From: Candidatus Latescibacterota bacterium | Lineage (GTDB): Bacteria > Latescibacterota > UBA2968 | Direction: 5' to 3' | NCBI GenBank assembly: GCA_965116885.1 | Contig: OZ220741.1 | Span: 5,056,001-5,120,000 of the forward strand | Length of the DNA: 64,000 bases | Part shown: positions 1 through 64,000 of the stretch, one piece after another | How positions within the stretch are numbered: the stretch's first letter is position 1 | How the letters are laid out: each line of letters begins with the position of its first letter | Position numbers and translations under genes: made by a program | Notes under the pieces: model-generated | Databases searched by the model: none | The model's input: the letters and a program-made list of their open reading frames with translations, nothing else | Told to the model about the DNA's origin: nothing

Positions 1-91
1 TTCCACCATATCAGCAGCCTTATCGTTGTTTTCGTATCCATTCGGGAGGGAATTGCCACGATCAATAATGTGAACGGTCTTTTTTAAGCTG

Positions 92-121
92 TTGACAAAC
101 AAATATTTATGCAAATATATT
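92..121 (+). promoter_or_regulatory. Putative sigma70 promoter
   Basis: TTGACA at 92-97, 18 bp spacer, TATATT at 116-121 in AT-rich DNA. Confidence 0.4.
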
Positions 122-164
122 GAGATTTGTAAGTCATTGAGACAAATTCTTACAAATCCAATTT

Positions 165-347
165 GCAAAATTGTTCACACGGTTGGTCATGGCACTTTCT
201 TTCAAATTCTTTCCCTTCGCGCTCGGCTTCACCAGTCTGCTGAGCCGGATATCCTCGTTTTACCCCCGGTCGCTTTCCTCTCAGACCAGCAGCTATCCCC
301 TTTCTCTGGATAGTTCTGAAAGCGATCGTGCAGTATCCTCTCTTGAT
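165..347 (+). repeat. Diverged leader module, copy 1
   Basis: 165-293 aligns without gaps to 7005-7133 (shared gctcggc.tcaccagtctgctgagcc and cagaccagcagc); 271-347 aligns to 3545-3620. Confidence 0.8.
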
Positions 348-563
348 GTACCTCCCAATCACGTTGTTTTCCTTCAGATTTTCCGCATAGATATTCCAGG
401 CATGTACCACATGGACTTGTCTCGTGATGACTCTACACGGGACAGGTCTATGCGGTATATCAGCGGTATTTCTGCGTGTATTGAATCCGATGTAACTCGG
501 TGCATCGTGGCACAAAGTGCATATCGATTTTGCTATCGTCATTGCGAAGTAATCCACAGGTGA
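189..563 (+). pseudogene. Short ORF starting with a degenerate copy of the giant protein's signal peptide; probable gene remnant
   Basis: MALSFKFFPFALGFTSLLSRISSFYPRSLSSQTSS vs MKPPVKFLSFVLGITSLLSLIFLIYPRSLSPQTSS at 7029; remainder unrecognisable. Confidence 0.4.
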
Positions 564-717
564 ACCTACCTGGACTACTGACTCCGCAGGAGTGACGGCA
601 ATCGATATGAAATACGCCATGATGTAACTCAGAGTGCTTGCAAAGGATCTGATGCAGGCAATGTCTTGCCCAATGCCCGGTCCCTTTCACAGCAAAATTC
701 AACAATGCGGGGAATAT

Positions 718-1446
718 ATGGACAAGCAGAAAATTCTGATTGTAGATCATGAGCCACATGTAATCTCAGCACTTGAAAGATTCCTGAGAAACAAATCGTA
801 TGAAATATTCACTGCGGAAAATGGGCACAAAAGCCTTGAAATTTTGCACAAGGAGAAAATTGACCTCGCCGTGGTTGAAGCACAGGTAGAGGATATGGAT
901 GGGATAACACTGCTGACGCATGTGCAGGCAGAGAAAATTCGGACAGCTATACTGATCATGACGAGTTTGGGATCCGCAGAATTGGGCGAGCAACTGATCA
1001 AGGCCGGTGCCGTGAGTGTACTTGATAAACCCATAGCGAGAGATAAATTTTTGACCAAAGTAAAAAGATATATGCCATCACAGTATATGTGGAAAGACCG
1101 GTTGGAATCATTTTTGGAAGATAATTACAGCAACCCAGACCTGAAATTTGAAGACGTCACGCACTATTTCAAATTTTCTAAGACCTATGGATATGAATTG
1201 TTCAAAAAATATTTTGGCGAATCATTCAGGATGTGCCTGCGGAATGTGCGCCTGACAAAGGCTGAAGAAGCATTGAACCACACATCCGATTCCATTTCAG
1301 AAATTGCTTATCGGTGTGGTTTTACGTCCTTATCGACTTTTAGCAAGGTTTTCAAAGCGACGTATGGGGATAATCCAACCACATATCGGAAATTCCATTT
1401 CAGAAATTGCTTATCGGTGTGGTTTTACGTCCTTATCGACTTTTAA
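718..1446 (+). CDS. Response regulator (atypical receiver) with AraC-type HTH
   Basis: KILIVDHE...IDLAVVE...MDGITLL receiver; SISEIAYRCGFTSLSTFSKVFK AraC signature. Start moved to ATG 718. Last ~17 aa derive from an out-of-frame duplication. Confidence 0.85.
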   Translation: MDKQKILIVDHEPHVISALERFLRNKSYEIFTAENGHKSLEILHKEKIDLAVVEAQVEDMDGITLLTHVQAEKIRTAILIMTSLGSAELGEQLIKAGAVSVLDKPIARDKFLTKVKRYMPSQYMWKDRLESFLEDNYSNPDLKFEDVTHYFKFSKTYGYELFKKYFGESFRMCLRNVRLTKAEEALNHTSDSISEIAYRCGFTSLSTFSKVFKATYGDNPTTYRKFHFRNCLSVWFYVLIDF

Positions 1447-1458
1447 CAAGGTTTTCAA
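1289..1458 (+). repeat. 67 bp direct repeat (1289-1355 and 1392-1458)
   Basis: attccatttcagaaattgcttatcggtgtggttttacgtccttatcgactttta(g/a)caaggttttcaa occurs twice with one mismatch. Confidence 0.9.
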
Positions 1459-1532
1459 TGGAAATAATCCGATCACATAAGAAAAAAATGGAAACTGGAA
1501 CAAATTTTGAACATTAGGACAAATCTTACAAC

Positions 1533-2012
1533 TTGATTCTCTCTAATTTGGAGCAATATATTTTCTATAATGCGAAATCTGCTCAAACGGCTGGTGCCGT
1601 GAGTGTGTTTGATAAACCAATAGAGAGAGACCAATTCTTGGCCAGAGTTAAAAGATATATGCTTTCACAAGATATGTGGAAGAACCGATTGGAATCATTT
1701 CTGGAAGACAATTACACCAATCCAGACCTGAAATTTGAAGATGTCCTGCACTATTTCCAGTTTTCTAAGACCTATGGATATGAATTGTTCAAAAAACATT
1801 TGGGCGAATCATTCAGGATGTGCCTGCGGAATGTGCGCCTGACAAAGGCTGAAGAAGCGTTGAAGCACACATCGGAATCCATTTCAGAAATTGCCTATCA
1901 GTGTGGCTTTGCGTACTTATCGACGTTTAGCAGGGTTTTCAAAGCGAAATATGGGGAAAATCCAACGACATATCGCAGAAAATGGAAACTGGAACAAATT
2001 TCGAAACAGTAG
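1533..2012 (+). CDS. AraC-family HTH protein; tandem partial duplicate of the upstream regulator lacking most of the receiver
   Basis: Near-identical to the upstream gene from AGAVSV onward; start uncertain (TTG 1533 or ATG 1659). Confidence 0.7.
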   Translation: MILSNLEQYIFYNAKSAQTAGAVSVFDKPIERDQFLARVKRYMLSQDMWKNRLESFLEDNYTNPDLKFEDVLHYFQFSKTYGYELFKKHLGESFRMCLRNVRLTKAEEALKHTSESISEIAYQCGFAYLSTFSRVFKAKYGENPTTYRRKWKLEQISKQ

Positions 2013-2039
2013 GACAAATTCGCGGGAAGGAGGAGCAAG

Positions 2040-2483
2040 ATGAAAAAATTACTTATCTCAGCAATAGCTGTGGTATTCCTATCGGGTTGCATGATGACCC
2101 CGCAGCATCGACGGGCTGTCCGGGATGATTCCGGTGATCTGATGACCGTCGGAAAGGTTCAAAAGGAAATAAGAGTCGGTATGAGCGGTGCCGAAGTCGC
2201 CCAGGTTCTCGGATCGCCAAATATCGTTTCAACAGATGAAGAACGGCGTGAAGTGTGGATATATGACAAAATCTCGACGGAAACAGCATACTCGACCAGT
2301 GAAGGCGGTATTGCTTCTCTCATCCTTATAAACAGCATAGCCGATGTGTTTCTTGGGGGAGGTGGCGGAGCGTCAGGTACATCCGGGGCCAGTTCAACAT
2401 CTCAGAGAACCCTCACTGTCATAATAAAATTTGATGAAGATAAAAAGGTGAGAGACTTCGCGTATCACGCATCGCGGTTCTGA
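2040..2483 (+). CDS. Lipoprotein with SmpA/BamE-like domain
   Basis: Lipobox LSGC; IRVGMSGAEVAQVLGSP...EVWIY...IIKFDEDKKV pattern; RBS GGAGG. Confidence 0.75.
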   Translation: MKKLLISAIAVVFLSGCMMTPQHRRAVRDDSGDLMTVGKVQKEIRVGMSGAEVAQVLGSPNIVSTDEERREVWIYDKISTETAYSTSEGGIASLILINSIADVFLGGGGGASGTSGASSTSQRTLTVIIKFDEDKKVRDFAYHASRF

Positions 2484-2544
2484 GGCAAATACATCAGTTA
2501 TAGAAGTGGAAGTTGTGAACCGACTTCAAGGGAGGTCACAGGTG

Positions 2545-3099
2545 ATGTATAAAAAGAACCCTCTATTACTACTACTTGCCATAGTGGTAATAGTTTTGAC
2601 GAGTTGCGCGAGTATTCCCAAAGATGCCTTTAAGCTAACACCAGAATTATTGCAAAAAAGGGAATTAAAAACGAGAAAATACGAAGGCATTTCAGAAGTT
2701 GATATTCTATCGGCATCTGCTGGCGTGCTTCAAGATTTGGGATTCAATCTTGATGAGAGTGAAACAAAACTCGGACTTATCGTTGGCTCAAAGGAAAGAG
2801 ATGCGACAGAAATAGGGCAGGAGGTCTGGTGGTGGACTAAGGCGTTGCTTACTTACGGGTACACATGGCTTTTGGGTGATGAGACTGATGACTATCAAAA
2901 GTTCAAGGCATCTGTTGTCATACGTCCAATATCAAAAGATAACGATAAAACACACTATGTCAGTGTGACATTCCAGCGAATTGTCTGGGATACTGCTGAC
3001 AAAATTTCGAAACAAGAGACCCTGGACGCGCCTGAAATATATCGAGAATTCTTTGATCGGCTCTCAAAATCAGTCTTTCTGGAAGGGGAAAAAATATGA
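2545..3099 (+). CDS. Hypothetical lipoprotein
   Basis: Lipobox LTSC; RBS GGAGG at 2531; paralogous to the next gene. Confidence 0.75.
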   Translation: MYKKNPLLLLLAIVVIVLTSCASIPKDAFKLTPELLQKRELKTRKYEGISEVDILSASAGVLQDLGFNLDESETKLGLIVGSKERDATEIGQEVWWWTKALLTYGYTWLLGDETDDYQKFKASVVIRPISKDNDKTHYVSVTFQRIVWDTADKISKQETLDAPEIYREFFDRLSKSVFLEGEKI

Positions 3100-3518
3100 A
3101 ACTCTCCAGAATATTAACGGCCGCAATTGTCATATTAATTGGGTTGTCTGGATGTGGAACATCAAAAAATCATTTGCTAAAAATAGATGAAAGCCAGGTC
3201 CAGTTACGAAGCATACAAACCCGTGCATTCGACACCACAGAAAAGAATAAGATGCTCAGAACTGTAATAACCACACTTCAAGATTTCGACTACGTCCTGG
3301 ATAAAGCAGACGCAACGCTCGGAATGATTAGTGCCACAAAACTCGACGAACATCAATACCGAATAACGGTTACTGTTCGCCCCAGGGGCGAGACCCAATT
3401 GTTGGTACGCGCAAACGTACAATACAAGCAAAAAGCTGTTAAGGACCCAATAGTATATCAAAATTTCTTCACATCTCTGGCAAAATCGATATTTCTAACT
3501 GCTCACGAGGTTGATTAA
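3096..3518 (+). CDS. Hypothetical lipoprotein, paralog of the preceding gene
   Basis: Lipobox LSGC; ATGA overlap; shared TR-x-[FY], LQD, LG-x-I-xxx-K, FF-xx-L-x-KS-x-FL motifs. Confidence 0.75.
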   Translation: MKLSRILTAAIVILIGLSGCGTSKNHLLKIDESQVQLRSIQTRAFDTTEKNKMLRTVITTLQDFDYVLDKADATLGMISATKLDEHQYRITVTVRPRGETQLLVRANVQYKQKAVKDPIVYQNFFTSLAKSIFLTAHEVD

Positions 3519-3544
3519 ACGACCAAATCCCTCATCCTCATGCT

Positions 3545-3620
3545 CGCTTTTTCCTCAGACCTATAGCCTACCCTTTCTCTGCATAGTTCTACAGGCAACC
3601 AAACCGTATCCCCTTTCGAT
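3545..3620 (+). repeat. Diverged leader module, copy 2 (upstream of the WD40 gene)
   Basis: cgctttttcctcagacctatagcctaccctttctctgcatagttct matches cgctttcctctcagaccagcagctatcccctttctctggatagttct at 271-317. Confidence 0.65.
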
Positions 3621-3638
3621 AGTGATTAAGACAAACCC

Positions 3639-6600
3639 ATGAAAAAATTCATTCTTTATTCCACCTTTTTTACTCTCGTCCTCTTGCTATTCGTGCAGGA
3701 CAGCCGCGCCCAAAACACCCTTGAGGGGCATACCAATGCTATCGAATCTGTGGCATTTTCACACGATGGCACGATGCTGGCTTCCGGATCAAGAGATGGT
3801 ACGGTTGTGCTGTGGAACGCGACAACCAGACAAAATACCGACACCTTTGAAGGACATACGGATGTGGTCAGTGCTGTGGCGTATGCCCCAGATGGAACAC
3901 TCCTCGCTTCTGGATCATCAGTAGATGGCACAGTCAAGTTGTGGAACGTACAGGCGGGCACAAATATCGCCATCCTTGAGGATCAGACAGATGTGGTCAG
4001 TTCTGTAGCATTTACCTCAGATGGAATATTGCTCGCTTCCGGGGCCGTGAATGGCACCATCCTGCTGTGGGATGTGGCAACGAATACCGCCGCCACCCTT
4101 GCGGGACACAGGGCTGCCATCAGTTCTATGGCATTTTCGCAAGATGGAACGCTACTCGCTTCCGGGTCAGCGAATGGCACAACCCTCCTGTGGGATGTGG
4201 TGACGGGCACAAATATCGCCACCTTTGAAGAGCATACGGATGATGTCTCGTCTGTAGCGTTCTCACAAGATGGAACGCTACTCGCTTCCGGATCTGATGA
4301 TAACACAGTCAAACTGTGGGACGTACAGGCAGGCACAAATATCACCACCCTTGAAGAACATACGGATGCCGTCAGTTCTGTAGCGTTTTCGCAAGATGGA
4401 ACAGTACTATCATCTGGATCAGTGGATGGCATGGTTATACTGTGGAACGTGGCAAAAAGAGAACAAATCATCTCTCTTGAAGGAGATAAAAATGCGATCA
4501 GTTCTGTAGCATTTTCACCCAATGGGACGCTACTCGCTTCCGGGGCCATGAATGGCAGAATTTTGCTTTGGAACGTATCCGAATGGACGCAGCCTCGCCC
4601 TGACATACTGAGAAAAATCTCCGGCGACAACCAGCAAGGCACACCCGGAGCAATGTTGGCGAATCCCCTGATCGTCGAAATACGAGATCAGAACGATAAT
4701 CCCTTACCAGATGTGCAAGTCACGTTCCGAGTGACCGCTGGCGCGGGAAAACTCAGCGGACGATTCACGATTGAATACGCAACAACCGACGCAGATGGCC
4801 GCGCAGAGGCTACGCTTACCCCCGGTCCCAATCCGGGAACAAACACCGTTGAAGTATCTGTCGCCGGGCATGATCCGGTAACATTTCATGCAATAAGCAT
4901 TGGAACGCCTGCTGTGCCGAGCCTGGACGGTGATTATCCAACATGGCATGTACCCAACGGTGCAATCGCACGCCTGGGCAAAGGACCTATTGGTACAGGA
5001 GACAAAGCGGTCGCATTCTCGCCGAACGGTCAAAGTCTCGCTGTGGCAAGTGGCATTGGCGTATGGCTTTACGATGTGGCGACCTCCCGTGAACTCATGC
5101 TATTACCCTCTGCAAGCGCAGTCAATTCTGTGGCGTTTTCAAGAAATGGGATACAACTGGCCTCCGGATCAGTAGATGGCACGGTTGCACTGTGGGATAT
5201 TGCGACGGGACAAAATACCAACACCTTTGAGGCGCGCAGAGGCAAGATCTCTCCCATAGCATTTTCACAAAAAGAGACGCTAACAGCACCCAGATCAGTC
5301 GAATCGGTGGCATTTTCCCCCGATGGAAAGTTGATAGCTTCTGGACGAAAAGACGGTACGATTGTGTTGTTGGATATTGCGAATGGGAACACCACCACCA
5401 TTGAAGGACATACAGATTGGGTCAGTTCTGTGGCGTTTTCCAGTCAGGGGGTACTGGCTTCCGGGTCTTTGGATAGAACGATCAAACTGTGGGATGTGCA
5501 GACAGGTACAAGGACCGCCATCTTTGAAGCGCGCAGCGGCAATGTCTTTTCCGTAGCATTTTCCCCCGATGGGACAAAACTCGCTTCCGGATTGGGGGAT
5601 GGCACAGTCGTGCTGTGGGACATTGGGACAGAAAATGCCACCACGCTTGAAGGACATACAGATGATGTCAATTCCGTGTCCTTTTCGCCCGATGGAACAA
5701 CACTATCTTCTGGATCTGATGATAAGACGATCAGGCTGTGGGACATTGCGACGCACACAAATATCGCCACCTTTGAAAAACATACAGATCATGTCAATTC
5801 TGTATCTCTATCTCTGGATGAGGATGAGAGACTGCTACTCGCTTCCGGATCTCTGGATGGCACGGTTGTGCTATGGGATGTGGCGACAGAAAACGCCACC
5901 ACACTTGAAGGGCATACGCGGGCGGTCCGTTCTGTCGCGTTCTCCCCCGATGAGGATAAAACGCTACTCGCTTCCGGATCTCTGGACGGCACAATTCTAC
6001 TGTGGGACGCAGCGAGAAGAGAGCAAATTACCAGGCTTGACGAACACTCAAGAGATGTCTTTTCTGTGTCGTTTTCGCCAGATGGAAGGCTGATAGCTTC
6101 CGGGTCTCTGGATGGCACAATTCTACTGTGGGACATTGCGGCTGGAAACACCTCCACACTTGATGGACAGGCGGTCAGTTCTATCGCGTTCTCTCCCAAT
6201 GAGGATAAAACGCTACTGGCTTTCGGGTCTCTGGATGGCACAATTCTCCTGCGGGACGTAGCGACTGGAAACACCTCCACACTTGATGGACAGGCGGTCA
6301 GTTCCATAGCATTTTCACCCGATGGGACAATACTCGCTTCTGGATCAATAGATGGCACAATCCTGCTGTGGGATGTAGCCACGCGCACAAAAACCACCAC
6401 GCTTGAAGGGCATACGCAGGTGGTCAGTTCTATGGCATTTGCACAGAAGGAGGATGGGGAGCTACTACTCGCTTCCGGATCAATAGATGGCACGATCCTG
6501 CTGTGGGACGTAACCACGCGCACAAAAACCGCCACGCTTAAAGGACATACAGAGGTGGTCAGTTCTGTATCCTTTTCACCCGATGGAACAATACTTGCTT

Positions 6601-6965
6601 CCGGATCTCTGGATGACACGATCCTCCTGTGGGACATTGCGACGAAAAACGCTACCCTTCTTGAAGGGCATACGAACAACGTCTTTTCCGTGTCGTTTTC
6701 CCCAGATGGAATGCTGTTATCTTCCGGATCAGAGGATGGCACAATTCTCTTGTGGGATATGTCACCGTATATCACACCTCAAACGCCCAATCCCGACTTT
6801 GACGGCGATGGAACGGTTGGCTTTGCCGACTTTTTGCTGTTCGTAGCCCTATTTGGATTAAGCCAGGACGATGAGGCATATCAAGCGCGGTATGATCTGG
6901 ATCGGGATGGCACCATTGGGTTTGGTGATTTTTTGATCTTTGCCAATGCCTTCTCCTCGAATTAA
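3639..6965 (+). CDS. Secreted WD40-repeat protein with bacterial Ig-like domain and C-terminal dockerin-like EF-hand pair
   Basis: Signal peptide; ~7 + ~14 GH...WD repeats separated by ISGDNQQG...PLIVEIRDQNDNP Ig-like segment; DFDGDGTVGFADF / DLDRDGTIGFGDF. Confidence 0.92.
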   Translation: MKKFILYSTFFTLVLLLFVQDSRAQNTLEGHTNAIESVAFSHDGTMLASGSRDGTVVLWNATTRQNTDTFEGHTDVVSAVAYAPDGTLLASGSSVDGTVKLWNVQAGTNIAILEDQTDVVSSVAFTSDGILLASGAVNGTILLWDVATNTAATLAGHRAAISSMAFSQDGTLLASGSANGTTLLWDVVTGTNIATFEEHTDDVSSVAFSQDGTLLASGSDDNTVKLWDVQAGTNITTLEEHTDAVSSVAFSQDGTVLSSGSVDGMVILWNVAKREQIISLEGDKNAISSVAFSPNGTLLASGAMNGRILLWNVSEWTQPRPDILRKISGDNQQGTPGAMLANPLIVEIRDQNDNPLPDVQVTFRVTAGAGKLSGRFTIEYATTDADGRAEATLTPGPNPGTNTVEVSVAGHDPVTFHAISIGTPAVPSLDGDYPTWHVPNGAIARLGKGPIGTGDKAVAFSPNGQSLAVASGIGVWLYDVATSRELMLLPSASAVNSVAFSRNGIQLASGSVDGTVALWDIATGQNTNTFEARRGKISPIAFSQKETLTAPRSVESVAFSPDGKLIASGRKDGTIVLLDIANGNTTTIEGHTDWVSSVAFSSQGVLASGSLDRTIKLWDVQTGTRTAIFEARSGNVFSVAFSPDGTKLASGLGDGTVVLWDIGTENATTLEGHTDDVNSVSFSPDGTTLSSGSDDKTIRLWDIATHTNIATFEKHTDHVNSVSLSLDEDERLLLASGSLDGTVVLWDVATENATTLEGHTRAVRSVAFSPDEDKTLLASGSLDGTILLWDAARREQITRLDEHSRDVFSVSFSPDGRLIASGSLDGTILLWDIAAGNTSTLDGQAVSSIAFSPNEDKTLLAFGSLDGTILLRDVATGNTSTLDGQAVSSIAFSPDGTILASGSIDGTILLWDVATRTKTTTLEGHTQVVSSMAFAQKEDGELLLASGSIDGTILLWDVTTRTKTATLKGHTEVVSSVSFSPDGTILASGSLDDTILLWDIATKNATLLEGHTNNVFSVSFSPDGMLLSSGSEDGTILLWDMSPYITPQTPNPDFDGDGTVGFADFLLFVALFGLSQDDEAYQARYDLDRDGTIGFGDFLIFANAFSSN

Positions 6966-7028
6966 CTACTGCTCTGATCGCGGACCAATTGTTAGCCCTG
7001 AGTGGCAAAACTATCCACACGGTTAATC

Positions 7029-10000
7029 ATGAAACCTCCTGTTAAATTTCTCTCCTTTGTGCTCGGCATCACCAGTCTGCTGAGCCTGATCTTTTTGATC
7101 TACCCGCGATCACTATCCCCGCAGACCAGCAGCGTGGCCACAGAGACCTCTGCGCCACCTTCTCTCGACTTTGACGGCAGTGGGATTTTGGATTTTCCCG
7201 ACTTTTTGATGTTTGTAAGCGCGTTTGGATCCGAGGAGAACCAGGATAAGTACGATTCAAAATACGACCTCAATAGCGATGGGAAAATCGCTTTTGAAGA
7301 CTTTCTAATTTTAACAGACAACTTTGGCAAAAACGTTGTAGCAAAGCCGTCTCCAACGTCATCGGATCAGAACGCGCGCACGACCCAAAGCATGGCGGAG
7401 AACACAGGGACCACCGGTGCGACATTACCCGTTACTGCGCTGGAGGAATCAGTAGTCGCGTCAACACCACAGCCATTGACAGAAGCGACATTGGATGGCA
7501 GTGTGGTCACCCTGACACTGAGTGGTGCTACTTACGAACGGTCCTCTTTTGACGTCCAAGATCACGTGAAGGTATCGGGTATTGCTGGGGTTACCTTTGA
7601 CAGTTTCTTCGATGTAGATCGCGTGAGCGATACAGTGGTAACCGTTGAACTTACATTCAACGGGAATATGACCACCAATGGCACGCTGACCTTCACGGTA
7701 GAGACAGGTGCCATAGCCAACTATAGCGGGTCTGCGCTCACGACAACATTGTCTGTTACCGCGCTGCAGGAATCGGTGGTCGCGTCAACACCACAGCCAT
7801 TGACAGAAGCGACATTGGATGGCAGTGTGGTCACCCTGACACTGACGGGACGTTCTTATGAGCGATCCGTGTTCGACATTAGTGATGCAGTGAAAGTATC
7901 GGGCATTGCTGGGGTTACCTTTGACGGTTTCTTCGATGTGGATCGCGTGAGTGATACCGTGGTAACCGTTGAGCTCACATTCAACGGGAATATGACCACC
8001 AATGGCACACTGACCTTCACGGTAGAGGCAGATGCCATAGCGGGCTACAACGGTCCCGCGCTCACTGCGACATTACCCGTTACTGCTGGCCCTGGTAATG
8101 GAGGCCAACCACCGCCGCAGCCACCGCCGCAGCCACCGCCACAACCACCGCCGCAACCACCACCGGGCGGGGGCACGCCCACTGGAAGTCCCGATCTCAT
8201 TGTCGAATCGCCTTCGGCCGATAATAACACCCTATCACCCGAGCAATCCTTCAGGCTAAGTGCGACTGTTCGCAATCAGGGTGGGGAGCGGTCTTCCTCC
8301 ACGACATTGCGCTATTATCTGTCAACCGATATGACCATCACGACAGGTGATACGGAAGTAGAGACCGACTATGTGAGCCGCCTTGATGCTTCTGCAATCA
8401 GTGATGAATCCGCTCGTTTGACGGCACCATCGAGTGAGGGCACATATTACTACGGAGCCTGTGTCGATGCAGTATCTGGCGAATCCAACACAGGAAACAA
8501 CTGCTCCAGTGCTATCACCGTCACGGTTAGTGGTTCTGACTTGATCGTCGAATCGCCTGCAGTCAGCGATAGTAGTCCGGGACCAGGCGCATCCTTCACA
8601 TTGAGCGCAACTGTTCGCAATCAGGGTGGCGGCGCGGCTTCCTCTACGACATTGCGCTATTATCTGTCAACCGATGCAACCATCACGGCAGGTGATACGG
8701 AAGTAGAGACCGACTATGTGACCAGCCTTGATCCTTCTGAAACCAGCGATGAGCGGGCTTATTTGGACGCGCCGTCGAGTGAGGGCACGTATTACTACGG
8801 AGCCTGTGTCGAAAGCGTCACCGGGGAGAGCGATACGGATAACAACTGCTCCAGTGCTGTCACCGTCACGGTTAGTGGTTCTGACTTGATCGTCGAATCG
8901 CCTACAGTCAGCGAAAGCAATCCAAAGGCAGGTGCATCCTTCAGGCTATATGCCACTGTTCGCAATCAAGGTGGCAGTCGATCTTCCCCTACCACATTGC
9001 GCTATTATCTGTCAACCGATGTGACGATCAACACGAACGATCAGGAAGTAGAAACGGACTATGTGAGCTACCTTGTCCCTTCTGAAACCAGCGAGGAATC
9101 TGCTTATCTGAACGCCCCATCGAGTGCGGGCACATATTACTACGGTGCCTGTGTCGAAGCAGTCACTGGCGAATCTGACACAGGTAACAACTGCTCCAGT
9201 GCTGTCACCATAACCGTAGGCGGCACAGCTCCCCCACCTACTCCCAATCAGCCCCCAGTATTCACCGAGGGAACGAGCACAACCCGCAGCATAGCAGAGA
9301 ACACAGGCGCAGGGCAGAACATCGGAAATCCGATCAGCGCGACAGATGGCGACAACGACCGCCTCACCTACAGCCTCGAAGGCGCGGATGCCAGAGCATT
9401 CACCATCATCTCAGGCAGTGGGCAACTCAGGACCCGGTCGGGTGTGACGTATGACTACGAGACGAAGAACAGCTATTCAGTAACCGTGCGAGTACAGGAC
9501 GGCGAAGGTGGCAGTGCGACCATCGCCGTGACCATCACCCTCACCGATGAGAGCGAAACGCCGAGCAGACCAGATGCGCCCACAGTCACAGCCTCAACAT
9601 TGAACAGCCTGAGCCTGCGCTGGACAGCACCGACGAACTCAGGGTCTGCCCTCAACGACTACGACGTGCAATACAGGGCGACAGGCGGTAGCTTCACCGA
9701 CTGGCCCCATACTGGCACGAGCACGAACACGACAATCACGGGCTTGACCGCAAATACCCGTTACGAGATACAGGTGCGAGCGCGCAATGCACAGGGCGTG
9801 AGCAACTGGTCGCCATCGGCTACCGGAACGACCACAGCCAATCAGTCCCCAGTATTCAGCGAAGGAACGAGCACAACGCGCAGCATAGCAGAGAACACAA
9901 GCGCAGGACAGAACATCGGAAATCCGATCAGCGCAACAGATAGCGACAATGACCAGATCACATACAGCCTCGAAGGCAGGGACGCTTCTGCATTCACCAT

Positions 10001-13000
10001 CCAGTCCAATAGCGGCCAACTTACAACCCGGTCTGGCCAGACGTATGACTACGAAACAAAGGACCGCTATTCGGTAACCGTGCGGGCACAGGACGGCAAA
10101 GGCGGCAGTGCGACCATCGCCGTGACCATTGCCCTCACCGATGAGAACGAACCCCCTGGCAGACCTGCTGCACCCACAGTCACAGCCTCATCGAATAGCC
10201 TGAGCCTGCGCTGGACAGCACCGGGGAATACAGGTCCTGCCATCAGCGACTACGATATACAGTACAGGGCGACAGGCGGCAGCTTCACCGACTGGACCCA
10301 TACTGGCACAAACACGAACACAACAATCACGGGATTGACGGCTAATACCAGTTACGAGGTACAGGTTCGAGCAATCAACGACGAAGGCACAGGCGACTGG
10401 TCACCATCGGGCAGTGGGACGACCAGTAGTACTGATGCGAATAATCCCGATCTGATTGTCGAATCACCATCCGTCGATAATAACACCCTGTCACCCGAGC
10501 AATCCTTCAGGCTCAGAGCGACTGTTCGCAATCGGGGTGGGGAGCGGTCTTCCTCTACGACATTGCGCTATTATCTGTCAACCGACAATACGATCTCGAC
10601 AAGTGATACAGAAGTGGGTACGGACTACGTGAGCCGCCTTAATGCTTCTGCAAGCAGTGATGAGTCTGTTCGTTTGAACGCCCCGTCGAGTGAGGGCACA
10701 TATTACTATGGTGCCTGTGTCGAAAGCGTCAGCGGGGAGAGCGACACGGGTAACAATTGCTCCAGTGCTGTCACCGTTACTGTTATTGGCTCTGACTTAA
10801 TCGTCGAATCGCCTACAGTCAGCAATAGCAGTCCGGGACCAGGTGCATCCTTCAGGTTGAGTGCAACTGTTCGCAATCAGGGTGGCGGTCAATCTTCCTC
10901 TACGACATTGCGCTATTATCTGTCAACCGATGCGACTATCACGACAGGTGATACAGAAATAGATACGGACTACGTTACCTCTCTTGATCCTTCTGAAACC
11001 AGTGACGAGTTGGTTTTCTTGTCAGCCCCGTCAAGTGCTGGCAGATATTACTACGGCGCCTGTGTCGAAGCAGTCACTGGCGAATCCAACACAGGTAACA
11101 ACTGCTCCAGTGCTGTCATCGTGACCGTGAGAAGCGCCCCTCCTCCACCCGCACCCAATCAGCCCCCAGTGTTCAGCGAGGGAACAAGCACCACACGCAG
11201 CATAGCTGAGAACACAGGCGCAGGGCAGAACATTGGAAATCCGGTCAGCGCGACAGATGGCGACAACGACCGCCTCACCTACAGCCTCCAGGGCAGGGAT
11301 GCCTCTGCATTTACCATCGTCTCAGGCAGTGGTCAACTCAAGACCCGGTCAGGTGTGACGTATGACTATGAGACGAAGGATACCTATTCGGTAACCGTGC
11401 GAGTACAGGACGGCGAAGGTGGCAGTGCAACCATTACCGTGACCATCACCCTCACCGATGAGAATGAACCGCCAGATAGACCAGATGCACCTGTAGTCAC
11501 GGCCTCGACCTTAAACAGCTTGAGCCTGCGCTGGACAGCACCGGCAAACCCCGGTCCTGCCATCAGCGACTACGACGTGCAATACAGAGAAGCAGGCGGC
11601 AACTTCACCGATTGGCCCCATACCGGGACTGGCACGACGACGACAATCACAGGCTTGACCGCAAACACCCGTTATGAGGTACAGGTGCGAGCACGCAATG
11701 CACAGGGCGTGAGCAACTGGTCGCCATCAGTTACCGGGACAACCATAGCCAATCAGTCTCCAGTGTTCAGTGAGGGAACAAGCACGACCCGCAGCATAGC
11801 CGAAAACACAGGCGCAGGGCAGAACATCGGAAATCCTGTCAGTGCGACAGATGGCGATAGCGACCCGATCACATATAGCCTCCAGGGTAGGGACGCCTCT
11901 GCATTTACCATTCAGTCAAATAGTGGTCAACTCAGTACCCAATCAGGTCAGACATATAACTATGAGACAAAGGATACCTATTCGGTAACCGTGCGAGCAC
12001 AGGACGGCAAAGGCGGCAGTGCGACCATCGCCGTGACCATCACCCTCACCGATGAGAACGAACCCCCGGGCAGACCTGCTGCACCCACAGTAACGGCCTC
12101 GTCGAATAGCCTGAGCGTGCGCTGGACAGCGCCGACTAACTCCGGGCCTGCGATCAGCGACTACGACGTGCAGTACAGAGCGACAGGAGGTAGCTTCACC
12201 GATTGGTCCCATATTGGGCCGGGTCTGAGCACGACCATTACGGGTTTGATGTCTGAGACCACTTACGAGGTACAGGTGCGAGCGACCAATGACGAAGGCA
12301 CGAGCGGCTGGTCGCCATCGGGTAATGGCACGACCAGTCGTCCCGCGCCCGGCTTTGCCCCGGTGGATCAGAATGCATTCAATACATTTGTTACAGACAA
12401 AATCCTATCCGTAGAATCCTATTATATCGAATTCTTGTCTGCTGGCCGCTTTGAGGAAAACAATGCATATCCGGGAAGCTATACATTTTCAAATACTGGC
12501 TCGAATACTGGCATACTTACGCAAAACTATGATGGGGGGCAGTTGGGTGGTACCTGTACAATCGAAATGACCTTCTCTTCAACAACCACAGGTACTTTAC
12601 GCGCCAAATGTGGTAGCGAGCAAAACTACGATTCATCCCAGGCGTGGCAGCTTTCCGACCCGCCCGATCCCAACGCCTTTAATATCGAAGTCATCTGGGT
12701 CGGCAGCGAGCCATCTGCAGCTCATCAGGCAGCCTTCAATGCCGCAGTTACGCGTTGGGAGAGCATTATCACGAGCGACATCCCCGATGTTTTTGTCAGT
12801 TCAGATGAGGGGGGTACGATAGACGGCGTTAAGGTCTTCGGCCTTGTAGATGACCTGAGAATCTACGCACGTCTCACTAATATTGACGGCCCAGGTGAAA
12901 CTCTGGGGAGTGCTGGTCCTCGAGAAACGCGCCAGCAATCAAAATTGCCGATTGTAGCACAAATGAAATTTGACACGTCTGACTTGGGCGATTTTACGCT

Positions 13001-13562
13001 TGAAGCTCTGCAAGATCTCTATCTGCATGAGATGGGTCATTGTTTGGGAATCGGTACTGCGTGGAAACCCCTCGGCTTGTTAAAAGATCCGTCAATTAAA
13101 TTCCAATTTTTTATTATTCCCATATTAGTGGATGGTGCCGATACGCATTTCGCGGGAGCACAGGCGATTGAGGCGTTCAATGACGCAGGCGGCACGGGCT
13201 ACGAGGATGGAAAAGTACCTGTGGAAAATGAGAAAGGCGGATTGGGTACACGAGACGGTCATTGGCGGCAGTCTGTGTTTGGCCCCAACGAACTCATGGA
13301 GGGATTCCTTTCTCCCAGTTCTACAATGCGCGATCCGTTGAGCGCGATCACGATTCAGTCTCTGGCCGATCTGGGCTACATCGTCGATGTCACCCAAGCT
13401 GACGCGTACACACTACCCTCACCTATCGCTGCTAAATTGGCGATAGCATCTAAGCATCAGGTCCCGATTAACTGCCTCCTGACAGAACCCATCGGTGAGA
13501 TCGATGAATACAAACAGATCGAGTTGAAGCCCAGGCGCTTGAATATCCTTGATAATCAATAA
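7029..13562 (+). CDS. Giant secreted multidomain protein: dockerin-like EF-hands, 2 Ig-like repeats, 5 CARDB-like, 4 cadherin-like, 4 FN3 domains, C-terminal leishmanolysin-like (M8) metallopeptidase
   Basis: DLIVESP...ATVRNQG x5; NQxPVF...RSIAEN...YDYETK x4; LRWTAP...YDVQYR...YEVQVRA x4; HEMGHCLGIG, GHWR, NELM, LSAITIQSLADLGY. Start set at ATG 7029. Confidence 0.88.
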   Translation: MKPPVKFLSFVLGITSLLSLIFLIYPRSLSPQTSSVATETSAPPSLDFDGSGILDFPDFLMFVSAFGSEENQDKYDSKYDLNSDGKIAFEDFLILTDNFGKNVVAKPSPTSSDQNARTTQSMAENTGTTGATLPVTALEESVVASTPQPLTEATLDGSVVTLTLSGATYERSSFDVQDHVKVSGIAGVTFDSFFDVDRVSDTVVTVELTFNGNMTTNGTLTFTVETGAIANYSGSALTTTLSVTALQESVVASTPQPLTEATLDGSVVTLTLTGRSYERSVFDISDAVKVSGIAGVTFDGFFDVDRVSDTVVTVELTFNGNMTTNGTLTFTVEADAIAGYNGPALTATLPVTAGPGNGGQPPPQPPPQPPPQPPPQPPPGGGTPTGSPDLIVESPSADNNTLSPEQSFRLSATVRNQGGERSSSTTLRYYLSTDMTITTGDTEVETDYVSRLDASAISDESARLTAPSSEGTYYYGACVDAVSGESNTGNNCSSAITVTVSGSDLIVESPAVSDSSPGPGASFTLSATVRNQGGGAASSTTLRYYLSTDATITAGDTEVETDYVTSLDPSETSDERAYLDAPSSEGTYYYGACVESVTGESDTDNNCSSAVTVTVSGSDLIVESPTVSESNPKAGASFRLYATVRNQGGSRSSPTTLRYYLSTDVTINTNDQEVETDYVSYLVPSETSEESAYLNAPSSAGTYYYGACVEAVTGESDTGNNCSSAVTITVGGTAPPPTPNQPPVFTEGTSTTRSIAENTGAGQNIGNPISATDGDNDRLTYSLEGADARAFTIISGSGQLRTRSGVTYDYETKNSYSVTVRVQDGEGGSATIAVTITLTDESETPSRPDAPTVTASTLNSLSLRWTAPTNSGSALNDYDVQYRATGGSFTDWPHTGTSTNTTITGLTANTRYEIQVRARNAQGVSNWSPSATGTTTANQSPVFSEGTSTTRSIAENTSAGQNIGNPISATDSDNDQITYSLEGRDASAFTIQSNSGQLTTRSGQTYDYETKDRYSVTVRAQDGKGGSATIAVTIALTDENEPPGRPAAPTVTASSNSLSLRWTAPGNTGPAISDYDIQYRATGGSFTDWTHTGTNTNTTITGLTANTSYEVQVRAINDEGTGDWSPSGSGTTSSTDANNPDLIVESPSVDNNTLSPEQSFRLRATVRNRGGERSSSTTLRYYLSTDNTISTSDTEVGTDYVSRLNASASSDESVRLNAPSSEGTYYYGACVESVSGESDTGNNCSSAVTVTVIGSDLIVESPTVSNSSPGPGASFRLSATVRNQGGGQSSSTTLRYYLSTDATITTGDTEIDTDYVTSLDPSETSDELVFLSAPSSAGRYYYGACVEAVTGESNTGNNCSSAVIVTVRSAPPPPAPNQPPVFSEGTSTTRSIAENTGAGQNIGNPVSATDGDNDRLTYSLQGRDASAFTIVSGSGQLKTRSGVTYDYETKDTYSVTVRVQDGEGGSATITVTITLTDENEPPDRPDAPVVTASTLNSLSLRWTAPANPGPAISDYDVQYREAGGNFTDWPHTGTGTTTTITGLTANTRYEVQVRARNAQGVSNWSPSVTGTTIANQSPVFSEGTSTTRSIAENTGAGQNIGNPVSATDGDSDPITYSLQGRDASAFTIQSNSGQLSTQSGQTYNYETKDTYSVTVRAQDGKGGSATIAVTITLTDENEPPGRPAAPTVTASSNSLSVRWTAPTNSGPAISDYDVQYRATGGSFTDWSHIGPGLSTTITGLMSETTYEVQVRATNDEGTSGWSPSGNGTTSRPAPGFAPVDQNAFNTFVTDKILSVESYYIEFLSAGRFEENNAYPGSYTFSNTGSNTGILTQNYDGGQLGGTCTIEMTFSSTTTGTLRAKCGSEQNYDSSQAWQLSDPPDPNAFNIEVIWVGSEPSAAHQAAFNAAVTRWESIITSDIPDVFVSSDEGGTIDGVKVFGLVDDLRIYARLTNIDGPGETLGSAGPRETRQQSKLPIVAQMKFDTSDLGDFTLEALQDLYLHEMGHCLGIGTAWKPLGLLKDPSIKFQFFIIPILVDGADTHFAGAQAIEAFNDAGGTGYEDGKVPVENEKGGLGTRDGHWRQSVFGPNELMEGFLSPSSTMRDPLSAITIQSLADLGYIVDVTQADAYTLPSPIAAKLAIASKHQVPINCLLTEPIGEIDEYKQIELKPRRLNILDNQ
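8106..8165 (+). repeat. 12 bp tandem repeat x5 encoding (QPPP)5 linker
   Basis: ca(a/g)ccaccgcc(g/a)-type units in frame. Confidence 0.9.
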
Positions 13563-13626
13563 CACTCAACTTTCAGCAGCGGTCGGAAGTGGCAGCGGTG
13601 TTTGGATCTAAAATACTTTGGACAGA

Positions 13627-13824
13627 ATGCCGAGCAAATACCGCAGCTTGGAACAGACCGTGCGCGAGGGCCTCGAACAGACCCATGCCTACATGAATCG
13701 CTACGCCGCAACAGAAGGCTACCTCGTCATCTATGACCGCAGCGCGGGCGTGTCGTGGGACGAGAAGATATTCCGCAAATAGGAAAACGTAGGAGATGCG
13801 AAAATCACTGTGTGGGGAATGTGA
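13627..13824 (+). pseudogene. C-terminal remnant of an AAA-ATPase / PD-(D/E)XK-type protein
   Basis: Manual translation SLEQTVREGLEQTHAYMNRYAATEGYLVIYDRSAGVSWDEKIFRK*ENVGDAKITVWGM* with in-frame TAG at 13780-13782; the ITVWGM terminus is typical of this family (from recall). Confidence 0.65.
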
Positions 13825-13864
13825 AGGGAGAAGTGAAACGCAACAATGACAAGGAAATAAATCC

Positions 13865-15214
13865 ATGAAAAATCTCATTCTTAATTCCCTCGTTTTCATA
13901 TTGGTTAATCTTATTTCTTTTTCAGCGACCACCGCTGACACTGGGCAATCGGTTGCCCAAACCGCAAATCACAATGTAATGCTAACGGTTGGGTACGTCG
14001 AAAGAGATCGGGTAACTTTTGCATCTCTTACTCCAACTATAGACATCAAATTAAGAGAAAGTGAATCCCTTAAGTATTACGAAGTAATTATATGGGAGGA
14101 GACTTCCTCGGTACACTTCTATGAATTCCCCAATGATTTCAATTCTCAGTATGGATACGATATTACCTCTGTAGATGAAGACGGATTTCCTGTCGGGTTA
14201 CGCCGAAATAATATAACTGATCAGCAAAAAATCGTTTATCGGGAGCAGTTTTTGATCAGCAAATATACAGATATGCCCAAAGCCTGGACCAATGAGAGAA
14301 GCTCCTTCATGAAATCAGCGTTTATGGATATCGCATCCTATTTGGTGAATCGACATCCTGAGTCGGAACATCATTTGAAATTTCGCGGACACGGAGGGCC
14401 AGGAGGCAGGCTTTTTAGCGGTCATTTGGGAAAAACCCATGCTTATGAATTCTTGCAATTCTGGAGCAATTCATTAGGAAAACCATTGGGTGTTATTGAC
14501 ATGGGTGGCCCCTGCAATAAAGGCAGTTTCGCAGACCTTGATAATTTCTGTGAGTCTGCAAGATACTATATTGCTTCGGATTTGCTCAATGGGGGATATT
14601 CAATGGATGAATTCACCTGGGCGAAGCGTGAAGAAGTTTGGCCGCTAACGCAATATCACGATCTATTTTCCGCTAACGTAAATCTCGAAGAGACATTAAA
14701 AGGTCGTATCGACTTAAAGAGAAAATCGTACAAATATTCAAGAAACAATATGATAACCAATCAAGTTGCTCAAGCGAATTATCTCTATTCGTGTGCTGAA
14801 TTCCGCAAATTTAGCCTTGACTTCAAATTATTTCTCAGCCGTGTACGCGTTGATTATCATATATACAATGACTTATATCAGTATATGATTGATAACAATG
14901 CTCCGCCAACTCTTATAGAACAGTTTAACAATGTAATTGTGTATAAGGCTGACAATAGAGATTTTTTTGAGTGGAGCAAAATCCGCAATGGAATCCTAAT
15001 GCCCGATCCAGGACTTCTCGTTCTGCCGCCCTCTTCGGACTTTGACGGCGATGGCATTGTTGGGATTCCCGACTTTTTGCAGTTTGTAGATCATTTCGGG
15101 TTAAGTCGAGGTGATGTGGGATATGATGCGCAGTACGATCTGGATGGGGATCACACGATTGGCATTCCTGATTTTCTGATCTTTGTTAATGCCTTTGGCA
15201 AAGAAGGGGCATAG
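13865..15214 (+). CDS. Secreted protein with clostripain-like (clan CD, C11) peptidase domain and C-terminal dockerin-like EF-hand pair
   Basis: Signal peptide; LKFRGHGG (His), VIDMGGPC (Cys), YYIASD; DFDGDGIVGIPDF / DLDGDHTIGIPDF. Confidence 0.65.
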   Translation: MKNLILNSLVFILVNLISFSATTADTGQSVAQTANHNVMLTVGYVERDRVTFASLTPTIDIKLRESESLKYYEVIIWEETSSVHFYEFPNDFNSQYGYDITSVDEDGFPVGLRRNNITDQQKIVYREQFLISKYTDMPKAWTNERSSFMKSAFMDIASYLVNRHPESEHHLKFRGHGGPGGRLFSGHLGKTHAYEFLQFWSNSLGKPLGVIDMGGPCNKGSFADLDNFCESARYYIASDLLNGGYSMDEFTWAKREEVWPLTQYHDLFSANVNLEETLKGRIDLKRKSYKYSRNNMITNQVAQANYLYSCAEFRKFSLDFKLFLSRVRVDYHIYNDLYQYMIDNNAPPTLIEQFNNVIVYKADNRDFFEWSKIRNGILMPDPGLLVLPPSSDFDGDGIVGIPDFLQFVDHFGLSRGDVGYDAQYDLDGDHTIGIPDFLIFVNAFGKEGA

Positions 15215-15425
15215 AAGATATGCGCTATGATTTGCGCTCCCTATTTGACAAAGTCGCAGTCTGAAATTGCTGTCAGTTTGATACAAAGGAGGATGCCTGA
15301 GCGGGTACCTGCGGTCACCAACAAGGGGGGTGATCTCTGTATTTTTGTATAGTATTTCTACTTTATATCACATAATTTGAGTTATATAAGTCCTTGCAAA
15401 ACAACGCTCGCCAACTCGCGTCTGC

Positions 15426-15468
15426 TTCCCACGCCTAAAGGCTGGGGGTTTTACGCGCTATTTGATAA
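15426..15468 (+). mobile_element. Isolated IS200/IS605-family end-like hairpin, no transposase
   Basis: ttcccacgcctaaaggctgggggttttacgcgctatttgataa: CCCA-GCC-TAAA-GGC-TGGG hairpin then GGTTTTACG...GATAA, resembling IS605-group subterminal sequence. Confidence 0.45.
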
Positions 15469-15486
15469 TTTTTTGAGAATTGGTTG

Positions 15487-16926
15487 ATGCGCTCATTTTT
15501 ACTTTCTCTTCCTTTGTGTGTCTTTTTGTTTTGCCTCCCGAAAAACGCGCATACTTCAACTTCGGAGGCTAAAATTGATAGTCTTTACAAACACGACCCC
15601 TACGATATATCGCAAGCCGGAGTTACCGACAGTACGGATGTCTATGTTACAAAAACTTCAAAAGTGAAATATCTCTTGCGATCCCCCCGGTATATCTTGC
15701 TGACGATGGTCTATCCTTTGGAGAAATTCGCCCTTCAAGTAGAGTACGCAAAACTGTGGATTCGCTACTATAAATTTTTCACCAATAAAACGGGTACATT
15801 TGGTCTTTTTCCGCACGGGCAATTGGGAGGAGAAACGGGTACAGGGATTGGAGCGCGTCTTTTTCATACCAATATCCTGGGGCGCAAAAACGCATTGACT
15901 GCACACTATATCTATTCGGGTGAGCAGGGACAATTTTGCGAGGGTCTGTATATTGACCCCGATCTATTGGATACGGGGCTTATTTGGAAAATTCAGGGCG
16001 GATATTTGCAAACCAAAAATAGAAATGCCAATATAAACGGCGCAATAGATGACGACGAATCGAGGCTTTTTGAACTCAAAAAAGTTGATGTTGAGACCTC
16101 TATTGAATGGCGTTTGAAAACGGATGAGACCGCGTCTATAGTGCCGCAGTTTAAAATGGTGGGCAGGATTGGGTTTTCGCAGCGCAATTTTATGCCTGTC
16201 TTGGGTGGATTGCAACCGCTTTCCGCCCCGGGATCATCACCACAGGCACGCCTGCTTAAGGGGTTGGGCACAAAATTCAAATTTTATCGCATTGGTCTTC
16301 AGGTGATGTATGATGACCGCGATTATAAAAAACCAGTTTGCCAGCTTTCACATCCTCCCAATTATCGATTTCCAGGCAGGATGGTTACACAACTTGGAGA
16401 TCAGTTTTATTTTGCGCGAGATATTGGCTTTCCTGAACGCGGTGGGTTTATCACTTTAGAAGGTGACTGGGTGACAGGCCCTGATCGCATTGCGTTCTAC
16501 AAGATACGCGCAGAAGCTGCCCGTTATATCACACTGTTCTGGAAGAACCGAATTCTGGTTCTGCACGCACGGGTAGATAAAGTGCGGTCAGTAGGGGATG
16601 GGTTTGTTCCTTATACCGAGTTGATTCAATTGGGCGGGAATGAATCGGCACGCGGATACACGCGCGGTTATTTTCGCGGACAGGGTGCATTGCAATTTAA
16701 TGTGGAGTATCGATACCCAATATGGGATTATTCGAATGTATTTTTGTTTTGGGATGAAGGGCAAATTTTCGATCATTTTGGCGATTTGAGGTGGGGAGGG
16801 TTCCATTCTTCGTGGGGCGGTGGCATTGCATTTCGCACGGAGACCGATTTGCTCGGCAAAATCAAAATTGGACATAGTACTGCCAATCGTTTCCTCATCG
16901 GATTTACGATGAGCCAGGCATTTTAG
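15487..16926 (+). CDS. Omp85/BamA-TamA family outer-membrane beta-barrel, no obvious passenger
   Basis: Signal peptide; LGGNESARGYTRGYFRG loop-6 motif, NVEYRYPI, FWDEGQ, terminal Phe. Confidence 0.8.
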   Translation: MRSFLLSLPLCVFLFCLPKNAHTSTSEAKIDSLYKHDPYDISQAGVTDSTDVYVTKTSKVKYLLRSPRYILLTMVYPLEKFALQVEYAKLWIRYYKFFTNKTGTFGLFPHGQLGGETGTGIGARLFHTNILGRKNALTAHYIYSGEQGQFCEGLYIDPDLLDTGLIWKIQGGYLQTKNRNANINGAIDDDESRLFELKKVDVETSIEWRLKTDETASIVPQFKMVGRIGFSQRNFMPVLGGLQPLSAPGSSPQARLLKGLGTKFKFYRIGLQVMYDDRDYKKPVCQLSHPPNYRFPGRMVTQLGDQFYFARDIGFPERGGFITLEGDWVTGPDRIAFYKIRAEAARYITLFWKNRILVLHARVDKVRSVGDGFVPYTELIQLGGNESARGYTRGYFRGQGALQFNVEYRYPIWDYSNVFLFWDEGQIFDHFGDLRWGGFHSSWGGGIAFRTETDLLGKIKIGHSTANRFLIGFTMSQAF

Positions 16927-16949
16927 AAGGCGCAGGGAAGATATTCTTT

Positions 16950-18626
16950 ATGAAAAAGAATTTAAATAAATTGTTATGGGTGCTTATGGCCTGTGTTGCT
17001 GCCGAGGCTGAAGCGATCGACCGCCATTTATCAACTGCGCCAATCAAGTGGTTTGATCCCGATAATCGCAGCATTGCTCAACCCAAAGTAATTAAAAGGA
17101 ATCTGATATGGGACATGGTCGATCACTCTTTTGTTTATCCAATGACTAAGAAACTGGATTTGGGACGGAGTGCGCGGCGGGTCGGGAATATTCTGAATAT
17201 TGCGCCAACTCGTCAGGCAGATAATATCAATGTGCTGGATGAAGTACCCAATTCATCGTGGTACACGAATCGGCATTTTCTCGTGCGGATGGATGCTGCG
17301 GCGTTGGCCAAAGGACCGGGACACGCGCATCCAGATACGAGCGGTTCATGGGAAATTATATCGGGAAATTTTGAGGGCCAGACGCCTGAGTTTACAATTC
17401 GGGACGCAAAAGAGGATGTTTATTTTTTGAAGTTTGACGCCAAAGATTATGAAGAACTGGCGACAACTGCCGAGGTTGTATCGACAAAAATTCTGTACGC
17501 CGCGGGCTATCATGTGCCGCAAAATTCCGTTGTTTTTTTTCGCGCCGAATGGCTTACCATCGGTCCTGAGGCGGAGGTGACTGATGATGAGGGAAGCCGC
17601 AGGCCCATGACAGATGCAGACTTGCAAAATGTACTGTCTTCTATTGAAAAGCAAGCTAACGGGCATATCCGGTGCCTGGCAAGCAAGAGACCAACGGGTA
17701 TTCCTCTCGGTGTTTTTGATTTTCACAGTCGGCGGAAAGACGATCCCAATGATCGCGTGAAACACCAGCATCGGAGGGAGTTACGGGGGTTGCGAGCGAT
17801 CTCTTCGTGGATCAATGATGTAGATAGACGTGCAGCCAACACCCTGAATATGTTTGTGACTGATGAACAAGGCCGTCAATATATCAAACACTATTTGATC
17901 GATATGGACGCGACTTTGGGTAGCGGTTCGGTGCGGCCTCACACGCCCAGGTCGGGAAATGAGTATTTTGTCGATTTTCGCTATATTGTCCCATCAGTTT
18001 TGGGGCTGGGGCTGTATCGAAAGGCGTGGGAAGATGCAAAGCCCATACATTTTCCATCAATTGGTTATTTGGAGAGCGATGTATTTTCGCCCGGACGGTG
18101 GGCTACCAATTATCCCAATCCAGCTTTTCAGCGGTGTACAAATCGCGATGGATACTGGGGGGCAAAAATCGCAATGGCGTTTAGCGATGCGGATTTGGCA
18201 ACTATTGTGAAGACAGGGCATTTGAGCGACAAGAAGGCTGAAGAGAGGCTCATTCAACTTTTGATTGCACGCCGCGATAAGGTGGGCGATTACTGGTTTC
18301 GGCGCATAAATCCGCTGGATCGCTTTTGGATTGACAGACGAGGATTGCATTTTGAGGATCTGGCGATTGTGGGAAATCTGGCTACTGAAGCAGAGACCCG
18401 GTACTTTTATCAATTTTTGAGTCGCGATGGAAAGGCGCAGGGGGCTGTGCGCCAACTCGAGACGTCAGGGCACATACCCATACCACGCGATTTGCCAGAT
18501 GGACAATATTACGGGATAGAGATTCGGACCGTGAGGTCCGGATGGGCAGATAAGTACGTTCGGGTTTACTTTTTTGTTTGGAATGTCGGGCTATATCAGA
18601 TTGTACGGGTTGATCGGCAGGAGTAG
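16950..18626 (+). CDS. Secreted protein with atypical kinase-like (HipA/PI3-4K/CotH) fold
   Basis: Signal peptide; YFLKFD, AEVVSTKILYAAGYHVP, WINDVDRRAAN, YLIDMD in kinase-motif order. Confidence 0.6.
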   Translation: MKKNLNKLLWVLMACVAAEAEAIDRHLSTAPIKWFDPDNRSIAQPKVIKRNLIWDMVDHSFVYPMTKKLDLGRSARRVGNILNIAPTRQADNINVLDEVPNSSWYTNRHFLVRMDAAALAKGPGHAHPDTSGSWEIISGNFEGQTPEFTIRDAKEDVYFLKFDAKDYEELATTAEVVSTKILYAAGYHVPQNSVVFFRAEWLTIGPEAEVTDDEGSRRPMTDADLQNVLSSIEKQANGHIRCLASKRPTGIPLGVFDFHSRRKDDPNDRVKHQHRRELRGLRAISSWINDVDRRAANTLNMFVTDEQGRQYIKHYLIDMDATLGSGSVRPHTPRSGNEYFVDFRYIVPSVLGLGLYRKAWEDAKPIHFPSIGYLESDVFSPGRWATNYPNPAFQRCTNRDGYWGAKIAMAFSDADLATIVKTGHLSDKKAEERLIQLLIARRDKVGDYWFRRINPLDRFWIDRRGLHFEDLAIVGNLATEAETRYFYQFLSRDGKAQGAVRQLETSGHIPIPRDLPDGQYYGIEIRTVRSGWADKYVRVYFFVWNVGLYQIVRVDRQE

Positions 18627-18654
18627 TTTCAATTCTTTCAAAGCCGGAAATCAG

Positions 18655-20886
18655 ATGACGAACAAAAAGTTATACGCAACAAAATGTGAGATAGTTCAAA
18701 GCCTATTTGTTTTTTTCTTGTGTTTCGGTTTTGTCCTGTTCAGCACGCTTCCTGCTTTTGCAAAACAGAGACCCAAGGTCGCACTGGTGCTCAGTGGGGG
18801 AGGCGCACGTGGAGGGGCACATATCGGCGTGTTGCGCGTGCTCGAGCGCGAAGGCATACCCATTGATCTGATCGTAGGCGTGAGTTATGGCGCGCTGGTG
18901 GGAGGACTGTACGCTGCCGGATATTCTGTTGATAATGTCGAACGCATTATTGTGGGAACAGATTGGTGGGAAATAACCAACAATAGCCCCAACCGCCGTC
19001 TGTCGAATTTGAATCGCAAACCAATAGCTGATCGCCAGATGCTTGCATTGCGCCTCGACAAACTGAACCTGAAATTGCCTTATGGGGTTTTTGCCGGACA
19101 AAAAATTCAGCATTTTCTCAATCAATTGACCCTTGGCGCAATTTATCGGGCGAGAAACGATTTTGATCGGCTGTCAACGCCTTTTCGCGCAATAGCAACA
19201 GATATTTTATCTGGCGAACAGGTCGTGATTAAAAATGGCTCGCTCGGCACAGCAATCAGAGCAAGTATTTCTGTTCCTGGGATATTTGCGCCGATAAGTA
19301 CAGAACAAACCCATCTCGTAGATGGGGGCATTGTCAATAACTTGCCTGTGGATGTCGCATTAGACGCTGGCGCTGATCTGGTTATTGCCGTGGATTGTGC
19401 CACGCCTTTACGCACCCAAAAGCACGAAGTTGAAGATATTATTGACGTTATCGATCAGGCTGTGAGTTTTCGAATTGAAGAAAAAAAAAGAGCAAATCGA
19501 AAACTCGCCCATGTGCTGATCATGCCCGATTTAAAAAAATTTGACGGAGGCGATTTTAATCTGTCGTACACCTTGATCCCGGTTGGGGAAAAAGAAGCCG
19601 AAAAACATCTGGATGCAATCTGGAAGGCTCTGCAAAAGCTCGGCATTTCAAAACGCGTTGAAAAGTCGAGACCGTCGATATTACCAGATGATTTTGATTT
19701 CAGAACCTGGGTAGATATACCATCGGATATTGTAATTGACCGGGTGCGGATTGAGGGTTTAGAGCGCTATTCACAAGAGGTATTTACATCGCGATTGGAA
19801 AAGTTCGTCAACAAGCCGATATCGTTTCGAAAACTGGAAAACGAGTCTGGCCGATTCTATGCGACCGGATTATTTCAAACGGTAGATTACGAGGTCATCT
19901 ACCATGAAGACTATACCGAACTGGTTTTTCAGGTGCTTGAAAACCCCCCCAGTGAGTTGAAAATAGGCCTTCATTACGACAATGATTTTGGGGTTGCGGC
20001 ACTGACCGAGTTTGCACATCAAAATGCTTATGGCCCCGTAGCAGAGTTTTATTTTCGCGGCCTGTTGGGCAATTTGAAGCTTGCTGAAATGGATTTAATT
20101 TTTCGCTCATCCAGGCGCCTGGGGTTCTTCGGGAAGATTCAAGGTTGGAATCAAGACCGGTTGTATTTTCAAAATGGGCAACACCAGGACACGTATAATG
20201 AGAAGCGTTTTCGCGCGCGATTGGGCATGCAGGTTTTGTTCCACAGTTGGGGAGGTTTCAAAGTAGGGCACCAAGTTGAGCATATCCGCATTCGCGATGC
20301 GGACAGTTCAATAGGCAATGTGTCTAAATATCTACCTGCTGTCTGGTTATCTGCAGGCATTGACACCCGAGACGATGCATTTTTGACAAGACAAGGCATC
20401 TATTTTCAAACGCAAGCAAAATGGGTTCATCGAACATTTTCACATAAGCAGGTGCAAACACAACTCGCGTACTTCGCCAGCCCCCATCCGCAATTGAGTG
20501 TGGGCCTCTGGTCTCACGGAGGCTATATGACACAGCCTGCACCGATTTATGAACACTTCGCATTAGGTGGTGCAGGACACTTTAGTAACGCAGCATTGCG
20601 CGTTGTCGGTCTTCAACGAGATGAACTGAGAGTTCCCAGGTTCGTATCGGCGGGCATTTCTATTTGGAGCCACAAAAAATTTTGGGGATCCATACCGCTC
20701 AGTGCTGTTGGAATTTTCTATCAGGGCGGTCTGTACAACAATCCGGATCAGCCCAATACCCGTACCCACGGTTTTGGTATTGGGGGTTATATCAGCACAA
20801 CGTTTTTAGGTCCCATTCGCATTGATATTGTGAGTACAGAAAAAAAAGATATCGAGATTTACACCGCAGTCGGATATGCGTTTTGA
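18655..20886 (+). CDS. Patatin-like phospholipase-POTRA-Omp85 barrel (PlpD / type Vd-like)
   Basis: LSGGGARG, GVSYG (GxSxG), DGG; IDRVRIEGL POTRA; barrel ending VGYAF. Confidence 0.88.
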   Translation: MTNKKLYATKCEIVQSLFVFFLCFGFVLFSTLPAFAKQRPKVALVLSGGGARGGAHIGVLRVLEREGIPIDLIVGVSYGALVGGLYAAGYSVDNVERIIVGTDWWEITNNSPNRRLSNLNRKPIADRQMLALRLDKLNLKLPYGVFAGQKIQHFLNQLTLGAIYRARNDFDRLSTPFRAIATDILSGEQVVIKNGSLGTAIRASISVPGIFAPISTEQTHLVDGGIVNNLPVDVALDAGADLVIAVDCATPLRTQKHEVEDIIDVIDQAVSFRIEEKKRANRKLAHVLIMPDLKKFDGGDFNLSYTLIPVGEKEAEKHLDAIWKALQKLGISKRVEKSRPSILPDDFDFRTWVDIPSDIVIDRVRIEGLERYSQEVFTSRLEKFVNKPISFRKLENESGRFYATGLFQTVDYEVIYHEDYTELVFQVLENPPSELKIGLHYDNDFGVAALTEFAHQNAYGPVAEFYFRGLLGNLKLAEMDLIFRSSRRLGFFGKIQGWNQDRLYFQNGQHQDTYNEKRFRARLGMQVLFHSWGGFKVGHQVEHIRIRDADSSIGNVSKYLPAVWLSAGIDTRDDAFLTRQGIYFQTQAKWVHRTFSHKQVQTQLAYFASPHPQLSVGLWSHGGYMTQPAPIYEHFALGGAGHFSNAALRVVGLQRDELRVPRFVSAGISIWSHKKFWGSIPLSAVGIFYQGGLYNNPDQPNTRTHGFGIGGYISTTFLGPIRIDIVSTEKKDIEIYTAVGYAF

Positions 20887-20935
20887 TGCATATTCATCTG
20901 TCTTATACAAATCACCTTGAAACGAAAGGAAAAGC

Positions 20936-23653
20936 ATGATATTTTCCAGATGGAACGCTATTGTACTCTCGTTAGTGCTCGCTTTTTCTGCTCCGATAGA
21001 ATCCACACCTGATGAGGATTCACCGCCGCCAGGATACAGGATTCACCGATCTATTCCTCCGCAGGGTGCTAAGACCCACATGGTGGTTCCGGGAGAAAGG
21101 TTCCGGGCCAGCGGGTTTAAACGCTGGTTCTACGGCAGCAATAATCGGGACCTCTGGACCACTCCTGTCGAGGTTGCGGTCCTCGACCTCGGGAGCGTAG
21201 GAGGTGGCTTGACACCGCTTCGCACCGGCGGATTCGGGCAGTCCATCTCGCTTCACTTTACAGGGGAAGACGGCCGCCGCTATACAGTTCGTTCCCTGGA
21301 TAAAGATCCCACCAAAAGAATATGGGATGAACTCAAGGATACCATTGTAGATGACGTCCTTCAGGACTTGATCAGTGCGCTTTTACCAACAGGGGCACTC
21401 GTAGCTGATCCGCTAATGGAAGCCACAGGTATTCTCCATTCCAAACATACGCTCGTCGTTATTCCGGATGATCCGAGGCTGGGAGAGTACCGCGAAGAGT
21501 TTGCCGGCCTTATCGGAACGCTACAAGAACACCCGTCTGAAGGGCCGGACGATACGCCCGGCTTTGCGGGTTCTCGGAGGATCAGCGGAACGGAGAGGCT
21601 GTGGGAACACCTTGAAGAAAGTCCTTGCAACCGCATTGATGCCCGAGCCTATCTAAAGGCAAAACTGATGGATCTTTTCATCGGCGACAAGGACCGCCAT
21701 TACGGCCAGTGGAGATGGGCGCAATTCCCCGATGGCGATTGTTATACATGGCTTCCAATACCCGAAGACCGCGACCAGGCTTTTATCGGCTTCAAGGGAT
21801 TTGCCATGGCCGTGGCGCGCAAAAGGCTCCCCAGACAAATCACGTTCGGAGACGAGTATCCAAGCCTGGTGGGTCTATCGACTACTGGTTGGGAGATGGA
21901 CCGCGAGTTTCTATCCGAACTCAATAAGAGCGCGTGGGATTCGGTAGTAACGGCGTTTTGCAGGGACCTACCAGACTCAGTCATTGAGGATGCCGTGCGG
22001 AGACTTCCACCACCGTATTACAAAATGATTGGAGAATCTCTTACACAAGCCCTCAAATCGAGGCGAGACGCATTGCCTGAATTTGTCAACAGATACTATG
22101 AATTGATTACCCGCCAGGTCGAAATCCAGGCGACTGATAAGGACGAGTACGCCCAGTGTGAACACCTGCCGAATGGCGATCTATCAGTCCGCATCGGTCT
22201 AATAGAAGGTACCGGAGGAAAAGGGAAGACACCCTATTTCCAAAGAACTTTCCACCCCCAGGAAACCCGGGAAGTCCGAATATATCTCCGGGGCGGGGAT
22301 GACCGTGCGGAAATATCGGGGACAAAGGGACAGATTGTCGTTCGCATTGATGGTGGCGGTGGGGATGACACACTTACAAACGCATCCCAATCTGGTGCCT
22401 CAAAAACCCGGTTTTATGATTATCGTGGAAAAAATCAGTTCGCCAAAGGCAAGGGCGCGAAAATCGACGAGCGACCCTACAAGCGTCCGCCCGCGCGGCT
22501 TCTCCGCGCAAGGTATGCACTGGACTGGGGCGGGCAGGCTGCCACTGCTCCGATTATCAGGGTAAATCCGGATATGGATATATTCGTGGGGGCGACCTAC
22601 CATCGGCAGCATTTCGGCTATCGAAAAGACCCTTTCTCTTCGCAACATTTTTTCAAGATCGGGTTGGCGAAAGACAGTGATCTCAAGGGGATCAAGCCCT
22701 TTGCCTCCTATACCGGAAACTTCCGCGAATTCATGCGCGACTTCGACGCGAGAATCTACTTAAAGTACTCCGGATTCCAGACAATCCGGTTCAACGGATT
22801 TGGTAACAAAACGGAGATTCCGCGTCCATCTTCCTTCTATAAGGTGGAACAAAGACATTTCGTTTTCGCACCAGCCCTCGAATTTCGAGCAGGAGATCAT
22901 AAAGGAGATATGCCTCATATTGGTATGGGGTCGCTTCGCTCGAAATTAACCATTGACTTTGGGCCGATTATCAAGTATTCAAACACACCCCTCAGTTCCA
23001 ATAGGGAAAAATATATCGGTTCGCTCGATCAACCACTGTACGGTACGGATTCCTTCGGTCAGGTAGGCGCACTGGGTGAAGTCGTGTACGACACGCGCAA
23101 CAGTCTTGGGTATCCCACTCAGGGGGTCAGGGTCAGGGTTGCCGGAGACATCTATCCGGGCGTCTGGGATGCGAAATCGACCTTTGGCAGCATAGACGGG
23201 ACAGCCAGTACTTACCTGACTGCCCCTATACCGACTAACCCGACCCTTGCTTTAAGAGCGGGTGGCAAGAAGGTGTGGGGAACCTTTCCCTTCCACGAAA
23301 GTGCCTTTCTGGGTGGATCTGGTTTTGTCGGTAGTGGCATATCCAGTGGCAATTTGCGCGGTTTCCGGAAAAATCGGTTCGCTGGAGAGACTGCGCTGTA
23401 TGGAAATTCCGAACTGCGACTGGTTCTGACCAAAATCAAGCTTCTGATATCGGGAGAGCTCGGATTATTCGGTATAGCTGATGCCGGACGGGTGATTTAT
23501 GACGGAGATCCGGACAACGCGGATAAATGGCACAACAGTATCGGAGGTGGATTCTGGCTGTCTTTTCTCCAACGTCAGCAGACCTTGAGCGCGGCAGTCG
23601 TAAAAGGCGATGACCTGACGGGCGTATATCTGCGCGCTGGCTTTATGTTTTAG
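20936..23653 (+). CDS. Kinase-like domain fused to Omp85 barrel
   Basis: Signal peptide; GGLTPLRTGGFGQS, IGDKDRHYGQWRW, PIPEDRDQAF; NLRGFRKNRFAG, ADAGRV, terminal GFMF. Confidence 0.75.
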   Translation: MIFSRWNAIVLSLVLAFSAPIESTPDEDSPPPGYRIHRSIPPQGAKTHMVVPGERFRASGFKRWFYGSNNRDLWTTPVEVAVLDLGSVGGGLTPLRTGGFGQSISLHFTGEDGRRYTVRSLDKDPTKRIWDELKDTIVDDVLQDLISALLPTGALVADPLMEATGILHSKHTLVVIPDDPRLGEYREEFAGLIGTLQEHPSEGPDDTPGFAGSRRISGTERLWEHLEESPCNRIDARAYLKAKLMDLFIGDKDRHYGQWRWAQFPDGDCYTWLPIPEDRDQAFIGFKGFAMAVARKRLPRQITFGDEYPSLVGLSTTGWEMDREFLSELNKSAWDSVVTAFCRDLPDSVIEDAVRRLPPPYYKMIGESLTQALKSRRDALPEFVNRYYELITRQVEIQATDKDEYAQCEHLPNGDLSVRIGLIEGTGGKGKTPYFQRTFHPQETREVRIYLRGGDDRAEISGTKGQIVVRIDGGGGDDTLTNASQSGASKTRFYDYRGKNQFAKGKGAKIDERPYKRPPARLLRARYALDWGGQAATAPIIRVNPDMDIFVGATYHRQHFGYRKDPFSSQHFFKIGLAKDSDLKGIKPFASYTGNFREFMRDFDARIYLKYSGFQTIRFNGFGNKTEIPRPSSFYKVEQRHFVFAPALEFRAGDHKGDMPHIGMGSLRSKLTIDFGPIIKYSNTPLSSNREKYIGSLDQPLYGTDSFGQVGALGEVVYDTRNSLGYPTQGVRVRVAGDIYPGVWDAKSTFGSIDGTASTYLTAPIPTNPTLALRAGGKKVWGTFPFHESAFLGGSGFVGSGISSGNLRGFRKNRFAGETALYGNSELRLVLTKIKLLISGELGLFGIADAGRVIYDGDPDNADKWHNSIGGGFWLSFLQRQQTLSAAVVKGDDLTGVYLRAGFMF

Positions 23654-23671
23654 CTCATAAGGGAGGATGCG

Positions 23672-24583
23672 ATGCTCAACAACATCATCATACGTCTCGC
23701 CGTTTACTATATCACCTGGCTTTTGATTCTCAACGCAATTTTTCACATATTCCCCGAAATTCTCTATTACGTCGCCCAGGAGCGCGAACGCATCTTTGTA
23801 GGATCATCTCTTGACTCCGGGGCCGATCCGGCCGTTCCGCTTGGAAACATCCAGGAAGGGGTAAACCGGCTCGCCGATCCGGAACACACGATACCAGTTG
23901 TAGTCGCTTTGGTACTCGCCTTCGCGGTTACCCTCCCAATTACCTGGGTATATGCCTGGACGCATTCGTCTAAGAAATACAGCCAATCCTTTATACAAAC
24001 TCTGCTGGTGATACCTGTCGCCATCTCACTGGTTGTTTTTTTGGTGAAGGGTAGTCTTGCCCTTGCGTTCAGTCTGGCGGGTATCGTGGCCGCCGTCACC
24101 TTTCGGCTCTCACTCAAATCGACCATAGAGGGCGTGTACATGTTTATGGTCATCGGGATAGGGCTGGCGGCCGGCACCCAGCTTACGACTGTGGCCTACC
24201 TCGCATCGTTGGCTTTCGTCACCATAACACTGGGCGTGTGGAAAATCAATTATGGCGCGCAGCCACCAGTACTATCCGGCTGGAGAATTGTTTCACATGA
24301 TCACTCGGCCCAGACCTCTGGGACAAAGGCCACCGGGAATTCCTATGATGCCCGGATTGAAGTACACACAACGAAGGTCGAAACAGCGCAAAAAGCAACA
24401 GCTCAAATCCTGAAATCCGGGACCAAACAGTGGCAAGTAGCAGATGTGATCGAGAAAGAAGATGGAACGGCTATCGTTGTGTATGATGTTTTGTTAAAAC
24501 AATCCGTCGATCTGCCTTCTCTCATGCGGGATATTGAACAAAGCAAAAAAAGTATCAAAAACGCAACGCTGACAAGAGTTTAG
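23672..24583 (+). CDS. DUF4956-family inner-membrane protein
   Basis: Several TM helices; YSQSFIQTL, SLALAFSLAGIVAAVTFR, YMFMVIGIGLAAG. Confidence 0.8.
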   Translation: MLNNIIIRLAVYYITWLLILNAIFHIFPEILYYVAQERERIFVGSSLDSGADPAVPLGNIQEGVNRLADPEHTIPVVVALVLAFAVTLPITWVYAWTHSSKKYSQSFIQTLLVIPVAISLVVFLVKGSLALAFSLAGIVAAVTFRLSLKSTIEGVYMFMVIGIGLAAGTQLTTVAYLASLAFVTITLGVWKINYGAQPPVLSGWRIVSHDHSAQTSGTKATGNSYDARIEVHTTKVETAQKATAQILKSGTKQWQVADVIEKEDGTAIVVYDVLLKQSVDLPSLMRDIEQSKKSIKNATLTRV

Positions 24584-24587
24584 ACAA

Positions 24588-25706
24588 ATGAAGAATCACA
24601 CAGATAAATTCCTGCTGGGATTCCTTGGTTTTGGCATTTTGCTCTACCTGTTGTCGATGGGCTTTGGAAAAGATCCATCTTCAAATTTTAGTGGGAATTC
24701 GTCAAACGCAGATCCTGAGACTCCGATCGTCCGCCCTTTGGTGGACACAATGGAGACCGCTTCAGATACTTCTATCGTCCGTCCTTTGGCAGATACGATG
24801 GCTGTGTTAGACTATGAAGAGGATTCATCCTCAGATTTTAATAGAAATCCGTCAGACACTGATACAGATACTTCGACCGCCCCTCCTTTGGCGGACGCGA
24901 TAGCAGTAGTACAAAAGAAAATATATCTCGCAAACTATACACTAAACGAAGAAACCGCGACGCACTGGAAGCTGCCCGAGCATCTTGAGGAGATCTCTGG
25001 TTTGGCAATGACCAGAGACAACCGACTCCTGGCGCACAATGATGAAAGAGGGATCATTTTCGAGATCGATTATCAGAATGGATCAATCGCAAAAACATTC
25101 CAACTGACGGATATGAAAAACCCGGTAGCCAGTGATTTCGAGGGCATTGCAACAATTGACGACCAGATCTATCTGGTCACGAGTTCAGGGCGACTATACG
25201 AGTGTCGTGAGGGAACTGCTGGCGAGTCCGTTCTCTTCAATGTCTATACGACTGGTGTCGGCAGAGACTGCGAAATAGAGGGCCTGACGTATGACGAGAG
25301 CAAGCGGGCACTCTTACTGATGTGTAAGGACGCTCGCGGCGAAGGCATGGAGGGACAGTTGGCAGTATATCACTGGTCTATTGACCAGAAACAGCTAAGT
25401 AAAGATGCACATACCGTAATACCTGTCGTTGAATTCTCTCAGCACATCAAGGGAAAAAAATTCCAACCTTCGGGAATTGAGCGACACCCGGTATCGGGGA
25501 ATTACTTTATCATAGCCGCTCGTCAGGGGGCTATTGCAGAGATCACGCCGGGGGGCAAGGTCATTGCAGTCAGAGAGTTTCCCGCCCAGTGGCATCGTCA
25601 GGTTGAAGGTATTACCTTTGCTGCGGACGGCACGCTAATTGTTTCCGATGAAGGCGCAGGGAAGAGAGCGAGACTAACCCTTTACCCTATCTCGGATAGT
25701 CAATAA
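24588..25706 (+). CDS. SdiA-regulated (YjiK-like) beta-propeller protein with N-terminal anchor and repetitive acidic linker
   Basis: LEEISGLA, HNDE, DFEGIA, EIEGL, FQPSGI, QVEGITF, VSDEG. Confidence 0.75.
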   Translation: MKNHTDKFLLGFLGFGILLYLLSMGFGKDPSSNFSGNSSNADPETPIVRPLVDTMETASDTSIVRPLADTMAVLDYEEDSSSDFNRNPSDTDTDTSTAPPLADAIAVVQKKIYLANYTLNEETATHWKLPEHLEEISGLAMTRDNRLLAHNDERGIIFEIDYQNGSIAKTFQLTDMKNPVASDFEGIATIDDQIYLVTSSGRLYECREGTAGESVLFNVYTTGVGRDCEIEGLTYDESKRALLLMCKDARGEGMEGQLAVYHWSIDQKQLSKDAHTVIPVVEFSQHIKGKKFQPSGIERHPVSGNYFIIAARQGAIAEITPGGKVIAVREFPAQWHRQVEGITFAADGTLIVSDEGAGKRARLTLYPISDSQ

Positions 25707-25755
25707 CAACAGCATAAATCCAACCTGCATCCATAACTAAAAAACAGGACACATA

Positions 25756-27243
25756 ATGGCACATTCAAAACCCAACCTGCTCTACATACACTCTGACCAG
25801 CACGACCCTTATGTGACGGGCTGTTACGGCGACGAAGTCGTACAAACCCCCCATCTCGACAACCTCGCGGCAAATGGTGTTGTATTTGAAAACTGCTACT
25901 GCCCCTCGCCGATATGCGTACCCTCGCGCATGTCCATGTTATCGGGGCGCTATCCCTTTGAAAACGAAGTGTGGACAAACTCCCACATACTCAACTCGAG
26001 CATTCCCACATTTGCCCATGCCATGGGCGCAGGCGGTTATGATCCCGTGCTCGTCGGACGCATGCATTCCAATGGACCCGATCAGCTACACGGATATGCC
26101 CAGCGCCTCGTAGGCGATCACGGCCCCAATTATCCCGGTGGTGGCGGCGTCAACCACGGAATGCTCTCGGGCACAGCAGGTCCCGCCCGCGTCAGCCTGA
26201 CGAAATCGGGTATCGGGCAAAGTGCGTATCAGGTACACGATGAAGACGTAACCGCCGCAACCGTCGCATATCTCGACCGCCTGGGCGTAAAAAAACGCGC
26301 GGGACAACCCGCAGAGCCTTTCTCTCTCACCGTTGGATTTATGCTCCCCCACCAGCCATTTGTCGCGCGCCGCGCCGACTACGACCGCTACGACGGCCGC
26401 GTACCGCCCCCAACTGTCTCTGTCCCCTTCTCCGACGACCTGCATCCCCACATCAAACAATGGCGCGAACGCTGCGGCATTACAACTGTCACAGAAGCCG
26501 AAATCCACCGCGCGCGCACGGCATATTGGGCACTCGTTGACCGCATGGATCACATGATCGGGCAGATGCTCACAGCCCTCCGCCAAAACGATTTGATCGA
26601 CAACACCCTCGTCATTTACATGTCAGACCACGGCGAACAAGCTGGCGAACACGGCCTGTGGTGGAAACAAACCTTCTACGAGCATTCCGCCAAAGTACCC
26701 GCCATCCTCTCCTGGCCCGGTCACCTGCCCGAAGGCAAGCGCTTTGACAACGTCATCTCTTCTGTCGATCTCAACGCCACCATGATTGACGCCCTGCAAT
26801 GCCCCGAACTCCCCCACTCTCGCGGGCGTTCACTTCTGCCGCTTATGCGCGGTGAAAACACATCCTGGGACAACCTCGCCTTCTCCGAATTTTGTCAGGA
26901 TAGAGCAGGCGGTGGCGGTCCCTTCTCTGCCGAAGGTGTGTACCAGCGCATGATTCGGCAGGACGAATGGAAATTCAATTACTATCACAATCAGCCCTGT
27001 CAACTCTTCAACCTGAAAGAAGACCCCAACGAATTGCACGACCGCGCAAATGACCTCGCTTGTCAAAGCCTGATCAGAGACTTCACCGCCCGCATCCTCG
27101 ACGGCTGGGATCCCGACGCCATTGCATCTCAACTCGCCGCCCGAAACAGAGACTCCCGCATCCTCTCGGCATGGGCACGCCACACCAAACCCGCAGATAC
27201 GATCCGCTGGGACTTGCGCCCCGAAATGGATTATCTGGAATAG
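25756..27243 (+). CDS. Formylglycine-dependent sulfatase (choline-sulfatase-like)
   Basis: PNLLYIHSDQH, CVPSRMSMLSG, SDHGE, LFNLKEDPNE. Confidence 0.92.
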   Translation: MAHSKPNLLYIHSDQHDPYVTGCYGDEVVQTPHLDNLAANGVVFENCYCPSPICVPSRMSMLSGRYPFENEVWTNSHILNSSIPTFAHAMGAGGYDPVLVGRMHSNGPDQLHGYAQRLVGDHGPNYPGGGGVNHGMLSGTAGPARVSLTKSGIGQSAYQVHDEDVTAATVAYLDRLGVKKRAGQPAEPFSLTVGFMLPHQPFVARRADYDRYDGRVPPPTVSVPFSDDLHPHIKQWRERCGITTVTEAEIHRARTAYWALVDRMDHMIGQMLTALRQNDLIDNTLVIYMSDHGEQAGEHGLWWKQTFYEHSAKVPAILSWPGHLPEGKRFDNVISSVDLNATMIDALQCPELPHSRGRSLLPLMRGENTSWDNLAFSEFCQDRAGGGGPFSAEGVYQRMIRQDEWKFNYYHNQPCQLFNLKEDPNELHDRANDLACQSLIRDFTARILDGWDPDAIASQLAARNRDSRILSAWARHTKPADTIRWDLRPEMDYLE

Positions 27244-27251
27244 CGGTGCCT

Positions 27252-28400
27252 ATGAAAACCGAACTCACCAGACTCGATTTGGCCTGCTGGGGCGGGTTTA
27301 TGATGTTTGCCACCAGCGGTGTCGTCACCCCGATATGCCTGCCCGAAATATCCAGAACCCTGTCCATCTCCCTCTCTGAAAGCGGCGGTCTGGAAACCGC
27401 GCGAACATGTCTTTTGCTCGTCGTCTTAATCCTGTCCGGCATCCTCGCGCGCAAATGGGGGAAAAAACATTTTGTGACCTGGGGACAATATCTCCTCGCC
27501 ATCGGCCTTCTCATGATCAGCTATGCCGACAGCTATCCCATGCTCATCCTATCCCTCATGGTCACTGGCATCGGCGGTGGATTCACCGAAGCCCTCATCA
27601 ATCCCCTCGTCATCGACATTCACCCCAAAGACTCGGGCAAATACCTCAACATCACCAACGCCTTTTACCCCGTCGGCGTCATGGTCTCCGCACTCCTCTT
27701 TGGCGAACTCCTGACCCTCGGATATTCCTGGCGACTCGTGTTTCGCATCGCTGCAGCGGGTGCGCTTTTCATGGGCGTCTCATTCCACCTATCGCGTTTT
27801 CCCATACCCGTAGCAGATCAGCAATCATCCAAACACCTGATTGCACAAATTCTCAAAACGCCCAAATTTTGGCTCTTTGCCATCGCCATATTTTTGGGCG
27901 CAGGTGTCGAAGCGGCATTCACATTCTGGAGCCGCAGCTATGTAGAAACCTATCTACAAGACATGCCCCGCGCCGGTGCAATCGCAGTTGTCCTCTTTGC
28001 GATCACAATGGCACTGGGCCGCTTACTCTCTGCAAAATTGTCCCAAATAATCAGCCTGAAAACCCTGATGCTCGGTTCCGCTATCCTCGGTGTCGTCGTC
28101 AGCAGCGGCATTCCCTTCTCCGAAAACCTGATCGGATTTTACATCCTGCTCCTTTTCGCTGGATTTGCAACCGCCTGCTTCTGGCCCACCATACTCGCCG
28201 AAGCCGCGGAACACTTGTCCTTTGACACCACCATGCTCTTTGTCGTACTCGCCTGCTTTGGCATTGCCGGATTTGGCCTCATCCCCTATATCATGGGCGT
28301 CATCGGAGACAGCGCTGGCCTGAAAGCGGGTTTCTCTGTTATCCCCGGTCTCTTTATCGGCTTGATCGTTGTCTTGGCTTTCACGGAACGTAGAGCGTAA
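27252..28400 (+). CDS. MFS transporter
   Basis: About 12 hydrophobic segments; GILARKWGKK motif A; start at ATG 27252. Confidence 0.88.
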   Translation: MKTELTRLDLACWGGFMMFATSGVVTPICLPEISRTLSISLSESGGLETARTCLLLVVLILSGILARKWGKKHFVTWGQYLLAIGLLMISYADSYPMLILSLMVTGIGGGFTEALINPLVIDIHPKDSGKYLNITNAFYPVGVMVSALLFGELLTLGYSWRLVFRIAAAGALFMGVSFHLSRFPIPVADQQSSKHLIAQILKTPKFWLFAIAIFLGAGVEAAFTFWSRSYVETYLQDMPRAGAIAVVLFAITMALGRLLSAKLSQIISLKTLMLGSAILGVVVSSGIPFSENLIGFYILLLFAGFATACFWPTILAEAAEHLSFDTTMLFVVLACFGIAGFGLIPYIMGVIGDSAGLKAGFSVIPGLFIGLIVVLAFTERRA

Positions 28401-28433
28401 TTAACAAAGCCAAGGAATTCCGCCTTACTCCCC

Positions 28434-28460
28434 GGGCGGGCACAGGGGCACCGCCCCTAC
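28434..28460 (-). repeat. GTAG-type REP-like palindrome between convergent genes
   Basis: Minus strand GTAGGGGCGGTGCCCCTGTGCCCGCCC: GTAG followed by a GGGCGG...CCGCCC stem. Confidence 0.65.
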
Positions 28461-28478
28461 TATGCATTGATTCGCCAA

Positions 28479-30002
28479 TCACCCCGGCGGCCAAACTGTT
28501 TTTTTCGTATATGCCTCTTTCAGATCGCGCCAATACCGCCTGCCCTTGTGAACCAGATTTGTCGGCGCAAACCGCTTGTTCAAACCCTTCTCGTGACTCG
28601 ACCGCCCCGTATCGGTTCGATATTGCAATGTGAACCGCATCAACTGTGCGAGCAAATCAAAACGCACATCTGCATATTCTGGATCGGCCCAAACATTCGC
28701 GATCTCACCCGGATCTTCGCGGTGATCGTACAACTCTCCCTCATCCAGGCTCCCGTAAAACACCAGCCGAAAATCGCGCGTGCGAATCGCCGACACCTTG
28801 CCCCCGGGATTGCCCCAATCCCACTCGCAAAATGCCGCGTCTTTGCCATCTGCCCTGCCATTCACAATGGGAACCAAATCGCGCCCATCGCGCCCATCGG
28901 GAATGGGAATATCGCAGAGACGACACAGTGTGGGATACCAATCGACCGATTCGACAATCGCATCACATGTCGCGCCCGATGGACCACCCGGATAGCGCAA
29001 GACAAAAGGAATGCGGTGAATAGAATCGTAAATTCCAAAATTCTTGTGAAACAACCCGTGGTCACCCGCAAAATCCCCGTGATCCGCGCAATACAACACC
29101 ACGGTATTCTCCAACTCTCCCACCTCGTCCAGATAATCCAGCACCCGCCCAATTTCGGAATCAATCGCCGTAATCAGCGCGTAATAACTCGCCAAACAAC
29201 GCTTCAAACGATCGGGATTTGGATCAGCCAGCGGATACCCACACCCATCGGCCAACCGCTCTTGCATAAACTCGGGCTTGCTCGCAAAGCGACGCTCAAA
29301 ATAATCAACCGCACTATCGGGCAACACCATCTCATCGGGATTGTACATATCAAAATGCTCTGCCGCAGGCGCGATCGGCGCATGGGGCCTTTGAAAACTC
29401 ATGTGCAGAAAGAAAGGCCGCTCATCGTCCCGCTCCTTCAAAAACGCCAGCGACTCATTGCCCGTATAATGCTCAATCGAATGCTGGTATGGCAGTTTGG
29501 CTGGCGCACTGCCATCCATTGTATATTCCTGCCCGGGTCTGGCCGAGCCTTCCTCGTAAAAATCCGACAACCCCAGATCTTCCAGATACTTAAAATAGTG
29601 CGTCTCGGTTGGATCCAAATGCGTCGCATCGCACAAATCCGTATATCGGATGCGCTCAAAACCATCTTCATCCCAGCGTCGAACCATGTGCGCCTTGCCA
29701 ATCACAGCCGTTTGATACCCGTATCTCCGAAACTGACACGCCAGCGTATTGGGATTCGCCTCGGGAATCTCCGAATGATCATTGCCAAACATCCGATGCG
29801 TATGGCAATACTGCCCGGTCATAAAACAGATCCGCGACGGCGAGCAAATCGGATTATTGCAAAAAGCGCGTGTAAACACCACCCCCTCATCCGCAATACG
29901 GTCCATATTTGGGGTCCTGACATTTGGATGCGCTGCAAATCCCGTGCAATTGGCATTGTGCTGATCCGACATCAGCCACAACACATTGGGTCTTCTCGCC
30001 AT
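28479..30002 (-). CDS. Formylglycine-dependent sulfatase
   Basis: PNVLWLMSDQH, CSPSRICFMTG, ADHGD, LYDHREDPGE; start MARRPN at 30002 with upstream AGGAG. Confidence 0.92.
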   Translation of the reverse strand: MARRPNVLWLMSDQHNANCTGFAAHPNVRTPNMDRIADEGVVFTRAFCNNPICSPSRICFMTGQYCHTHRMFGNDHSEIPEANPNTLACQFRRYGYQTAVIGKAHMVRRWDEDGFERIRYTDLCDATHLDPTETHYFKYLEDLGLSDFYEEGSARPGQEYTMDGSAPAKLPYQHSIEHYTGNESLAFLKERDDERPFFLHMSFQRPHAPIAPAAEHFDMYNPDEMVLPDSAVDYFERRFASKPEFMQERLADGCGYPLADPNPDRLKRCLASYYALITAIDSEIGRVLDYLDEVGELENTVVLYCADHGDFAGDHGLFHKNFGIYDSIHRIPFVLRYPGGPSGATCDAIVESVDWYPTLCRLCDIPIPDGRDGRDLVPIVNGRADGKDAAFCEWDWGNPGGKVSAIRTRDFRLVFYGSLDEGELYDHREDPGEIANVWADPEYADVRFDLLAQLMRFTLQYRTDTGRSSHEKGLNKRFAPTNLVHKGRRYWRDLKEAYTKKTVWPPG

Positions 30003-30105
30003 AAATTTCTCCTTTCGCAGTGTATGTGTTTGCAGACTATGAGATAAAGCATTAAATTGTCTCTGTTTAATGAAAATAAATTGATCTTTTGCAGAGGAAA
30101 ACACC

Positions 30106-31455
30106 ATGTTTTTTGACAACATCGCGCTCGGCGTACCCAAAATTTTGCTCCCAAATCCCGAAATCGATTGCAACAAATGGGCAGTCATTGCCTGTGACCA
30201 GTATGTACACGACATATCGTATTGGGAAGAAGTCAAAAGCATCGTAGGAGACACGCCATCAACCCTGGACCTCATCTATCCCGAAGTCTATCTCTACGAC
30301 GACGAACACGAAGAACGCATTGCCAGCGTACACAACAACATGAAACACTTTGTCACCGATGGCATTTTTCGCGACGAAACCGAAGGCTTTTTGCTCGTCA
30401 ATCGCGTTCTGCCTTCTGGAAAATCGCGCAAAGGACTCGTCGTAACCCTCGACCTCGAGCATTACGACAGCCGCAGCCAGTCCAAAACCCTCATCCGCAC
30501 AACCGAGGGCACCTATCCCAAAAATCTCGAAGCGCGTTTTGAAGTTCGGGGCAACGCCTCCCTCGAATCACCGCATATTTTAGTACTCATCGACGATCCC
30601 AAAAAAGAAATTATCGAACCCCTCTTTGACGAAAACCATCCCAAGATCGTCGATTTCGAACTCATGATGAATGGAGGACAACTCAAATATCACTTAATCG
30701 ACAACCAAAAAGACATTGCACGCATTGCCCAAAAACTCGCCAAACGCATTGAACCCGATTACATCCATCAGAAGTACGGCGTCGAAAACGAAACACTCCT
30801 CTACGCCATGGGCGATGGCAACCACTCATTTGCCGCCGCGCAAAAAGCGTGGGAAAAAACCAAATCAACACGCAATGATACACAACGCACAGCACAACAT
30901 CCGGCCAGACACGCCATGGTCGAACTGATCAATCTGCACGACGACGCGATAGATATAGAGCCAATCCACAGACTGATCACCCGCGTTGATCCAAAAACCA
31001 CCTGCAACACCCTCGTCACACTGCTCAACACATCGGGCACCCGGGCACGCCTGGAAAAAGTCTCATCCCCCGACGCGCAACATCGTCGCACCGCAGCCCT
31101 ATCATCTGCATCCACCCATTGCCTCCCCTATCGCGCCGCGGGAGACCTGGGCATACTTGTAATCGAAGAACCATCTCAAAGAACCATACCCGAAACAATG
31201 GAAGCCGCGCTCGACCTGTTCACGCGAGAAAACACCGAAGCCGAAGTCGGATTTATCCACGGCGAAGACGTAATCGACGACCTCGGCAACAAACCCGACG
31301 CCCTCGGTTTTTACATGCCTCCCATTTCAAAGGACAGCGTCTTCGAATCCATTGTCCGCTACGGCGCATATCCCCGCAAATCCATATCCATTGGACACGC
31401 AGACGAAAAGCGTTACTATATGGAATGTCGAAGCCTTGTCCGTACTAAACGATAA
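30106..31455 (+). CDS. DUF1015-family protein
   Basis: KWAVIACDQY, LIRTTEGT, YAMGDGNHS, YPRKSISIG, KRYYMECR. Confidence 0.82.
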   Translation: MFFDNIALGVPKILLPNPEIDCNKWAVIACDQYVHDISYWEEVKSIVGDTPSTLDLIYPEVYLYDDEHEERIASVHNNMKHFVTDGIFRDETEGFLLVNRVLPSGKSRKGLVVTLDLEHYDSRSQSKTLIRTTEGTYPKNLEARFEVRGNASLESPHILVLIDDPKKEIIEPLFDENHPKIVDFELMMNGGQLKYHLIDNQKDIARIAQKLAKRIEPDYIHQKYGVENETLLYAMGDGNHSFAAAQKAWEKTKSTRNDTQRTAQHPARHAMVELINLHDDAIDIEPIHRLITRVDPKTTCNTLVTLLNTSGTRARLEKVSSPDAQHRRTAALSSASTHCLPYRAAGDLGILVIEEPSQRTIPETMEAALDLFTRENTEAEVGFIHGEDVIDDLGNKPDALGFYMPPISKDSVFESIVRYGAYPRKSISIGHADEKRYYMECRSLVRTKR

Positions 31456-31495
31456 TATATGATGATTTCAATAGCAATTCAGATGTGGGAGATAT

Positions 31496-32737
31496 ATGAC
31501 TGAGCTATACGACATGATCATTGTTGGCGCGGGGCCAGCAGGCGCAACAGCGGCGTTATACGCCCATCGCGCGGGCCTCAATGTCTGTCTGGTAGATAAG
31601 GCGAGATTCCCTCGGGATAAAATCTGTGGCGATGCGCTATCGGGCAAAGTCGTGTCGATTTTGCACGAACTCGACTTGTTCGACCAGATCGCGCGATTGC
31701 CTGGCGCGACCATTCGAGAAGTCGTATTTGGCAGCCCGAATCACGTGGATGCGCGCGTGGATCTGCGACGGTATGACCACCGGGATCAGGCCACGGGCAA
31801 AATACTGCCAATGGAAGGATTTGTGATCCGGCGCGAGGTACTGGATAATTTTCTCTTCCAAGAAGCGAAAAAAGTTGCGAACACCTGTTATGAGGGCTTT
31901 ACCGTTAAAGACCTGATACGAGAAAACGATCAAATTGTGGGCGTGCGCGGCGTGGTGGATGGCCGAGAACGCGAAATACGGAGCCGCGTCGTGCTCGGCT
32001 GCGATGGTTTTAATTCAATGGTCGCGCGCAAAGCGGGATTATACGCCCATGAATCCGTGCATTGGGTCGTAGCAATTCGGCGTTATTACGAAAATGTGGC
32101 GGGTCTGGGAGATCAAATTGAGTTGCATTTTGTGGATGAAGTCTTGCCGGGCTATTTCTGGATTTTCCCACTGGAAAATGGGACAGCAAATGTGGGGATT
32201 GGCATGCGTCACGATGTATTGAAAAAGCGGCGTGTGGATCTGAAAGTAGCACTGAATGAAGTAATCAACCGCTCGCCTTATGCCCATCGGTTCAAAAATG
32301 CGCGTCCAACAGAAGACCCGGTGGGATGGAATCTGCCAGTGGGAAGTACCCGTCGAAAAAGTTATGGAAATGGCGTATTGCTTCTGGGCGATGCCGCGGG
32401 ATTGATCGACCCCTTTACGGGCGAGGGAATTGGCAATGCCCTGTATTCCGCGCGTTTCGCCGTTAATGCCGTGCAGGAAGCCATTGCCGCAGACAATTAT
32501 TCAGCGGCTTTTTTGAAGCGATATGAAGACCGATTATGGGATGCAATAGGCGATGAATTGGCAACAAGCACGCGAATGCAAAAATTGGGACAATGGCGTC
32601 CCCTCCTCAATTTTACCATCAACAAAGCCGCCCACAACGACAAAGTCCGAGACCTAATCTGCGGCATGATGGCCAATGCCGTCCCCAAAAAACAACTCAC
32701 CAATCCCCTGTTTTATTTGAAGCTATTGTTTAGTTGA
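31496..32737 (+). CDS. Geranylgeranyl reductase-family FAD oxidoreductase
   Basis: GAGPAG, FPRDKICGD, GYFWIFP, GDAAGLIDPFTGEGI. Confidence 0.9.
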   Translation: MTELYDMIIVGAGPAGATAALYAHRAGLNVCLVDKARFPRDKICGDALSGKVVSILHELDLFDQIARLPGATIREVVFGSPNHVDARVDLRRYDHRDQATGKILPMEGFVIRREVLDNFLFQEAKKVANTCYEGFTVKDLIRENDQIVGVRGVVDGREREIRSRVVLGCDGFNSMVARKAGLYAHESVHWVVAIRRYYENVAGLGDQIELHFVDEVLPGYFWIFPLENGTANVGIGMRHDVLKKRRVDLKVALNEVINRSPYAHRFKNARPTEDPVGWNLPVGSTRRKSYGNGVLLLGDAAGLIDPFTGEGIGNALYSARFAVNAVQEAIAADNYSAAFLKRYEDRLWDAIGDELATSTRMQKLGQWRPLLNFTINKAAHNDKVRDLICGMMANAVPKKQLTNPLFYLKLLFS

Positions 32738-32747
32738 ACAAGCTGAC

Positions 32748-34253
32748 CTAACCAAACGCCTTTTGCAAATACCCCAAATCGAGTTCGGGATAAACCGGAA
32801 ACCGCGCGAGGAGATTGGCGATCCTCTGTTGGGCGTCTTCGAGCACACCGTCCTGGACTCTGTATTGGACCTTGCTAAACTGGCCCGCACTTCTGCCTTT
32901 CGTGAACCTCAATGGCCGCGCATGGGTCAGCACATTGCCCATGACCGCGCCGATCTCCTGCATCTCTTCCGTCCCCATACCAAGCGTCGTAAGCGCCGGT
33001 GTCCCCACCCTGAGACCACTGGTGTACCATGGACCATTGGGATCAAAGGGAATGGTATTTTTATTCAGCGTAATCCCGGCATCGCGGAGCAGGGTTTCGG
33101 CCTGGCGCCCCGTGAGATTAAAAGGCGTAACATCAATCTGCAACAAATGATTGTCAGTCCCCCCAGTAAGAACTGTAAGCCCCGCATCCATACACGCCTG
33201 TGCGAGCACCCGGGCATTATCGACAATACTGGCGGCATAAGCCCGAAATTCGGGCGTACTCGCCTCCTCAAACGCGACAGCTTTGGCCGCCATCACATGA
33301 GGCAGTGGACCGCCGAGCACCATTGGGCAGCCCTTATCGACCTGTTCTGCAAATTCTTCCGTACACAAAACCATACCTCCTCTGGGACCGCGCAGGGTTT
33401 TGTGTGTGGTCGTTGTAACGACATGGGCATGGGCAACAGGATCAAAATCGCCCGCGAAAACTTTGCCAGCAACCAGCCCGGCAAAATGCGCCATATCCAC
33501 CATAAAAACAGCCCCCACTTCATCGGCAATCTCCCGGAAAATGCGGAAGTTAATTTTGCGCGGATAAGCACTATAACCCGATAGAAGAATCAAAGGTTTA
33601 ACCGCTCTGGCTTGATCGCGGACTTCATCGTAGTCAATCAGACCAGATTCCTTATTCACCGTGTATGCATGCGCCTCAAACATACGCCCGGACACATTGA
33701 TGCGATAGCCATGCGTGAGATGTCCCCCGGATGAAAGATCCAGCCCCAGAAGCCTTTGATTGCCCAATTGCGTGCGAAGCGCATCCCATGCTTTAGTCGA
33801 AAGATCAAATGGCGATTTTTTCCCCATTTTTTCGAGTGCAACATCTTGAACGCGCCCCGAAAGAATCGCCCAAAAAGCGACCATATTGGCATCTGCACCC
33901 GAATGGGGTTGAACATAAGCGTGATCCGCACCAAAGAGATCGCACGCCAGTTTTGCAGCCTGGCTTTCGATCGCATCTACATTGTCGCAACCGGCGTAAA
34001 ATCGGTGATCGGGAATCCCCTCGGCGTATTTGTCAGTAAGCAAATTGCCCATAGCCAGTTGCGTGGGCAAAGAACAATAATTTTCGCTCGCAATCATCTT
34101 GAGATTCGAACGCTGGTCGGCCAACTCGCCCACAATATTTTTTGCCACATCGGGCGATACGGAAGCGACTTGCTCCAGCGCAGCCAAATAGGCGATAAAT
34201 CCGGGATTTGGAGTGGAATTTTGAGACAGATAGTTGGCAAGGGTGCTGGACAT
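32748..34253 (-). CDS. glyA: Serine hydroxymethyltransferase (long type)
   Basis: [43 protein letters not shown]. Confidence 0.97.
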
Positions 34254-34282
34254 GGATGTTCTCCTCGTATTTGGCCCGATAC

Positions 34283-34322
34283 AAAAATAGCCCGGGCTGT
34301 GTGGATTTTCATAAGCCCAGGC
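34283..34322 (-). terminator. Intrinsic terminator forming the riboswitch expression platform
   Basis: Minus strand GCCTGGGCT...AGCCCGGGC stem followed by TATTTTT; left arm overlaps the aptamer 3' stem. Confidence 0.7.
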
Positions 34323-34396
34323 GATCGGCTATCGGATAAAGAGCACTGCGCTTCCCCGTGGTCGATTCCACGTTCATTCGCCAGTCACGCAGACCC
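34315..34396 (-). ncRNA. ZMP/ZTP (pfl) riboswitch
   Basis: Minus strand GGGTCTGCGTGACTGGCGAA...GTGG...CCACGGGGAAGCGCAG...GCCGATCGCCTGGGC upstream of glyA. Confidence 0.9.
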
Positions 34397-34408
34397 TTGT
34401 CAAAAATC

Positions 34409-34436
34409 AATATACAGAATTGCAGACCAAAGTCAA
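34409..34436 (-). promoter_or_regulatory. Putative sigma70 promoter of the riboswitch-glyA transcript
   Basis: TTGACT-16 bp-TATATT directly upstream of the aptamer. Confidence 0.55.
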
Positions 34437-34443
34437 CGGTTTG

Positions 34444-35871
34444 TTAGGGCGTAAAAAAACGCCAGCCCCACAGAATAAGGGGATATCCCGCAACAAAAAT
34501 GACACGCGCAATAACACCCTCTATTGACGTATCGTGGAGATGAGGTGATAAAACGACAAAAACCACCGCCCCCGCAATACATATTTTCCCCAAACGCCCG
34601 TACTCGTAGGGAACCGGATAAAACCGACGCACGATGAGATAAAGCAAAACCGCCATTAAAACATGCGCGATAAGCGTACTATAAGCAGCGGCAATAAATC
34701 CAATTTTGGGCAAAAGAAAAATATTGATAGCGATATTCACACACGCCCCCGTCCCCACAATAAACGGCAGAGATCCCGCGCGACCTTCGGCATATACACC
34801 CGCGGTGAGAATGATATAAAGACCGTGAAAGAAAAATGCCAGCCCCACCAGGGGCACAACCCGTATGCCTTCGAGATAAGTCTGTGCATTGTCACCGGCA
34901 ATCAGAACGATTATTTCGCGTGCAAAAGTGGCTAAAATTAGACAGCCAAAAATGCCGAATAATGTGAAATACGTGGTGACACGCGCACACATCTGACGCG
35001 TGTCATCCTCTGTATTTTCATCATCGGTTTCATCGAGCACAGCAGGTGCCCAGGCCGAGCGAAACGCTTTAACCACAAAAAAGATGGGCAGGCCGAGTTT
35101 ATACGTAATACCGTAAATACCCAGATCGTCGAGATCGAGAAAAAATCGGATCAGAAAGCGGTCAGACAGACTGATCATGAGGAAGGAAAAAGCTGAAGGT
35201 ACAAAGGGCAGGCCAAAACGCAGAAGCTCGCGCAACGCGCGCATATCAAAAGTTGGACGAATTAAGCGCAGTCCAATGGGAAACATGACAATAAGTGCAA
35301 AGAGAGAACTGATGAGATTGGCTTCAAAAACCGCGATTGGCCCACGTCCGAGACCTGCGATAAAATAAGCGGTGAGACCGAGTTGTAGCGTGTGTTGAAT
35401 CACCCGCACAATCGCATAGTGAAAAGACCGCTGTCGGGCGCGACAAAGCGTGAAAAGGGGTTCTGACAGCGCGTCCAAAAGGACAACGGCGGCAATAAGT
35501 TCGAAGATCGCACTGTAATCCGAACTGCCCAAAAGATGATGCGCGAGACTCTCCGCATTGATCCAGACCAGACTCGACAGAATAACACCTGTGGCAAACA
35601 GTGCCAAAAATGCAGAGCTAAATGCTGCGCGATATTTGCCGAGATCGGCCTTGCCAGATAAGAGGCGGACCAGCGCGGGATTGAGACCGAGAGAATAAAA
35701 AACCGCGCTAAATCCGATAAATGCAAATGCCAGGGACAAAATGCCATTATCAGCAGGTGTGAGATGTCTGGCATAGATGGGTACGAGCAAAATGGACACA
35801 GCGCGACCGAGCAGATCGCCCATGCCATAGACCGCCGTGTGTCGTGCGAGGGATTTAATTCGAGAGAACAT
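34444..35871 (-). CDS. Wzx/MOP-type oligosaccharide flippase
   Basis: LARHTAVYG, LLVPIYARHLTP, LLRFGLP, SDRFLI, LGIY; many TM helices. Confidence 0.88.
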   Translation of the reverse strand: MFSRIKSLARHTAVYGMGDLLGRAVSILLVPIYARHLTPADNGILSLAFAFIGFSAVFYSLGLNPALVRLLSGKADLGKYRAAFSSAFLALFATGVILSSLVWINAESLAHHLLGSSDYSAIFELIAAVVLLDALSEPLFTLCRARQRSFHYAIVRVIQHTLQLGLTAYFIAGLGRGPIAVFEANLISSLFALIVMFPIGLRLIRPTFDMRALRELLRFGLPFVPSAFSFLMISLSDRFLIRFFLDLDDLGIYGITYKLGLPIFFVVKAFRSAWAPAVLDETDDENTEDDTRQMCARVTTYFTLFGIFGCLILATFAREIIVLIAGDNAQTYLEGIRVVPLVGLAFFFHGLYIILTAGVYAEGRAGSLPFIVGTGACVNIAINIFLLPKIGFIAAAYSTLIAHVLMAVLLYLIVRRFYPVPYEYGRLGKICIAGAVVFVVLSPHLHDTSIEGVIARVIFVAGYPLILWGWRFFTP

Positions 35872-35881
35872 AATTCACCGC

Positions 35882-38326
35882 TCAAAGCATCGACATCGGA
35901 TCGACATTGATCGCCAGGGTGACACCACGAGACCGGCGTTTGTTGGGAGCAAATTGCGAGGCGGCACTGCGGGCGGCGGCATTGAGATGACTGTGCGAAT
36001 CGGACTTGAGCAAAACCTGCCAGCGGTAAGTGCCCTGGATGCGTGCGAGAGGAGCCTGTACAGGTCCCAGAATTTCGACATCGGGGGGTGTTTGTCCGCG
36101 CAAATTCTGCGCGATTATGCCAGCCGCACGCGCGACTTCGTGTTCATCTTTGCCCTTAAAAAGCAAAAGCACCACGCGCCCAAAGGGCGGGTAACCGAGG
36201 CTCTGACGCGCATTGAGTTCGCGTTGTGCAAAAGTTTCAAAATCGTGACCCTGCGCGCATTGCACGGCTTCGCCATCGGGCATATAAGTTTGAATAACGA
36301 CCTCCCCCGGAATCTCGCCCCGCCCGGCGCGTCCACTGACCTGAGTCAACAATTGGAATGTGCGTTCGCTGGCGCGAAAATCCGGCAGATGGATACTCGT
36401 ATCCGCAGAAATAACACCGACGAGTGTCACGCCGGGAAAATCGAGTCCCTTGGCGATCATCTGCGTACCGAGCAAAATATCGGCTTCACCTCGAGAAAAG
36501 CGATCGAGGATGCGGTCATGCGCGCCCTTGCGGCTCGTGGTATCCACATCCATTCGCAAAACGCGCACCCCGGGAAATTGCGCTTCGAGGGTCTCTTCAA
36601 CGCGCTGCGTCCCCACACCGAGAAAATGAAAATTGCTGCTGTGACACGACGGACACGTCGAGGGCGATGGCTCAATATAACCGCAATAATGGCATAGCAT
36701 CAGGCGTCGGGTCGCGTGATAGGTCAGAGTAACCTGGCAGTGATCACACTGGAAACTTTCTCCACAGTCAGCGCATTGAACCGCAGGCGCGTACCCGCGC
36801 CGGTTTTGAAGCAAAATGGTGCGTTGACCCTTTTCAATGCGTTCGCGCATCTTTTCCCGAAGCGGACGAGAAAATAAGCTGCCACCTTCGTGTCGCATAT
36901 CCACGAGTGTGACAGTAGGCAATGGGCGATTATCGATGCGCTCTGGCAATATGAGTTCGTTGAATTTTTCCGTCTGTGCATTGTGATGCGACTCGAGAGA
37001 AGGGGTTGCCGATCCCAGTACAATGGGCAAATTTTGCAGATGGGCGCGCATCACAGCCACATCCCGCGCATTGTAGCGAGGTGCGGGATCGTCTTGTTTG
37101 TACGAACCATCGTGTTCTTCGTCGATGATGATAAGACCCAGATTTTCCACAGGTGCAAAAATAGCTGAGCGCGCACCAATAACAACGGCGCGTTTCCCTT
37201 TGCGAACCTCGCGCCAGGCATCGTAGCGTTCCCCAGGGGACAATGCACTGTGCAAAACTGCGACGCGATCGCCAAAATGGGTGCGAAAACGGCGGACGGT
37301 CTGCGGCGTCAGAGTGATTTCCGGCACCAGAACAATCGCGCCTTTTCCCGATGCGAGTGCGTGTGCAACCGCCCGAATATAAACCAGCGTTTTGCCGCTA
37401 CCCGTCACCCCGCGCAAAAGGTGAACCCGAAAGACATTTTCATCAATGCTTTGGCCAATCGCCTGGATACCCCGCGCTTGATGGGGCGTAAGCGTTACAT
37501 CCTCTGGCTGAGGAAGATCGGCATCGGCATAAGGGTCACGCACCACTTCGCGGTCCATAAAACAGATCAAATTGCGCTTGGCCATTTCTCTCAGTACACC
37601 CGACGAAATCCCTTCTGCGGACAGTTGTGCGGTCAACAGAGGGCGATTTGCCGAACGCAGAAGACGAATACATTGCGCCTGACGGGGAGCGCGTTTTTCC
37701 AGTGTGGGCAATTCCAGATCAAACCAGCGCGGATCATTGGGCACAAGTGCCACTGCGCGCTGGGTTTTTGTTTTTACTTTTGGTGCTGACATCTTTTGAA
37801 ACGCGACCAGAACGCCCCGCCTCAAAAGGCCGTATATCGCGGGCTGTACGCCCTGTTTGCCCAATCGGTTTTGAAGTTGACGCATCGATGCCGAACCGAG
37901 TTCGCCCAATGCAGTGACGACCTCGCGCTGGCGTGGGGAAAGCAGGCGACTGATCGCGTCGTCAAAGTTTTTTTCAAGGGCAAAATGCTGCCCACTATCC
38001 AGGTGAATACCCGATGGAAGAGCCGCAGAAAGCACTTCCGAGAGACTGCATAGATAATACCAGGCCATCCACTTGCACAATTCGAGCATCGGCGGTATTA
38101 CAAGCGGGTAGGAATCGAGGATTTGGGCAATGGTCTTGACGCGATTGGAGGGCAGATCACACGTTTCGCAAAAGCCGACGACAATACCCGTAACCCAGCG
38201 TTCTCCAAAAGGAACGAGAACGCGGTAGCCCGTTTGCAGATCGTTCTGGAGATCGTCGGGAATGCGGTAGGTAAATGTATCGAGGGACGTGCCCAGAGGA
38301 ACGATGTGTGCAAAGGGATGCGCCAT
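35882..38326 (-). CDS. priA: Primosomal protein N'
   Basis: GVTGSGKT, DEEHD, SATPSLES, NRRGY, two Zn-binding Cys clusters, QVSGRAGR. Confidence 0.97.
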   Translation of the reverse strand: MAHPFAHIVPLGTSLDTFTYRIPDDLQNDLQTGYRVLVPFGERWVTGIVVGFCETCDLPSNRVKTIAQILDSYPLVIPPMLELCKWMAWYYLCSLSEVLSAALPSGIHLDSGQHFALEKNFDDAISRLLSPRQREVVTALGELGSASMRQLQNRLGKQGVQPAIYGLLRRGVLVAFQKMSAPKVKTKTQRAVALVPNDPRWFDLELPTLEKRAPRQAQCIRLLRSANRPLLTAQLSAEGISSGVLREMAKRNLICFMDREVVRDPYADADLPQPEDVTLTPHQARGIQAIGQSIDENVFRVHLLRGVTGSGKTLVYIRAVAHALASGKGAIVLVPEITLTPQTVRRFRTHFGDRVAVLHSALSPGERYDAWREVRKGKRAVVIGARSAIFAPVENLGLIIIDEEHDGSYKQDDPAPRYNARDVAVMRAHLQNLPIVLGSATPSLESHHNAQTEKFNELILPERIDNRPLPTVTLVDMRHEGGSLFSRPLREKMRERIEKGQRTILLQNRRGYAPAVQCADCGESFQCDHCQVTLTYHATRRLMLCHYCGYIEPSPSTCPSCHSSNFHFLGVGTQRVEETLEAQFPGVRVLRMDVDTTSRKGAHDRILDRFSRGEADILLGTQMIAKGLDFPGVTLVGVISADTSIHLPDFRASERTFQLLTQVSGRAGRGEIPGEVVIQTYMPDGEAVQCAQGHDFETFAQRELNARQSLGYPPFGRVVLLLFKGKDEHEVARAAGIIAQNLRGQTPPDVEILGPVQAPLARIQGTYRWQVLLKSDSHSHLNAAARSAASQFAPNKRRSRGVTLAINVDPMSML

Positions 38327-38335
38327 AGAAACAAA

Positions 38336-39283
38336 CTATCGGCCGATCTGCGGGCCATCGTCGAGTTCTTCGACTTTGATAAGAGTGCGGGAAATGGTCA
38401 AGCGAAGGTCGCGATCGGGTGGGCTGGCAAATTCGAGAGGCTGGTTCTGCAGTGAAAGCGAAATTGAGCCAGCACGCTGTATCTCCACTTGAAAGTGGTC
38501 ATGGGCCAGCCAGCGTTGCTCCATGCCGGGTGAAAGCACACCAGCAAAAACCCCGCGACCATCGGCAGTAATGGATAAATGCACGGTTTCACTTGCAACG
38601 CCAGAAAGAGTCATGATTTCCTCCGCGGCAATGACGCTGGGAATAGGCAAATTATATGTGGATAGCACAGCGAGTGCTGGTTGGGAAGTTGGCGTCTCCT
38701 CCACAATATCCGATGGCGTCACCTGATTTTCCGATAGAGGTTGAGATGGCATAACAGACTCCGTGCTATCTCGTAGTTGCATCTCTTGCACGAATTTCTC
38801 ACTGTCCTTCTCTTCTTCGGAAATATTTATTTGTTCGGGTAAGATAACCGATTCCGTACTATCTGGTATTGGAAGTCGTGATGTGGTTGTATCAAGCGGC
38901 GCTGTGAGCGGTGTTTCTTCACGCGAGTTGAGAATGATGATCACCACTGCAATCACCGCGAATGCGAGCAATGAAATAAATATTGCGCTGCGGTTTATCC
39001 CGCGTTCTGGAGAGGACGGCACTGGGGGCCGCTCACGCGGTAGCGCAACACTTCTGTCAAAGCGAAACAGGATATCCTGAACGTCGAGGTTGAGTTCTTG
39101 GGCATATGTCTTGAGAAACAAACGCGCGTAAGCTACGGGCAATAAATTGAATTGTCCCGCTTCGAGCACTTTGATAAACTCGGGATTAATCCGCGTGTGT
39201 TCATAAATATCACCGATACTCAAACCCAAATTTTCGCGCTGCGTTTTGAGTAATTCACCAATGTCTTGTTTTTTATCTGTCAT
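38336..39283 (-). CDS. rodZ: RodZ-like HTH/TM/DUF4115 protein
   Basis: IGELLKTQRE HTH, YARLFLKTYA, single TM, C-terminal beta domain. Confidence 0.8.
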   Translation of the reverse strand: MTDKKQDIGELLKTQRENLGLSIGDIYEHTRINPEFIKVLEAGQFNLLPVAYARLFLKTYAQELNLDVQDILFRFDRSVALPRERPPVPSSPERGINRSAIFISLLAFAVIAVVIIILNSREETPLTAPLDTTTSRLPIPDSTESVILPEQINISEEEKDSEKFVQEMQLRDSTESVMPSQPLSENQVTPSDIVEETPTSQPALAVLSTYNLPIPSVIAAEEIMTLSGVASETVHLSITADGRGVFAGVLSPGMEQRWLAHDHFQVEIQRAGSISLSLQNQPLEFASPPDRDLRLTISRTLIKVEELDDGPQIGR

Positions 39284-39911
39284 AGATGGTTGTATTCCCG
39301 TTATTTGTTAGATCTATTTCGGGTATAATCGCCCAAAGCGATTGCCCGACCAGACGGTGATAAAGGCTCCAAAAGCTGGCAAGCGGCAAGCCCACCACAT
39401 TGTAGAAGCAGCCAGAGATGGATTGAATAAATGCAGATGCACGCCCCTGCGCACCATAAGCACCGGCTTTGTCCATAGAATCTCCAGTGGCGACATAGCG
39501 CGAGATATCCTCCGATGAGAGCACGCGCATGGTGACGTGAGTAGTAGCAACCTCTGTGAGGGTCTGTCCAGTTTCCGTATCTGTGAGAGCCAACCCTGTA
39601 TAAACCTGATGGGTTTTTCCCGAAAGTTGCGCCAGCATGTCTTCGGCGTGTTTGGCGTCATTCGGTTTCTCAAAAATCGCATTTTCCAATACCACAACAG
39701 TATCGGCACCCAAAATGAGCGCGTGGTCAAAACGATGGGCAACTGCCTGTATTTTGCGCTGTGCGATTTCCCGCACATATTCATCGGGTGGCAAAATGGT
39801 ATCCAAAGACTCATTCGCATTGCTCGGCGCGATCTCAAATGGAACATCCAACAAACGCAACAAATGCGCACGCCTGGGCGAGGCAGACGCGAGAATCAGT
39901 CTCTTATTCAT
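39273..39911 (-). CDS. maf: Maf nucleoside triphosphate pyrophosphatase
   Basis: [29 protein letters not shown]. Confidence 0.95.
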
Positions 39912-40363
39912 ATCTCTGAGTCAATCATCAATGTAACGGGGCCTGTATTGTGAATTTCGACCTGCATATACGCGCCAAAAACGCCGGTTTCAGTATGAAT
40001 GCCAAGAGCGCAGAAGCGCTGGATAAATTGCTCGTACAGGGATTTGGCAATATCTGGCGGAGCAGCCCGATTAAAACTCGGACGGCGACCTTTGCGGGTG
40101 TCGGCGTGCAGGGTAAATTGTGAAACCACCAGCGCCTGCCCACCCGTGTCGAGCAGGGATCTATTCATTTTTCCACGATCGTCCTCAAAAATTCTCAAAT
40201 TTGCACATTTCTCAGCAACATATTCCATATCCGGCAGACCATCGGTATCGCTAATACCCAGCAAAATCAAAAGACCGCCATCAATTTGCCCAACAATTTG
40301 TTCTTCAACGCGAACCGTTGCCACACACACCCGCTGAATCAATGCCCGCACGCTACCCTCCAT
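39908..40363 (-). CDS. dtd: D-aminoacyl-tRNA deacylase
   Basis: [21 protein letters not shown]-x-GPVT. Confidence 0.96.
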
Positions 40364-40385
40364 TGCTTAAGATGCATGTATCATT

Positions 40386-40422
40386 TATAACTTATTTATG
40401 GCATGTGTGCAAGGTGAAAGAT
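40386..40422. repeat. Left 37 bp direct repeat flanking the sterol island; contains a minus-strand promoter-like motif facing dtd
   Basis: tataacttatttatggcatgtgtgcaaggtgaaagat; 32/37 identical to 48125-48161; reverse complement TTGCAC-17-TATAAA. Confidence 0.75.
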
Positions 40423-40445
40423 GTAGGAGGAGTGAAATGTGAAGT

Positions 40446-40478
40446 TGTCATCGCGGCATGGTGTTGAGCCGCGATCCA
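40446..40478 (+). repeat. Short palindromic element of GTCAT...GATCC type
   Basis: tgtc-ATCGCGGC-atggtgttga-GCCGCGAT-cca, perfect 8 bp stem. Confidence 0.55.
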
Positions 40479-40506
40479 TTAACGGGAACACAACGAGCCA
40501 AACGGC

Positions 40507-40535
40507 TTGTCTTTTATTTCAGATATTCATATTAT
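40507..40535 (+). promoter_or_regulatory. Putative sigma70 promoter upstream of RND-P450-SMT
   Basis: TTGTCT-17 bp-TATTAT. Confidence 0.5.
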
Positions 40536-40605
40536 GGACAGCCATAAGATTTTAGAATCTGTTGTAAAACAAATTCTCAGGGTTATTCAGCCTGAATGAG
40601 GAAAA

Positions 40606-43600
40606 ATGAACACAGATGACAATTTCCACGGGGAACGCCCCGGACCGATAGCCTACATGGCTGGCAACAGTGTAGCCGCCAATCTATTGATGTGGGCTAT
40701 CATCGCCGCCGGGCTGGTATCGCTGACCGGACTCGACCGGGAAGCGTGGCCCACCACTCCCTTCTACCATATTGAAGTGTCGATGGCCTATCCCGGCGCC
40801 ACACCGGAGGAGATCGAGGAGTCGATCGTCGTCAAGATCGAAGACCAGGTCAGTGGATTGGATGACGTGAAGGCGGTCAAGTCCGTATCGGCTCCGGGTA
40901 TCGCATCCGTGCGGGTTCAAATGGATTTCGATACGGACATGGCTCGGGCGTTAAACGATATCGAGTCTGCCGTCAATCGCATACAGTCTTTCCCTGCCAG
41001 TGCCGAACGTCCCAGTTTCAAGGAGATGACCAACCGCATGAGCATGATGCGACTCATTGTTTATGGCGATGTGCCCGAGCGTGCGCTGAAGGAATTGGCG
41101 TATCAGATCAAGGATGAACTCACGGCTCTTCCCTCCGTCTCCCAGGTCGAGGTCAGCGGTATTCGGAAATACGAGATCTCTATCGAGGTACCGCTTCATC
41201 GGCTAAGAGCACTTGGACTCACCCTCACCGACATAGCCAACACGATTCGTCGCAGTTCCCTGGACTTGTCTGCCGGCAGTATCAATACCCGGGAATCCCA
41301 GGTGCGGGTCAGGACCCTGGGGCAGAACTACGACCAACAGGATTTCGAAGATATCGTCCTTCTCAGCAGCAGCGATGGCACAGTCCTGCGGCTTGGCGAT
41401 ATCGCCGAGGTTCGCGACGGCTTTCAGGAAACCGACCTGATTGTCCGGCACCAAAATCATCCCGCTGTGTTCGTCGAGGTCTTCCGGGCCGATGGTGAGC
41501 AAGTGATGGATGTCGCCACGACCGTTCGGGAGCACCTGGCGAACGAGGTGATCCCGTCCCTGCCCGACGAGGTGGGCGTCAGCATGTGGAATGACGAATC
41601 CCAGGTCTATGAGGAACGCGCCGATCTTCTCCTCAAGAACGGTATTCTGGGCCTGTTGCTGGTCTTGATCGCCCTGAGCCTGTTTCTCGAAATCCGGCTC
41701 GCGCTTTGGGTCGCCGTGGGCCTCGCCGTTTCGGGAATCGGCGCCCTCGCCATCATGATGGCATTCGACGTGGCGATCAACACCATCAGCCTGTTCTCCT
41801 TTGTCCTCGCCATAGGAATCATCGTCGACGATGCCATCGTCGTGGCCGAGCACATTCAATACGAACGCAAGCGGGGAACACCCGGAGTCACGGCCGCGAT
41901 TCGCGGCGTACGGCGGATCAAGGTGCCGTTGACGTTCGCAGTTCTGACGTCGGTGGTGGCCTTCGTCCCGTTGCTGTTCATTCCCGGCGGCGTCGGTGAG
42001 GTGTGGCGGGCCCTGCCGATCATCATGATCGCCATGCTGCTGGTTTCCCTGGTCGAATCGCTGCTGGTGCTGCCCAACCATCTGTCCCACCTGCACGGCC
42101 CGGAGTGGGTGCCGGCCAATGCCTTCGACCGGTTCTTCGCGCGGCTCCAAGGGCGCGTTGACGCGCTGCTGAACAGGTTCGTCCAAGGCCCGCTGGACCG
42201 GGCCCTGCAGTTCGCCACCGACCAGCCCGCGGTGACGATGTCGGGGGCTGTGGGAATGCTCGTGCTGAGCATCTCCCTATTGCCCGCGGGAATCGTTCCT
42301 ACCACGCTGGCCGCTGACGTGGAGGGGGATATCGCGACGGTCGTCCTGGAGATGCCCGATGGGGCGACCGCTCCGAGGACGTACGAAGTGGCCCAGGAAC
42401 TGGAGGCCGCCGGCCACCGGGTCATCGAACGACTCTCGCGCGACCGGCCCGGGGACGCGCCACCGCTGCTGACCGGCGTAACGGTGACCGTCGGACAGGG
42501 CTCGAGACTCGCGGGCGGGCTCAATCCGGAGCCGACCCTCAATCCGCAAGCCAACATCGCCACCATTGAGTTCAAACTCCTGGGCGCCCAACAGAGAGAA
42601 ATCTCCACCGGAGAGGTCGTGCAGGCATGGCGGGAAGAGGTGGGGGTGCTGCCCTACGTACGCGGCATCACCTTCAGCGGCGAGGCCTTCGACTTGGGCA
42701 ACCCGGTGGAGGTTGTGTTGTCGCATCCGGACCCGGAGCACCTTGCCCGGATTGCAAACTCCGTGGTCAATGGACTCCGCGGGGTGGGAGGCGTTTTCGA
42801 CATACGTTCAGACCACACCCCGGGCATCCCGGAAGTTCAACTCGGGTTGCGGCCAGAAGCGCGAACCCTCGGTCTCACACTCGACGATCTGGCCGGGCAG
42901 GCGCGAGCCGCATTCTTCGGCGCAGAGGCCATCCGGATACAGCGCGGTCGGGAGGAGGTCCGGGTCTATGTGCGCCTGCCCTCCGATGAACGAAAATCCA
43001 TCACCGATGTCGAAGGATACCTGCTCCGTACGCCGGGCGGGGCCGAGGTCCCGGTCCTGAGTGTGGCCTCCCTGAACCCGGGGGTGTCGCCGCCGGCCAT
43101 TCGACGGAAGGACGGCCAGCGCGTCGTCACGGTCACTGCGGACGTGGATGCTTCGGTGATTTCAGGCGACGAAGCCAACGACATCCTGACCAATTCGATC
43201 CTCGCGGATTTGACCACCCTGCACCCGGACCTGACATACAGCTTCGGAGGGGAACAACAACAGCAGCTCGAATCCCTGGATGCGCTGTATCGCGGATTTG
43301 CGATTGCCCTGCTCTTGATCTTCGCGCTGCTCGCCATCCCCCTCCGATCCTATACAAAGCCGTTCATCATCATGGCCGTCATCCCCTTCGGGTTCATCGG
43401 AGTGATCCTGGGGCACTGGGTCCTGGGAGTAGCTCTGAGTGCCGTATCTTTCATGGGTATCTTCGGCCTGAGTGGGGTGGTCGTGAACGATTCCCTGGTC
43501 ATGATCGATTTCATCGATCAGAGAATCGGAGAAGGTACCTTGGCAAGGACGGCGATCGTGGAGGGCGCCAAGGGGCGCTTTCGTCCGATCATGCTCACTT

Positions 43601-43800
43601 CCGTGACTACGTTCCTCGGCTTCACTCCCCTTATTCTGGAACGCGCCATCCAAGCCCAGTTCCTGATCCCCTTTGCCGCCTCGCTCGGTTGCGGCATTCT
43701 CTTTACTACGGCTATACTCATGATGATCGTTCCCGCACTTTACACCATCCATCTGCGTCTGATTGCTTCGCGGGGCCGTTCCGGCGCCGGTACCGGGTAA
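40606..43800 (+). CDS. RND (AcrB/AcrD/AcrF-family) permease
   Basis: YPGATPEEIEE, GIIVDDAIVVAE, GVVVNDSLV, RFRPIMLTS; 1064 aa with two large periplasmic loops. Confidence 0.95.
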   Translation: MNTDDNFHGERPGPIAYMAGNSVAANLLMWAIIAAGLVSLTGLDREAWPTTPFYHIEVSMAYPGATPEEIEESIVVKIEDQVSGLDDVKAVKSVSAPGIASVRVQMDFDTDMARALNDIESAVNRIQSFPASAERPSFKEMTNRMSMMRLIVYGDVPERALKELAYQIKDELTALPSVSQVEVSGIRKYEISIEVPLHRLRALGLTLTDIANTIRRSSLDLSAGSINTRESQVRVRTLGQNYDQQDFEDIVLLSSSDGTVLRLGDIAEVRDGFQETDLIVRHQNHPAVFVEVFRADGEQVMDVATTVREHLANEVIPSLPDEVGVSMWNDESQVYEERADLLLKNGILGLLLVLIALSLFLEIRLALWVAVGLAVSGIGALAIMMAFDVAINTISLFSFVLAIGIIVDDAIVVAEHIQYERKRGTPGVTAAIRGVRRIKVPLTFAVLTSVVAFVPLLFIPGGVGEVWRALPIIMIAMLLVSLVESLLVLPNHLSHLHGPEWVPANAFDRFFARLQGRVDALLNRFVQGPLDRALQFATDQPAVTMSGAVGMLVLSISLLPAGIVPTTLAADVEGDIATVVLEMPDGATAPRTYEVAQELEAAGHRVIERLSRDRPGDAPPLLTGVTVTVGQGSRLAGGLNPEPTLNPQANIATIEFKLLGAQQREISTGEVVQAWREEVGVLPYVRGITFSGEAFDLGNPVEVVLSHPDPEHLARIANSVVNGLRGVGGVFDIRSDHTPGIPEVQLGLRPEARTLGLTLDDLAGQARAAFFGAEAIRIQRGREEVRVYVRLPSDERKSITDVEGYLLRTPGGAEVPVLSVASLNPGVSPPAIRRKDGQRVVTVTADVDASVISGDEANDILTNSILADLTTLHPDLTYSFGGEQQQQLESLDALYRGFAIALLLIFALLAIPLRSYTKPFIIMAVIPFGFIGVILGHWVLGVALSAVSFMGIFGLSGVVVNDSLVMIDFIDQRIGEGTLARTAIVEGAKGRFRPIMLTSVTTFLGFTPLILERAIQAQFLIPFAASLGCGILFTTAILMMIVPALYTIHLRLIASRGRSGAGTG

Positions 43801-43831
43801 TGCACTTCATGATGCAGGGAGGCAGAAACCG

Positions 43832-45865
43832 ATGGCTAATAATACCGAGGATTTGACGCCCCAATCGCTAAGTCTCACCGAAGAGCTCATCCTGATGCTC
43901 CTCAACGAGGAGACTGGCTACTTTCACCAGGTACCCGGCTGGCATTTGAACTGCGCCGTGGTCGGTGCCGTGCTCGCGGAGCTTTCACTCAGATCGCGCA
44001 TCGACACGGACCTGGAATCCCTGTTCCTCGTGGACGAGTCGGAAACGGGGAGACCTACCCTGGACCCCATTCTGAAAGAAATCGCAGCCGAATCTGTTCA
44101 ACGGAACGCCCAGTACTGGATCGAACGGCTCGCTCCCCGTGCGGAATCGATCATTGATTCAGTTCTGGACCGCCTGGTTGACCTGAAGATCCTGGAATAT
44201 CACGACGGTGAATTCTGGACACTGGCTCCTACCGTCTGGCGTGGGGAACTGTCCAGCAAGTCGGAAGAGGGCACTGCAGGCCAGTTCATAAAAACGCGGA
44301 TCAGCAAGGTCATCTTCACCGACGAGATTCCCGATCCGAGAGATGTCATCATTATCTGCCTCGTCAATACCTGCGATGTCTTTCGTTTCATATTCCAGCT
44401 CGACGACGAGGCGGAGGAGCGCATCGAGTTCATCTGCAAGATGGATCTGATCGGCCGCTCCCTGGCCTCTGCGGTCTCTCAGAACCTCGCTGGCCCAGCC
44501 CTCCGACGTCCTGCCCTTGCCAGAAAAATTCCGACGGTTTCGCTGCCCAAGCTGCTGCTGAACCCGCATAGTCGAGACGGCAACCTGAACGCGCTCTTCG
44601 GAAACCTTGCAGAGGAGTACGGTCCGGTGTTCCAGATCCGCCCTCCCTTCTCGAAGCCCATGATCTTCCTGGCCGGGCTCGAGACAAACCGCTGGGTGCA
44701 CAAGCGCGGGCGCATGTACCTGAGAGCCAGGGACTACTTCAGCGACTTCGAGAAGGTCTACGGCGCGTCCGGCGTCCTGCCCGCCCTGGACGGAGCCGAT
44801 CACTTCCGGCTTCGCCGGTCCCTGTCGCCCGCCTATTCTGCCGTGAGGCTGGGAGGGCAACTGGACCAGCTCTACAATCAGGGGCGCAAGTACATGGCGA
44901 GCTTGACTGTTGGGGACTCATACCGCGCCACGTCCATGTGCCGGGAGATGGTGAACGCCCAGCTCTCCCCACTGTTCATCGGCGTCGATACCCAGGACCT
45001 CATGGACGACCTGATGGCGTACAAGGAACGGGCCCTCAGCGTTCACGTCGCCAAGCTCCTGCCCAGATTCACGCTGAACACCCCGGGCATGAGACGCCGG
45101 GCTAAAGCCCTGGACACACTGATGCAGCGGGTCCAGGACATCCATACCCCTGCCCAACGGGCGGACAGCCCGCGGGACCTGGTGGACGATTACCTCAGCC
45201 TGCACGCGAGCGACCCGCAGTTTCTCCCAGAGTCCAACCTGCTGTTCTCCTTTTCCGCGGCCTTGATTGCCAGCGTGTACCTCGGCGATACGTTCAGCCT
45301 CGTAGTCTATGCCATGGTGTCGCAGCCCGACCTCTACGCCAGAATCCAGGCCGAAGCAGATGCCCTGTTCGCCAAGGGAGACCCCGAGAGAGAGGATTTC
45401 ACCCCCGCCAACATTGACGTTACCCACCGCTTCCTCATGGAGTGCATGCGCATGTACCCGATCGTCTCCATGTCCATTCGGAACGTGATGAATACGTGCG
45501 TGGTCGAGGACTACGAGCTGCCCATGGGGGAACGGATCCACATCGCCATGACCGCCACGCATTACATGAGCGAGGTCTTTCCCGACCCCTACAAGTTCGA
45601 CATCGACCGCTACCTGCCGTCGCGCCATGAGCATCGCAGCCCCGGGTACGCCCCGTACGGGCTGGGCACGCACAAGTGTCTCGGCACCCGGTGGATGGAG
45701 CTGCACCTGGCGGCCAACTTGTTGATGCTGGCGCACTACTTCACGATTGAGGTGTCGCCGGCGAAGTACAAGCACAAGCTCCGTTTCAGTCCGTTCCCGT
45801 CGCTGAAACCGAGCAAGAAGCTGAAGTTCCGCATCTCCCAGCAGAGACGGGAGCTGTTCACCTGA
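43832..45865 (+). CDS. GPP34/GOLPH3-like domain fused to cytochrome P450
   Basis: N-term LSLTEELILMLLNEETG...GAVLAELSLRSRID...TGRPTLD; C-term ECMR (ExxR), FPDPYKFDIDRY, YGLGTHKCLG heme ligand; RBS GGAGG before ATG 43832. Confidence 0.88.
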   Translation: MANNTEDLTPQSLSLTEELILMLLNEETGYFHQVPGWHLNCAVVGAVLAELSLRSRIDTDLESLFLVDESETGRPTLDPILKEIAAESVQRNAQYWIERLAPRAESIIDSVLDRLVDLKILEYHDGEFWTLAPTVWRGELSSKSEEGTAGQFIKTRISKVIFTDEIPDPRDVIIICLVNTCDVFRFIFQLDDEAEERIEFICKMDLIGRSLASAVSQNLAGPALRRPALARKIPTVSLPKLLLNPHSRDGNLNALFGNLAEEYGPVFQIRPPFSKPMIFLAGLETNRWVHKRGRMYLRARDYFSDFEKVYGASGVLPALDGADHFRLRRSLSPAYSAVRLGGQLDQLYNQGRKYMASLTVGDSYRATSMCREMVNAQLSPLFIGVDTQDLMDDLMAYKERALSVHVAKLLPRFTLNTPGMRRRAKALDTLMQRVQDIHTPAQRADSPRDLVDDYLSLHASDPQFLPESNLLFSFSAALIASVYLGDTFSLVVYAMVSQPDLYARIQAEADALFAKGDPEREDFTPANIDVTHRFLMECMRMYPIVSMSIRNVMNTCVVEDYELPMGERIHIAMTATHYMSEVFPDPYKFDIDRYLPSRHEHRSPGYAPYGLGTHKCLGTRWMELHLAANLLMLAHYFTIEVSPAKYKHKLRFSPFPSLKPSKKLKFRISQQRRELFT

Positions 45866-45879
45866 CGACTTGGCTCCTT

Positions 45880-46941
45880 GTGGAGCCAGGGGGGAAATAC
45901 CACGAAATGCGGCTGTGCAAACTATCGAGAGAGCTGAGAGATGCGTACCGGGAATCGGACGTCGCACGTCGAGTGCAGCACTTCGACGGCTGGCTCGACC
46001 GGGCGGCGCTGGAGCCCGGTGGCGCGGGCGGGTACGATCACACGGAAACAGTGAAAGACTATTACGACCTTTGCAGCGGGTTCATGGTGTGGGGCTGGGG
46101 CCAGTCCCTGCACTTCGCGCCCCTCACGCCTCATGAGAGTCTGGAGGAGTCCAAGATCCGGCATCAGCGGCTGATGATTTCCAAGTTGGAACTGCAACAG
46201 GGTATGACGGTGATCGACGTTGGTTGTGGAGTCGGCGCCCCCATGCGCCGCGTCGTCCGTGAGGCTGGTGTCAGGGTTGTAGGAATCAACATCAATGAGA
46301 TCCAGTTGGAAGAGGCGAAGAGGTTGAACGCCGAGGCGGGGCTTGATCACATGGTCGATTTCGAGACGTGCAGCTTCATAGACATGAGCACCATCGAGGA
46401 CGGCACCTTCGACCGGGGTTATGCCATAGAGTCAACGTGCCATGCACCGGACAAGCAACGCGCCTTCGAGGAGGTATTCCGCGTACTGAAACCCGGTGCC
46501 CTGTTCTGGGGGCAGGAAATGTGTCTGACGGGCAAGTTCGATCCGAAGGACGACCGGCATCGGGCCATCAAGGAGGATCTCATGCGCGGCATTGCGCTGA
46601 AGGACATCGCCACCTTCGGGGAAGTGAATCACGCGCTCGAAGCCGCGGGATTCCAAGTCATGGAAGGGATGGACCGGGCGATCCAGGAAGGACCCTCCAC
46701 ACCTTGGTATCAACCCATGGAGAATCGCCATGGGACGGTCGGAAACGCCTTGCGCAGGCTTCCGTGGGGTCGTAAAGCCGTCATCACAGGATCGAAGCTG
46801 GCTGAAGTACTGCGGCTTTTTCCGAAGGGCTCCGCGGAAGTCATCCGACTCCTGGATCGGACCGCGGAGGCTTATATCGCGGGCGGCAAGGCGGGTATCT
46901 TTACGCCGCTGTACTGTTTCTTGGCTCGCAGGCCTCTTTAG
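45880..46941 (+). CDS. Sterol 24-C-methyltransferase (Erg6/SMT-like)
   Basis: YYDL...WGWGQSLHFA, DVGCGVGAP, YAIESTCHAP, EVFRVLKPG, GGKAGIFTP...ARRP; alternative start ATG 45907. Confidence 0.9.
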   Translation: MEPGGKYHEMRLCKLSRELRDAYRESDVARRVQHFDGWLDRAALEPGGAGGYDHTETVKDYYDLCSGFMVWGWGQSLHFAPLTPHESLEESKIRHQRLMISKLELQQGMTVIDVGCGVGAPMRRVVREAGVRVVGININEIQLEEAKRLNAEAGLDHMVDFETCSFIDMSTIEDGTFDRGYAIESTCHAPDKQRAFEEVFRVLKPGALFWGQEMCLTGKFDPKDDRHRAIKEDLMRGIALKDIATFGEVNHALEAAGFQVMEGMDRAIQEGPSTPWYQPMENRHGTVGNALRRLPWGRKAVITGSKLAEVLRLFPKGSAEVIRLLDRTAEAYIAGGKAGIFTPLYCFLARRPL

Positions 46942-46973
46942 GCCCGCCTGGCGCGCCTTCGCGCGGGCCCCTC

Positions 46974-48062
46974 TTAGTCGGAGACCGAGTCCCCACTTCC
47001 CTTCGAAATCGTCGGATCGGGATAGAACTGCCGGCAATACCGGCGGTACTTCCCTATGGGGCCATCTGCCCGACACAGCCTGGGGACAGACCGATACTGC
47101 TTCCTTTCCCAGATCACCACATCCTGCAGGACATCCCGTTTCTGTTGTGACATCAAAATGCGATTCATCAGCCTGTGGCGCAGCATCATCGGCAGAAACC
47201 CCAGACCTGAGATAAATCGCCGGGGCTTGCGGATTTCCCGCATCTGGCTGACCAGTGCAAGATCGATGAGGGTGCCGTCAATGGGGGTTGCGAGTACCCA
47301 CAATCTCGCATTCATATCAATAGTTTTCTCGTGGATCTCGACGAAGGAATAGCCCAGGCCATAGACGTGGGTGATAGCTGAGGTTTCGTACACGAGGTCC
47401 TTTACACCCAGGATCCTGCGAACGCGTTTGAAGTCGAAGCAACTCTTCAAATAGGCACCATCTACCGTTACCGAACCGATCGGATTCACATTGTCGTAAC
47501 CATGCACGTAGCGCAGGTGTCCCAGATCTACAGAGTTCTCTGTGGTTTCCTGGGGATGGCCGCGGAACCGGAGTATGTTGAATCCCAGTTCACCCCACTC
47601 TTGTCCAGTGGTTGGCTCGGCTGGCAAATCCCACTGCGACGGCCGACCGCCGCTCCCGAACCAGGCGAAGACCATGCCGAGAATCTCTCTGGTCTCATAT
47701 ACCTTCAGTTTCGCGGCTCTGGGTGCCGGGGCATTCGGCGTCGCAACGCATTGTCCGGTCGTATCGAACTCAAACCCGTGGAACGGACAAACGAGCCGAC
47801 CATTGTATATCTTCCCACCGACCTCCGGCCCCAGGTGCGAACCCAGGTGCGGACATACCGCGTCGGCCACGCAGACACGGCCTGCATCGTCGCACCAGAC
47901 AACGATTTCTTCGCCCAGCCACGTCTTCTCGATCAGTTTCTCTCGCAGAACGGATTCGCGGCTTGCGACGAAATACCACCCCTCGGGGAAAGGCGGTAGC
48001 GCATCAGCGACATTCCTGATCCGTCGATTAGTTCGCAAGCCTGCTGATTCCGTCAAAGACAT
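46974..48062 (-). CDS. Rieske non-heme iron oxygenase, cholesterol 7-desaturase (Neverland/DAF-36) / KshA-like
   Basis: FPEGWY, CPHLG, CPFHG, ENSVDLGHLRYVHG, QDVVIWERK, DGPIGKYRRYCRQFY. Confidence 0.85.
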   Translation of the reverse strand: MSLTESAGLRTNRRIRNVADALPPFPEGWYFVASRESVLREKLIEKTWLGEEIVVWCDDAGRVCVADAVCPHLGSHLGPEVGGKIYNGRLVCPFHGFEFDTTGQCVATPNAPAPRAAKLKVYETREILGMVFAWFGSGGRPSQWDLPAEPTTGQEWGELGFNILRFRGHPQETTENSVDLGHLRYVHGYDNVNPIGSVTVDGAYLKSCFDFKRVRRILGVKDLVYETSAITHVYGLGYSFVEIHEKTIDMNARLWVLATPIDGTLIDLALVSQMREIRKPRRFISGLGFLPMMLRHRLMNRILMSQQKRDVLQDVVIWERKQYRSVPRLCRADGPIGKYRRYCRQFYPDPTISKGSGDSVSD

Positions 48063-48124
48063 AAAGATCTCACCCTCAGAAGTTTTTTAAATGAGCTTGC
48101 CAGCCAGCTTGTTGCTCGAAAACC

Positions 48125-48161
48125 TATAAGCTATTTACGGCAGGTGGGCAAGGTGAAAGAT
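48125..48161. repeat. Right 37 bp direct repeat flanking the sterol island
   Basis: tataagctatttacggcaggtgggcaaggtgaaagat, ending next to the lptD stop codon. Confidence 0.75.
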
Positions 48162-48162
48162 T

Positions 48163-50514
48163 TTATATCCCAAATCCCCCGCGTCGGTGTTCAAACTTTA
48201 TTTGCGGGATGTCCTTAATATTGATTTTGAAAAAGAACCCCTTATTAAAACCCGCGGGATACCACGAAAACCGAGCCTCCCAACAGTGGAGGTCGCGGTA
48301 AAGCGATAGGCTTTGCGCCGAGATTTTGGCATCGGGCAGAACATCGATATTGATCGAATAGTCAATTCTTATGAATTGGCGAGGATTGATGCCAACATCT
48401 GCTTTGACCCAGGATGTTTTGCTCGTTGTATTGCCGAACCGCCGCATCGCAATATAGTGAGAAAGATTGAATCGCCACGGCTGGCTGGCACCGCCGAAAT
48501 CGCTGTACAGATCGCGTTCAAAGCCAAAATCTGCGCCATATCCCCCCCTGTATCCACCGCCATATCCAGCATCATACCCAGGATCGTATCCATCGGGGAG
48601 AGCGGACTGGACAACCATATTGCCTCGTCCACCTTGACCACCGGAAAAACGAAAATTGGAGGTAATGGTCAAGTTCTGCATGCGCGGATGAAAAAGCGAT
48701 CGCTGGCCTGTACTGTCATAGAGCGTATGGGTCATCGCAATGCGAACATCCACGCGGCGATCTGGTTTGAGAGACGCGCTGGTGCGAAGCGGACGCCATT
48801 TTTGCCTCGGTGCGTCAAAATTGTATCCCATTGACAGATTGAGAGTCGCCAGAGTAAAGCGACGCACATCGTCGTCGCGCTGAGTTTTGAGTTCAAAAGT
48901 ATTGCCGATATTAAAATTTATGCTGCGTCTGGCATCGTCCCATCTGCGATTGCCTCCAAAACCCATTGTTCCCTGAAAAATACTTCCCGATTGGTTGTAA
49001 TTGAAATTGATTCGAGGCTGAAAGCGATGCCGAATACCGCGCAACCGGCCGATTTGCGGTTGGAAAATGCCGTATAATGTCGTGCCCGAAGTCAGTGTCG
49101 CATTGTAAGACGTGCGGCGGGTTGTCGAATCGGTATCGCTATATATAAACTCTTCGCCAAAATTAAAGCCCGGTGTGAGATTCAGCCACCCCATGGGGCG
49201 GTGTTGGCTGTTGACTGTGACGCGGTTTTGAAGAGAGACGCGCTCCGTATTGGGTGCAGGATCGGGATTGCGCGCAAAGTTATTCGACAAGGTACTCGAA
49301 AAACCGTAATAAAAGGCGCGATACCACGGTCCCGTAACAGATGTGGGTTCATTACCTCCAAATATGCGGCGTCTGTTTTGCCGAAAGCTGAGACGAGGAA
49401 AGCCCTGAAAACTATTATTTTTTGTCCTTAGATCGCGGTAATACGTCAGACTACCGTCAATGCTACGCCCGGATTCTGTCCAGCGTTTGTCAAAAGAAAA
49501 ACTGGACCTCAGTTGCCGATTGAGATAGCGATAGAGATTATTGCTATTGCGTCGATCAAAGTTGGTACTGGTCGAAAACTGCCCGCTCCCCCTGATATTG
49601 GTCGTGGCGTTGAGGCGTTGCTGGTGTTGCAAATTAAAGCGCCAATTGTGAGCCGTAGCATCGCCAGAGGTATCGTGGTCGTATCCGATATCCATTGATC
49701 CACTGAATCGATTGCGTCTGGCATAGGCAAATCGCGATTCGAGCAAAAATCCACCGCGCTCACGCAAAGTACTCTTAACCGTGGCATCCCAGTATTCACT
49801 CGGTGCGAAATAATACCCCACATTGTGGACAAAAATGCCATCGCGGCTGTTGCTACCCACACCCGGCGTTAGCAATCCCGATTGCCGCCCGCGCTTGACT
49901 GGAAAAACGAAAAAAGGAACCCAGAAAACGGGAATCGGGCCAATGCGAAAAGTAACAGACCGTCCAATCGCTTTATCGTCTTGCAAAATACGCACATTTT
50001 TGCACAAAAAATCGTAGTGTACATGGTCGCGATCACAGGTACTCAAAGAGAGATCCAGAGCATTCAGCGCTTTTTGACCATCGAGTGCAATGCGGGCACC
50101 GCGATAGTGTTTGCGCTGATGTGACGCGCGTCCATCTCGCACCCTACCGCGTTCTGTATCCAGGTTATAGACCATGTACTCACCCGATATCTTTTCGCTA
50201 CCGCGGGTAAATTGGGGCGGTCCCACAGTTTTTGCTCCGGTGGAATCGGGCAATGCCCGTGCCGTAACGTGCCGCGTGTTTTGATCGTACGTAATATGAC
50301 CGGCTTTGAGTTGTAAATCGCGATAGCGCAAGGTGGCATTACCGATCAATTCGACGCGTCTGGTCTGTACGTAATAAACAACCTCGGCGGCGTCAAATGT
50401 TATGGAATCGCCAGCAGTTTTTTGCGGCAAAACGGGTTGGCACCATCCCGGCGTAATCGCAAATAGCAGGAACAAAACGAGCCACACGGCTTGTGTTTTA
50501 TTACGAGTCTTCAT
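48163..50514 (-). CDS. lptD: Putative LPS assembly protein LptD
   Basis: Signal peptide; OstA-like N-domain, STCD, RQSGLLTP, GYYFAPSEYWD, RDLHCWE; start likely ATG 50514. Confidence 0.85.
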   Translation of the reverse strand: MKTRNKTQAVWLVLFLLFAITPGWCQPVLPQKTAGDSITFDAAEVVYYVQTRRVELIGNATLRYRDLQLKAGHITYDQNTRHVTARALPDSTGAKTVGPPQFTRGSEKISGEYMVYNLDTERGRVRDGRASHQRKHYRGARIALDGQKALNALDLSLSTCDRDHVHYDFLCKNVRILQDDKAIGRSVTFRIGPIPVFWVPFFVFPVKRGRQSGLLTPGVGSNSRDGIFVHNVGYYFAPSEYWDATVKSTLRERGGFLLESRFAYARRNRFSGSMDIGYDHDTSGDATAHNWRFNLQHQQRLNATTNIRGSGQFSTSTNFDRRNSNNLYRYLNRQLRSSFSFDKRWTESGRSIDGSLTYYRDLRTKNNSFQGFPRLSFRQNRRRIFGGNEPTSVTGPWYRAFYYGFSSTLSNNFARNPDPAPNTERVSLQNRVTVNSQHRPMGWLNLTPGFNFGEEFIYSDTDSTTRRTSYNATLTSGTTLYGIFQPQIGRLRGIRHRFQPRINFNYNQSGSIFQGTMGFGGNRRWDDARRSINFNIGNTFELKTQRDDDVRRFTLATLNLSMGYNFDAPRQKWRPLRTSASLKPDRRVDVRIAMTHTLYDSTGQRSLFHPRMQNLTITSNFRFSGGQGGRGNMVVQSALPDGYDPGYDAGYGGGYRGGYGADFGFERDLYSDFGGASQPWRFNLSHYIAMRRFGNTTSKTSWVKADVGINPRQFIRIDYSINIDVLPDAKISAQSLSLYRDLHCWEARFSWYPAGFNKGFFFKINIKDIPQIKFEHRRGGFGI

Positions 50515-50549
50515 AATTTTAAAGTGTGTTGTGGATTTTGTGGAGTACA

Positions 50550-50578
50550 AACGTAAATTCGGGATTGGAAAAAGTCAA
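50550..50578 (-). promoter_or_regulatory. Putative sigma70 promoter of lptD
   Basis: TTGACT-17 bp-TACGTT. Confidence 0.4.
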
Positions 50579-50664
50579 CAGAGGCCCCACAGCGGAATCT
50601 GCTGGAATAATCTTTGCGTCATGCCCTGTACAAACAAGGGAATATCCCAGTTGTTCCGTTTTTA

Positions 50665-50693
50665 TTGATATATTTCAGCGGAATCTGTATCTT
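50665..50693 (+). promoter_or_regulatory. Putative sigma70 promoter of the tRNA
   Basis: TTGATA-17 bp-TATCTT about 20 nt before the tRNA. Confidence 0.45.
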
Positions 50694-50712
50694 TAGTTTT
50701 CGCAACAGATAT

Positions 50713-50799
50713 GCGGACGTGGTGGAATTGGCAGACACGCCAGATTTAGGATCTGGTGGGGTAAAACCCGTGGGGGTTCGAGTCCCCCCGTCCGCACCA
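50713..50799 (+). tRNA. tRNA-Leu(UAG)
   Basis: GCGGACG/CGTCCGC acceptor stem, CCAGA-TTTAGGA-TCTGG anticodon arm, long variable arm, GGTTCGAGTCC, encoded CCA. Confidence 0.97.
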
Positions 50800-50851
50800 A
50801 AGAACAATCAGACGGTTCGAGGCTCAACGCCTTGAATCGCTGGCGCGAGAA

Positions 50852-50880
50852 CTCCCTTTGGGGAGCTTTTTTATTTTTTT
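50852..50880 (+). terminator. Intrinsic terminator after the tRNA
   Basis: CTCCC-TTTG-GGGAG followed by a long T run. Confidence 0.7.
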
Positions 50881-50918
50881 AACAGATCCGATAAGAACAA
50901 CGTGAAAGCGAGGAATTT

Positions 50919-52190
50919 GTGGCAGCATTTTTGAATCACGATCAAGTGCGAACAATTCGAGCGGAATTTGGCTCCCCTGTATATGTTTACGACCAGCGTA
51001 CGCTGGAAGCACAGGCCGAGGCAGTATTGAATTTTCCCAATGCCTTTGGACTTACTGCGCGCTACGCGATGAAAGCATTGCCCAACAGCACCGTAATTCG
51101 CATCTTAACGCAAAAGGGATTGCACATCGACGCCAGCAGTGGATATGAGGCCGAGCGCGCCATGCGGGCCGGTGTACCTGGTCCGCACATCATGCTTACG
51201 GCGCAGCAGATACCCAAAAATTTGAAACACCTGATCGATCGTGGTGTAATCTTTAACGCGTGTTCCCTGAACCAGCTGCAAACATTTGGCGACCTGTTCC
51301 CCGGGCGATCTCTTTCCATACGCATCAATCCCGGCATGGGATCTGGGCACAGCAAGCGCACCAACGTGGGGGGACCTGCGGCGAGTTTTGGGATCTGGCA
51401 TGAATATATCTCCGATGTGCACAAAATTTGCAAACAGCGCGATTTGACAATAACGACCATGCACACGCATATCGGGTCGGGCAGCGATCCCGAAGTGTGG
51501 GAACGCGTCGCATTGATGTCATTGAAAATTTGCGTTGGATTTGAAAACACCACCACATTGAGCTTGGGGGGTGGATACAAAGTCGGACGCCTGCAGGGCG
51601 AAGTATCGACGGATTTGCAGGTGATCGGGCAACATGTGGCCGAAGCCTTTGAAATGACCGCAAGACAAACCGGACGCGCGTTGCGCTTAGAAGTAGAACC
51701 TGGAACATACCTGGTGGCAAATGCCGGCGCAATCGTCGCAACGGCGATTGATGTGGTAGATACTGGGATAGACGGGTACAAATTTATCAAAACCGATACC
51801 GGGATGACCGAAGTGATTCGACCGAGCATGTACGGGGCGCAGCACCCCATTGCCGTGGTATCCGCCGAGGAAGAAGAACGCGGATTTAACGAATATATTG
51901 TAGTGGGACATTGTTGTGAAAGCGGCGACGTATTAACCCCTGCGCCCGATGACCCCGAAGGATTACTGCCCCGGTTATTGACAAAAACGAAAGTGGAAGA
52001 TGCCGTAGTCATTGGTGGAGCGGGCGCGTATTGTGCGGGCATGTCCTCTAAAAATTACAATTCCTTTCCCGAAGCAGCCGAAGTATTATTGGACAGAGAC
52101 GGCGCATTGCACTTAATTCGGAAACGTCAGACACTGGATCAGATTTTAGAAAATGAAATTGTACCGGATTTCTTGACTACTAAGAGCTAA
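50919..52190 (+). CDS. lysA: Diaminopimelate decarboxylase
   Basis: SPVYVYD, YAMKA, HTHIGSG, LGGG, EPG, GHCCESGD, GAYC. Confidence 0.93.
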   Translation: MAAFLNHDQVRTIRAEFGSPVYVYDQRTLEAQAEAVLNFPNAFGLTARYAMKALPNSTVIRILTQKGLHIDASSGYEAERAMRAGVPGPHIMLTAQQIPKNLKHLIDRGVIFNACSLNQLQTFGDLFPGRSLSIRINPGMGSGHSKRTNVGGPAASFGIWHEYISDVHKICKQRDLTITTMHTHIGSGSDPEVWERVALMSLKICVGFENTTTLSLGGGYKVGRLQGEVSTDLQVIGQHVAEAFEMTARQTGRALRLEVEPGTYLVANAGAIVATAIDVVDTGIDGYKFIKTDTGMTEVIRPSMYGAQHPIAVVSAEEEERGFNEYIVVGHCCESGDVLTPAPDDPEGLLPRLLTKTKVEDAVVIGGAGAYCAGMSSKNYNSFPEAAEVLLDRDGALHLIRKRQTLDQILENEIVPDFLTTKS

Positions 52191-52193
52191 TCT

Positions 52194-53333
52194 ATGACTT
52201 ATGACGCAATTGTATTGGGCGCAGGAATCAATGGATGTGGCATTGCGCGTGAACTCGCCGAGCGAGGGCAACGGGTGCTGGTGCTGGACAAGGGAGCGAT
52301 TGGCGGGGGCACATCGTCCAAATCATCGCGATTGATCCACGGTGGGCTGCGCTATTTGGAAACGCGGCAATTTGGGCTGGTACGCGAGGCTTTAAGTGAT
52401 CGTCTGGAACTTTTGGGACGCTACCCCGAACTGGTCTCAATGCGACCGTTTTATCTGCCAATTTATCGCAAGAGTCCGCGTCCCGTCTGGCGGTTGTGGA
52501 CGGGTATCAAGCTCTACGATGCACTGGCTGGGCGGCACAATATCTATCGGTCACGCAAGGTATCTCGGAAGCGATTTACGCGTGAATTCCCCGCATTAAA
52601 GCGAGAGGGAATTCGGGCGGTACTGCGCTATTACGACGGCAAGACAAACGATCTCGCACTCACAAAGCGCGTAGCAGAAGATGCGCAAGAACTGGGATGT
52701 GTATTTCGCGAAGGGGTTGGCGTGCAACACATAGCCTGGGATGAAACCGGGTTTGCCGTATCGGTCGGCGAGACAAAATACCGCAGTCACATCCTGATCA
52801 ATGCAACGGGACCGTGGATTGATGAAGTCGCAGAGCGTTATCAATTGCCATCGCGATTTCAGATTCGCAAAGTGAGTGGCATTCACATTTTTGTAGATGG
52901 ACTACTCACACCCCATCCCCTGTTTTTGCAAACCGAAAGCAAGCGAGTCTTCTTTGTCATACCCGAGCCAGAACGCGACCAGACAATGATCGGCACAACC
53001 GAGCGCGAAGAGCGCGGACGGGTAGATGACGTGGCGATTCATGAGGAAGATCTCGATTATATAATACGGCAAGTAAATTCGTACCTGGTTTCAGACTGCC
53101 AACTTCGACGCACAGATATAACAGATGCTATTGTGGGAGTTCGTCCTCTTGTAGAAAAAAAAGGCGACGCAACCGCGCTCTCGCGGGAATACGAACTGGA
53201 CTTGCACACGCGCGGGCAAACCCAATTCCTCAATATATTCGGCGGAAAACTGACGACGTACTTATCGCTATCGCGTCGAGTCGCCAAAACACTCGGCATC
53301 AAAGAAATTGTGTCGATAGCACTGCGGGCTTAA
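52194..53333 (+). CDS. glpD: FAD-dependent glycerol-3-phosphate dehydrogenase-like protein (short form)
   Basis: GAGINGCG, GTSSKSSRLIHGGLRYL, NATGPW, IGTTE, GVRPL, GGKLTTY. Confidence 0.85.
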   Translation: MTYDAIVLGAGINGCGIARELAERGQRVLVLDKGAIGGGTSSKSSRLIHGGLRYLETRQFGLVREALSDRLELLGRYPELVSMRPFYLPIYRKSPRPVWRLWTGIKLYDALAGRHNIYRSRKVSRKRFTREFPALKREGIRAVLRYYDGKTNDLALTKRVAEDAQELGCVFREGVGVQHIAWDETGFAVSVGETKYRSHILINATGPWIDEVAERYQLPSRFQIRKVSGIHIFVDGLLTPHPLFLQTESKRVFFVIPEPERDQTMIGTTEREERGRVDDVAIHEEDLDYIIRQVNSYLVSDCQLRRTDITDAIVGVRPLVEKKGDATALSREYELDLHTRGQTQFLNIFGGKLTTYLSLSRRVAKTLGIKEIVSIALRA

Positions 53334-53345
53334 CCGGAGGAATAG

Positions 53346-54761
53346 ATGCTAAAAAAATTGGACAATTTCAAAACGGCCGTTCTACCCGAACGCAAATCGG
53401 GCTTCTGGCAGATGGCGGGACCGGGTGCCATCCTGGTCGGGCTATCCATCGGCGCAGGCGAGATCATTGTGTGGCCTCTTGTAGTCGCTGAGTACGGGGC
53501 GAGCATGATCTGGGCTGCGGTACTCGGTGTATTTTTGCAAATGTGGATCAACTTTGAGGTCGGTCGATGGACAATTGCCACGGGTGAAACAGTATATACG
53601 GGATTTGCGCGTGTGTGGCGCGGTTTTGCACCGCTATTTATTCTAATCACATTATTCTCCTGGATCGCCCCGGGATGGGGACGCGCCTCGGGATTGGCTC
53701 TCAAAGCACTGCTGGTCGGCCCCCAGGGTTGGGGCTCGGACACATTTTGGACCATAATTACATTTATCGGCGTCGCACTGATATTGTTTGGTCCCAAACT
53801 CATTTACAATTCAATGGAAAAAGCCGTTGAACTGATGGTGGCGATTGTCACCATAGGATTAATCATGGTGGCTTTTGCCGTGGGCACGGCAGAAACCTGG
53901 ATCGACCTGGGGAAAGGTATCGCGAACATTGGGTACAAAGATCCAAACATGTCGGTAAAGGCGCTATTCATCGCCATCGTATTTGCCGGCGCTGGAGGAA
54001 CGGCAAATTTGTTTTACACCTTTTATTTGCGCGACAAACACATTGGCATGGGCGCGCATGTGCCAATCATGCAAAATCCATTGCGGAGCCGCACAGAAGC
54101 CATTCCATCAACCGGATTTGTATTTGAAGAAACAGAAGAAAACGCGACGAGGTTCAAGGCCTGGTGGGATTATATAAAAAAAGATCAGATGTTGTTTTTC
54201 TGGGGATTAAACTCCATTACAATGATGCTGTTCATCTTTGGATCGCTCGCAGTCCTGCATCCCCAGGGCATCGTGCCCGCACAAGGCACGCTGATTTGGG
54301 ACGAAGCCGCTATTCTGGGCGAAATTTGGGGCGACATAGGCCGCGTGATCTTTCTCCTGGTGGGGCTGGCAACGCTGTTTGGCACACAACTCGCCCTCGT
54401 GGATGGGGTCTCACGATCAATCGCAGACATTATATATACCAATTTTAAGGGCGCGCAAAAACGAGAACTAAGCTGGTGGTACCTCCTCGTTGCGGGAATA
54501 TGGATTGTGGCCGGATGTGTGATCACTTTTGTGATGGAACAATACGGTGTAAGCGAATTGGGCTTTCTGTTTAATGCGGCCTACATGGGCGGATTTGCCA
54601 TGGCGATTTACGTGCCACTGATGCTGTACATCAATTATCGCTATTTGCCAAAAACCGCCCGACCGGGCAAGGAATGTACCGCGATGATGGTAATTGCATC
54701 ACTGGTATATGTAGTATTTGCAATAGCCTGTATTTTGTGGGAAGTGGGTATTTTGGCTTAA
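53346..54761 (+). CDS. Nramp-superfamily-like membrane transporter
   Basis: GPGAILVGLSIGAGE, EVGRWTIATGET; about 11 TM helices. Confidence 0.78.
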   Translation: MLKKLDNFKTAVLPERKSGFWQMAGPGAILVGLSIGAGEIIVWPLVVAEYGASMIWAAVLGVFLQMWINFEVGRWTIATGETVYTGFARVWRGFAPLFILITLFSWIAPGWGRASGLALKALLVGPQGWGSDTFWTIITFIGVALILFGPKLIYNSMEKAVELMVAIVTIGLIMVAFAVGTAETWIDLGKGIANIGYKDPNMSVKALFIAIVFAGAGGTANLFYTFYLRDKHIGMGAHVPIMQNPLRSRTEAIPSTGFVFEETEENATRFKAWWDYIKKDQMLFFWGLNSITMMLFIFGSLAVLHPQGIVPAQGTLIWDEAAILGEIWGDIGRVIFLLVGLATLFGTQLALVDGVSRSIADIIYTNFKGAQKRELSWWYLLVAGIWIVAGCVITFVMEQYGVSELGFLFNAAYMGGFAMAIYVPLMLYINYRYLPKTARPGKECTAMMVIASLVYVVFAIACILWEVGILA

Positions 54762-54775
54762 AAAGGAAGAGACCA

Positions 54776-55816
54776 ATGGACAGACGCAAACGCTTCTTCT
54801 CGCCTTATGAATCTGTTTTTGCGTGGATGCAAGCGACAGAGTCCGAGTTGGCATTTGATGGACAGAATGTGGATGACTGGCGTCTATGGCGTCGAAAATT
54901 CCGCGCGCGATTGACGAAAAATCTGGGACCAATGCCAGAACGCGTGCTCCTTCAGGCAGAAGTGCTACGCCGGGACGACATGGGGGATTACGTGCGCGAA
55001 AAAGTCGCGTTTGACACAGAGCAGTTTGCCAGCGTCCCCGCATTTGTACTGGTGCCAAAGGGACTGAAGCGCGACGAAAAGCGTCCGGGAATTCTGGCGG
55101 CACACGGACATGGAATAGGCAAAAATCCACTCGTGGGTTTGGATGCAGATGAAAAGCCACACGAGGATTATCAGAAGCAGTTGGGTGTCCAACTCGTGCA
55201 GCGGGGCTATGTGGTCATCGCACCGGATTGGCGCGGATTTGGCGAGCGGATGAGTCCCGAAGATTGGGTGCGCCAAACGCGCGACAAGTGCAACGTAAAT
55301 TACATGGCAGAAGGATATCGCGGGTATCACTTTTTGGCATTGCAAATCTGGGATGGATTTCGCACACTGGATTACCTACAGGCGCGCCGAGAAGTGAATG
55401 AGAAGCAAATAGGATGTTTGGGCGTATCATTCGGCGGCACAATGACGACCTATTTGACAGCTCTGGATCAGCGGATCAAATGCGCGTGTATCAGTGGGTA
55501 TCTCAGCACATTGCGAGAAGGCGCGATGCCCGGAAGAGCAAATTTTTGTGGTGCACAATATATGCCGGGGTTGATGGCGATCGGCGATATTCCCGATGTT
55601 GCGGGTTTGATCGCGCCTCGACCTCTCGTCGTGGAGATGGGCGAACGCGATCCGGGCTTTCAAATCTCAGATGCTGAACGGGCATTTCGCCACCTATCAA
55701 AAATCTATCGCGCAGCAGATGCACGCGATCAGTTGGTAAAAGATCGATTTGATGGGGTCCACGAATTTAGTGGCCACAAGTGTTTGGATATATTTGACAA
55801 ATATTTGAAGGGATAA
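54776..55816 (+). CDS. Alpha/beta hydrolase (dienelactone hydrolase / esterase-like)
   Basis: HGHG, APDWRGFGER, GVSFGG nucleophile, LIAPRPL, GVHEF. Confidence 0.88.
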   Translation: MDRRKRFFSPYESVFAWMQATESELAFDGQNVDDWRLWRRKFRARLTKNLGPMPERVLLQAEVLRRDDMGDYVREKVAFDTEQFASVPAFVLVPKGLKRDEKRPGILAAHGHGIGKNPLVGLDADEKPHEDYQKQLGVQLVQRGYVVIAPDWRGFGERMSPEDWVRQTRDKCNVNYMAEGYRGYHFLALQIWDGFRTLDYLQARREVNEKQIGCLGVSFGGTMTTYLTALDQRIKCACISGYLSTLREGAMPGRANFCGAQYMPGLMAIGDIPDVAGLIAPRPLVVEMGERDPGFQISDAERAFRHLSKIYRAADARDQLVKDRFDGVHEFSGHKCLDIFDKYLKG

Positions 55817-55844
55817 GACAGCGTATCGTTATCAGGAGATCTTT

Positions 55845-56996
55845 ATGCCCAGAGAGCCAGAAGCATCGTGGGAAAATGGGGTTCGCAGTGTGCGCCGAGA
55901 TGAAATGGGGCGTTTGTGTCAGCTACTCGACAACGTATTTTTCGAGGGGCTGTCAGATATGCAACCACACGCCTTCAATGACGATAATATGCACAATTTG
56001 CGCGTGGTCGTAGAAAACGGCGAAGTCGTATCGCACATCGGCACAATTCGGCGGAACATATCCATTATGGGATGCACACTCCGCGTAGCCTCTCTGGGAG
56101 GGGTAGCGACTTACGAAGCCCATCGGGGCAAGGGCCATGCCACGGCACTCTTGCGAGATACCATGCGTCACTGCCGCAAAGATGGCGTGGATTATATCAT
56201 GGTATCGGGCTATCGCAACATGTACCACAGATATGGGTGTCGATATGTAGGGCGAGATAGGATATTTCACATCGCGCGTGAGCGGGCAAACGATTTTGAC
56301 GATACAACCTGGGCGATAACACGGGCATCAAAAGCAGATGTAGAAACGATTGGAGCCATCTACCGACGAGAACCCGTGCGCTGGCTGCGCCCGCCTTCGG
56401 ACATCGCCTTTGGCATAGATGGATGGGTGCAGAACCGTCCGGCAAAAACCTATCTGATCCATCGGGGCAATCAACCCGTTGCTTTTGGAGTTATACAACA
56501 GGCACGAGAACGAGATGCAGGGCAAGTATATTTGCTCGATTACGCAGGTGAGCGGTCTGCAATCGTCGGCGCATTGGGCAAGTTTATCGAAAAGCAGCAA
56601 TTGAATCGGCTATCATTGCACGTCAAGGGATTCGATACCGTATTGCGCGGCTTGCTTGAAGCGCGCGGTTTTACAGGTGAGCCTGCCAATTTACCCGGTA
56701 CGACGATGATCATTCATTTCGAACAATTACTCGAAAAAATGCGTCCCTATTTTGTCGAACGTGTCGGAGAACACGCTGCCCGGGGGCTGGTATTTCGGGA
56801 AGACGGTGACGAATACCACATCTACTACGGCGGCGACCGCGTAGTGGCCGAAAGCCGCGGTGCAGCGGCACAACTGATTTTTGGAACGCTGGAAGAATCT
56901 GAAAATGCTATGTTGGATGCAGGCGGACTCGCCGGTGAAGTCTTGCGCGCCTGCCTGCCGATTCCGGGGGTTTGGTACGGGGTGAATCATCTCTGA
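55845..56996 (+). CDS. GNAT acetyltransferase (Eis-like)
   Basis: LGGVATYEAHRGKGHATALL acetyl-CoA motif; tandem GNAT length. Confidence 0.85.
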   Translation: MPREPEASWENGVRSVRRDEMGRLCQLLDNVFFEGLSDMQPHAFNDDNMHNLRVVVENGEVVSHIGTIRRNISIMGCTLRVASLGGVATYEAHRGKGHATALLRDTMRHCRKDGVDYIMVSGYRNMYHRYGCRYVGRDRIFHIARERANDFDDTTWAITRASKADVETIGAIYRREPVRWLRPPSDIAFGIDGWVQNRPAKTYLIHRGNQPVAFGVIQQARERDAGQVYLLDYAGERSAIVGALGKFIEKQQLNRLSLHVKGFDTVLRGLLEARGFTGEPANLPGTTMIIHFEQLLEKMRPYFVERVGEHAARGLVFREDGDEYHIYYGGDRVVAESRGAAAQLIFGTLEESENAMLDAGGLAGEVLRACLPIPGVWYGVNHL

Positions 56997-57109
56997 GTTC
57001 GCCAAATAACTGTTCCGAATCTCAAACTCTATTTTATCTTGCTATCTGGTATTGCGTGCCTTATACTTACGGTGCATATTGAATACTCACAAACAGTAAG
57101 GATATTTTT

Positions 57110-57523
57110 ATGACAGCTCCAGATGGTGATTCCGCAGATATACTCTATGAGCAAGTCCTCGATAATGCGCGTCGAGAAATTGAAGATGCATTGGCTATAA
57201 TAGACGAATTGCGCCAATCAATCCGTCAGGTGGAAGCTCGAGTTGAAGCCGCCCAATCGATTTATAACGCCGTTACCGCGAGATTGAACCTGGAAGATGA
57301 ACTGACCGAAGAAATACACCTGGACACTCTGCCCAATATACCGCCAGTTGAGCCATCTGAGGTAGCGTCAGAACCGTCGCCACCATCCGAGCCTTCCATA
57401 CCAGAAGAACCCCTGGAGGTCGATGAGGCAGAATCTCCATCCGAACAAAATGATGCACCAGTGCTCTCTGAGGCCGAACGCGCGCTTATCAGCGAGCATC
57501 TGCGATCAAAACGCAAAGGATAA
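57110..57523 (+). CDS. Hypothetical acidic protein (coiled coil plus Pro/Glu-rich tail)
   Basis: Clean ORF with upstream AAGGA and downstream hairpin. Confidence 0.7.
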   Translation: MTAPDGDSADILYEQVLDNARREIEDALAIIDELRQSIRQVEARVEAAQSIYNAVTARLNLEDELTEEIHLDTLPNIPPVEPSEVASEPSPPSEPSIPEEPLEVDEAESPSEQNDAPVLSEAERALISEHLRSKRKG

Positions 57524-57548
57524 GCACCTACATACTTATCATATTAAC

Positions 57549-57594
57549 AGAACAGGGCTTCGCATCTTGCAGAAATCCCTGTTCTTTGTATTTT
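57549..57594 (+). terminator. Probable intrinsic terminator
   Basis: AGAACAGGG...CCCTGTTCT stem followed by TTGTATTTT. Confidence 0.55.
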
Positions 57595-57642
57595 AGGGGA
57601 TGGCTTTTAGAAAATGCAAACACGCCAACCGAAGGAATTTTT

Positions 57643-59085
57643 ATGAGCATGTGTGACACGGAGAAATCCGTTGACGAGATGGACGCCCGGGAACGGGCAC
57701 GCTATATCGACGATCTGACGCCCAGAGGTGGTTTATATACCGAAGTACAGCGCGAGGTGCATCCGCAATCGAACAGTTCGTGGCGCGTATCGCCCGACCC
57801 GTGGTGGCTACCTCCCCCGGTTCTATCACACCTCGAGGCATTGGGACAGCATCTCTATCAGTTTTACAAAGCACTGAATCTATTGTATTCGCAAAGTATA
57901 AGGGGTATTCAGCCCACATGGGTCTCGCGGTATCTGGATCTGGGCAAATCGGAAGAAGTGATCAAATTTGGGCAAATGAGCCGATTCAAAAGCCATGTAC
58001 CCCTCGTGATTCGGCCCGATGTGATACCCACGCGATCGGGAATGATTGCGACGGAATTGGATTCGGTGCCTGGTGGAATTGGATTTACGGCAAGCCTGGC
58101 AGAGCGATATGCCAAACTCGGCGATCAAATTGTGGGCGGCGCAAATGGGATGGTCACTGGATTTGCACAGATGGTCCGTGACGTTGCCGGCACAGATGCG
58201 CCTGTGTTGGGCGTGGTGGTCTCGGAAGAAGCATCGGCTTATCGGCCTGAAATGTCGTACCTGGGCGACCGATTAAATGCCGCCGGTCTGGAAACTTATG
58301 TCATTGGACCCGAAGAACTATCTTTTGTCGAAGATGGGCTATTTATCGATGGGGCAAATGGTCGCCGACGCATAGACGTGATATACAGATTTTTTGAGTT
58401 ATTCGATTTGAGGAACCTGCCCCAAATAGATTTGATTTTATACGCAGTACGCAAAGGGCTCGTCAAGATCACACCCCCCTTAAAAGCATATCACGAAGAA
58501 AAGATGATGATGGCCCTATTCCACCATCCCTTGCTATCGAATTTCTGGCATCAACACCTGGGCAAAAAATCCGTGGCCTTTTTGCGGCAAACCTTTCCCA
58601 AAACGTGGATCTTAGACCCTGCACCTTTGCCTCCCCATGGCGTTATTGCCAGCTTGGAAATCGCCGGTCAATCCTTTTCCGATTGGCGTGTACTGGGGCA
58701 CCTGGGGCAAAAACACCGACAACTGGTCATCAAACCCTCGGGATATTCTGAAATGGCCTGGGGCAGTCGCGGTGTAACCATTGGACACGACATGGCCGAG
58801 CGAGATTGGCAAGGCGTGATCGACGAGGCATTACGCGCCTTTGAGCAAACGCCCCATATCATGCAGGAATTTCACAATGGCGCGACTTTTTCTGTATCGT
58901 ATTACAATTACGAAACCGATCAAATCGAAACATTCAGAGGACGGGTGCGATTACAACCCTATTATTTTGTCATTAAAGACAAAGCAGTGCTCTCGGGCTT
59001 ACAGGCGACAGTCTGTCCAGCAGACAAAAAAATATTGCACGGAATGGTGGATGCAGTGGTGATACCTGGCGCGGTTAAGAAGTGA
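57643..59085 (+). CDS. Circularly permuted ATP-grasp / glutathionylspermidine synthase-like protein
   Basis: IRPD, TELDSVPGG, IDVIYRFFELFD, EEK, VIKPSG...WGSRGV, IMQEF. Confidence 0.7.
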   Translation: MSMCDTEKSVDEMDARERARYIDDLTPRGGLYTEVQREVHPQSNSSWRVSPDPWWLPPPVLSHLEALGQHLYQFYKALNLLYSQSIRGIQPTWVSRYLDLGKSEEVIKFGQMSRFKSHVPLVIRPDVIPTRSGMIATELDSVPGGIGFTASLAERYAKLGDQIVGGANGMVTGFAQMVRDVAGTDAPVLGVVVSEEASAYRPEMSYLGDRLNAAGLETYVIGPEELSFVEDGLFIDGANGRRRIDVIYRFFELFDLRNLPQIDLILYAVRKGLVKITPPLKAYHEEKMMMALFHHPLLSNFWHQHLGKKSVAFLRQTFPKTWILDPAPLPPHGVIASLEIAGQSFSDWRVLGHLGQKHRQLVIKPSGYSEMAWGSRGVTIGHDMAERDWQGVIDEALRAFEQTPHIMQEFHNGATFSVSYYNYETDQIETFRGRVRLQPYYFVIKDKAVLSGLQATVCPADKKILHGMVDAVVIPGAVKK

Positions 59086-59100
59086 GCGAGGACGGAAAAC

Positions 59101-59931
59101 ATGACACTTGATGAGAAACTCACACGGCTGAATGATTTGCTCAAAGACATGGGCAGTGTGGTTGTGGCATTTTCGGGCGGGGTTGACAGCGCGTTTTTGG
59201 CAGCAGCAGCACATCGGGTCCTGGGCGACCACGCGCTGGCTGTTACCGCAATCTCTGCGAGCTATGCGTCTGGTGAACGCGAAAAGGCTCAAGCACTGGC
59301 CGAGCTAATTGGCATTCGACTCGACATTGTCTATACCCGAGAGATGGAAAACCCCGACTACGTAAAAAACGATCCCGATCGGTGTTTTCACTGCAAAAGC
59401 GCGCTGGCGGATAAGCTGGACGAAGTAATCGAACGCTATACAGGACAATTCGAGTATTTGCTCTACGGCGCAATAGCCGACGATGTTGGCGACTATCGCC
59501 CGGGCATGGCTGCCGCCGAATCCCGGGGTATTCGCGCACCAATGGTCGAATTGGGATTCACCAAAGACGACGTCAGAACATTGTCAAAGCGATGGCACCT
59601 GCCCACCTGGGACATGCCCGCATCGGCGTGTTTGTCTTCTCGAATACCCTATGGCACAGCCGTCACAGAGGAAGCATTACATAAAATTGATCGCGCCGAA
59701 CAATTTTTGAAAGCGCGTGGATTTGTGCAAGTGCGCGTTCGGCATCACGAAGACATTGCCCGAATTGAAGTTCCACCTGAAGATCTGGCGCGGTTTTTTC
59801 AGGATGGTACAAACGAAGCTGTGGCTCAGGCACTCAAAAATATCGGGTATCGCTATGTCACTTTGGATCTTCAGGGGTATCGCACGGGCAGCTTGAATGA
59901 AGTGTTAATGAAAATAGAGACTAAGGACTAA
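59101..59931 (+). CDS. larE: ATP-dependent sulfur transferase LarE
   Basis: AFSGGVDS PP-loop, DRCFHCK, DYRPG, SACLSSRIPYG, VRVRHH, GYRTGS. Confidence 0.92.
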   Translation: MTLDEKLTRLNDLLKDMGSVVVAFSGGVDSAFLAAAAHRVLGDHALAVTAISASYASGEREKAQALAELIGIRLDIVYTREMENPDYVKNDPDRCFHCKSALADKLDEVIERYTGQFEYLLYGAIADDVGDYRPGMAAAESRGIRAPMVELGFTKDDVRTLSKRWHLPTWDMPASACLSSRIPYGTAVTEEALHKIDRAEQFLKARGFVQVRVRHHEDIARIEVPPEDLARFFQDGTNEAVAQALKNIGYRYVTLDLQGYRTGSLNEVLMKIETKD

Positions 59932-59941
59932 ACTGATAAAT

Positions 59942-60478
59942 ATGGCCTTACTCGAAATAAAAAAATTCGGTTGTCCAATATTGCGAAAAAAAGCAACTCC
60001 CGTTCAAGATATAACCGATGAAGTGCGGCAACTTGTCGAGGACATGTTCGAAACAATGTATGAGGCCGAAGGGGTTGGCCTGGCAGCGCAACAGGTGGGC
60101 TTTACAGGACGACTTCTGGTAATGGATGTGCGCCCGCGCGACCCCATGTCGGAACCTCTGGCATTTATCAATCCGGAAATTTTATGGGCAGAGGGTGAAT
60201 GTGTTGGCGAAGAAGGTTGTTTGAGCCTCCCGGAAATTGTCGGAGATGTCAAACGCCCGGCACGGGTGCGTGTACGCGCACTCAATGAGAATGGAAGTGT
60301 GCTTGAGATGACAATGGATGGCATTGCCGCCAAAGCACTTCAACACGAAATTGATCACCTAAATGGCGTGCTCATCCTCGAACATTTTAATGCGATCAAG
60401 CGCAATTTGTTGCGCGGTCAATTGCGCAAACTACAGCGCGAAGGCAAAAAACAGGCACCGGAGTTGGCGTACGTATAG
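59942..60478 (+). CDS. def: Peptide deformylase
   Basis: GVGLAAQQVG, EGCLS, QHEIDHLNG. Confidence 0.97.
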   Translation: MALLEIKKFGCPILRKKATPVQDITDEVRQLVEDMFETMYEAEGVGLAAQQVGFTGRLLVMDVRPRDPMSEPLAFINPEILWAEGECVGEEGCLSLPEIVGDVKRPARVRVRALNENGSVLEMTMDGIAAKALQHEIDHLNGVLILEHFNAIKRNLLRGQLRKLQREGKKQAPELAYV

Positions 60479-60498
60479 CACTGACCACTGACTTTTCT

Positions 60499-61320
60499 AT
60501 GGCATCTTATATTGATTTGCATCTGCATTCGACGCAATCGGATGGCACATTCTCTCCAACTCAGGTTGTTCAGCGGGCAGCCGAATTGGGAGTATCGGCC
60601 ATCAGTCTGACGGATCACGATTCGGTTGCCGGCGTGCAAGAGGCTCAGAATATCGGTCGAGATATTGGCGTAGAAGTAATTCCCGGCATCGAATTGAGCG
60701 CGCAGGAAGCTGGCATAGACATTCACATCCTGGGCTATTTTATCGATCCTACAAATTCGGATTTACTGGCATATATACAGAAATTTCAAGATGCGCGGCG
60801 CAACCGCGCAGAAAAAATAGTGGCCAGGCTCAATCGCCTGGGCGTACGAATCACAATAGCGCAGGTGTTACACAAAGCGGGAGATGCTACTATCGGACGC
60901 CCCCATATAGCGGATGTACTGGTCGAAGAGGGATTTGTGTTTTCCCACGATCACGCATTCCAAAAATATCTGGGATATGGCAAACCCGCGTACCAACCCA
61001 AATATGTATTGACGCCGCGCGAAGCGGTAGAAGTCATTCACGCGGCTGGTGGATTGGCCAGTCTGGCACATCCCGTTTTATATCGCCGCGATGCTCTTAT
61101 TCCCGACCTGATCAAACAGGGGTTAGATGGCCTCGAAGTGATGCATGTCAAACACGACCACGCAGATGTGCGTCGCTATTCAGATATGGCACAACACTAT
61201 GATCTACTCACAACGGGTGGATCAGATTGCCACGGCGATGGTCGCGGTCAAGCCGTAATGGGAACTGTTCGGATTCCCTTGACATTTTTGGCTGCAATGA
61301 AGAAAAAATTGGCGCAGTAG
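60499..61320 (+). CDS. PHP-domain phosphoesterase (YciV/TrpH-like)
   Basis: DLHLHS, LTDHD, GIELS, HILGY, GRPHIA, LAHP, GGSDCHG. Confidence 0.92.
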   Translation: MASYIDLHLHSTQSDGTFSPTQVVQRAAELGVSAISLTDHDSVAGVQEAQNIGRDIGVEVIPGIELSAQEAGIDIHILGYFIDPTNSDLLAYIQKFQDARRNRAEKIVARLNRLGVRITIAQVLHKAGDATIGRPHIADVLVEEGFVFSHDHAFQKYLGYGKPAYQPKYVLTPREAVEVIHAAGGLASLAHPVLYRRDALIPDLIKQGLDGLEVMHVKHDHADVRRYSDMAQHYDLLTTGGSDCHGDGRGQAVMGTVRIPLTFLAAMKKKLAQ

Positions 61321-61333
61321 AGGCGACGCTTAT

Positions 61334-62356
61334 GTGCCTGCCCACCCCATATTTTTAGATATGAATGACATCCCGTTCCTGGACAGAAACCGGGCAGACC
61401 AGTATTTTTTAAATACCCTTGAGATACTCCAGGCCGAAAGCCGCAATCCATCGGTAGTTATGGAGGTATTTCCCAATGCCGACGGCCTCTTGTGCGGCAT
61501 CCGAGAGGTCCTGGATATTTTGCGCGAGACATTGCCTGAAAATACAGAGGTCTGGTCGCTGGATGAAGGATCGGCAATGGCGCGCAAAGAAGTGGTACTG
61601 CGCCTTCACGCAGATTACTGCGCCGTCGGAATTTTTGAAACGGCGCTACTGGGCACGCTCGCGCATGGTAGCGGCTGGGCCACTGCGGCGCGAGCCTGTG
61701 TAGAAGCTGCGGGAGAGATACCCGTGATCAGTTTTGGCGCACGGCACGTACATCCCGCCGTATCAGACCGCATGGAATACGCCGCATTAATCGGAGGATG
61801 TGTTGGCTGTGCAACACCGGCAGGTGCTGCCCTATCCGATCAAAAAGCATCGGGTACCATGCCACACGCTCTGATGTTGATTTACGGCGATACAGTAGCC
61901 GCTACCCGAGCTTTTGATACCCACATGCCCGATTCCGTGCGGCGTGTTGTGCTGGTAGATACATTTCGCGACGAAGCCGAAGAAAGCGTGCGCGTCGCGC
62001 GTGCAATGGCCGGGCGATTGTGGGGCGTACGCCTGGATACACCCTCGGAATTGGGTGGCGTCACACCCGATCTGGTCTGGCGCGTACGCAGAGCATTGGA
62101 TAGCGCGGGCTTTGACCAGGTGGGTATTTTTATAAGTGGTGGGTTAACGCCCGAGCGGATTTCAGAATTTGTGCGGTTGAAGTGTCCGATTGTCGGTTTT
62201 GGCGTGGGCAGTGCAATCAGCGGCGCATCGCCAATTGATTTTACGGCAGATATTAAACAAATTGATGGCAAACCCATCGCCAAACGCGGTCGCAAAGCGG
62301 GTATCCAGAATAACCCGAGGCTTAAAAAAAATCGTCTCTTGTGGAGTGAAAATTGA
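61334..62356 (+). CDS. Nicotinate phosphoribosyltransferase
   Basis: ADQYF, SFGARH, GTMPHAL, LVDTF, GVRLDT, SGGL, GFGVG; alternative start ATG 61361. Confidence 0.88.
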   Translation: MPAHPIFLDMNDIPFLDRNRADQYFLNTLEILQAESRNPSVVMEVFPNADGLLCGIREVLDILRETLPENTEVWSLDEGSAMARKEVVLRLHADYCAVGIFETALLGTLAHGSGWATAARACVEAAGEIPVISFGARHVHPAVSDRMEYAALIGGCVGCATPAGAALSDQKASGTMPHALMLIYGDTVAATRAFDTHMPDSVRRVVLVDTFRDEAEESVRVARAMAGRLWGVRLDTPSELGGVTPDLVWRVRRALDSAGFDQVGIFISGGLTPERISEFVRLKCPIVGFGVGSAISGASPIDFTADIKQIDGKPIAKRGRKAGIQNNPRLKKNRLLWSEN

Positions 62357-62598
62357 ATATCAAAGTACTCTTTTTTGCATCTTGTCGCGATTTGATTGGC
62401 ACTGGTGAGCGGGAAATGACACTGCCAGACAGCGCGACAGTAACGGATTTGATATCAAAGCTCGCATTGGAACAGGCGCGGTTTATAGACATGGCACCGA
62501 GTTTGATGGTGTCGATCAATCAAGCGTATGTGGAACGGGATGCGGAACTTCAAGATGGCGATGAGGTGGCATTTATCCCGCCTGTGAGTGGCGGATAG
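62353..62598 (+). CDS. moaD: Molybdopterin synthase sulfur carrier subunit
   Basis: IKVLFFA, DGDEVAFIPPVSGG C-terminal GG. Confidence 0.93.
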   Translation: MNIKVLFFASCRDLIGTGEREMTLPDSATVTDLISKLALEQARFIDMAPSLMVSINQAYVERDAELQDGDEVAFIPPVSGG

Positions 62599-62630
62599 GT
62601 GCTACCTGTTCATCTTTAGAGGAAATTATT

Positions 62631-63074
62631 ATGGCTGGTGATGTGTATAAAATCCAGGATAAAAAAATAAAACCAGATGCATTATACAATGCTGTACTGG
62701 CGGATTCGGACGGCGCAGTAACCACATTTGCGGGCGTGGTGCGAGACAATACAAAAGGGCGTGGAACCTCCTATCTCGTCTATGATGCGTATAGAGATAT
62801 GGCTGAAAAGAAAATGCGGGAAATCGGAGATGAAATAAAAGAAAAGTGGGAGGTGGATTGCGTGGGAATACTGCACCGCGTAGGACGGTTGGAAATTGGG
62901 GAAATCAGCGTCCTAATTGCGGTTTCTTCTCCACATCGCAAAGCGTCTTTGAAAGCGTGTCACTACGCGATTGATCGGTTAAAACAGACCGTGCCGATTT
63001 GGAAAAAAGAAGTGTGGACAGACGGAGGTGAAGCCTGGATCGAGGGCGACCCATCTGCTCTGGCTTCGCGTTGA
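62631..63074 (+). CDS. moaE: Molybdopterin synthase catalytic subunit
   Basis: GAVTTFAGVVR, HRVGRL, SSPHR, LKQTVPIWKKE. Confidence 0.95.
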   Translation: MAGDVYKIQDKKIKPDALYNAVLADSDGAVTTFAGVVRDNTKGRGTSYLVYDAYRDMAEKKMREIGDEIKEKWEVDCVGILHRVGRLEIGEISVLIAVSSPHRKASLKACHYAIDRLKQTVPIWKKEVWTDGGEAWIEGDPSALASR

Positions 63075-63078
63075 GAAA

Positions 63079-63144
63079 TGCGATGCTGTTCCTGACCATA
63101 TAAGCTATAGGACGTTCCCGTGCGGAGCCATCTTCCCGCTTCAT
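63079..63144 (-). pseudogene. 5' stub (~22 codons) of an RND permease
   Basis: MKREDGSARERPIAYMVRNSIA vs MNTDDNFHGERPGPIAYMAGNSVA at 40606; ATGA overlap with the adaptor stop codon. Confidence 0.7.
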
Positions 63145-64000
63145 GGATCACCTCTAACCGCAGTCTGCACCACCATGCCTTCAGTTGCAAACTGAATCCC
63201 GCCTATGACGACCGCCTGTCCGGCTTCCAGAGTGCCGGTTACGAACACCTTATCATCGGAACGCTGAAGGACGCGCACCGGGACGATGGTCAATAGTTTG
63301 TCATCGCGCACTGCCCAAATCTCGTTGCCTGGCCTGAGTGCTGACCGTCGCAAGATGAAGTACCGGTCTGGGATGATCCCCTCAATTCGTACTTTCACAA
63401 ACTTACCCACAAGAAGGGGCGGGCCAGGATCAGCATTTGCATCATCGCCATCTGCTCCAGCCCAGGTGCCGCTTGCAAAGGGGTCCGGAACGCGTACGAT
63501 AGCGTTGATGGTACGCGTCTGTTCGTCCAGAGATGCCTCCGCTCGGTCCACGTAGCCCTCCCAGGCGTAGCTCCTTTCGCCGTATTCAGCAATGACGCGA
63601 GCCTTGACCCGCCTGTCTCCGTCGCCCGCTTCCAACTCCCATAGGCCGGGGATGAGAACCGCGTTGGCGTCGGACAGGGGAACCACTACTTCGACAGCGT
63701 CGGCCGCGTAAAGTCGCCCTACGCTCTGGCCAGCTACCACGAATTGCCCCACATCTATCGACTCGATCCGCACGATTCCGCTGAAAGGCGCGCGCACCTC
63801 TGTGCGGGACAAAGCCAACTCAGCGTCAGCGAGCATGGCACTATCTCTGCCTAAAGCGGCTTGGGCAGCCTCGAGCTGAGGCTGCCGCAATACCAGAGGG
63901 CCAGCCTCCTTCAGCGACGTGCTATCCGCCTGACGGCGTTTATATTGCGCGTACTCAGCGCGTGCGATCCGGGACTCTTCCTCCTCCTGGAGAAGTACTA
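63141..64000 (-). CDS. RND periplasmic adaptor (membrane fusion protein), 5' end outside window
   Basis: RTEVRAPFSG, VGQFV, LDEQTRT, LLVGKFV, VPVRVL. Confidence 0.9.
   Translation of the reverse strand, partial: VLLQEEEESRIARAEYAQYKRRQADSTSLKEAGPLVLRQPQLEAAQAALGRDSAMLADAELALSRTEVRAPFSGIVRIESIDVGQFVVAGQSVGRLYAADAVEVVVPLSDANAVLIPGLWELEAGDGDRRVKARVIAEYGERSYAWEGYVDRAEASLDEQTRTINAIVRVPDPFASGTWAGADGDDANADPGPPLLVGKFVKVRIEGIIPDRYFILRRSALRPGNEIWAVRDDKLLTIVPVRVLQRSDDKVFVTGTLEAGQAVVIGGIQFATEGMVVQTAVRGDP

Follow-up and report, generated by a model that had tools for sequence, protein, structure and literature searches.

A horizontally acquired 7.7-kb island in a Latescibacterota genome encodes a putative sterol-lipid tailoring and transport module

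Within the 64,000-nucleotide stretch of a Candidatus Latescibacterota genome analysed here (the window), four adjacent genes encoding an RND permease, a GPP34-P450 fusion, a sterol-methyltransferase (SMT)-family enzyme and a Rieske oxygenase form a horizontally acquired genomic island. We interpret this block, with about even confidence, as a reduced copy of a horizontally spread module that would tailor and transport a sterol-like lipid of the polycyclic triterpenoid type, the substrate most likely being a sterol of the sponge host.

A four-gene island inserted between lptD and dtd

All four open reading frames are intact and lie where the first-pass annotation had placed them, and their Pfam matches bear out the families that it had named (Table 1). 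The fusion ORF (43763-45865) is open from a TTG at 43763, within the last part of the RND gene; its true start is likely the ATG at 43832, M1 being invariant in 28/28 aligned homologues. Similarly, the SMT ORF spans 45880-46941, and its likely start is the ATG at 45907, with database homologues of 344 aa. The Rieske oxygenase gene is convergent with the SMT gene.

Table 1. Features of the island and its surroundings, numbered from the first position of the window
Feature	Position	Strand	Evidence or remark
Direct repeat, left copy, 37 nt	40386..40422	.	23 nt upstream of dtd start
REP-like palindromic element	40447..40478	.	Inside left island border
Sigma-70-like promoter match	40507..40535	+	Consensus match, upstream of RND gene
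AcrB-type (HAE1-like) RND inner-membrane permease, 1064 aa	40606..43800	+	Pfam ACR_tran PF00873, 535 bits
GPP34-cytochrome P450 fusion ('GPP34_L')	43832..45865	+	Pfam GPP34 100.9 bits, p450 118.4 bits
Divergent SMT-family SAM C-methyltransferase, 344 aa	45907..46941	+	Sterol_MT_C 53.9 bits
KshA/Neverland-like Rieske non-heme iron oxygenase, 362 aa	46974..48062	-	Rieske 63.2 bits, KshA_C 77.9 bits
Direct repeat, right copy	48125..48161	.	Directly 3' of lptD stop codon
Orphan HlyD-type membrane-fusion protein (MFP)	63141..64000	-	Pfam HlyD_3; continues past window end

The block is, as first described, richer in GC than its surroundings: the cassette genes have a GC of 0.565-0.61 and a GC3 of 0.658-0.796, compared with 0.49-0.55 and 0.48-0.55 in the flanking genes and a whole-genome GC of 0.511. 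The island is a 7.7-kb insertion separating lptD and dtd, with a 37-nt direct repeat at both borders. The two copies are 32/37 identical; the 23-mer core of the repeat occurs exactly twice in the window (0/100 shuffles gave two matches), and the 37-nt repeat has only these two copies genome-wide. In 3/5 cassette-free complete congeners lptD and dtd are direct neighbours with 103-136 bp between them, which is the empty site, and the empty sites in genomes G117 and G150 each carry one repeat copy. Loci L002, L007 and L009 have the cassette at the same site, flanked by the same repeat pair, in larger islands (7.9-10.4 kb) with an extra MFP and a FAD oxidase. Composition shift, direct repeats and the empty site in relatives identify the block as a genomic island gained by insertion. 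Between the flanking repeats we found only the four cassette genes, and no integrase or transposase.

The sigma-70-like scan upstream of the RND gene gave one site against a shuffle mean of 2.7, and is thus not enriched. A blastn-short search of the genome with the REP-like palindrome gave 41 HSPs, of which about 20 are at least 27 nt long at 89% identity or more; the palindrome is a host-genome repeat and not island-specific. RNA-library contigs of four runs break on either side of this element. The stretch is contained in 20 of the 24 listed sequencing runs, mostly sponge metagenomes, and contigs from four RNA libraries (3 studies) match portions of each of the four genes at no less than 95% identity, which is not proof of transcription.

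The module is shared across many phyla

We compared 80 related loci, counting as orthologues proteins with at least 55% identity and at least 60% cover. The GPP34-P450 fusion and the Rieske protein each have orthologues in 65/80 loci and the RND permease in 40/80 (64-95% identity). The P450, SMT and Rieske genes occur together in 56/80 loci, so the genes do co-occur elsewhere, a synteny on which the first-pass annotation had made its cassette depend; all four are present in 34/80, and the gene order and orientation of the window are kept in 29/80. The four-gene grouping is not due to chance. The 56 genomes with this enzyme set around the SMT belong to at least 11 labelled phyla and are mostly sponge or coral MAGs, SMT identity across them being 72-95%. 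In the tree the cassette SMTs form a shallow clade that nonetheless takes in 11 labelled phyla, with 20 changes of label, and within the genus of the window the cassette SMT was found in 8/20 genomes searched. Judged from these sequence comparisons, the module would have spread horizontally among sponge symbionts of many phyla.

Loci without the AcrB-type pump carry MMPL/Patched-SSD (11 loci) or HAE3-like (12 loci) transporters in its place. The best NCBIfam match of the permease was the RND_permease_2 subfamily, at 431.6 bits and below the cut-off of 1250. We found no MFP or outer-membrane factor (OMF) gene in the island, so it does not encode a tripartite HAE1 RND pump; of the 80 related loci, 22 have an adjacent MFP and 14 an adjacent OMF. 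The orphan MFP lies 15 kb from the island and shares 78% identity with the MFP that immediately precedes the RND gene in L007/L009, from which we infer that it may be the adaptor of the island's permease. Elsewhere in this genome there is a paralogous RND operon, 61% identical. Compared with other loci, the island is missing the adaptor, the OMF, redox partners and the FAD oxidase (the last present in 37/80 loci), and the window's copy may therefore be only partly functional.

The three enzymes and their relatives

The first of the enzymes, the fusion, has its GPP34 domain at about 43874-44479 (Pfam cut-off 29.1 bits) and its P450 domain at about 44526-45865. Both domain and fold are of the GPP34/GOLPH3/Vps74 type: the predicted GPP34 part (pLDDT about 75-88) superposes on 3kn1 and 2zih with Z 17.2 and rmsd 2.8 A over 190-196 aligned residues. 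Having GPP34 and P450 in one protein, and coming from a stretch whose runs are labelled sponge metagenome, the fusion belongs with GPP34_L. This genome encodes three long and one short GPP34_L forms. The heme Cys and ExxR are retained in 63/63 homologues. Among solved structures, CYP51 comes closest to the P450 part, at 67.8 bits, leading a long list of weak PDB matches. The CYP51-type I-helix carries a His-Thr signature. Identity as a CYP51 sterol 14alpha-demethylase was rejected, since the I-helix (ASVYLGDTFS, where CYP51 shows AGHHTSS in the alignment) lacks the CYP51 type, though Cys ligand and ExxR are present.

The SMT scores well above the cut-off for Sterol_MT_C (PF08498, 21.7 bits) and also carries class-I methyltransferase domains PF08241 and PF13847; this domain and the class-I SAM methyltransferase fold place it in the SMT family. 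That much of the first-pass assignment held, whereas in the phylogeny the cassette SMTs form a clade separate from nine canonical neighbours (SH-aLRT 100), and the window's protein is 43% identical to the canonical SMT adjoining the cassette in locus L028. Its Region I, FMVWGWGQSLHF, reads GWGQSLHF where functional SMTs have GWGxxFHF, and the preceding YE[YF] is absent. The clade motif is MV[WYF]GWG[EQ]SLHF, against the canonical YE[YF]GWGxSFHF, and the F-to-L and YE-to-MV changes hold across 64 cassette SMTs when compared with the nine canonical neighbours. In Region II the window has DVGCGVGAP, with A replacing G, versus DxGxGxxGP, while GGP is kept in 55/64 clade members; Region III, YAIESTCHAPD, retains Glu. 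The GWGxxFHF and DxGxGxxGP residues are conserved in all functional SMTs covered in the available text of a 2025 preprint (10.64898/2025.12.19.695621). Departing from these residues, the enzyme may not accept desmosterol-type substrates, and with Region I altered across the whole clade we rejected its identity as a canonical C-24 SMT.

In the Rieske protein, the CPH...CPFH and E175-x3-D179-x2-H182-x4-H187 motifs are invariant in 28/28 homologues, and the Rieske cluster, the E/Dx3Dx2Hx4H iron site and the KshA_C domain make it KshA-type. KshA is its best PDB match (84.4 bits), in a sequence alignment limited to the N-terminal 175 or so residues. SdmA identity was rejected: the score was 32.7 bits, over the Rieske domain only, against a cut-off of 600 (NCBIfam NF052579), and the protein is 22% identical to the SdmA of L028. 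We found no KshB-type reductase or steroid-catabolic context in the island; the genome has seven ORFs with a Fer2 domain outside it. The nearest Atlas clusters of the protein are auto-named 'cholesterol 7-desaturase', which we take as a lead only.

What the module may act on

The first-pass annotation had seen no squalene epoxidase or oxidosqualene cyclase (OSC) in the window, had called for a genome search, and had proposed tailoring of exogenous sterols. The absence extends to the whole genome (a single 5.56-Mb contig, 98.4% complete), in which we found no OSC, hopene cyclase, squalene epoxidase, ERG24 or SdmA/B. Only 10/80 cassette genomes have an OSC-type cyclase, and 58/80 have no cyclase whatever. 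Because the genome is without sterol or hopanoid cyclase genes and 70/80 cassette genomes are without OSC, tailoring of a host sterol is the best reading. Sterol genes adjoin the cassette in 4/80 loci; in L028, a Nitrospirales coral MAG, the cassette abuts CYP51-ERG24-SdmA-SdmB-canonical SMT, with a fused SMO-OSC next on the same 70,077-bp contig. Extra canonical SMTs are present in eight loci.

The host sterol would reach the inner membrane, where the N-terminal GOLPH3-fold domain would hold the P450 at membrane or lipid. The P450 and the KshA-like Rieske oxygenase, with redox partners encoded elsewhere, would oxidise or desaturate it, and the SMT-family enzyme would transfer a SAM methyl to a side-chain olefin, with a specificity unlike that of ordinary C-24 SMTs. 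The AcrB-type permease, with the adaptor encoded 15 kb away, would then move substrate or product across the envelope. The exogenous-sterol proposal gains from the genome-wide lack of de novo sterol genes and from the L028 context, and loses from the non-canonical SMT, a P450 that is not CYP51, a Rieske protein that is not SdmA and the availability of endogenous squalene. We identified no sterol uptake system, which counts against a host sterol, and in the review file of PMC10070321 the authors write that for bacteria to methylate exogenous sterols 'would be challenging'.

The genome carries a complete HpnC/D/E squalene operon, all above NCBIfam cut-offs, through which it is predicted to make squalene, so that an endogenous substrate is available; with no cyclase to use it, an endogenous isoprenoid is a live rival. 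The module could act on such an acyclic isoprenoid, above all HpnCDE squalene, with the SMT methylating terminal isoprene units, the oxygenases hydroxylating and the pump exporting to outer membrane or host, as SMT-like triterpene methyltransferases of Botryococcus methylate squalene's terminal isoprene units. The altered SMT Region I fits a non-canonical substrate, and the HpnC-positive, cyclase-free state recurs in 30/80 cassette genomes. Indeed, 78/80 carry an SQS/PSY-family gene, so an endogenous acyclic isoprenoid is available nearly everywhere; in 12/12 sampled HpnC-negative genomes the single such gene best matches squalene synthase TIGR01559, below cut-off. However, HpnC is present in 21/21 genomes of the genus and the cassette SMT in 8/20, so there is no specific association between them, and the physical linkage of the cassette, where it exists, is to sterol-ring enzymes and canonical SMTs. 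In other settings KshA_C Rieske enzymes, like Patched-SSD transporters, go with polycyclic substrates, and an acyclic substrate leaves the restriction to host-associated bacteria unexplained. We therefore consider this reading unlikely, though worth keeping in play.

A detoxification/efflux or steroid-catabolic unit, in which oxygenases and pump clear toxic host terpenoids or steroids or start their degradation, is improbable: although AcrB-type pumps and P450/Rieske oxygenases are typical of xenobiotic handling, and KshA, the best solved relative of the Rieske protein, is a catabolic enzyme, an SMT-family SAM C-methyltransferase speaks for anabolic tailoring, ring-cleavage, beta-oxidation and KshB-type genes are absent from the island, the permease falls far under multidrug subfamily cut-offs and other lineages use Patched/HpnN-like lipid transporters in the pump's place.

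Least credible is that the fusion is a host-directed effector binding phosphatidylinositol-4-phosphate (PI4P) and modulating phagocytosis, as proposed in PMC11706023, among unrelated passengers: its GPP34 model does have the true GOLPH3/Vps74 fold and the fusion is reported there as exclusive to sponge symbionts, but its N-terminus has no hydrophobic signal-like stretch (by inspection), P450 activity requires heme and electron donors, synteny joins the fusion to the SMT, Rieske and lipid-pump genes in 56/80 loci, and paralogous copies are followed by a sulfotransferase (two cases in this genome, also in G003) or, in G054, stand directly after a hopene cyclase (hopene cyclase, GPP34-P450, sulfotransferase). 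In Vps74, W88 and R97 form the basic PI4P-binding pocket; in a weak alignment (E 0.06) the Arg97 column holds V, A, I or T in 63/63 homologues, and an invariant Trp lies two residues off W88.

Relation to known systems

The first-pass annotation did not know the combination as a described pathway; it is not wholly undescribed. The literature found, as far as its accessible text goes, does contain its halves and only these: GPP34_L (PMC11706023) and the bacterial SMTs (PMC10070321), among which 'Nitrospira sp., coral reef 2 of 2' appears to be a cassette SMT. The bacterial sterol clusters with SMTs (Brown et al., Nat Commun 2023, PMC10070321; Brown & Welander preprint, 10.64898/2025.12.19.695621) resemble the cassette in that, in PMC10070321, bacteria from sponges or corals have an SMT-family enzyme beside a Rieske oxygenase, and the L028 gene order matches the 'Nitrospira sp., coral reef' cluster there. 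They differ in that the clusters as presented in PMC10070321 carry SMO-OSC, CYP51, ERG24 and SdmA/SdmB for de novo synthesis, none of which is in the island, whose Rieske protein is KshA_C-type and whose SMT is in the separate clade with altered Region I.

With KshA (3-ketosteroid 9alpha-hydroxylase) and Neverland/DAF-36 the Rieske protein shares the Rieske cluster, the 2-His-1-carboxylate motif and the KshA_C domain; unlike KshA, it has no KshB-type reductase or catabolic context in the island. As with the sterol and hopanoid RND-superfamily transporters BstA (Methylococcus) and HpnN, a lipid pump is encoded beside triterpenoid enzymes, and other lineages, Dehalococcoidia among them, have HAE3, HpnN or Patched-like MMPL proteins in the cassette, but the window's pump is AcrB/HAE1-like, not HAE3, its BstA and HpnN model matches being far below cut-offs.

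The GPP34_L proteins were introduced as a hallmark of sponge symbionts (Ferreira et al., Microbiome 2025, PMC11706023). The fusion resembles them in its N-terminal GPP34 and C-terminal P450, sponge-symbiont origin and several copies per genome; there, PI4P binding and phagosome evasion are proposed, in a main text that, as available, contains neither 'sterol' nor 'methyltransferase'. The 7.7-kb insertion with its 37-nt direct repeat is new here. Unlike in that account, the window's GPP34_L gene belongs to a conserved island for putative lipid tailoring and transport, whose probable role is to modify a sterol-like lipid beyond the bacterium's own biosynthetic capacity.

The four genes of the cassette and their expression

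Four open reading frames occupy 40606..48062, where the first-pass annotation had placed a sterol-remodelling cassette, and profile searches of all four proteins upheld the families named there (see the table). The block is indeed richer in GC than its surroundings: the four genes have a GC3 of 0.66-0.80 and the flanking genes (priA, rodZ, maf, dtd, lptD and genes beyond) one of 0.48-0.55, in a genome of GC 0.511. Against the NCBIfam multidrug subfamily the RND permease scored 431.6 bits, far under the cut-off of 1250. The P450 heme Cys (YGLGTHKCLG) and ExxR are retained in 63/63 homologues, and its I-helix is unusual (ASVYLGDTFS), with the D-T pair retained and AGxxT absent. In the Rieske protein, CPH...CPFH and E175x3D179x2H182x4H187 are invariant in 28/28 homologues. 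Automatic ESM Atlas names near the cassette proteins ('cholesterol 7-desaturase' and a generic P450) were taken as leads only.

The SMT and Rieske genes converge, and the 32 nt that separate them are taken up by a GC-rich inverted repeat (GCCCGC...GCGGGC), seen by inspection, which may be a bidirectional terminator; promoter and terminator scans gave no enrichment over shuffles. Elsewhere the window encodes housekeeping functions, along with repeat proteins, sulfatases and Omp85/patatin proteins of the kind usual in sponge symbionts. Its eukaryote-like or host-interaction genes include those for a 1108-aa WD40 protein, a 2186-aa fn3/cadherin/CARDB protein, a patatin-Omp85 protein, other Omp85 proteins and two sulfatases.

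The window was present in 20 of the 24 runs listed, 14 of these holding at least half of its words; most of the runs with the window, which stem from 11 studies, carry the label sponge metagenome. Six RNA libraries among the runs hold 24-34% of its words. Contigs of four RNA libraries (three studies) match stretches of all four genes with an identity of 95% or more, several of them mismatch-free; transcription in the holobiont would account for this but is not proven by it. The lptD region is sparse in these contigs, a pattern that by the method's own caveat is unusable as evidence. Contigs break at 50719 and 50758 because of the conserved part of a tRNA-Leu gene lying between lptD and the next operon, and those of four libraries break at both edges of a 32-nt palindromic REP-like hairpin, a genome-wide repeat with about 20 near-full copies.

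Coordinates of the features discussed (window positions unless another sequence is named)
Feature	Sequence	Coordinates	Strand	Remarks
Eukaryote-like/host-interaction genes	window	3639-13562, 18574-23653, 25756-30275
Direct repeat, 37 nt	window	40386-40422 and 48125-48161
REP-like hairpin, 32 nt	window	40447-40478
AcrB-type RND permease	window	40606-43800	+	PF00873, 535 bits
GPP34 + cytochrome P450 fusion	window	43763/43832-45865	+	family profile matches
SMT-family methyltransferase with Sterol_MT_C domain	window	45880/45907-46941	+	53.9 bits, cut-off 21.7
Inverted repeat, candidate terminator	window	46942-46973
Rieske + KshA_C oxygenase	window	46974-48062	-	family profile matches
tRNA-Leu	window	50713-50799	+
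Orphan HlyD-type adaptor (MFP)	window	63141-64000	-	runs on to genome 5120364
HpnE-HpnD-HpnC operon	own genome, L095	5947-9354	-	G000:C1:823900-827400
Second lipid locus	own genome, L083	G000:C1:3150000-3169999
GPP34-P450, Sulfotransfer_3	own genome, L081	7539-10642	+	paralogue
GPP34-P450, Sulfotransfer_3	own genome, L082	6162-9295	-	paralogue
GPP34-P450, Sulfotransfer_3	genome G003, L118	3525-6681	-	pair recurs
Squalene-hopene cyclase, GPP34-P450, sulfotransferase	Acidobacteria MAG G054, L116	3728-8884	-	cyclase TIGR01507, 616.5 bits
OSC-monooxygenase fusion	L119	75-3701
OSC-monooxygenase fusion	L120	1336-4890

The cassette belongs to a recurrent module of sponge symbionts

More than 120 clusters have representatives that are 77-100% identical to the SMT, and a search of species-representative genomes gave 549 confirmed stretches, the best 80 of which were analysed. 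These 80 carry the labels Latescibacterota, Gemmatimonadota, Chloroflexota, Nitrospirota, Nitrospinota, Acidobacteriota, Actinomycetota, Rhodothermota, Binatota, Thermodesulfobacteriota and Pseudomonadota, and many of their isolate names are sponge or coral bins. The nearest named relatives are Candidatus Latescibacterota MAGs, which are 95-97% identical throughout the cassette and its flanks (L002). With orthologues around the SMT called at a minimum of 55% identity and 60% cover, the GPP34-P450 and the Rieske gene were each found at 65 of these 80 loci and the RND gene at 40. All three enzymes came together at 56 loci and the window's exact gene order and orientation at 29, with contig ends cutting into 17 of the 80; all four genes were present at 34, so that the set proposed in the first-pass annotation does co-occur in other genomes.

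Other genes recur at the same best 80 of 549 loci: an amine-oxidase-fold flavoprotein (37; best PDB relatives LkcE and the P. acnes isomerase entry 2b9w), an MFP (22), an OMF (14), a TPR protein (14), an OMP barrel (10) and two MMPL/HAE3-type transporters with Patched or sterol-sensing-domain matches (11 and 12), these last mostly at loci without the AcrB-type pump. Within the window's genus, 8 of the 20 genomes searched have the cassette SMT. The window cassette is real, and it represents a mobile module that recurs in sponge symbionts.

The cassette lies on an island with direct repeats and empty sites

The island is bordered by a 37-nt direct repeat whose two copies are identical at 32/37 positions and are the only ones in the whole window genome. 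The 23-mer core of the repeat occurs twice in the window, both times at the island borders, a number reached in 0/100 shuffles; no integrase lies between the two repeats. Five complete, cassette-free genomes of the genus were compared at this site. In three (G117, G150 and G108) lptD lies next to dtd at a distance of 103-136 bp, and in the other two the region is rearranged; the aligned empty sites of G117 and G150 hold a single repeat copy. The repeat pair is also present in the cassette-bearing relatives L002, L007 and L009, with spacings of 7,859, 10,429 and 9,146 bp, respectively, the longer islands having an extra MFP gene before the RND gene and that of L007 also a FAD oxidase. From the shared site and repeats, and from the larger islands of the relatives, we infer that the window island is a reduced derivative of one ancestral insertion. 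Near the end of the window, an orphan MFP gene is 78% identical to the MFP of the L007 cassette, which precedes the RND gene in related islands, and has apparently been separated from its pump.

The cassette SMT differs from canonical SMTs

Region I of the window SMT reads FMVWGWGQSLHF, as against YE[YF]GWGxSFHF in canonical SMTs (n=9, cassette neighbours), and the changes F to L and YE to MV hold across 64 cassette SMTs. Region III (YAIESTCHAPD) is retained, and the window's subclade (9/64 cassette SMTs) has the SAM motif DVGCGVGAP instead of ...GGP. According to a preprint (Brown & Welander, 10.64898/2025.12.19.695621), every functional SMT shares 25 conserved residues, among which are those of GWGxxFHF and DxGxGxxGP, and by that residue criterion the window SMT would be a poor candidate for desmosterol/24-methylenecholesterol methylation. 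The protein is nonetheless strongly constrained, with 78/344 columns invariant in the alignment across phyla, and a different substrate or regiochemistry is therefore likelier than decay. A quick ML tree with short path lengths joined the cassette SMTs in one clade (SH-aLRT 100), apart from the canonical SMTs; the phylum labels, some of which may be binning errors, need 20 changes on it against a minimum of 10.

The GPP34 domain and its paralogues

The model of the GPP34 domain (residues 12-216, pLDDT about 75-88) matched GOLPH3 (3kn1) and Vps74 (2zih) with Z 17.2 and rmsd 2.8 Å. The column aligned, in a weak phmmer alignment (E 0.06), to Arg97 of Vps74, which we take to be a PI4P ligand, is V, A, I or T in 63/63 homologues. 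The full-length AlphaFold model of the fusion has a mean pLDDT of 53.7 and an unreliable P450 half, and the P450 fold ranks are therefore uninformative. Because Ferreira et al. 2025 (PMC11706023) reported GPP34-Rieske fusions, the GPP34 domain and the Rieske oxygenase were submitted together to complex prediction; the score of 0.00 is evidence neither way.

The window genome encodes two further GPP34-P450 proteins (35-37% identical), each gene being directly followed by a sulfotransferase gene, plus one short GPP34. The pair recurs in another genome (G003) and, in an Acidobacteria MAG (G054), directly after a squalene-hopene cyclase gene and on its strand. These pairs are a candidate hydroxylation-sulfation module for triterpenoids, of which no description was found in the literature searched. 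No sulfotransferase is present in the best 80 of 549 cassette loci, and a metagenome contig scan with a sulfotransferase-linked paralogue returned only 5 distant P450s. The paralogue contexts, together with the reported GPP34-Rieske fusions, point to GPP34 as a lipid-handling accessory domain of triterpenoid oxygenases. The genome also has a second lipid locus, with two MpaB/Lcp-like oxygenases, an MFP, a P450 and an MMPL, LolA-like and DUF1302 set; its RND permease is 61% identical to that of the island.

Sterol or squalene as candidate substrates

Sterol tailoring is the best-supported reading of the module, although unproven, and our own judgement on it is evenly divided. The SMT, KshA_C and CYP51-nearest families point to it, as do the Patched-SSD transporters of cassette variants; among the best 80 of 549 loci, sterol-ring enzymes are physically linked to the cassette in 4 and extra canonical SMTs in 8. 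The window genome has no PF13243 cyclase, PF08491 epoxidase, ERG24, SdmA, SdmB or second SMT, so the lack of squalene epoxidase and cyclase noted at first for the window extends to the whole genome. The tailoring of exogenous sterols proposed on that basis agrees with this absence and with the sterol-type families, and stays unproven, squalene being available as an alternative. Across the cassette genomes (best 80 of 549), 10 had an OSC-type match, 17 an SHC-type match and 58 neither, counts to which MAG incompleteness applies, although many of these genomes are single-chromosome assemblies; two examples of each score class were checked and gave 721-728 bits with TIGR03463 (fused form) and 617-791 bits with TIGR01507 (other form). 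Single ORFs of ~1200 aa that join an OSC to an N-terminal flavin monooxygenase were seen in G019, G025, G027-G030, G045, G069 and G071, which are cassette carriers with sterol synthesis.

The main rival, that the module acts on endogenous squalene, seems to us improbable but deserving of weight. HpnC (324.8 bits), HpnD (309.5) and HpnE (407.4) of the window genome, encoded in a complete operon, all score above the NCBIfam cut-offs, with no squalene/oxidosqualene cyclase present, and 43 of the 80 cassette genomes (best 80 of 549), 30 of them cyclase-free, likewise have an HpnC that passes the cut-off. One SQS/PSY gene is found in 35 of the remaining 37, which are HpnC-negative by this cut-off; those sampled (n=12) have squalene synthase TIGR01559, not phytoene synthase, as best match, at 90-129 bits and under the 286.75 cut-off. 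Cassette hosts thus have wide access to squalene. However, HpnC is present in 21/21 genomes of the genus, cassette-free congeners included: squalene synthase does not track the cassette, and co-occurrence does not, therefore, decide between sterol and squalene.

Discussion

The module is a variant of known bacterial sterol gene clusters and of GPP34_L. De novo sterol clusters with SMTs have been described (Brown et al. 2023, PMC10070321), and the GPP34+P450 fusion, as GPP34_L, has been described as exclusive to sponge symbionts and proposed to bind PI4P to evade phagocytosis (Ferreira et al. 2025), in an article from whose main text both 'sterol' and 'methyltransferase' are absent. The gene order of L028, a Nitrospirales coral MAG locus, and of its continuation (cassette SMT, Rieske, OMP, FAD oxidase, canonical SMT, SdmB, SdmA, ERG24, CYP51 and a 1208-aa monooxygenase-OSC fusion) matches that of 'Nitrospira sp., coral reef' in PMC10070321 (SMT 2, three genes, SMT 1, sdmB, sdmA, ERG24, ERG11, SMO-OSC). 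A member of the cassette SMT family ('Nitrospira sp., coral reef 2 of 2') has therefore probably been assayed already. In the literature searched we found no paper treating sterol methyltransferase and GPP34 jointly and no description of the cassette as a unit. The first-pass annotation knew of no such four-gene pathway; that stands for the whole cassette and not for its parts, GPP34_L and bacterial SMT clusters being published. The insertion signature of the island, direct repeats with empty sites, is new here.

A wider reading, which we consider unlikely, is that a mobile module of sponge symbionts from many phyla acts on host sterols by non-canonical side-chain methylation (e.g. at C-26/C-28, not C-24) and ring or side-chain oxidation, with the paralogous GPP34-P450-sulfotransferase pairs adding sulfation. 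If true, bacteria unable to synthesise sterols would make part of the 'unconventional' sponge sterols and would be a partial source of the sterane biomarkers interpreted as sponge fossils, and the GOLPH3-fold domain would be a triterpenoid-handling module of bacterial oxygenases and not a PI4P effector.

The module brings together the GPP34-P450 fusion and the bacterial SMTs, two signatures of sponge symbiosis published without connection to each other, in one mobile unit of lipid tailoring and transport, most carriers of which are unable to make sterols. It gives a testable alternative to the PI4P/phagocytosis model of GPP34, and its clean insertion site and empty-site congeners are natural plus/minus comparisons. 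If the substrate is host sterol, these bacteria would remodel animal membrane lipids inside the holobiont, which would bear on the persistence of symbionts, on the makers of unusual sponge sterols and on methylated steranes as animal biomarkers.

Follow-up and report, generated by a model that had tools for sequence, protein, structure and literature searches.

The GPP34–P450 fusion protein is encoded within a 64,000-nucleotide stretch of DNA (the window) from a sponge-associated bacterium of the Latescibacterota. It is the second of four genes in a cassette that also comprises a transporter, a methyltransferase homologue and a Rieske-type oxygenase. The features of the locus are:

40606–48062, no strand: compositional (GC) island coinciding with the four-gene cassette, flanked by dtd (39908–40363, reverse strand) and lptD (48163–50550, reverse strand)
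40606–43800, forward strand: RND (AcrB-type) inner-membrane transporter, 1064 aa, ACR_tran E 3e-160; first gene of the cassette
43832–45865, forward strand: GPP34–P450 fusion gene, 677 aa from ATG
43874–44479, forward strand: GPP34/GOLPH3-fold domain, aa 15–216 (Pfam, profile against 3kn1, Foldseek); acidic, without the PtdIns4P-pocket residues
44525–45847, forward strand: cytochrome P450 domain, about aa 232–672 (Pfam, Foldseek, 84-row alignment)
45257–45292, forward strand: I-helix motif AALIASVYLGDT, aa 476–487; no acid–alcohol pair, Y483 and L484 in those places
45656–45685, forward strand: heme-thiolate loop YGLGTHKCLG, aa 609–618, with Cys616
45907–46941, forward strand: sterol C-methyltransferase homologue, 344 aa from the ATG at 45907 (the ORF opens with GTG at 45880)
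46974–48062, reverse strand: non-heme-iron oxygenase of 362 aa, a Rieske [2Fe-2S] protein whose C-terminal domain is of the KshA type; its gene converges on that of the methyltransferase

Genes of the cassette

The RND gene (GC 0.61) ends 31 nt ahead of the fusion gene and the remaining intergenic gaps are 41 and 32 nt, which leaves no room for a small gene inside the cassette. A Pfam search of the ORFs of at least 150 aa between 28 and 64 kb of the window detected no ferredoxin or reductase domain, in agreement with the initial annotation of this DNA, which had seen no redox partner near the fusion. Both cassette oxygenases would need such a partner, yet none is linked. An alternative longer frame of the fusion ORF opens with TTG at 43763; the ATG start fits both the length of the orthologues (673–686 aa) and the presence of GGGAGG 8–9 nt upstream.

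Relatives of the fusion were found as 309 stretches in species-representative genomes of at least eight phyla. Among the best 80 of these 309 loci, the methyltransferase adjoins the fusion in 66 and is missing in 14, the Rieske gene is present in 69, and in 32 the gene immediately before the fusion is an RND orthologue. The RND orthologue holds this position in all ten window-type loci of the bacterium's own phylum, four of which have no methyltransferase within 1.5 kb, several of these contigs being short. Further recurrent neighbours in the best 80 of 309 loci, with family labels taken from one representative per ORF cluster, are FAD amine-oxidase-like proteins (37), MMPL transporters with Sterol-sensing/Patched domains (32), HlyD (24), OEP (13) and ERG4/ERG24 (7). 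In a Rhodothermales genome, a copy of the sister subfamily is preceded by another KshA-like Rieske gene, the second of its kind, and by a FAD oxidoreductase gene.

The methyltransferase matches the Pfam families CMAS, Methyltransf_11 (PF08241, E 4e-17) and Sterol_MT_C (PF08498, 53.9 bits, cut-off 21.7), and its orthologues are also 344 aa long. It has the domain make-up of a sterol C-24 methyltransferase, a class I SAM core together with Sterol_MT_C. The Rieske protein has the same Rieske and KshA_C architecture as the 3-ketosteroid 9-alpha-hydroxylase KshA and the Neverland-type cholesterol 7-desaturases, with the metal ligands intact (CxH...CxxH and DxxHx4H), and its best PDB match is KshA (4qdc, E 5.5e-23). 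Unlike KshA, it has no linked KshB-type reductase. Its match to the SdmA model is weak (E 3.8e-8; the cut-off of the model is 600 bits). The ESM Atlas clusters nearest to the Rieske protein carry the automatic name cholesterol 7-desaturase, which is a lead only.

The fusion protein and its domains

The initial annotation had described a GPP34 domain joined in frame to a complete P450, and had suggested profile searches and structure prediction with Foldseek as checks; both bear the fusion out. The GPP34 family (PF05719) matches aa 15–216 with E 1.2e-28 and a score of 101 bits (cut-off 29.1) that spans profile positions 1–199 of 201, and a profile built from the GPP34 domain itself finds GOLPH3 (3kn1) with E 4.4e-9. 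The p450 family (PF00067) matches aa 422–664 with E 4.1e-34, covering profile positions 210–458 only, and the whole P450 fold was recovered by AlphaFold2 and Foldseek. Both domains are present in all 120 best homologue clusters of the fusion, and an independent DNA contig from a sponge metagenome (43886–45207) spans the GPP34/P450 junction with no indel. These clusters, the 309 relatives and the contig rule out a sequencing or assembly error as the source of the fusion.

The fusion class is already known, and its novelty is lower than the initial annotation assumed. It was published in January 2025 as "GPP34_L", reported there from sponge symbionts only and present in 92.6% of the sponge-associated Gemmatimonadota and Latescibacterota genomes (Microbiome 2025;13:4, PMC11706023). 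The window protein is a member, as it shares the PF05719 and PF00067 architecture in one polypeptide and comes from a bacterium under the same ecological restriction. In the article GPP34_L is a single class, for which PI4P binding is proposed, whereas the class is here found to split into clades; compared with GPP34_L as published there, the clade of the window protein stands apart by its shortened, Thr-less I-helix, by its conserved cassette of sterol type and by the lack of the PI4P pocket. In the article flanking genes are analysed for the short GPP34 form only, and the word sterol does not occur in its main text (PMC11706023). No published account was found of the well-supported clade in which the I-helix is one residue shorter and the threonine gone, of its place within a mobile cassette of RND or MMPL/sterol-sensing transporter, fusion, methyltransferase and Rieske oxygenase, of this cassette as a GC-rich island in a genome without a squalene/oxidosqualene cyclase, or of canonical-I-helix paralogues beside sulfotransferases or acyltransferases.

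The model of the N-terminal domain has a pLDDT of 82, and the eight chains that Foldseek matches to it at E ≤ 0.001 are without exception GOLPH3 or Vps74. The domain shares the fold of these proteins (3kn1, 9qpq, 2zih; TMq 0.57–0.70, about 19% identity), including the beta-hairpin, which is formed in the model by strands 121–124 and 128–131. Unlike GOLPH3/Vps74, the domain has no basic PtdIns4P pocket, carries a net charge of -20 over 220 residues (pI 4.4) and is fused to an enzyme, in a bacterium devoid of a Golgi. The PtdIns4P pocket of GOLPH3 consists of W81, R90, R171 and R174 (PMC2806290), which a profile alignment places opposite P35, V44, E105 and I108. A shifted pocket might just conceivably exist, given that W37 and R103 lie two residues off the aligned positions. 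All ten bacterial GPP34 domains examined are acidic (net -11 to -21), while the P450 domain has a pI of 9.2. The fusion has no hydrophobic or signal-peptide-like N-terminus. The initial annotation had suggested that the N-terminal domain targets the P450 to membranes or delivers lipid; a connection to lipids or sterols is well supported by a gene context of which it had made no mention (the sterol C-methyltransferase homologue, the KshA-type Rieske oxygenase and the RND pump), whereas membrane targeting of the GOLPH3/PI4P type finds no support in the replaced pocket residues and the charge of the domain. Rather than binding PI4P, the acidic GPP34 domain would more likely pack on the basic P450 domain or dock it to a membrane partner. 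Prediction of a complex of the N-terminal domain with the heme-loaded P450 domain supports their contact weakly, with a score of 0.55 (runs 0.00, 0.55 and 0.55; best of three controls 0.00). Of 157 solved complexes 116 reach the mark for the score, as do 2 of 215 mismatched pairs; with a score of 0.60 or below, only 18 of the solved complexes do so, but both of the mismatches. Contact agreement in these runs was at least 46% and partner pLDDT at least 73, and no interface was returned.

The P450 domain is complete in the AlphaFold2 model of the fusion (pLDDT 88.3, pTM 0.85), and Foldseek matches its whole fold to CYP184A1 (7wzl) and the Methylococcus CYP51 (6mcw) with a TMt of 0.83 over 462–472 columns. 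The heme-thiolate loop and the ERR triad are in place. In an alignment of 84 rows, C616, G612 and G618 of the FxxGxxxCxG loop are invariant, as are E537 of the K-helix ExxR motif (ECMR) and R593 of the PERF region (FDIDRY at 589), and R540 is at least 90% conserved, which completes the ERR triad. The closest solved folds and sequences are CYP184A1 and the bacterial CYP51 of Methylococcus capsulatus (6mcw, 7snm, 7jj1; E 6.5e-18, TMt 0.81–0.83), which binds sterols and likewise occurs as a fusion protein, although its partner is a C-terminal ferredoxin and not an N-terminal GOLPH3-fold domain. The sequence match to CYP51 covers only the C-terminal half (aa 406–651). Membership of CYP51 was rejected, as identity is about 20% and ASVYLG stands where CYP51 has AGHHTS. 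A search of the ESM Atlas with the P450 domain returned only clusters named generically "cytochrome P450".

The I-helix is atypical, as the initial annotation had noticed, and its acid–alcohol pair is missing rather than displaced. The sequence LIASVYLGDT (aa 478–487) lies within a helix of the model (467–496). HMMER alignment to CYP51 sets A-S-V-Y-L-G opposite A-G-H-H-T-S, and a MAFFT alignment with 60 relatives sets ASV-YLG opposite AGLDT with a gap of one residue; neither places a Thr or Ser at the alcohol position. Sequence and profile alignment across the orthologues shows no conserved Thr or Ser at aa 482–490 in place of the (A/G)Gx(D/E)T(T/S) motif. T487 was considered as a displaced catalytic threonine and ruled out, being M or A in other orthologues. 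In a tree from a quick search, the 29 of 83 rows that have the shorter, Thr-less I-helix form a clade (SH-aLRT 100), and AALIASVYLGD(T/M) is found in 115 of the 120 closest clusters. A Thr-less I-helix alone is no sign of desaturation. The sterol C-22 desaturases CYP710 and CYP61 are a possible precedent for substitution of the I-helix Thr, a point on which a literature search gave no usable statement. For work on P450 mechanism, the clade is a natural source of a variant whose I-helix is shortened and Thr-less.

Mobility, distribution and sterol supply

The GC content of the island is 0.600, where the genome averages 0.511 (sd 0.026), and lies at the 99.9th percentile of 7.5-kb windows; its GC3 is 0.66–0.84, compared with 0.48–0.51 in the flanks. 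The housekeeping flanks dtd and lptD are common to only five of the best 80 of 309 loci. In five genomes of other phyla the fusion is 71–79% identical to that of the window and Dtd only 47–53%, and phyla are intermixed in the fusion tree (quick search). The GC island, the cross-phylum identity above that of Dtd and the intermixed tree mark the cassette as horizontally mobile. Within its own phylum the fusion family is patchy (8 of 46 genera). The stretch is present in sponge-metagenome runs of nine studies, including six RNA libraries, whose contigs bridge the RND gene and the fusion as well as the fusion and the methyltransferase, which is no proof of transcription. In single RNA runs some bins have no cover. 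Few genomic features mark sponge symbiosis as consistently as the GPP34–P450 fusion.

No squalene/oxidosqualene cyclase (PF13243) was detected in the bacterium's own genome, a single contig that is 98.4% complete, nor in four of five other cassette genomes. The own genome does contain two tandem SQS_PSY genes, so that the substrate could instead be endogenous, of the squalene or phytoene type. Homologues of sterol methyltransferases (SMTs) from uncultured sponge-associated bacteria, clustered with a Rieske oxygenase, have been described (Brown et al. 2023, PMC10070321). Those clusters, as given in Supplementary Data 1 of that study, contain OSC, ERG1, ERG11, ERG24 and sdmA/sdmB for de novo synthesis, whereas the window cassette has none of these, its genome has no cyclase and its Rieske protein matches SdmA weakly; the words P450, Rieske and GPP34 do not occur in the text and three spreadsheets of that article (PMC10070321).

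Possible roles of the cassette

On balance, it seems probable that the P450 of this GPP34_L clade is a component of a mobile cassette that tailors a host-derived sterol together with the methyltransferase. A sterol is suggested as the substrate by the family names of the neighbouring genes, and it would most likely derive from the sponge because the bacterium's own genome lacks a squalene/oxidosqualene cyclase. The cassette combines the fusion with a methyltransferase of the sterol C-24 type, a Rieske oxygenase of the KshA/Neverland type and a transporter, which is an AcrB-type RND protein in Gram-negative hosts and, in Chloroflexota, an MMPL protein that has a sterol-sensing domain; in some genomes a FAD oxidoreductase or an ERG4/ERG24 reductase is added. 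The P450, acting together with the methyltransferase, would oxidise the sterol, and substrate or product would be moved by the pump. The preferred order of steps, a guess, is that the P450 first installs the side-chain unsaturation required by the methyltransferase. A desaturase role for the P450, which the initial annotation had surmised from the odd I-helix, is suggested only indirectly, by its pairing with an olefin-requiring methyltransferase.

The only published idea found on the function of GPP34–P450 proteins is that the GPP34 proteins of sponge symbionts, P450 fusions included, are secreted effectors that attach to host PI4P on phagosomes and prevent their maturation, with the P450 as an accessory (PMC11706023). 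The confinement of the family to sponge (and coral) symbionts and the expression of GPP34 genes in A. aerophoba metatranscriptomes, both reported in that article, agree with this, as do the patchiness of the family in its own phylum and the eukaryote-like LRR proteins that flank one paralogue. It is nonetheless the least probable of the readings weighed here, being disfavoured by the strongly acidic GPP34 domain, a feature of all ten examined, and by the replacement of all four pocket residues; moreover, the fusion has no signal-peptide-like N-terminus, is closely packed between the RND pump and methyltransferase genes, and as a heme enzyme in need of electron donors would make an odd secreted effector. 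Steroid catabolism, in which the host sterol is a carbon source, is highly unlikely. The P450 would then start side-chain degradation in the manner of CYP125, the P450 that begins sterol side-chain degradation, and the KshA-like oxygenase would open the rings. The best solved relatives of the Rieske protein are indeed KshA 9-alpha-hydroxylases and no de novo sterol pathway accompanies the cassette, but a C-methyltransferase is not known to have a role in steroid catabolism, beta-oxidation, KstD or Hsa-type genes are not among the recurrent neighbours at the best 80 of the 309 loci, and tailoring and export are suggested by the ERG4/ERG24 reductase and by an RND protein of the efflux type accompanied by HlyD and OEP.

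It is also unlikely, if less so, that the molecule tailored is a non-sterol isoprenoid or other lipid, for example a squalene- or carotenoid-type chain methylated by an SMT-like enzyme, as squalene-type chains are by the triterpene methyltransferases of Botryococcus. The two SQS_PSY genes are consistent with such a substrate; so is the FAD amine-oxidase-like neighbour, whose Pfam family takes in phytoene desaturases and HpnE, and the methyltransferase is named by homology only. Against this, the families that recur around the fusion include four associated with sterols (Sterol_MT_C, KshA_C, ERG4/ERG24 and the sterol-sensing domain), a lanosterol-bound CYP51 (7snm) is among the best structural matches of the P450, and the cassette is restricted to animal-associated bacteria. 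Similarly improbable is that the P450, whatever its substrate, does not activate O2 as a monooxygenase or desaturase but works as a partner-free peroxygenase or a peroxide/hydroperoxide isomerase, as CYP74, CYP8A and CYP152 do. The loss of the acid–alcohol pair from an I-helix whose shortened form is conserved across the clade would suit this chemistry, as would the lack of a linked ferredoxin or reductase; however, most bacterial P450 genes have no linked redox partners, the canonical-I-helix paralogues likewise have none, Thr-less P450s that use O2 exist (P450eryF), and the invariant Y483 could take over the proton relay.

Taking the tailoring of host-derived sterols as the preferred reading, the question of whether symbionts edit host sterols becomes one of testable biochemistry, and it bears on the debate over side-chain-alkylated steranes as a record of sponges or of bacteria and on the origin of sponge sterol sulfates. 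A bolder and, taken whole, rather unlikely version is that sponge symbionts of many phyla, unable to make sterols themselves, share the cassette, the Thr-less P450 desaturating or activating the side chain of a host cholesterol-type sterol, the methyltransferase alkylating it and the pump returning the product, while sulfotransferase-linked sister paralogues make sulfated sponge sterols or lipids and GPP34 serves lipid-oxidising enzymes as a general adaptor and not as a PI4P reader. If this were true, the unusual side-chain-alkylated 'sponge biomarker' sterols would owe part of their origin directly to bacteria.

A scan of metagenome contigs with the paralogue that has a canonical I-helix gave five weak loci, none of them usable. 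A sulfotransferase gene adjoins the paralogue in 14 of 20 canonical-I-helix loci, and an Acyl_transf_3 gene in two; the P450s encoded there would install the hydroxyls on which the adjacent sulfo- or acyltransferases act.

The fusion protein and its I-helix

The GPP34-P450 fusion comes second in a closely spaced cassette of four genes:

40606-43800, + strand: AcrB-type RND permease, first cassette gene (Pfam)
43832-45865, + strand: GPP34-P450 fusion, ATG to stop, 677 aa
from ATG 45907: methyltransferase with CMAS/Methyltransf_11 and Sterol_MT_C domains, third cassette gene (Pfam)
46974-48062, - strand: Rieske oxygenase carrying a C-terminal KshA domain, in convergent orientation (Pfam)

ATG 43832 is the likely start of the fusion, because its orthologues are 673-686 aa long and a GGGAGG lies directly upstream; an in-frame TTG at 43763 would give a 700 aa protein. 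ATG 45907 is the most likely methyltransferase start since orthologues have 344 aa. Pfam matches almost the entire GPP34 profile (PF05719, E 1.2e-28) to aa 15-216 and the C-terminal half of the p450 profile (PF00067, E 4.1e-34) to aa 422-664 only. The AlphaFold2 model, derived from an alignment of 84 rows, has high confidence (pLDDT 88.3, pTM 0.85) except in aa 1-10, in aa 139-147 and in the linker 222-228, where confidence is low. In Foldseek searches the C-terminal 450 residues match whole P450 folds (TMt 0.81-0.83, approximately 20% identity), the best being CYP184A1 (7wzl) and the heme domain of Methylococcus capsulatus CYP51 (6mcw, 7snm, 7jj1). All eight matches of the separately modelled N-domain (pLDDT 82) at E<=0.001 are GOLPH3 or Vps74. 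The heme-loop C616, the ExxR residues E537/R540 and R593 of the PERF region are intact and invariant, or nearly so, among 84 relatives. The initial annotation of a GPP34 domain joined to a complete P450 is confirmed, and the fusion is not a sequence error: all 120 best homologue clusters carry both Pfam domains (75-99% identity), a relative is encoded in 309 stretches of one-genome-per-species collections and a sponge-metagenome DNA contig spans 43886-45207 without indels. Contigs from one sponge DNA run and one RNA library have six-base deletions relative to the window at 43781-43791, where the RND gene ends just before the fusion start; these look like strain variation.

The claim that the I-helix is atypical is borne out at the level of sequence and profile alignment, and the acid-alcohol pair is missing, not displaced, in both of two alignments. 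LIASVYLGDT occupies aa 478-487 within the model's helix 467-496. HMMER places A-S-V-Y-L-G opposite A-G-H-H-T-S of CYP51, and MAFFT places ASV-YLG, with a one-residue gap, opposite the AG(L/I)(D/E)T of both same-genome paralogues, a motif also present in most relatives, fused and unfused. In either register Y483 or L484 takes the alcohol position and the acid is absent. A displaced D486-T487 pair is ruled out by variability at both positions, T487 being replaced by Met or Ala in orthologues from Chloroflexota, Actinomycetota, Pseudomonadota and Binatota, and D486 by S, A or N in sister subfamilies. In the 120 nearest clusters at 90% identity, the I-helix motif reads AALIASVYLGDT in 108, ends in GDM in six and is ALIASVYLGDT in one, five falling outside the search pattern. 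The P450 domains of 83 of the 84 rows (P0132 being left out because its domain is short) were placed in a tree by a quick maximum-likelihood search, and in this tree all proteins with the shortened I-helix form one clade of 29 rows with an SH-aLRT of 100. It comprises the window orthologues and the homologues P0121, P0125/P0126, P0127/P0176, P0128 and P0137; Y483 is present in all of its members except P0137.

Linkage, transfer and expression of the cassette

Among solved structures the Rieske protein is closest to KshA enzymes (E 5.5e-23), and it retains intact metal ligands; in the ESM Atlas the nearest clusters bear the automatic name cholesterol 7-desaturase, which serves as a lead only. 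The 477-aa methyltransferase homologue P0327, whose precomputed Pfam list includes KshA_C, may represent a fusion with the convergent Rieske region, a read-through into it, or an artefact of gene calling.

Linkage was surveyed in the best 80 of the 309 loci, including 8 kb of flank wherever the contig was long enough. The fusions of these loci are 67-99% identical to the window protein, and the groups named in the record titles are Latescibacterota, Gemmatimonadota (including Candidatus Palauibacter species), Rhodothermales, Dehalococcoidia/Chloroflexota/SAR202, Acidimicrobiia, Gammaproteobacteria, Vicinamibacteria and Binatia. By tblastn, orthologues of the Rieske protein lie near the fusion in at least 69, of the methyltransferase in at least 66 (the match in locus L046 with only 41% identity) and of the RND permease in at least 32 of the 80, these counts being lower bounds because several contigs are just 3.5-7 kb long; lptD or dtd is found in only 5/80. 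All ORFs of the 80 loci were clustered and one representative per cluster was assigned by Pfam. Recurrent neighbours are a FAD amine-oxidase-like protein (37 loci), an MMPL transporter with Sterol-sensing and Patched domains (32, a Chloroflexota-type arrangement), HlyD (24), OEP (13), an MFS transporter (9), ERG4/ERG24 reductases (7) and LppX/LprAFG lipoproteins (7). No HlyD or OEP gene adjoins the cassette in the window's own genome. An HlyD-type membrane-fusion gene at 63141-63998 (- strand), about 15 kb downstream, is 57% identical to the HlyD preceding the RND gene in other cassette loci.

Housekeeping genes flank the cassette: priA, rodZ, maf and dtd lie to one side of it, lptD and a lysA-like gene to the other. 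The GC content of the cassette, 0.60, is at the 99.9th percentile of 7.5-kb windows, the genome mean being 0.511 (sd 0.026), and third-position GC is 0.66-0.84 in cassette genes versus 0.48-0.51 in dtd and lptD. Five complete genomes from other phyla encode fusions sharing 71-79% identity with the window protein, against 47-53% for the housekeeping Dtd, and phyla are intermingled in the P450-domain tree. Together with the GC island, this indicates that the cassette has been repeatedly transferred horizontally. A Rhodothermales chromosome (G003) encodes another fusion besides its window-type one, with 63% identity to P0125 and the I-helix ASLYLG. This sister-subfamily gene is the 3'-most of a co-directional trio (L097:3209-8150), behind a second Rieske/KshA_C and a FAD amine-oxidase-like gene, approximately 12 kb from the window-type cassette and followed by IS110-family transposase and GmrSD genes.

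Near-identical sequence occurs in runs from nine studies with the organism field sponge metagenome, six of the runs being RNA libraries. RNA-library contigs cover parts of both fusion domains and bridge the RND/fusion boundary (run X17, record 25) and the fusion/methyltransferase boundary (X15 record 14, X17 record 29). This is compatible with co-transcription, which is unproven because the contigs show no single transcript and RNA libraries can contain DNA.

The GPP34 domain

The GPP34-P450 architecture is already known, having been published as GPP34_L, a class described as restricted to sponge symbionts of many phyla, with both short and long GPP34 forms expressed; GPP34 proteins were proposed to be secreted PI4P-binding effectors that block phagosome maturation (PMC11706023, Microbiome 2025). 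The flanking-gene analysis described there covers the short form only, and the word "sterol" is absent from its main text. The GOLPH3 pocket for PtdIns4P is lined by W81, R90, R171 and R174, and paired alanine substitutions of pocket residues served as a functional test (PMC2806290). A profile of ten GPP34 domains matches GOLPH3 (3kn1) over almost its full length (E 4.4e-9) and aligns these residues with P35, V44, E105 and I108 of the window protein. The pocket thus appears to be missing from the window protein, although W37 and R103, which sit two residues off the aligned positions, may conceivably form a shifted one. The domain has a pI of 4.4 and a net charge of -20 (-11 to -21 in all ten bacterial domains examined), the P450 domain a pI of 9.2, and the protein has no hydrophobic N-terminal segment. 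Conservation between phyla is about equal in the N-domain (66-76%) and the P450 domain (66-83%). Rare GPP34-Rieske and GPP34-PotA fusions are also reported (PMC11706023), which suits a general adaptor for lipid-handling enzymes better than a PI4P reader. The high pTM of the fusion model suggests that the two domains would be packed in a fixed arrangement; a separate two-chain prediction gave weak support.

Paralogues and possible substrates

Four GPP34 genes are present in the own genome, three of them fusions and one a short form. In both other fusions (655 and 661 aa) the I-helix is the canonical AGLDT and the Pfam p450 profile matches over its full length (E ~1e-53); sulfotransferase genes (433 and 437 aa) overlap the 3' ends of the two fusion genes:

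G000:C1:600538-603641 (L005:9538-12641): canonical fusion and sulfotransferase
G000:C1:4410161-4413294 (L006:7161-10294), - strand: canonical fusion and sulfotransferase

Large LRR proteins and duplicated sigma-54 activators surround one of the two; the other lies among genes for a PhyH dioxygenase, a GFO/IDH oxidoreductase, a methyltransferase and a member of the inositol-monophosphatase family, to which the PAP phosphatase CysQ belongs. Of 151 genomes sampled from the phylum, 64 have GPP34 or fusion matches, but these represent only 8/46 genera. Among the matches listed, 30 loci were surveyed with 1.5 kb of flank, and 20 of them belong to the canonical type. Fourteen of these have a sulfotransferase up- or downstream (aligned over at least 300 aa, 35-100% identity), two an Acyl_transf_3 gene and four neither, one of which (L124) ends at a contig edge. 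In a Gemmatimonadota paralogue examined separately, Acyl_transf_3 comes next after the fusion. Window-type loci of the phylum have RND upstream in 10/10 and the methyltransferase within 1.5 kb in 6/10. A tandem pair of GPP34-P450 genes (L121, G153:C1:2166559-2170572), 45-47% identical to the canonical paralogue, has no transferase within 1.5 kb.

In these neighbourhoods, fusions with a canonical, O2-activating I-helix adjoin hydroxyl-decorating enzymes. Sterol C-methyltransferases (SMTs) attack a side-chain double bond. Because the Thr-less clade adjoins an SMT homologue and the canonical fusions adjoin such transferases, the window P450 would supply or process side-chain unsaturation used by the adjacent methyltransferase. 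Tailoring of a host sterol, or sterol-like lipid, is the function we narrowly favour for the cassette, and a scheme as specific as a P450 desaturase feeding the methyltransferase is rather unlikely. The own genome, a single contig of 5.56 Mb and 98.4% complete, has no match to the squalene/oxidosqualene cyclase profile PF13243, nor have four of five other cassette genomes, the fifth having only a partial 36.9-bit match in a 426-aa frame. In contrast, the de novo clusters in Supplementary Data 1 of Brown et al. 2023 contain OSC, ERG1, ERG11, ERG24 and sdmAB with SMTs. An acyclic triterpenoid or carotenoid substrate instead of a sterol is possible since the genome has two tandem SQS_PSY (squalene/phytoene synthase family) genes (G000:C1:825324-826918). 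The clade with its altered I-helix, its mobile sterol-type cassette in symbionts without a cyclase, the transferase pairing of the paralogues and the missing PI4P pocket appear to be new, PMC11706023 being the only prior report found by a literature search of texts other than the supplementary PDFs of that paper and of Brown et al.

A second lipid-type cluster of the genome (L099, G000:C1:3154001-3170000) encodes an MpaB/Lcp-like oxygenase, HlyD, an RND permease 61% identical to that of the window and an unfused 475-aa P450, adjoined by genes for another MpaB-like oxygenase, an MMPL transporter, a LolA-like protein and a DUF1302 protein. Sulfated substrates seem to be a theme of the genome, as a 598-aa sulfatase is encoded in the window at 28479-30275 (- strand) and more sulfatase genes adjoin the short GPP34 gene and occur in L099. 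The window also contains a 2186-aa ORF at 7002-13562 (+ strand).
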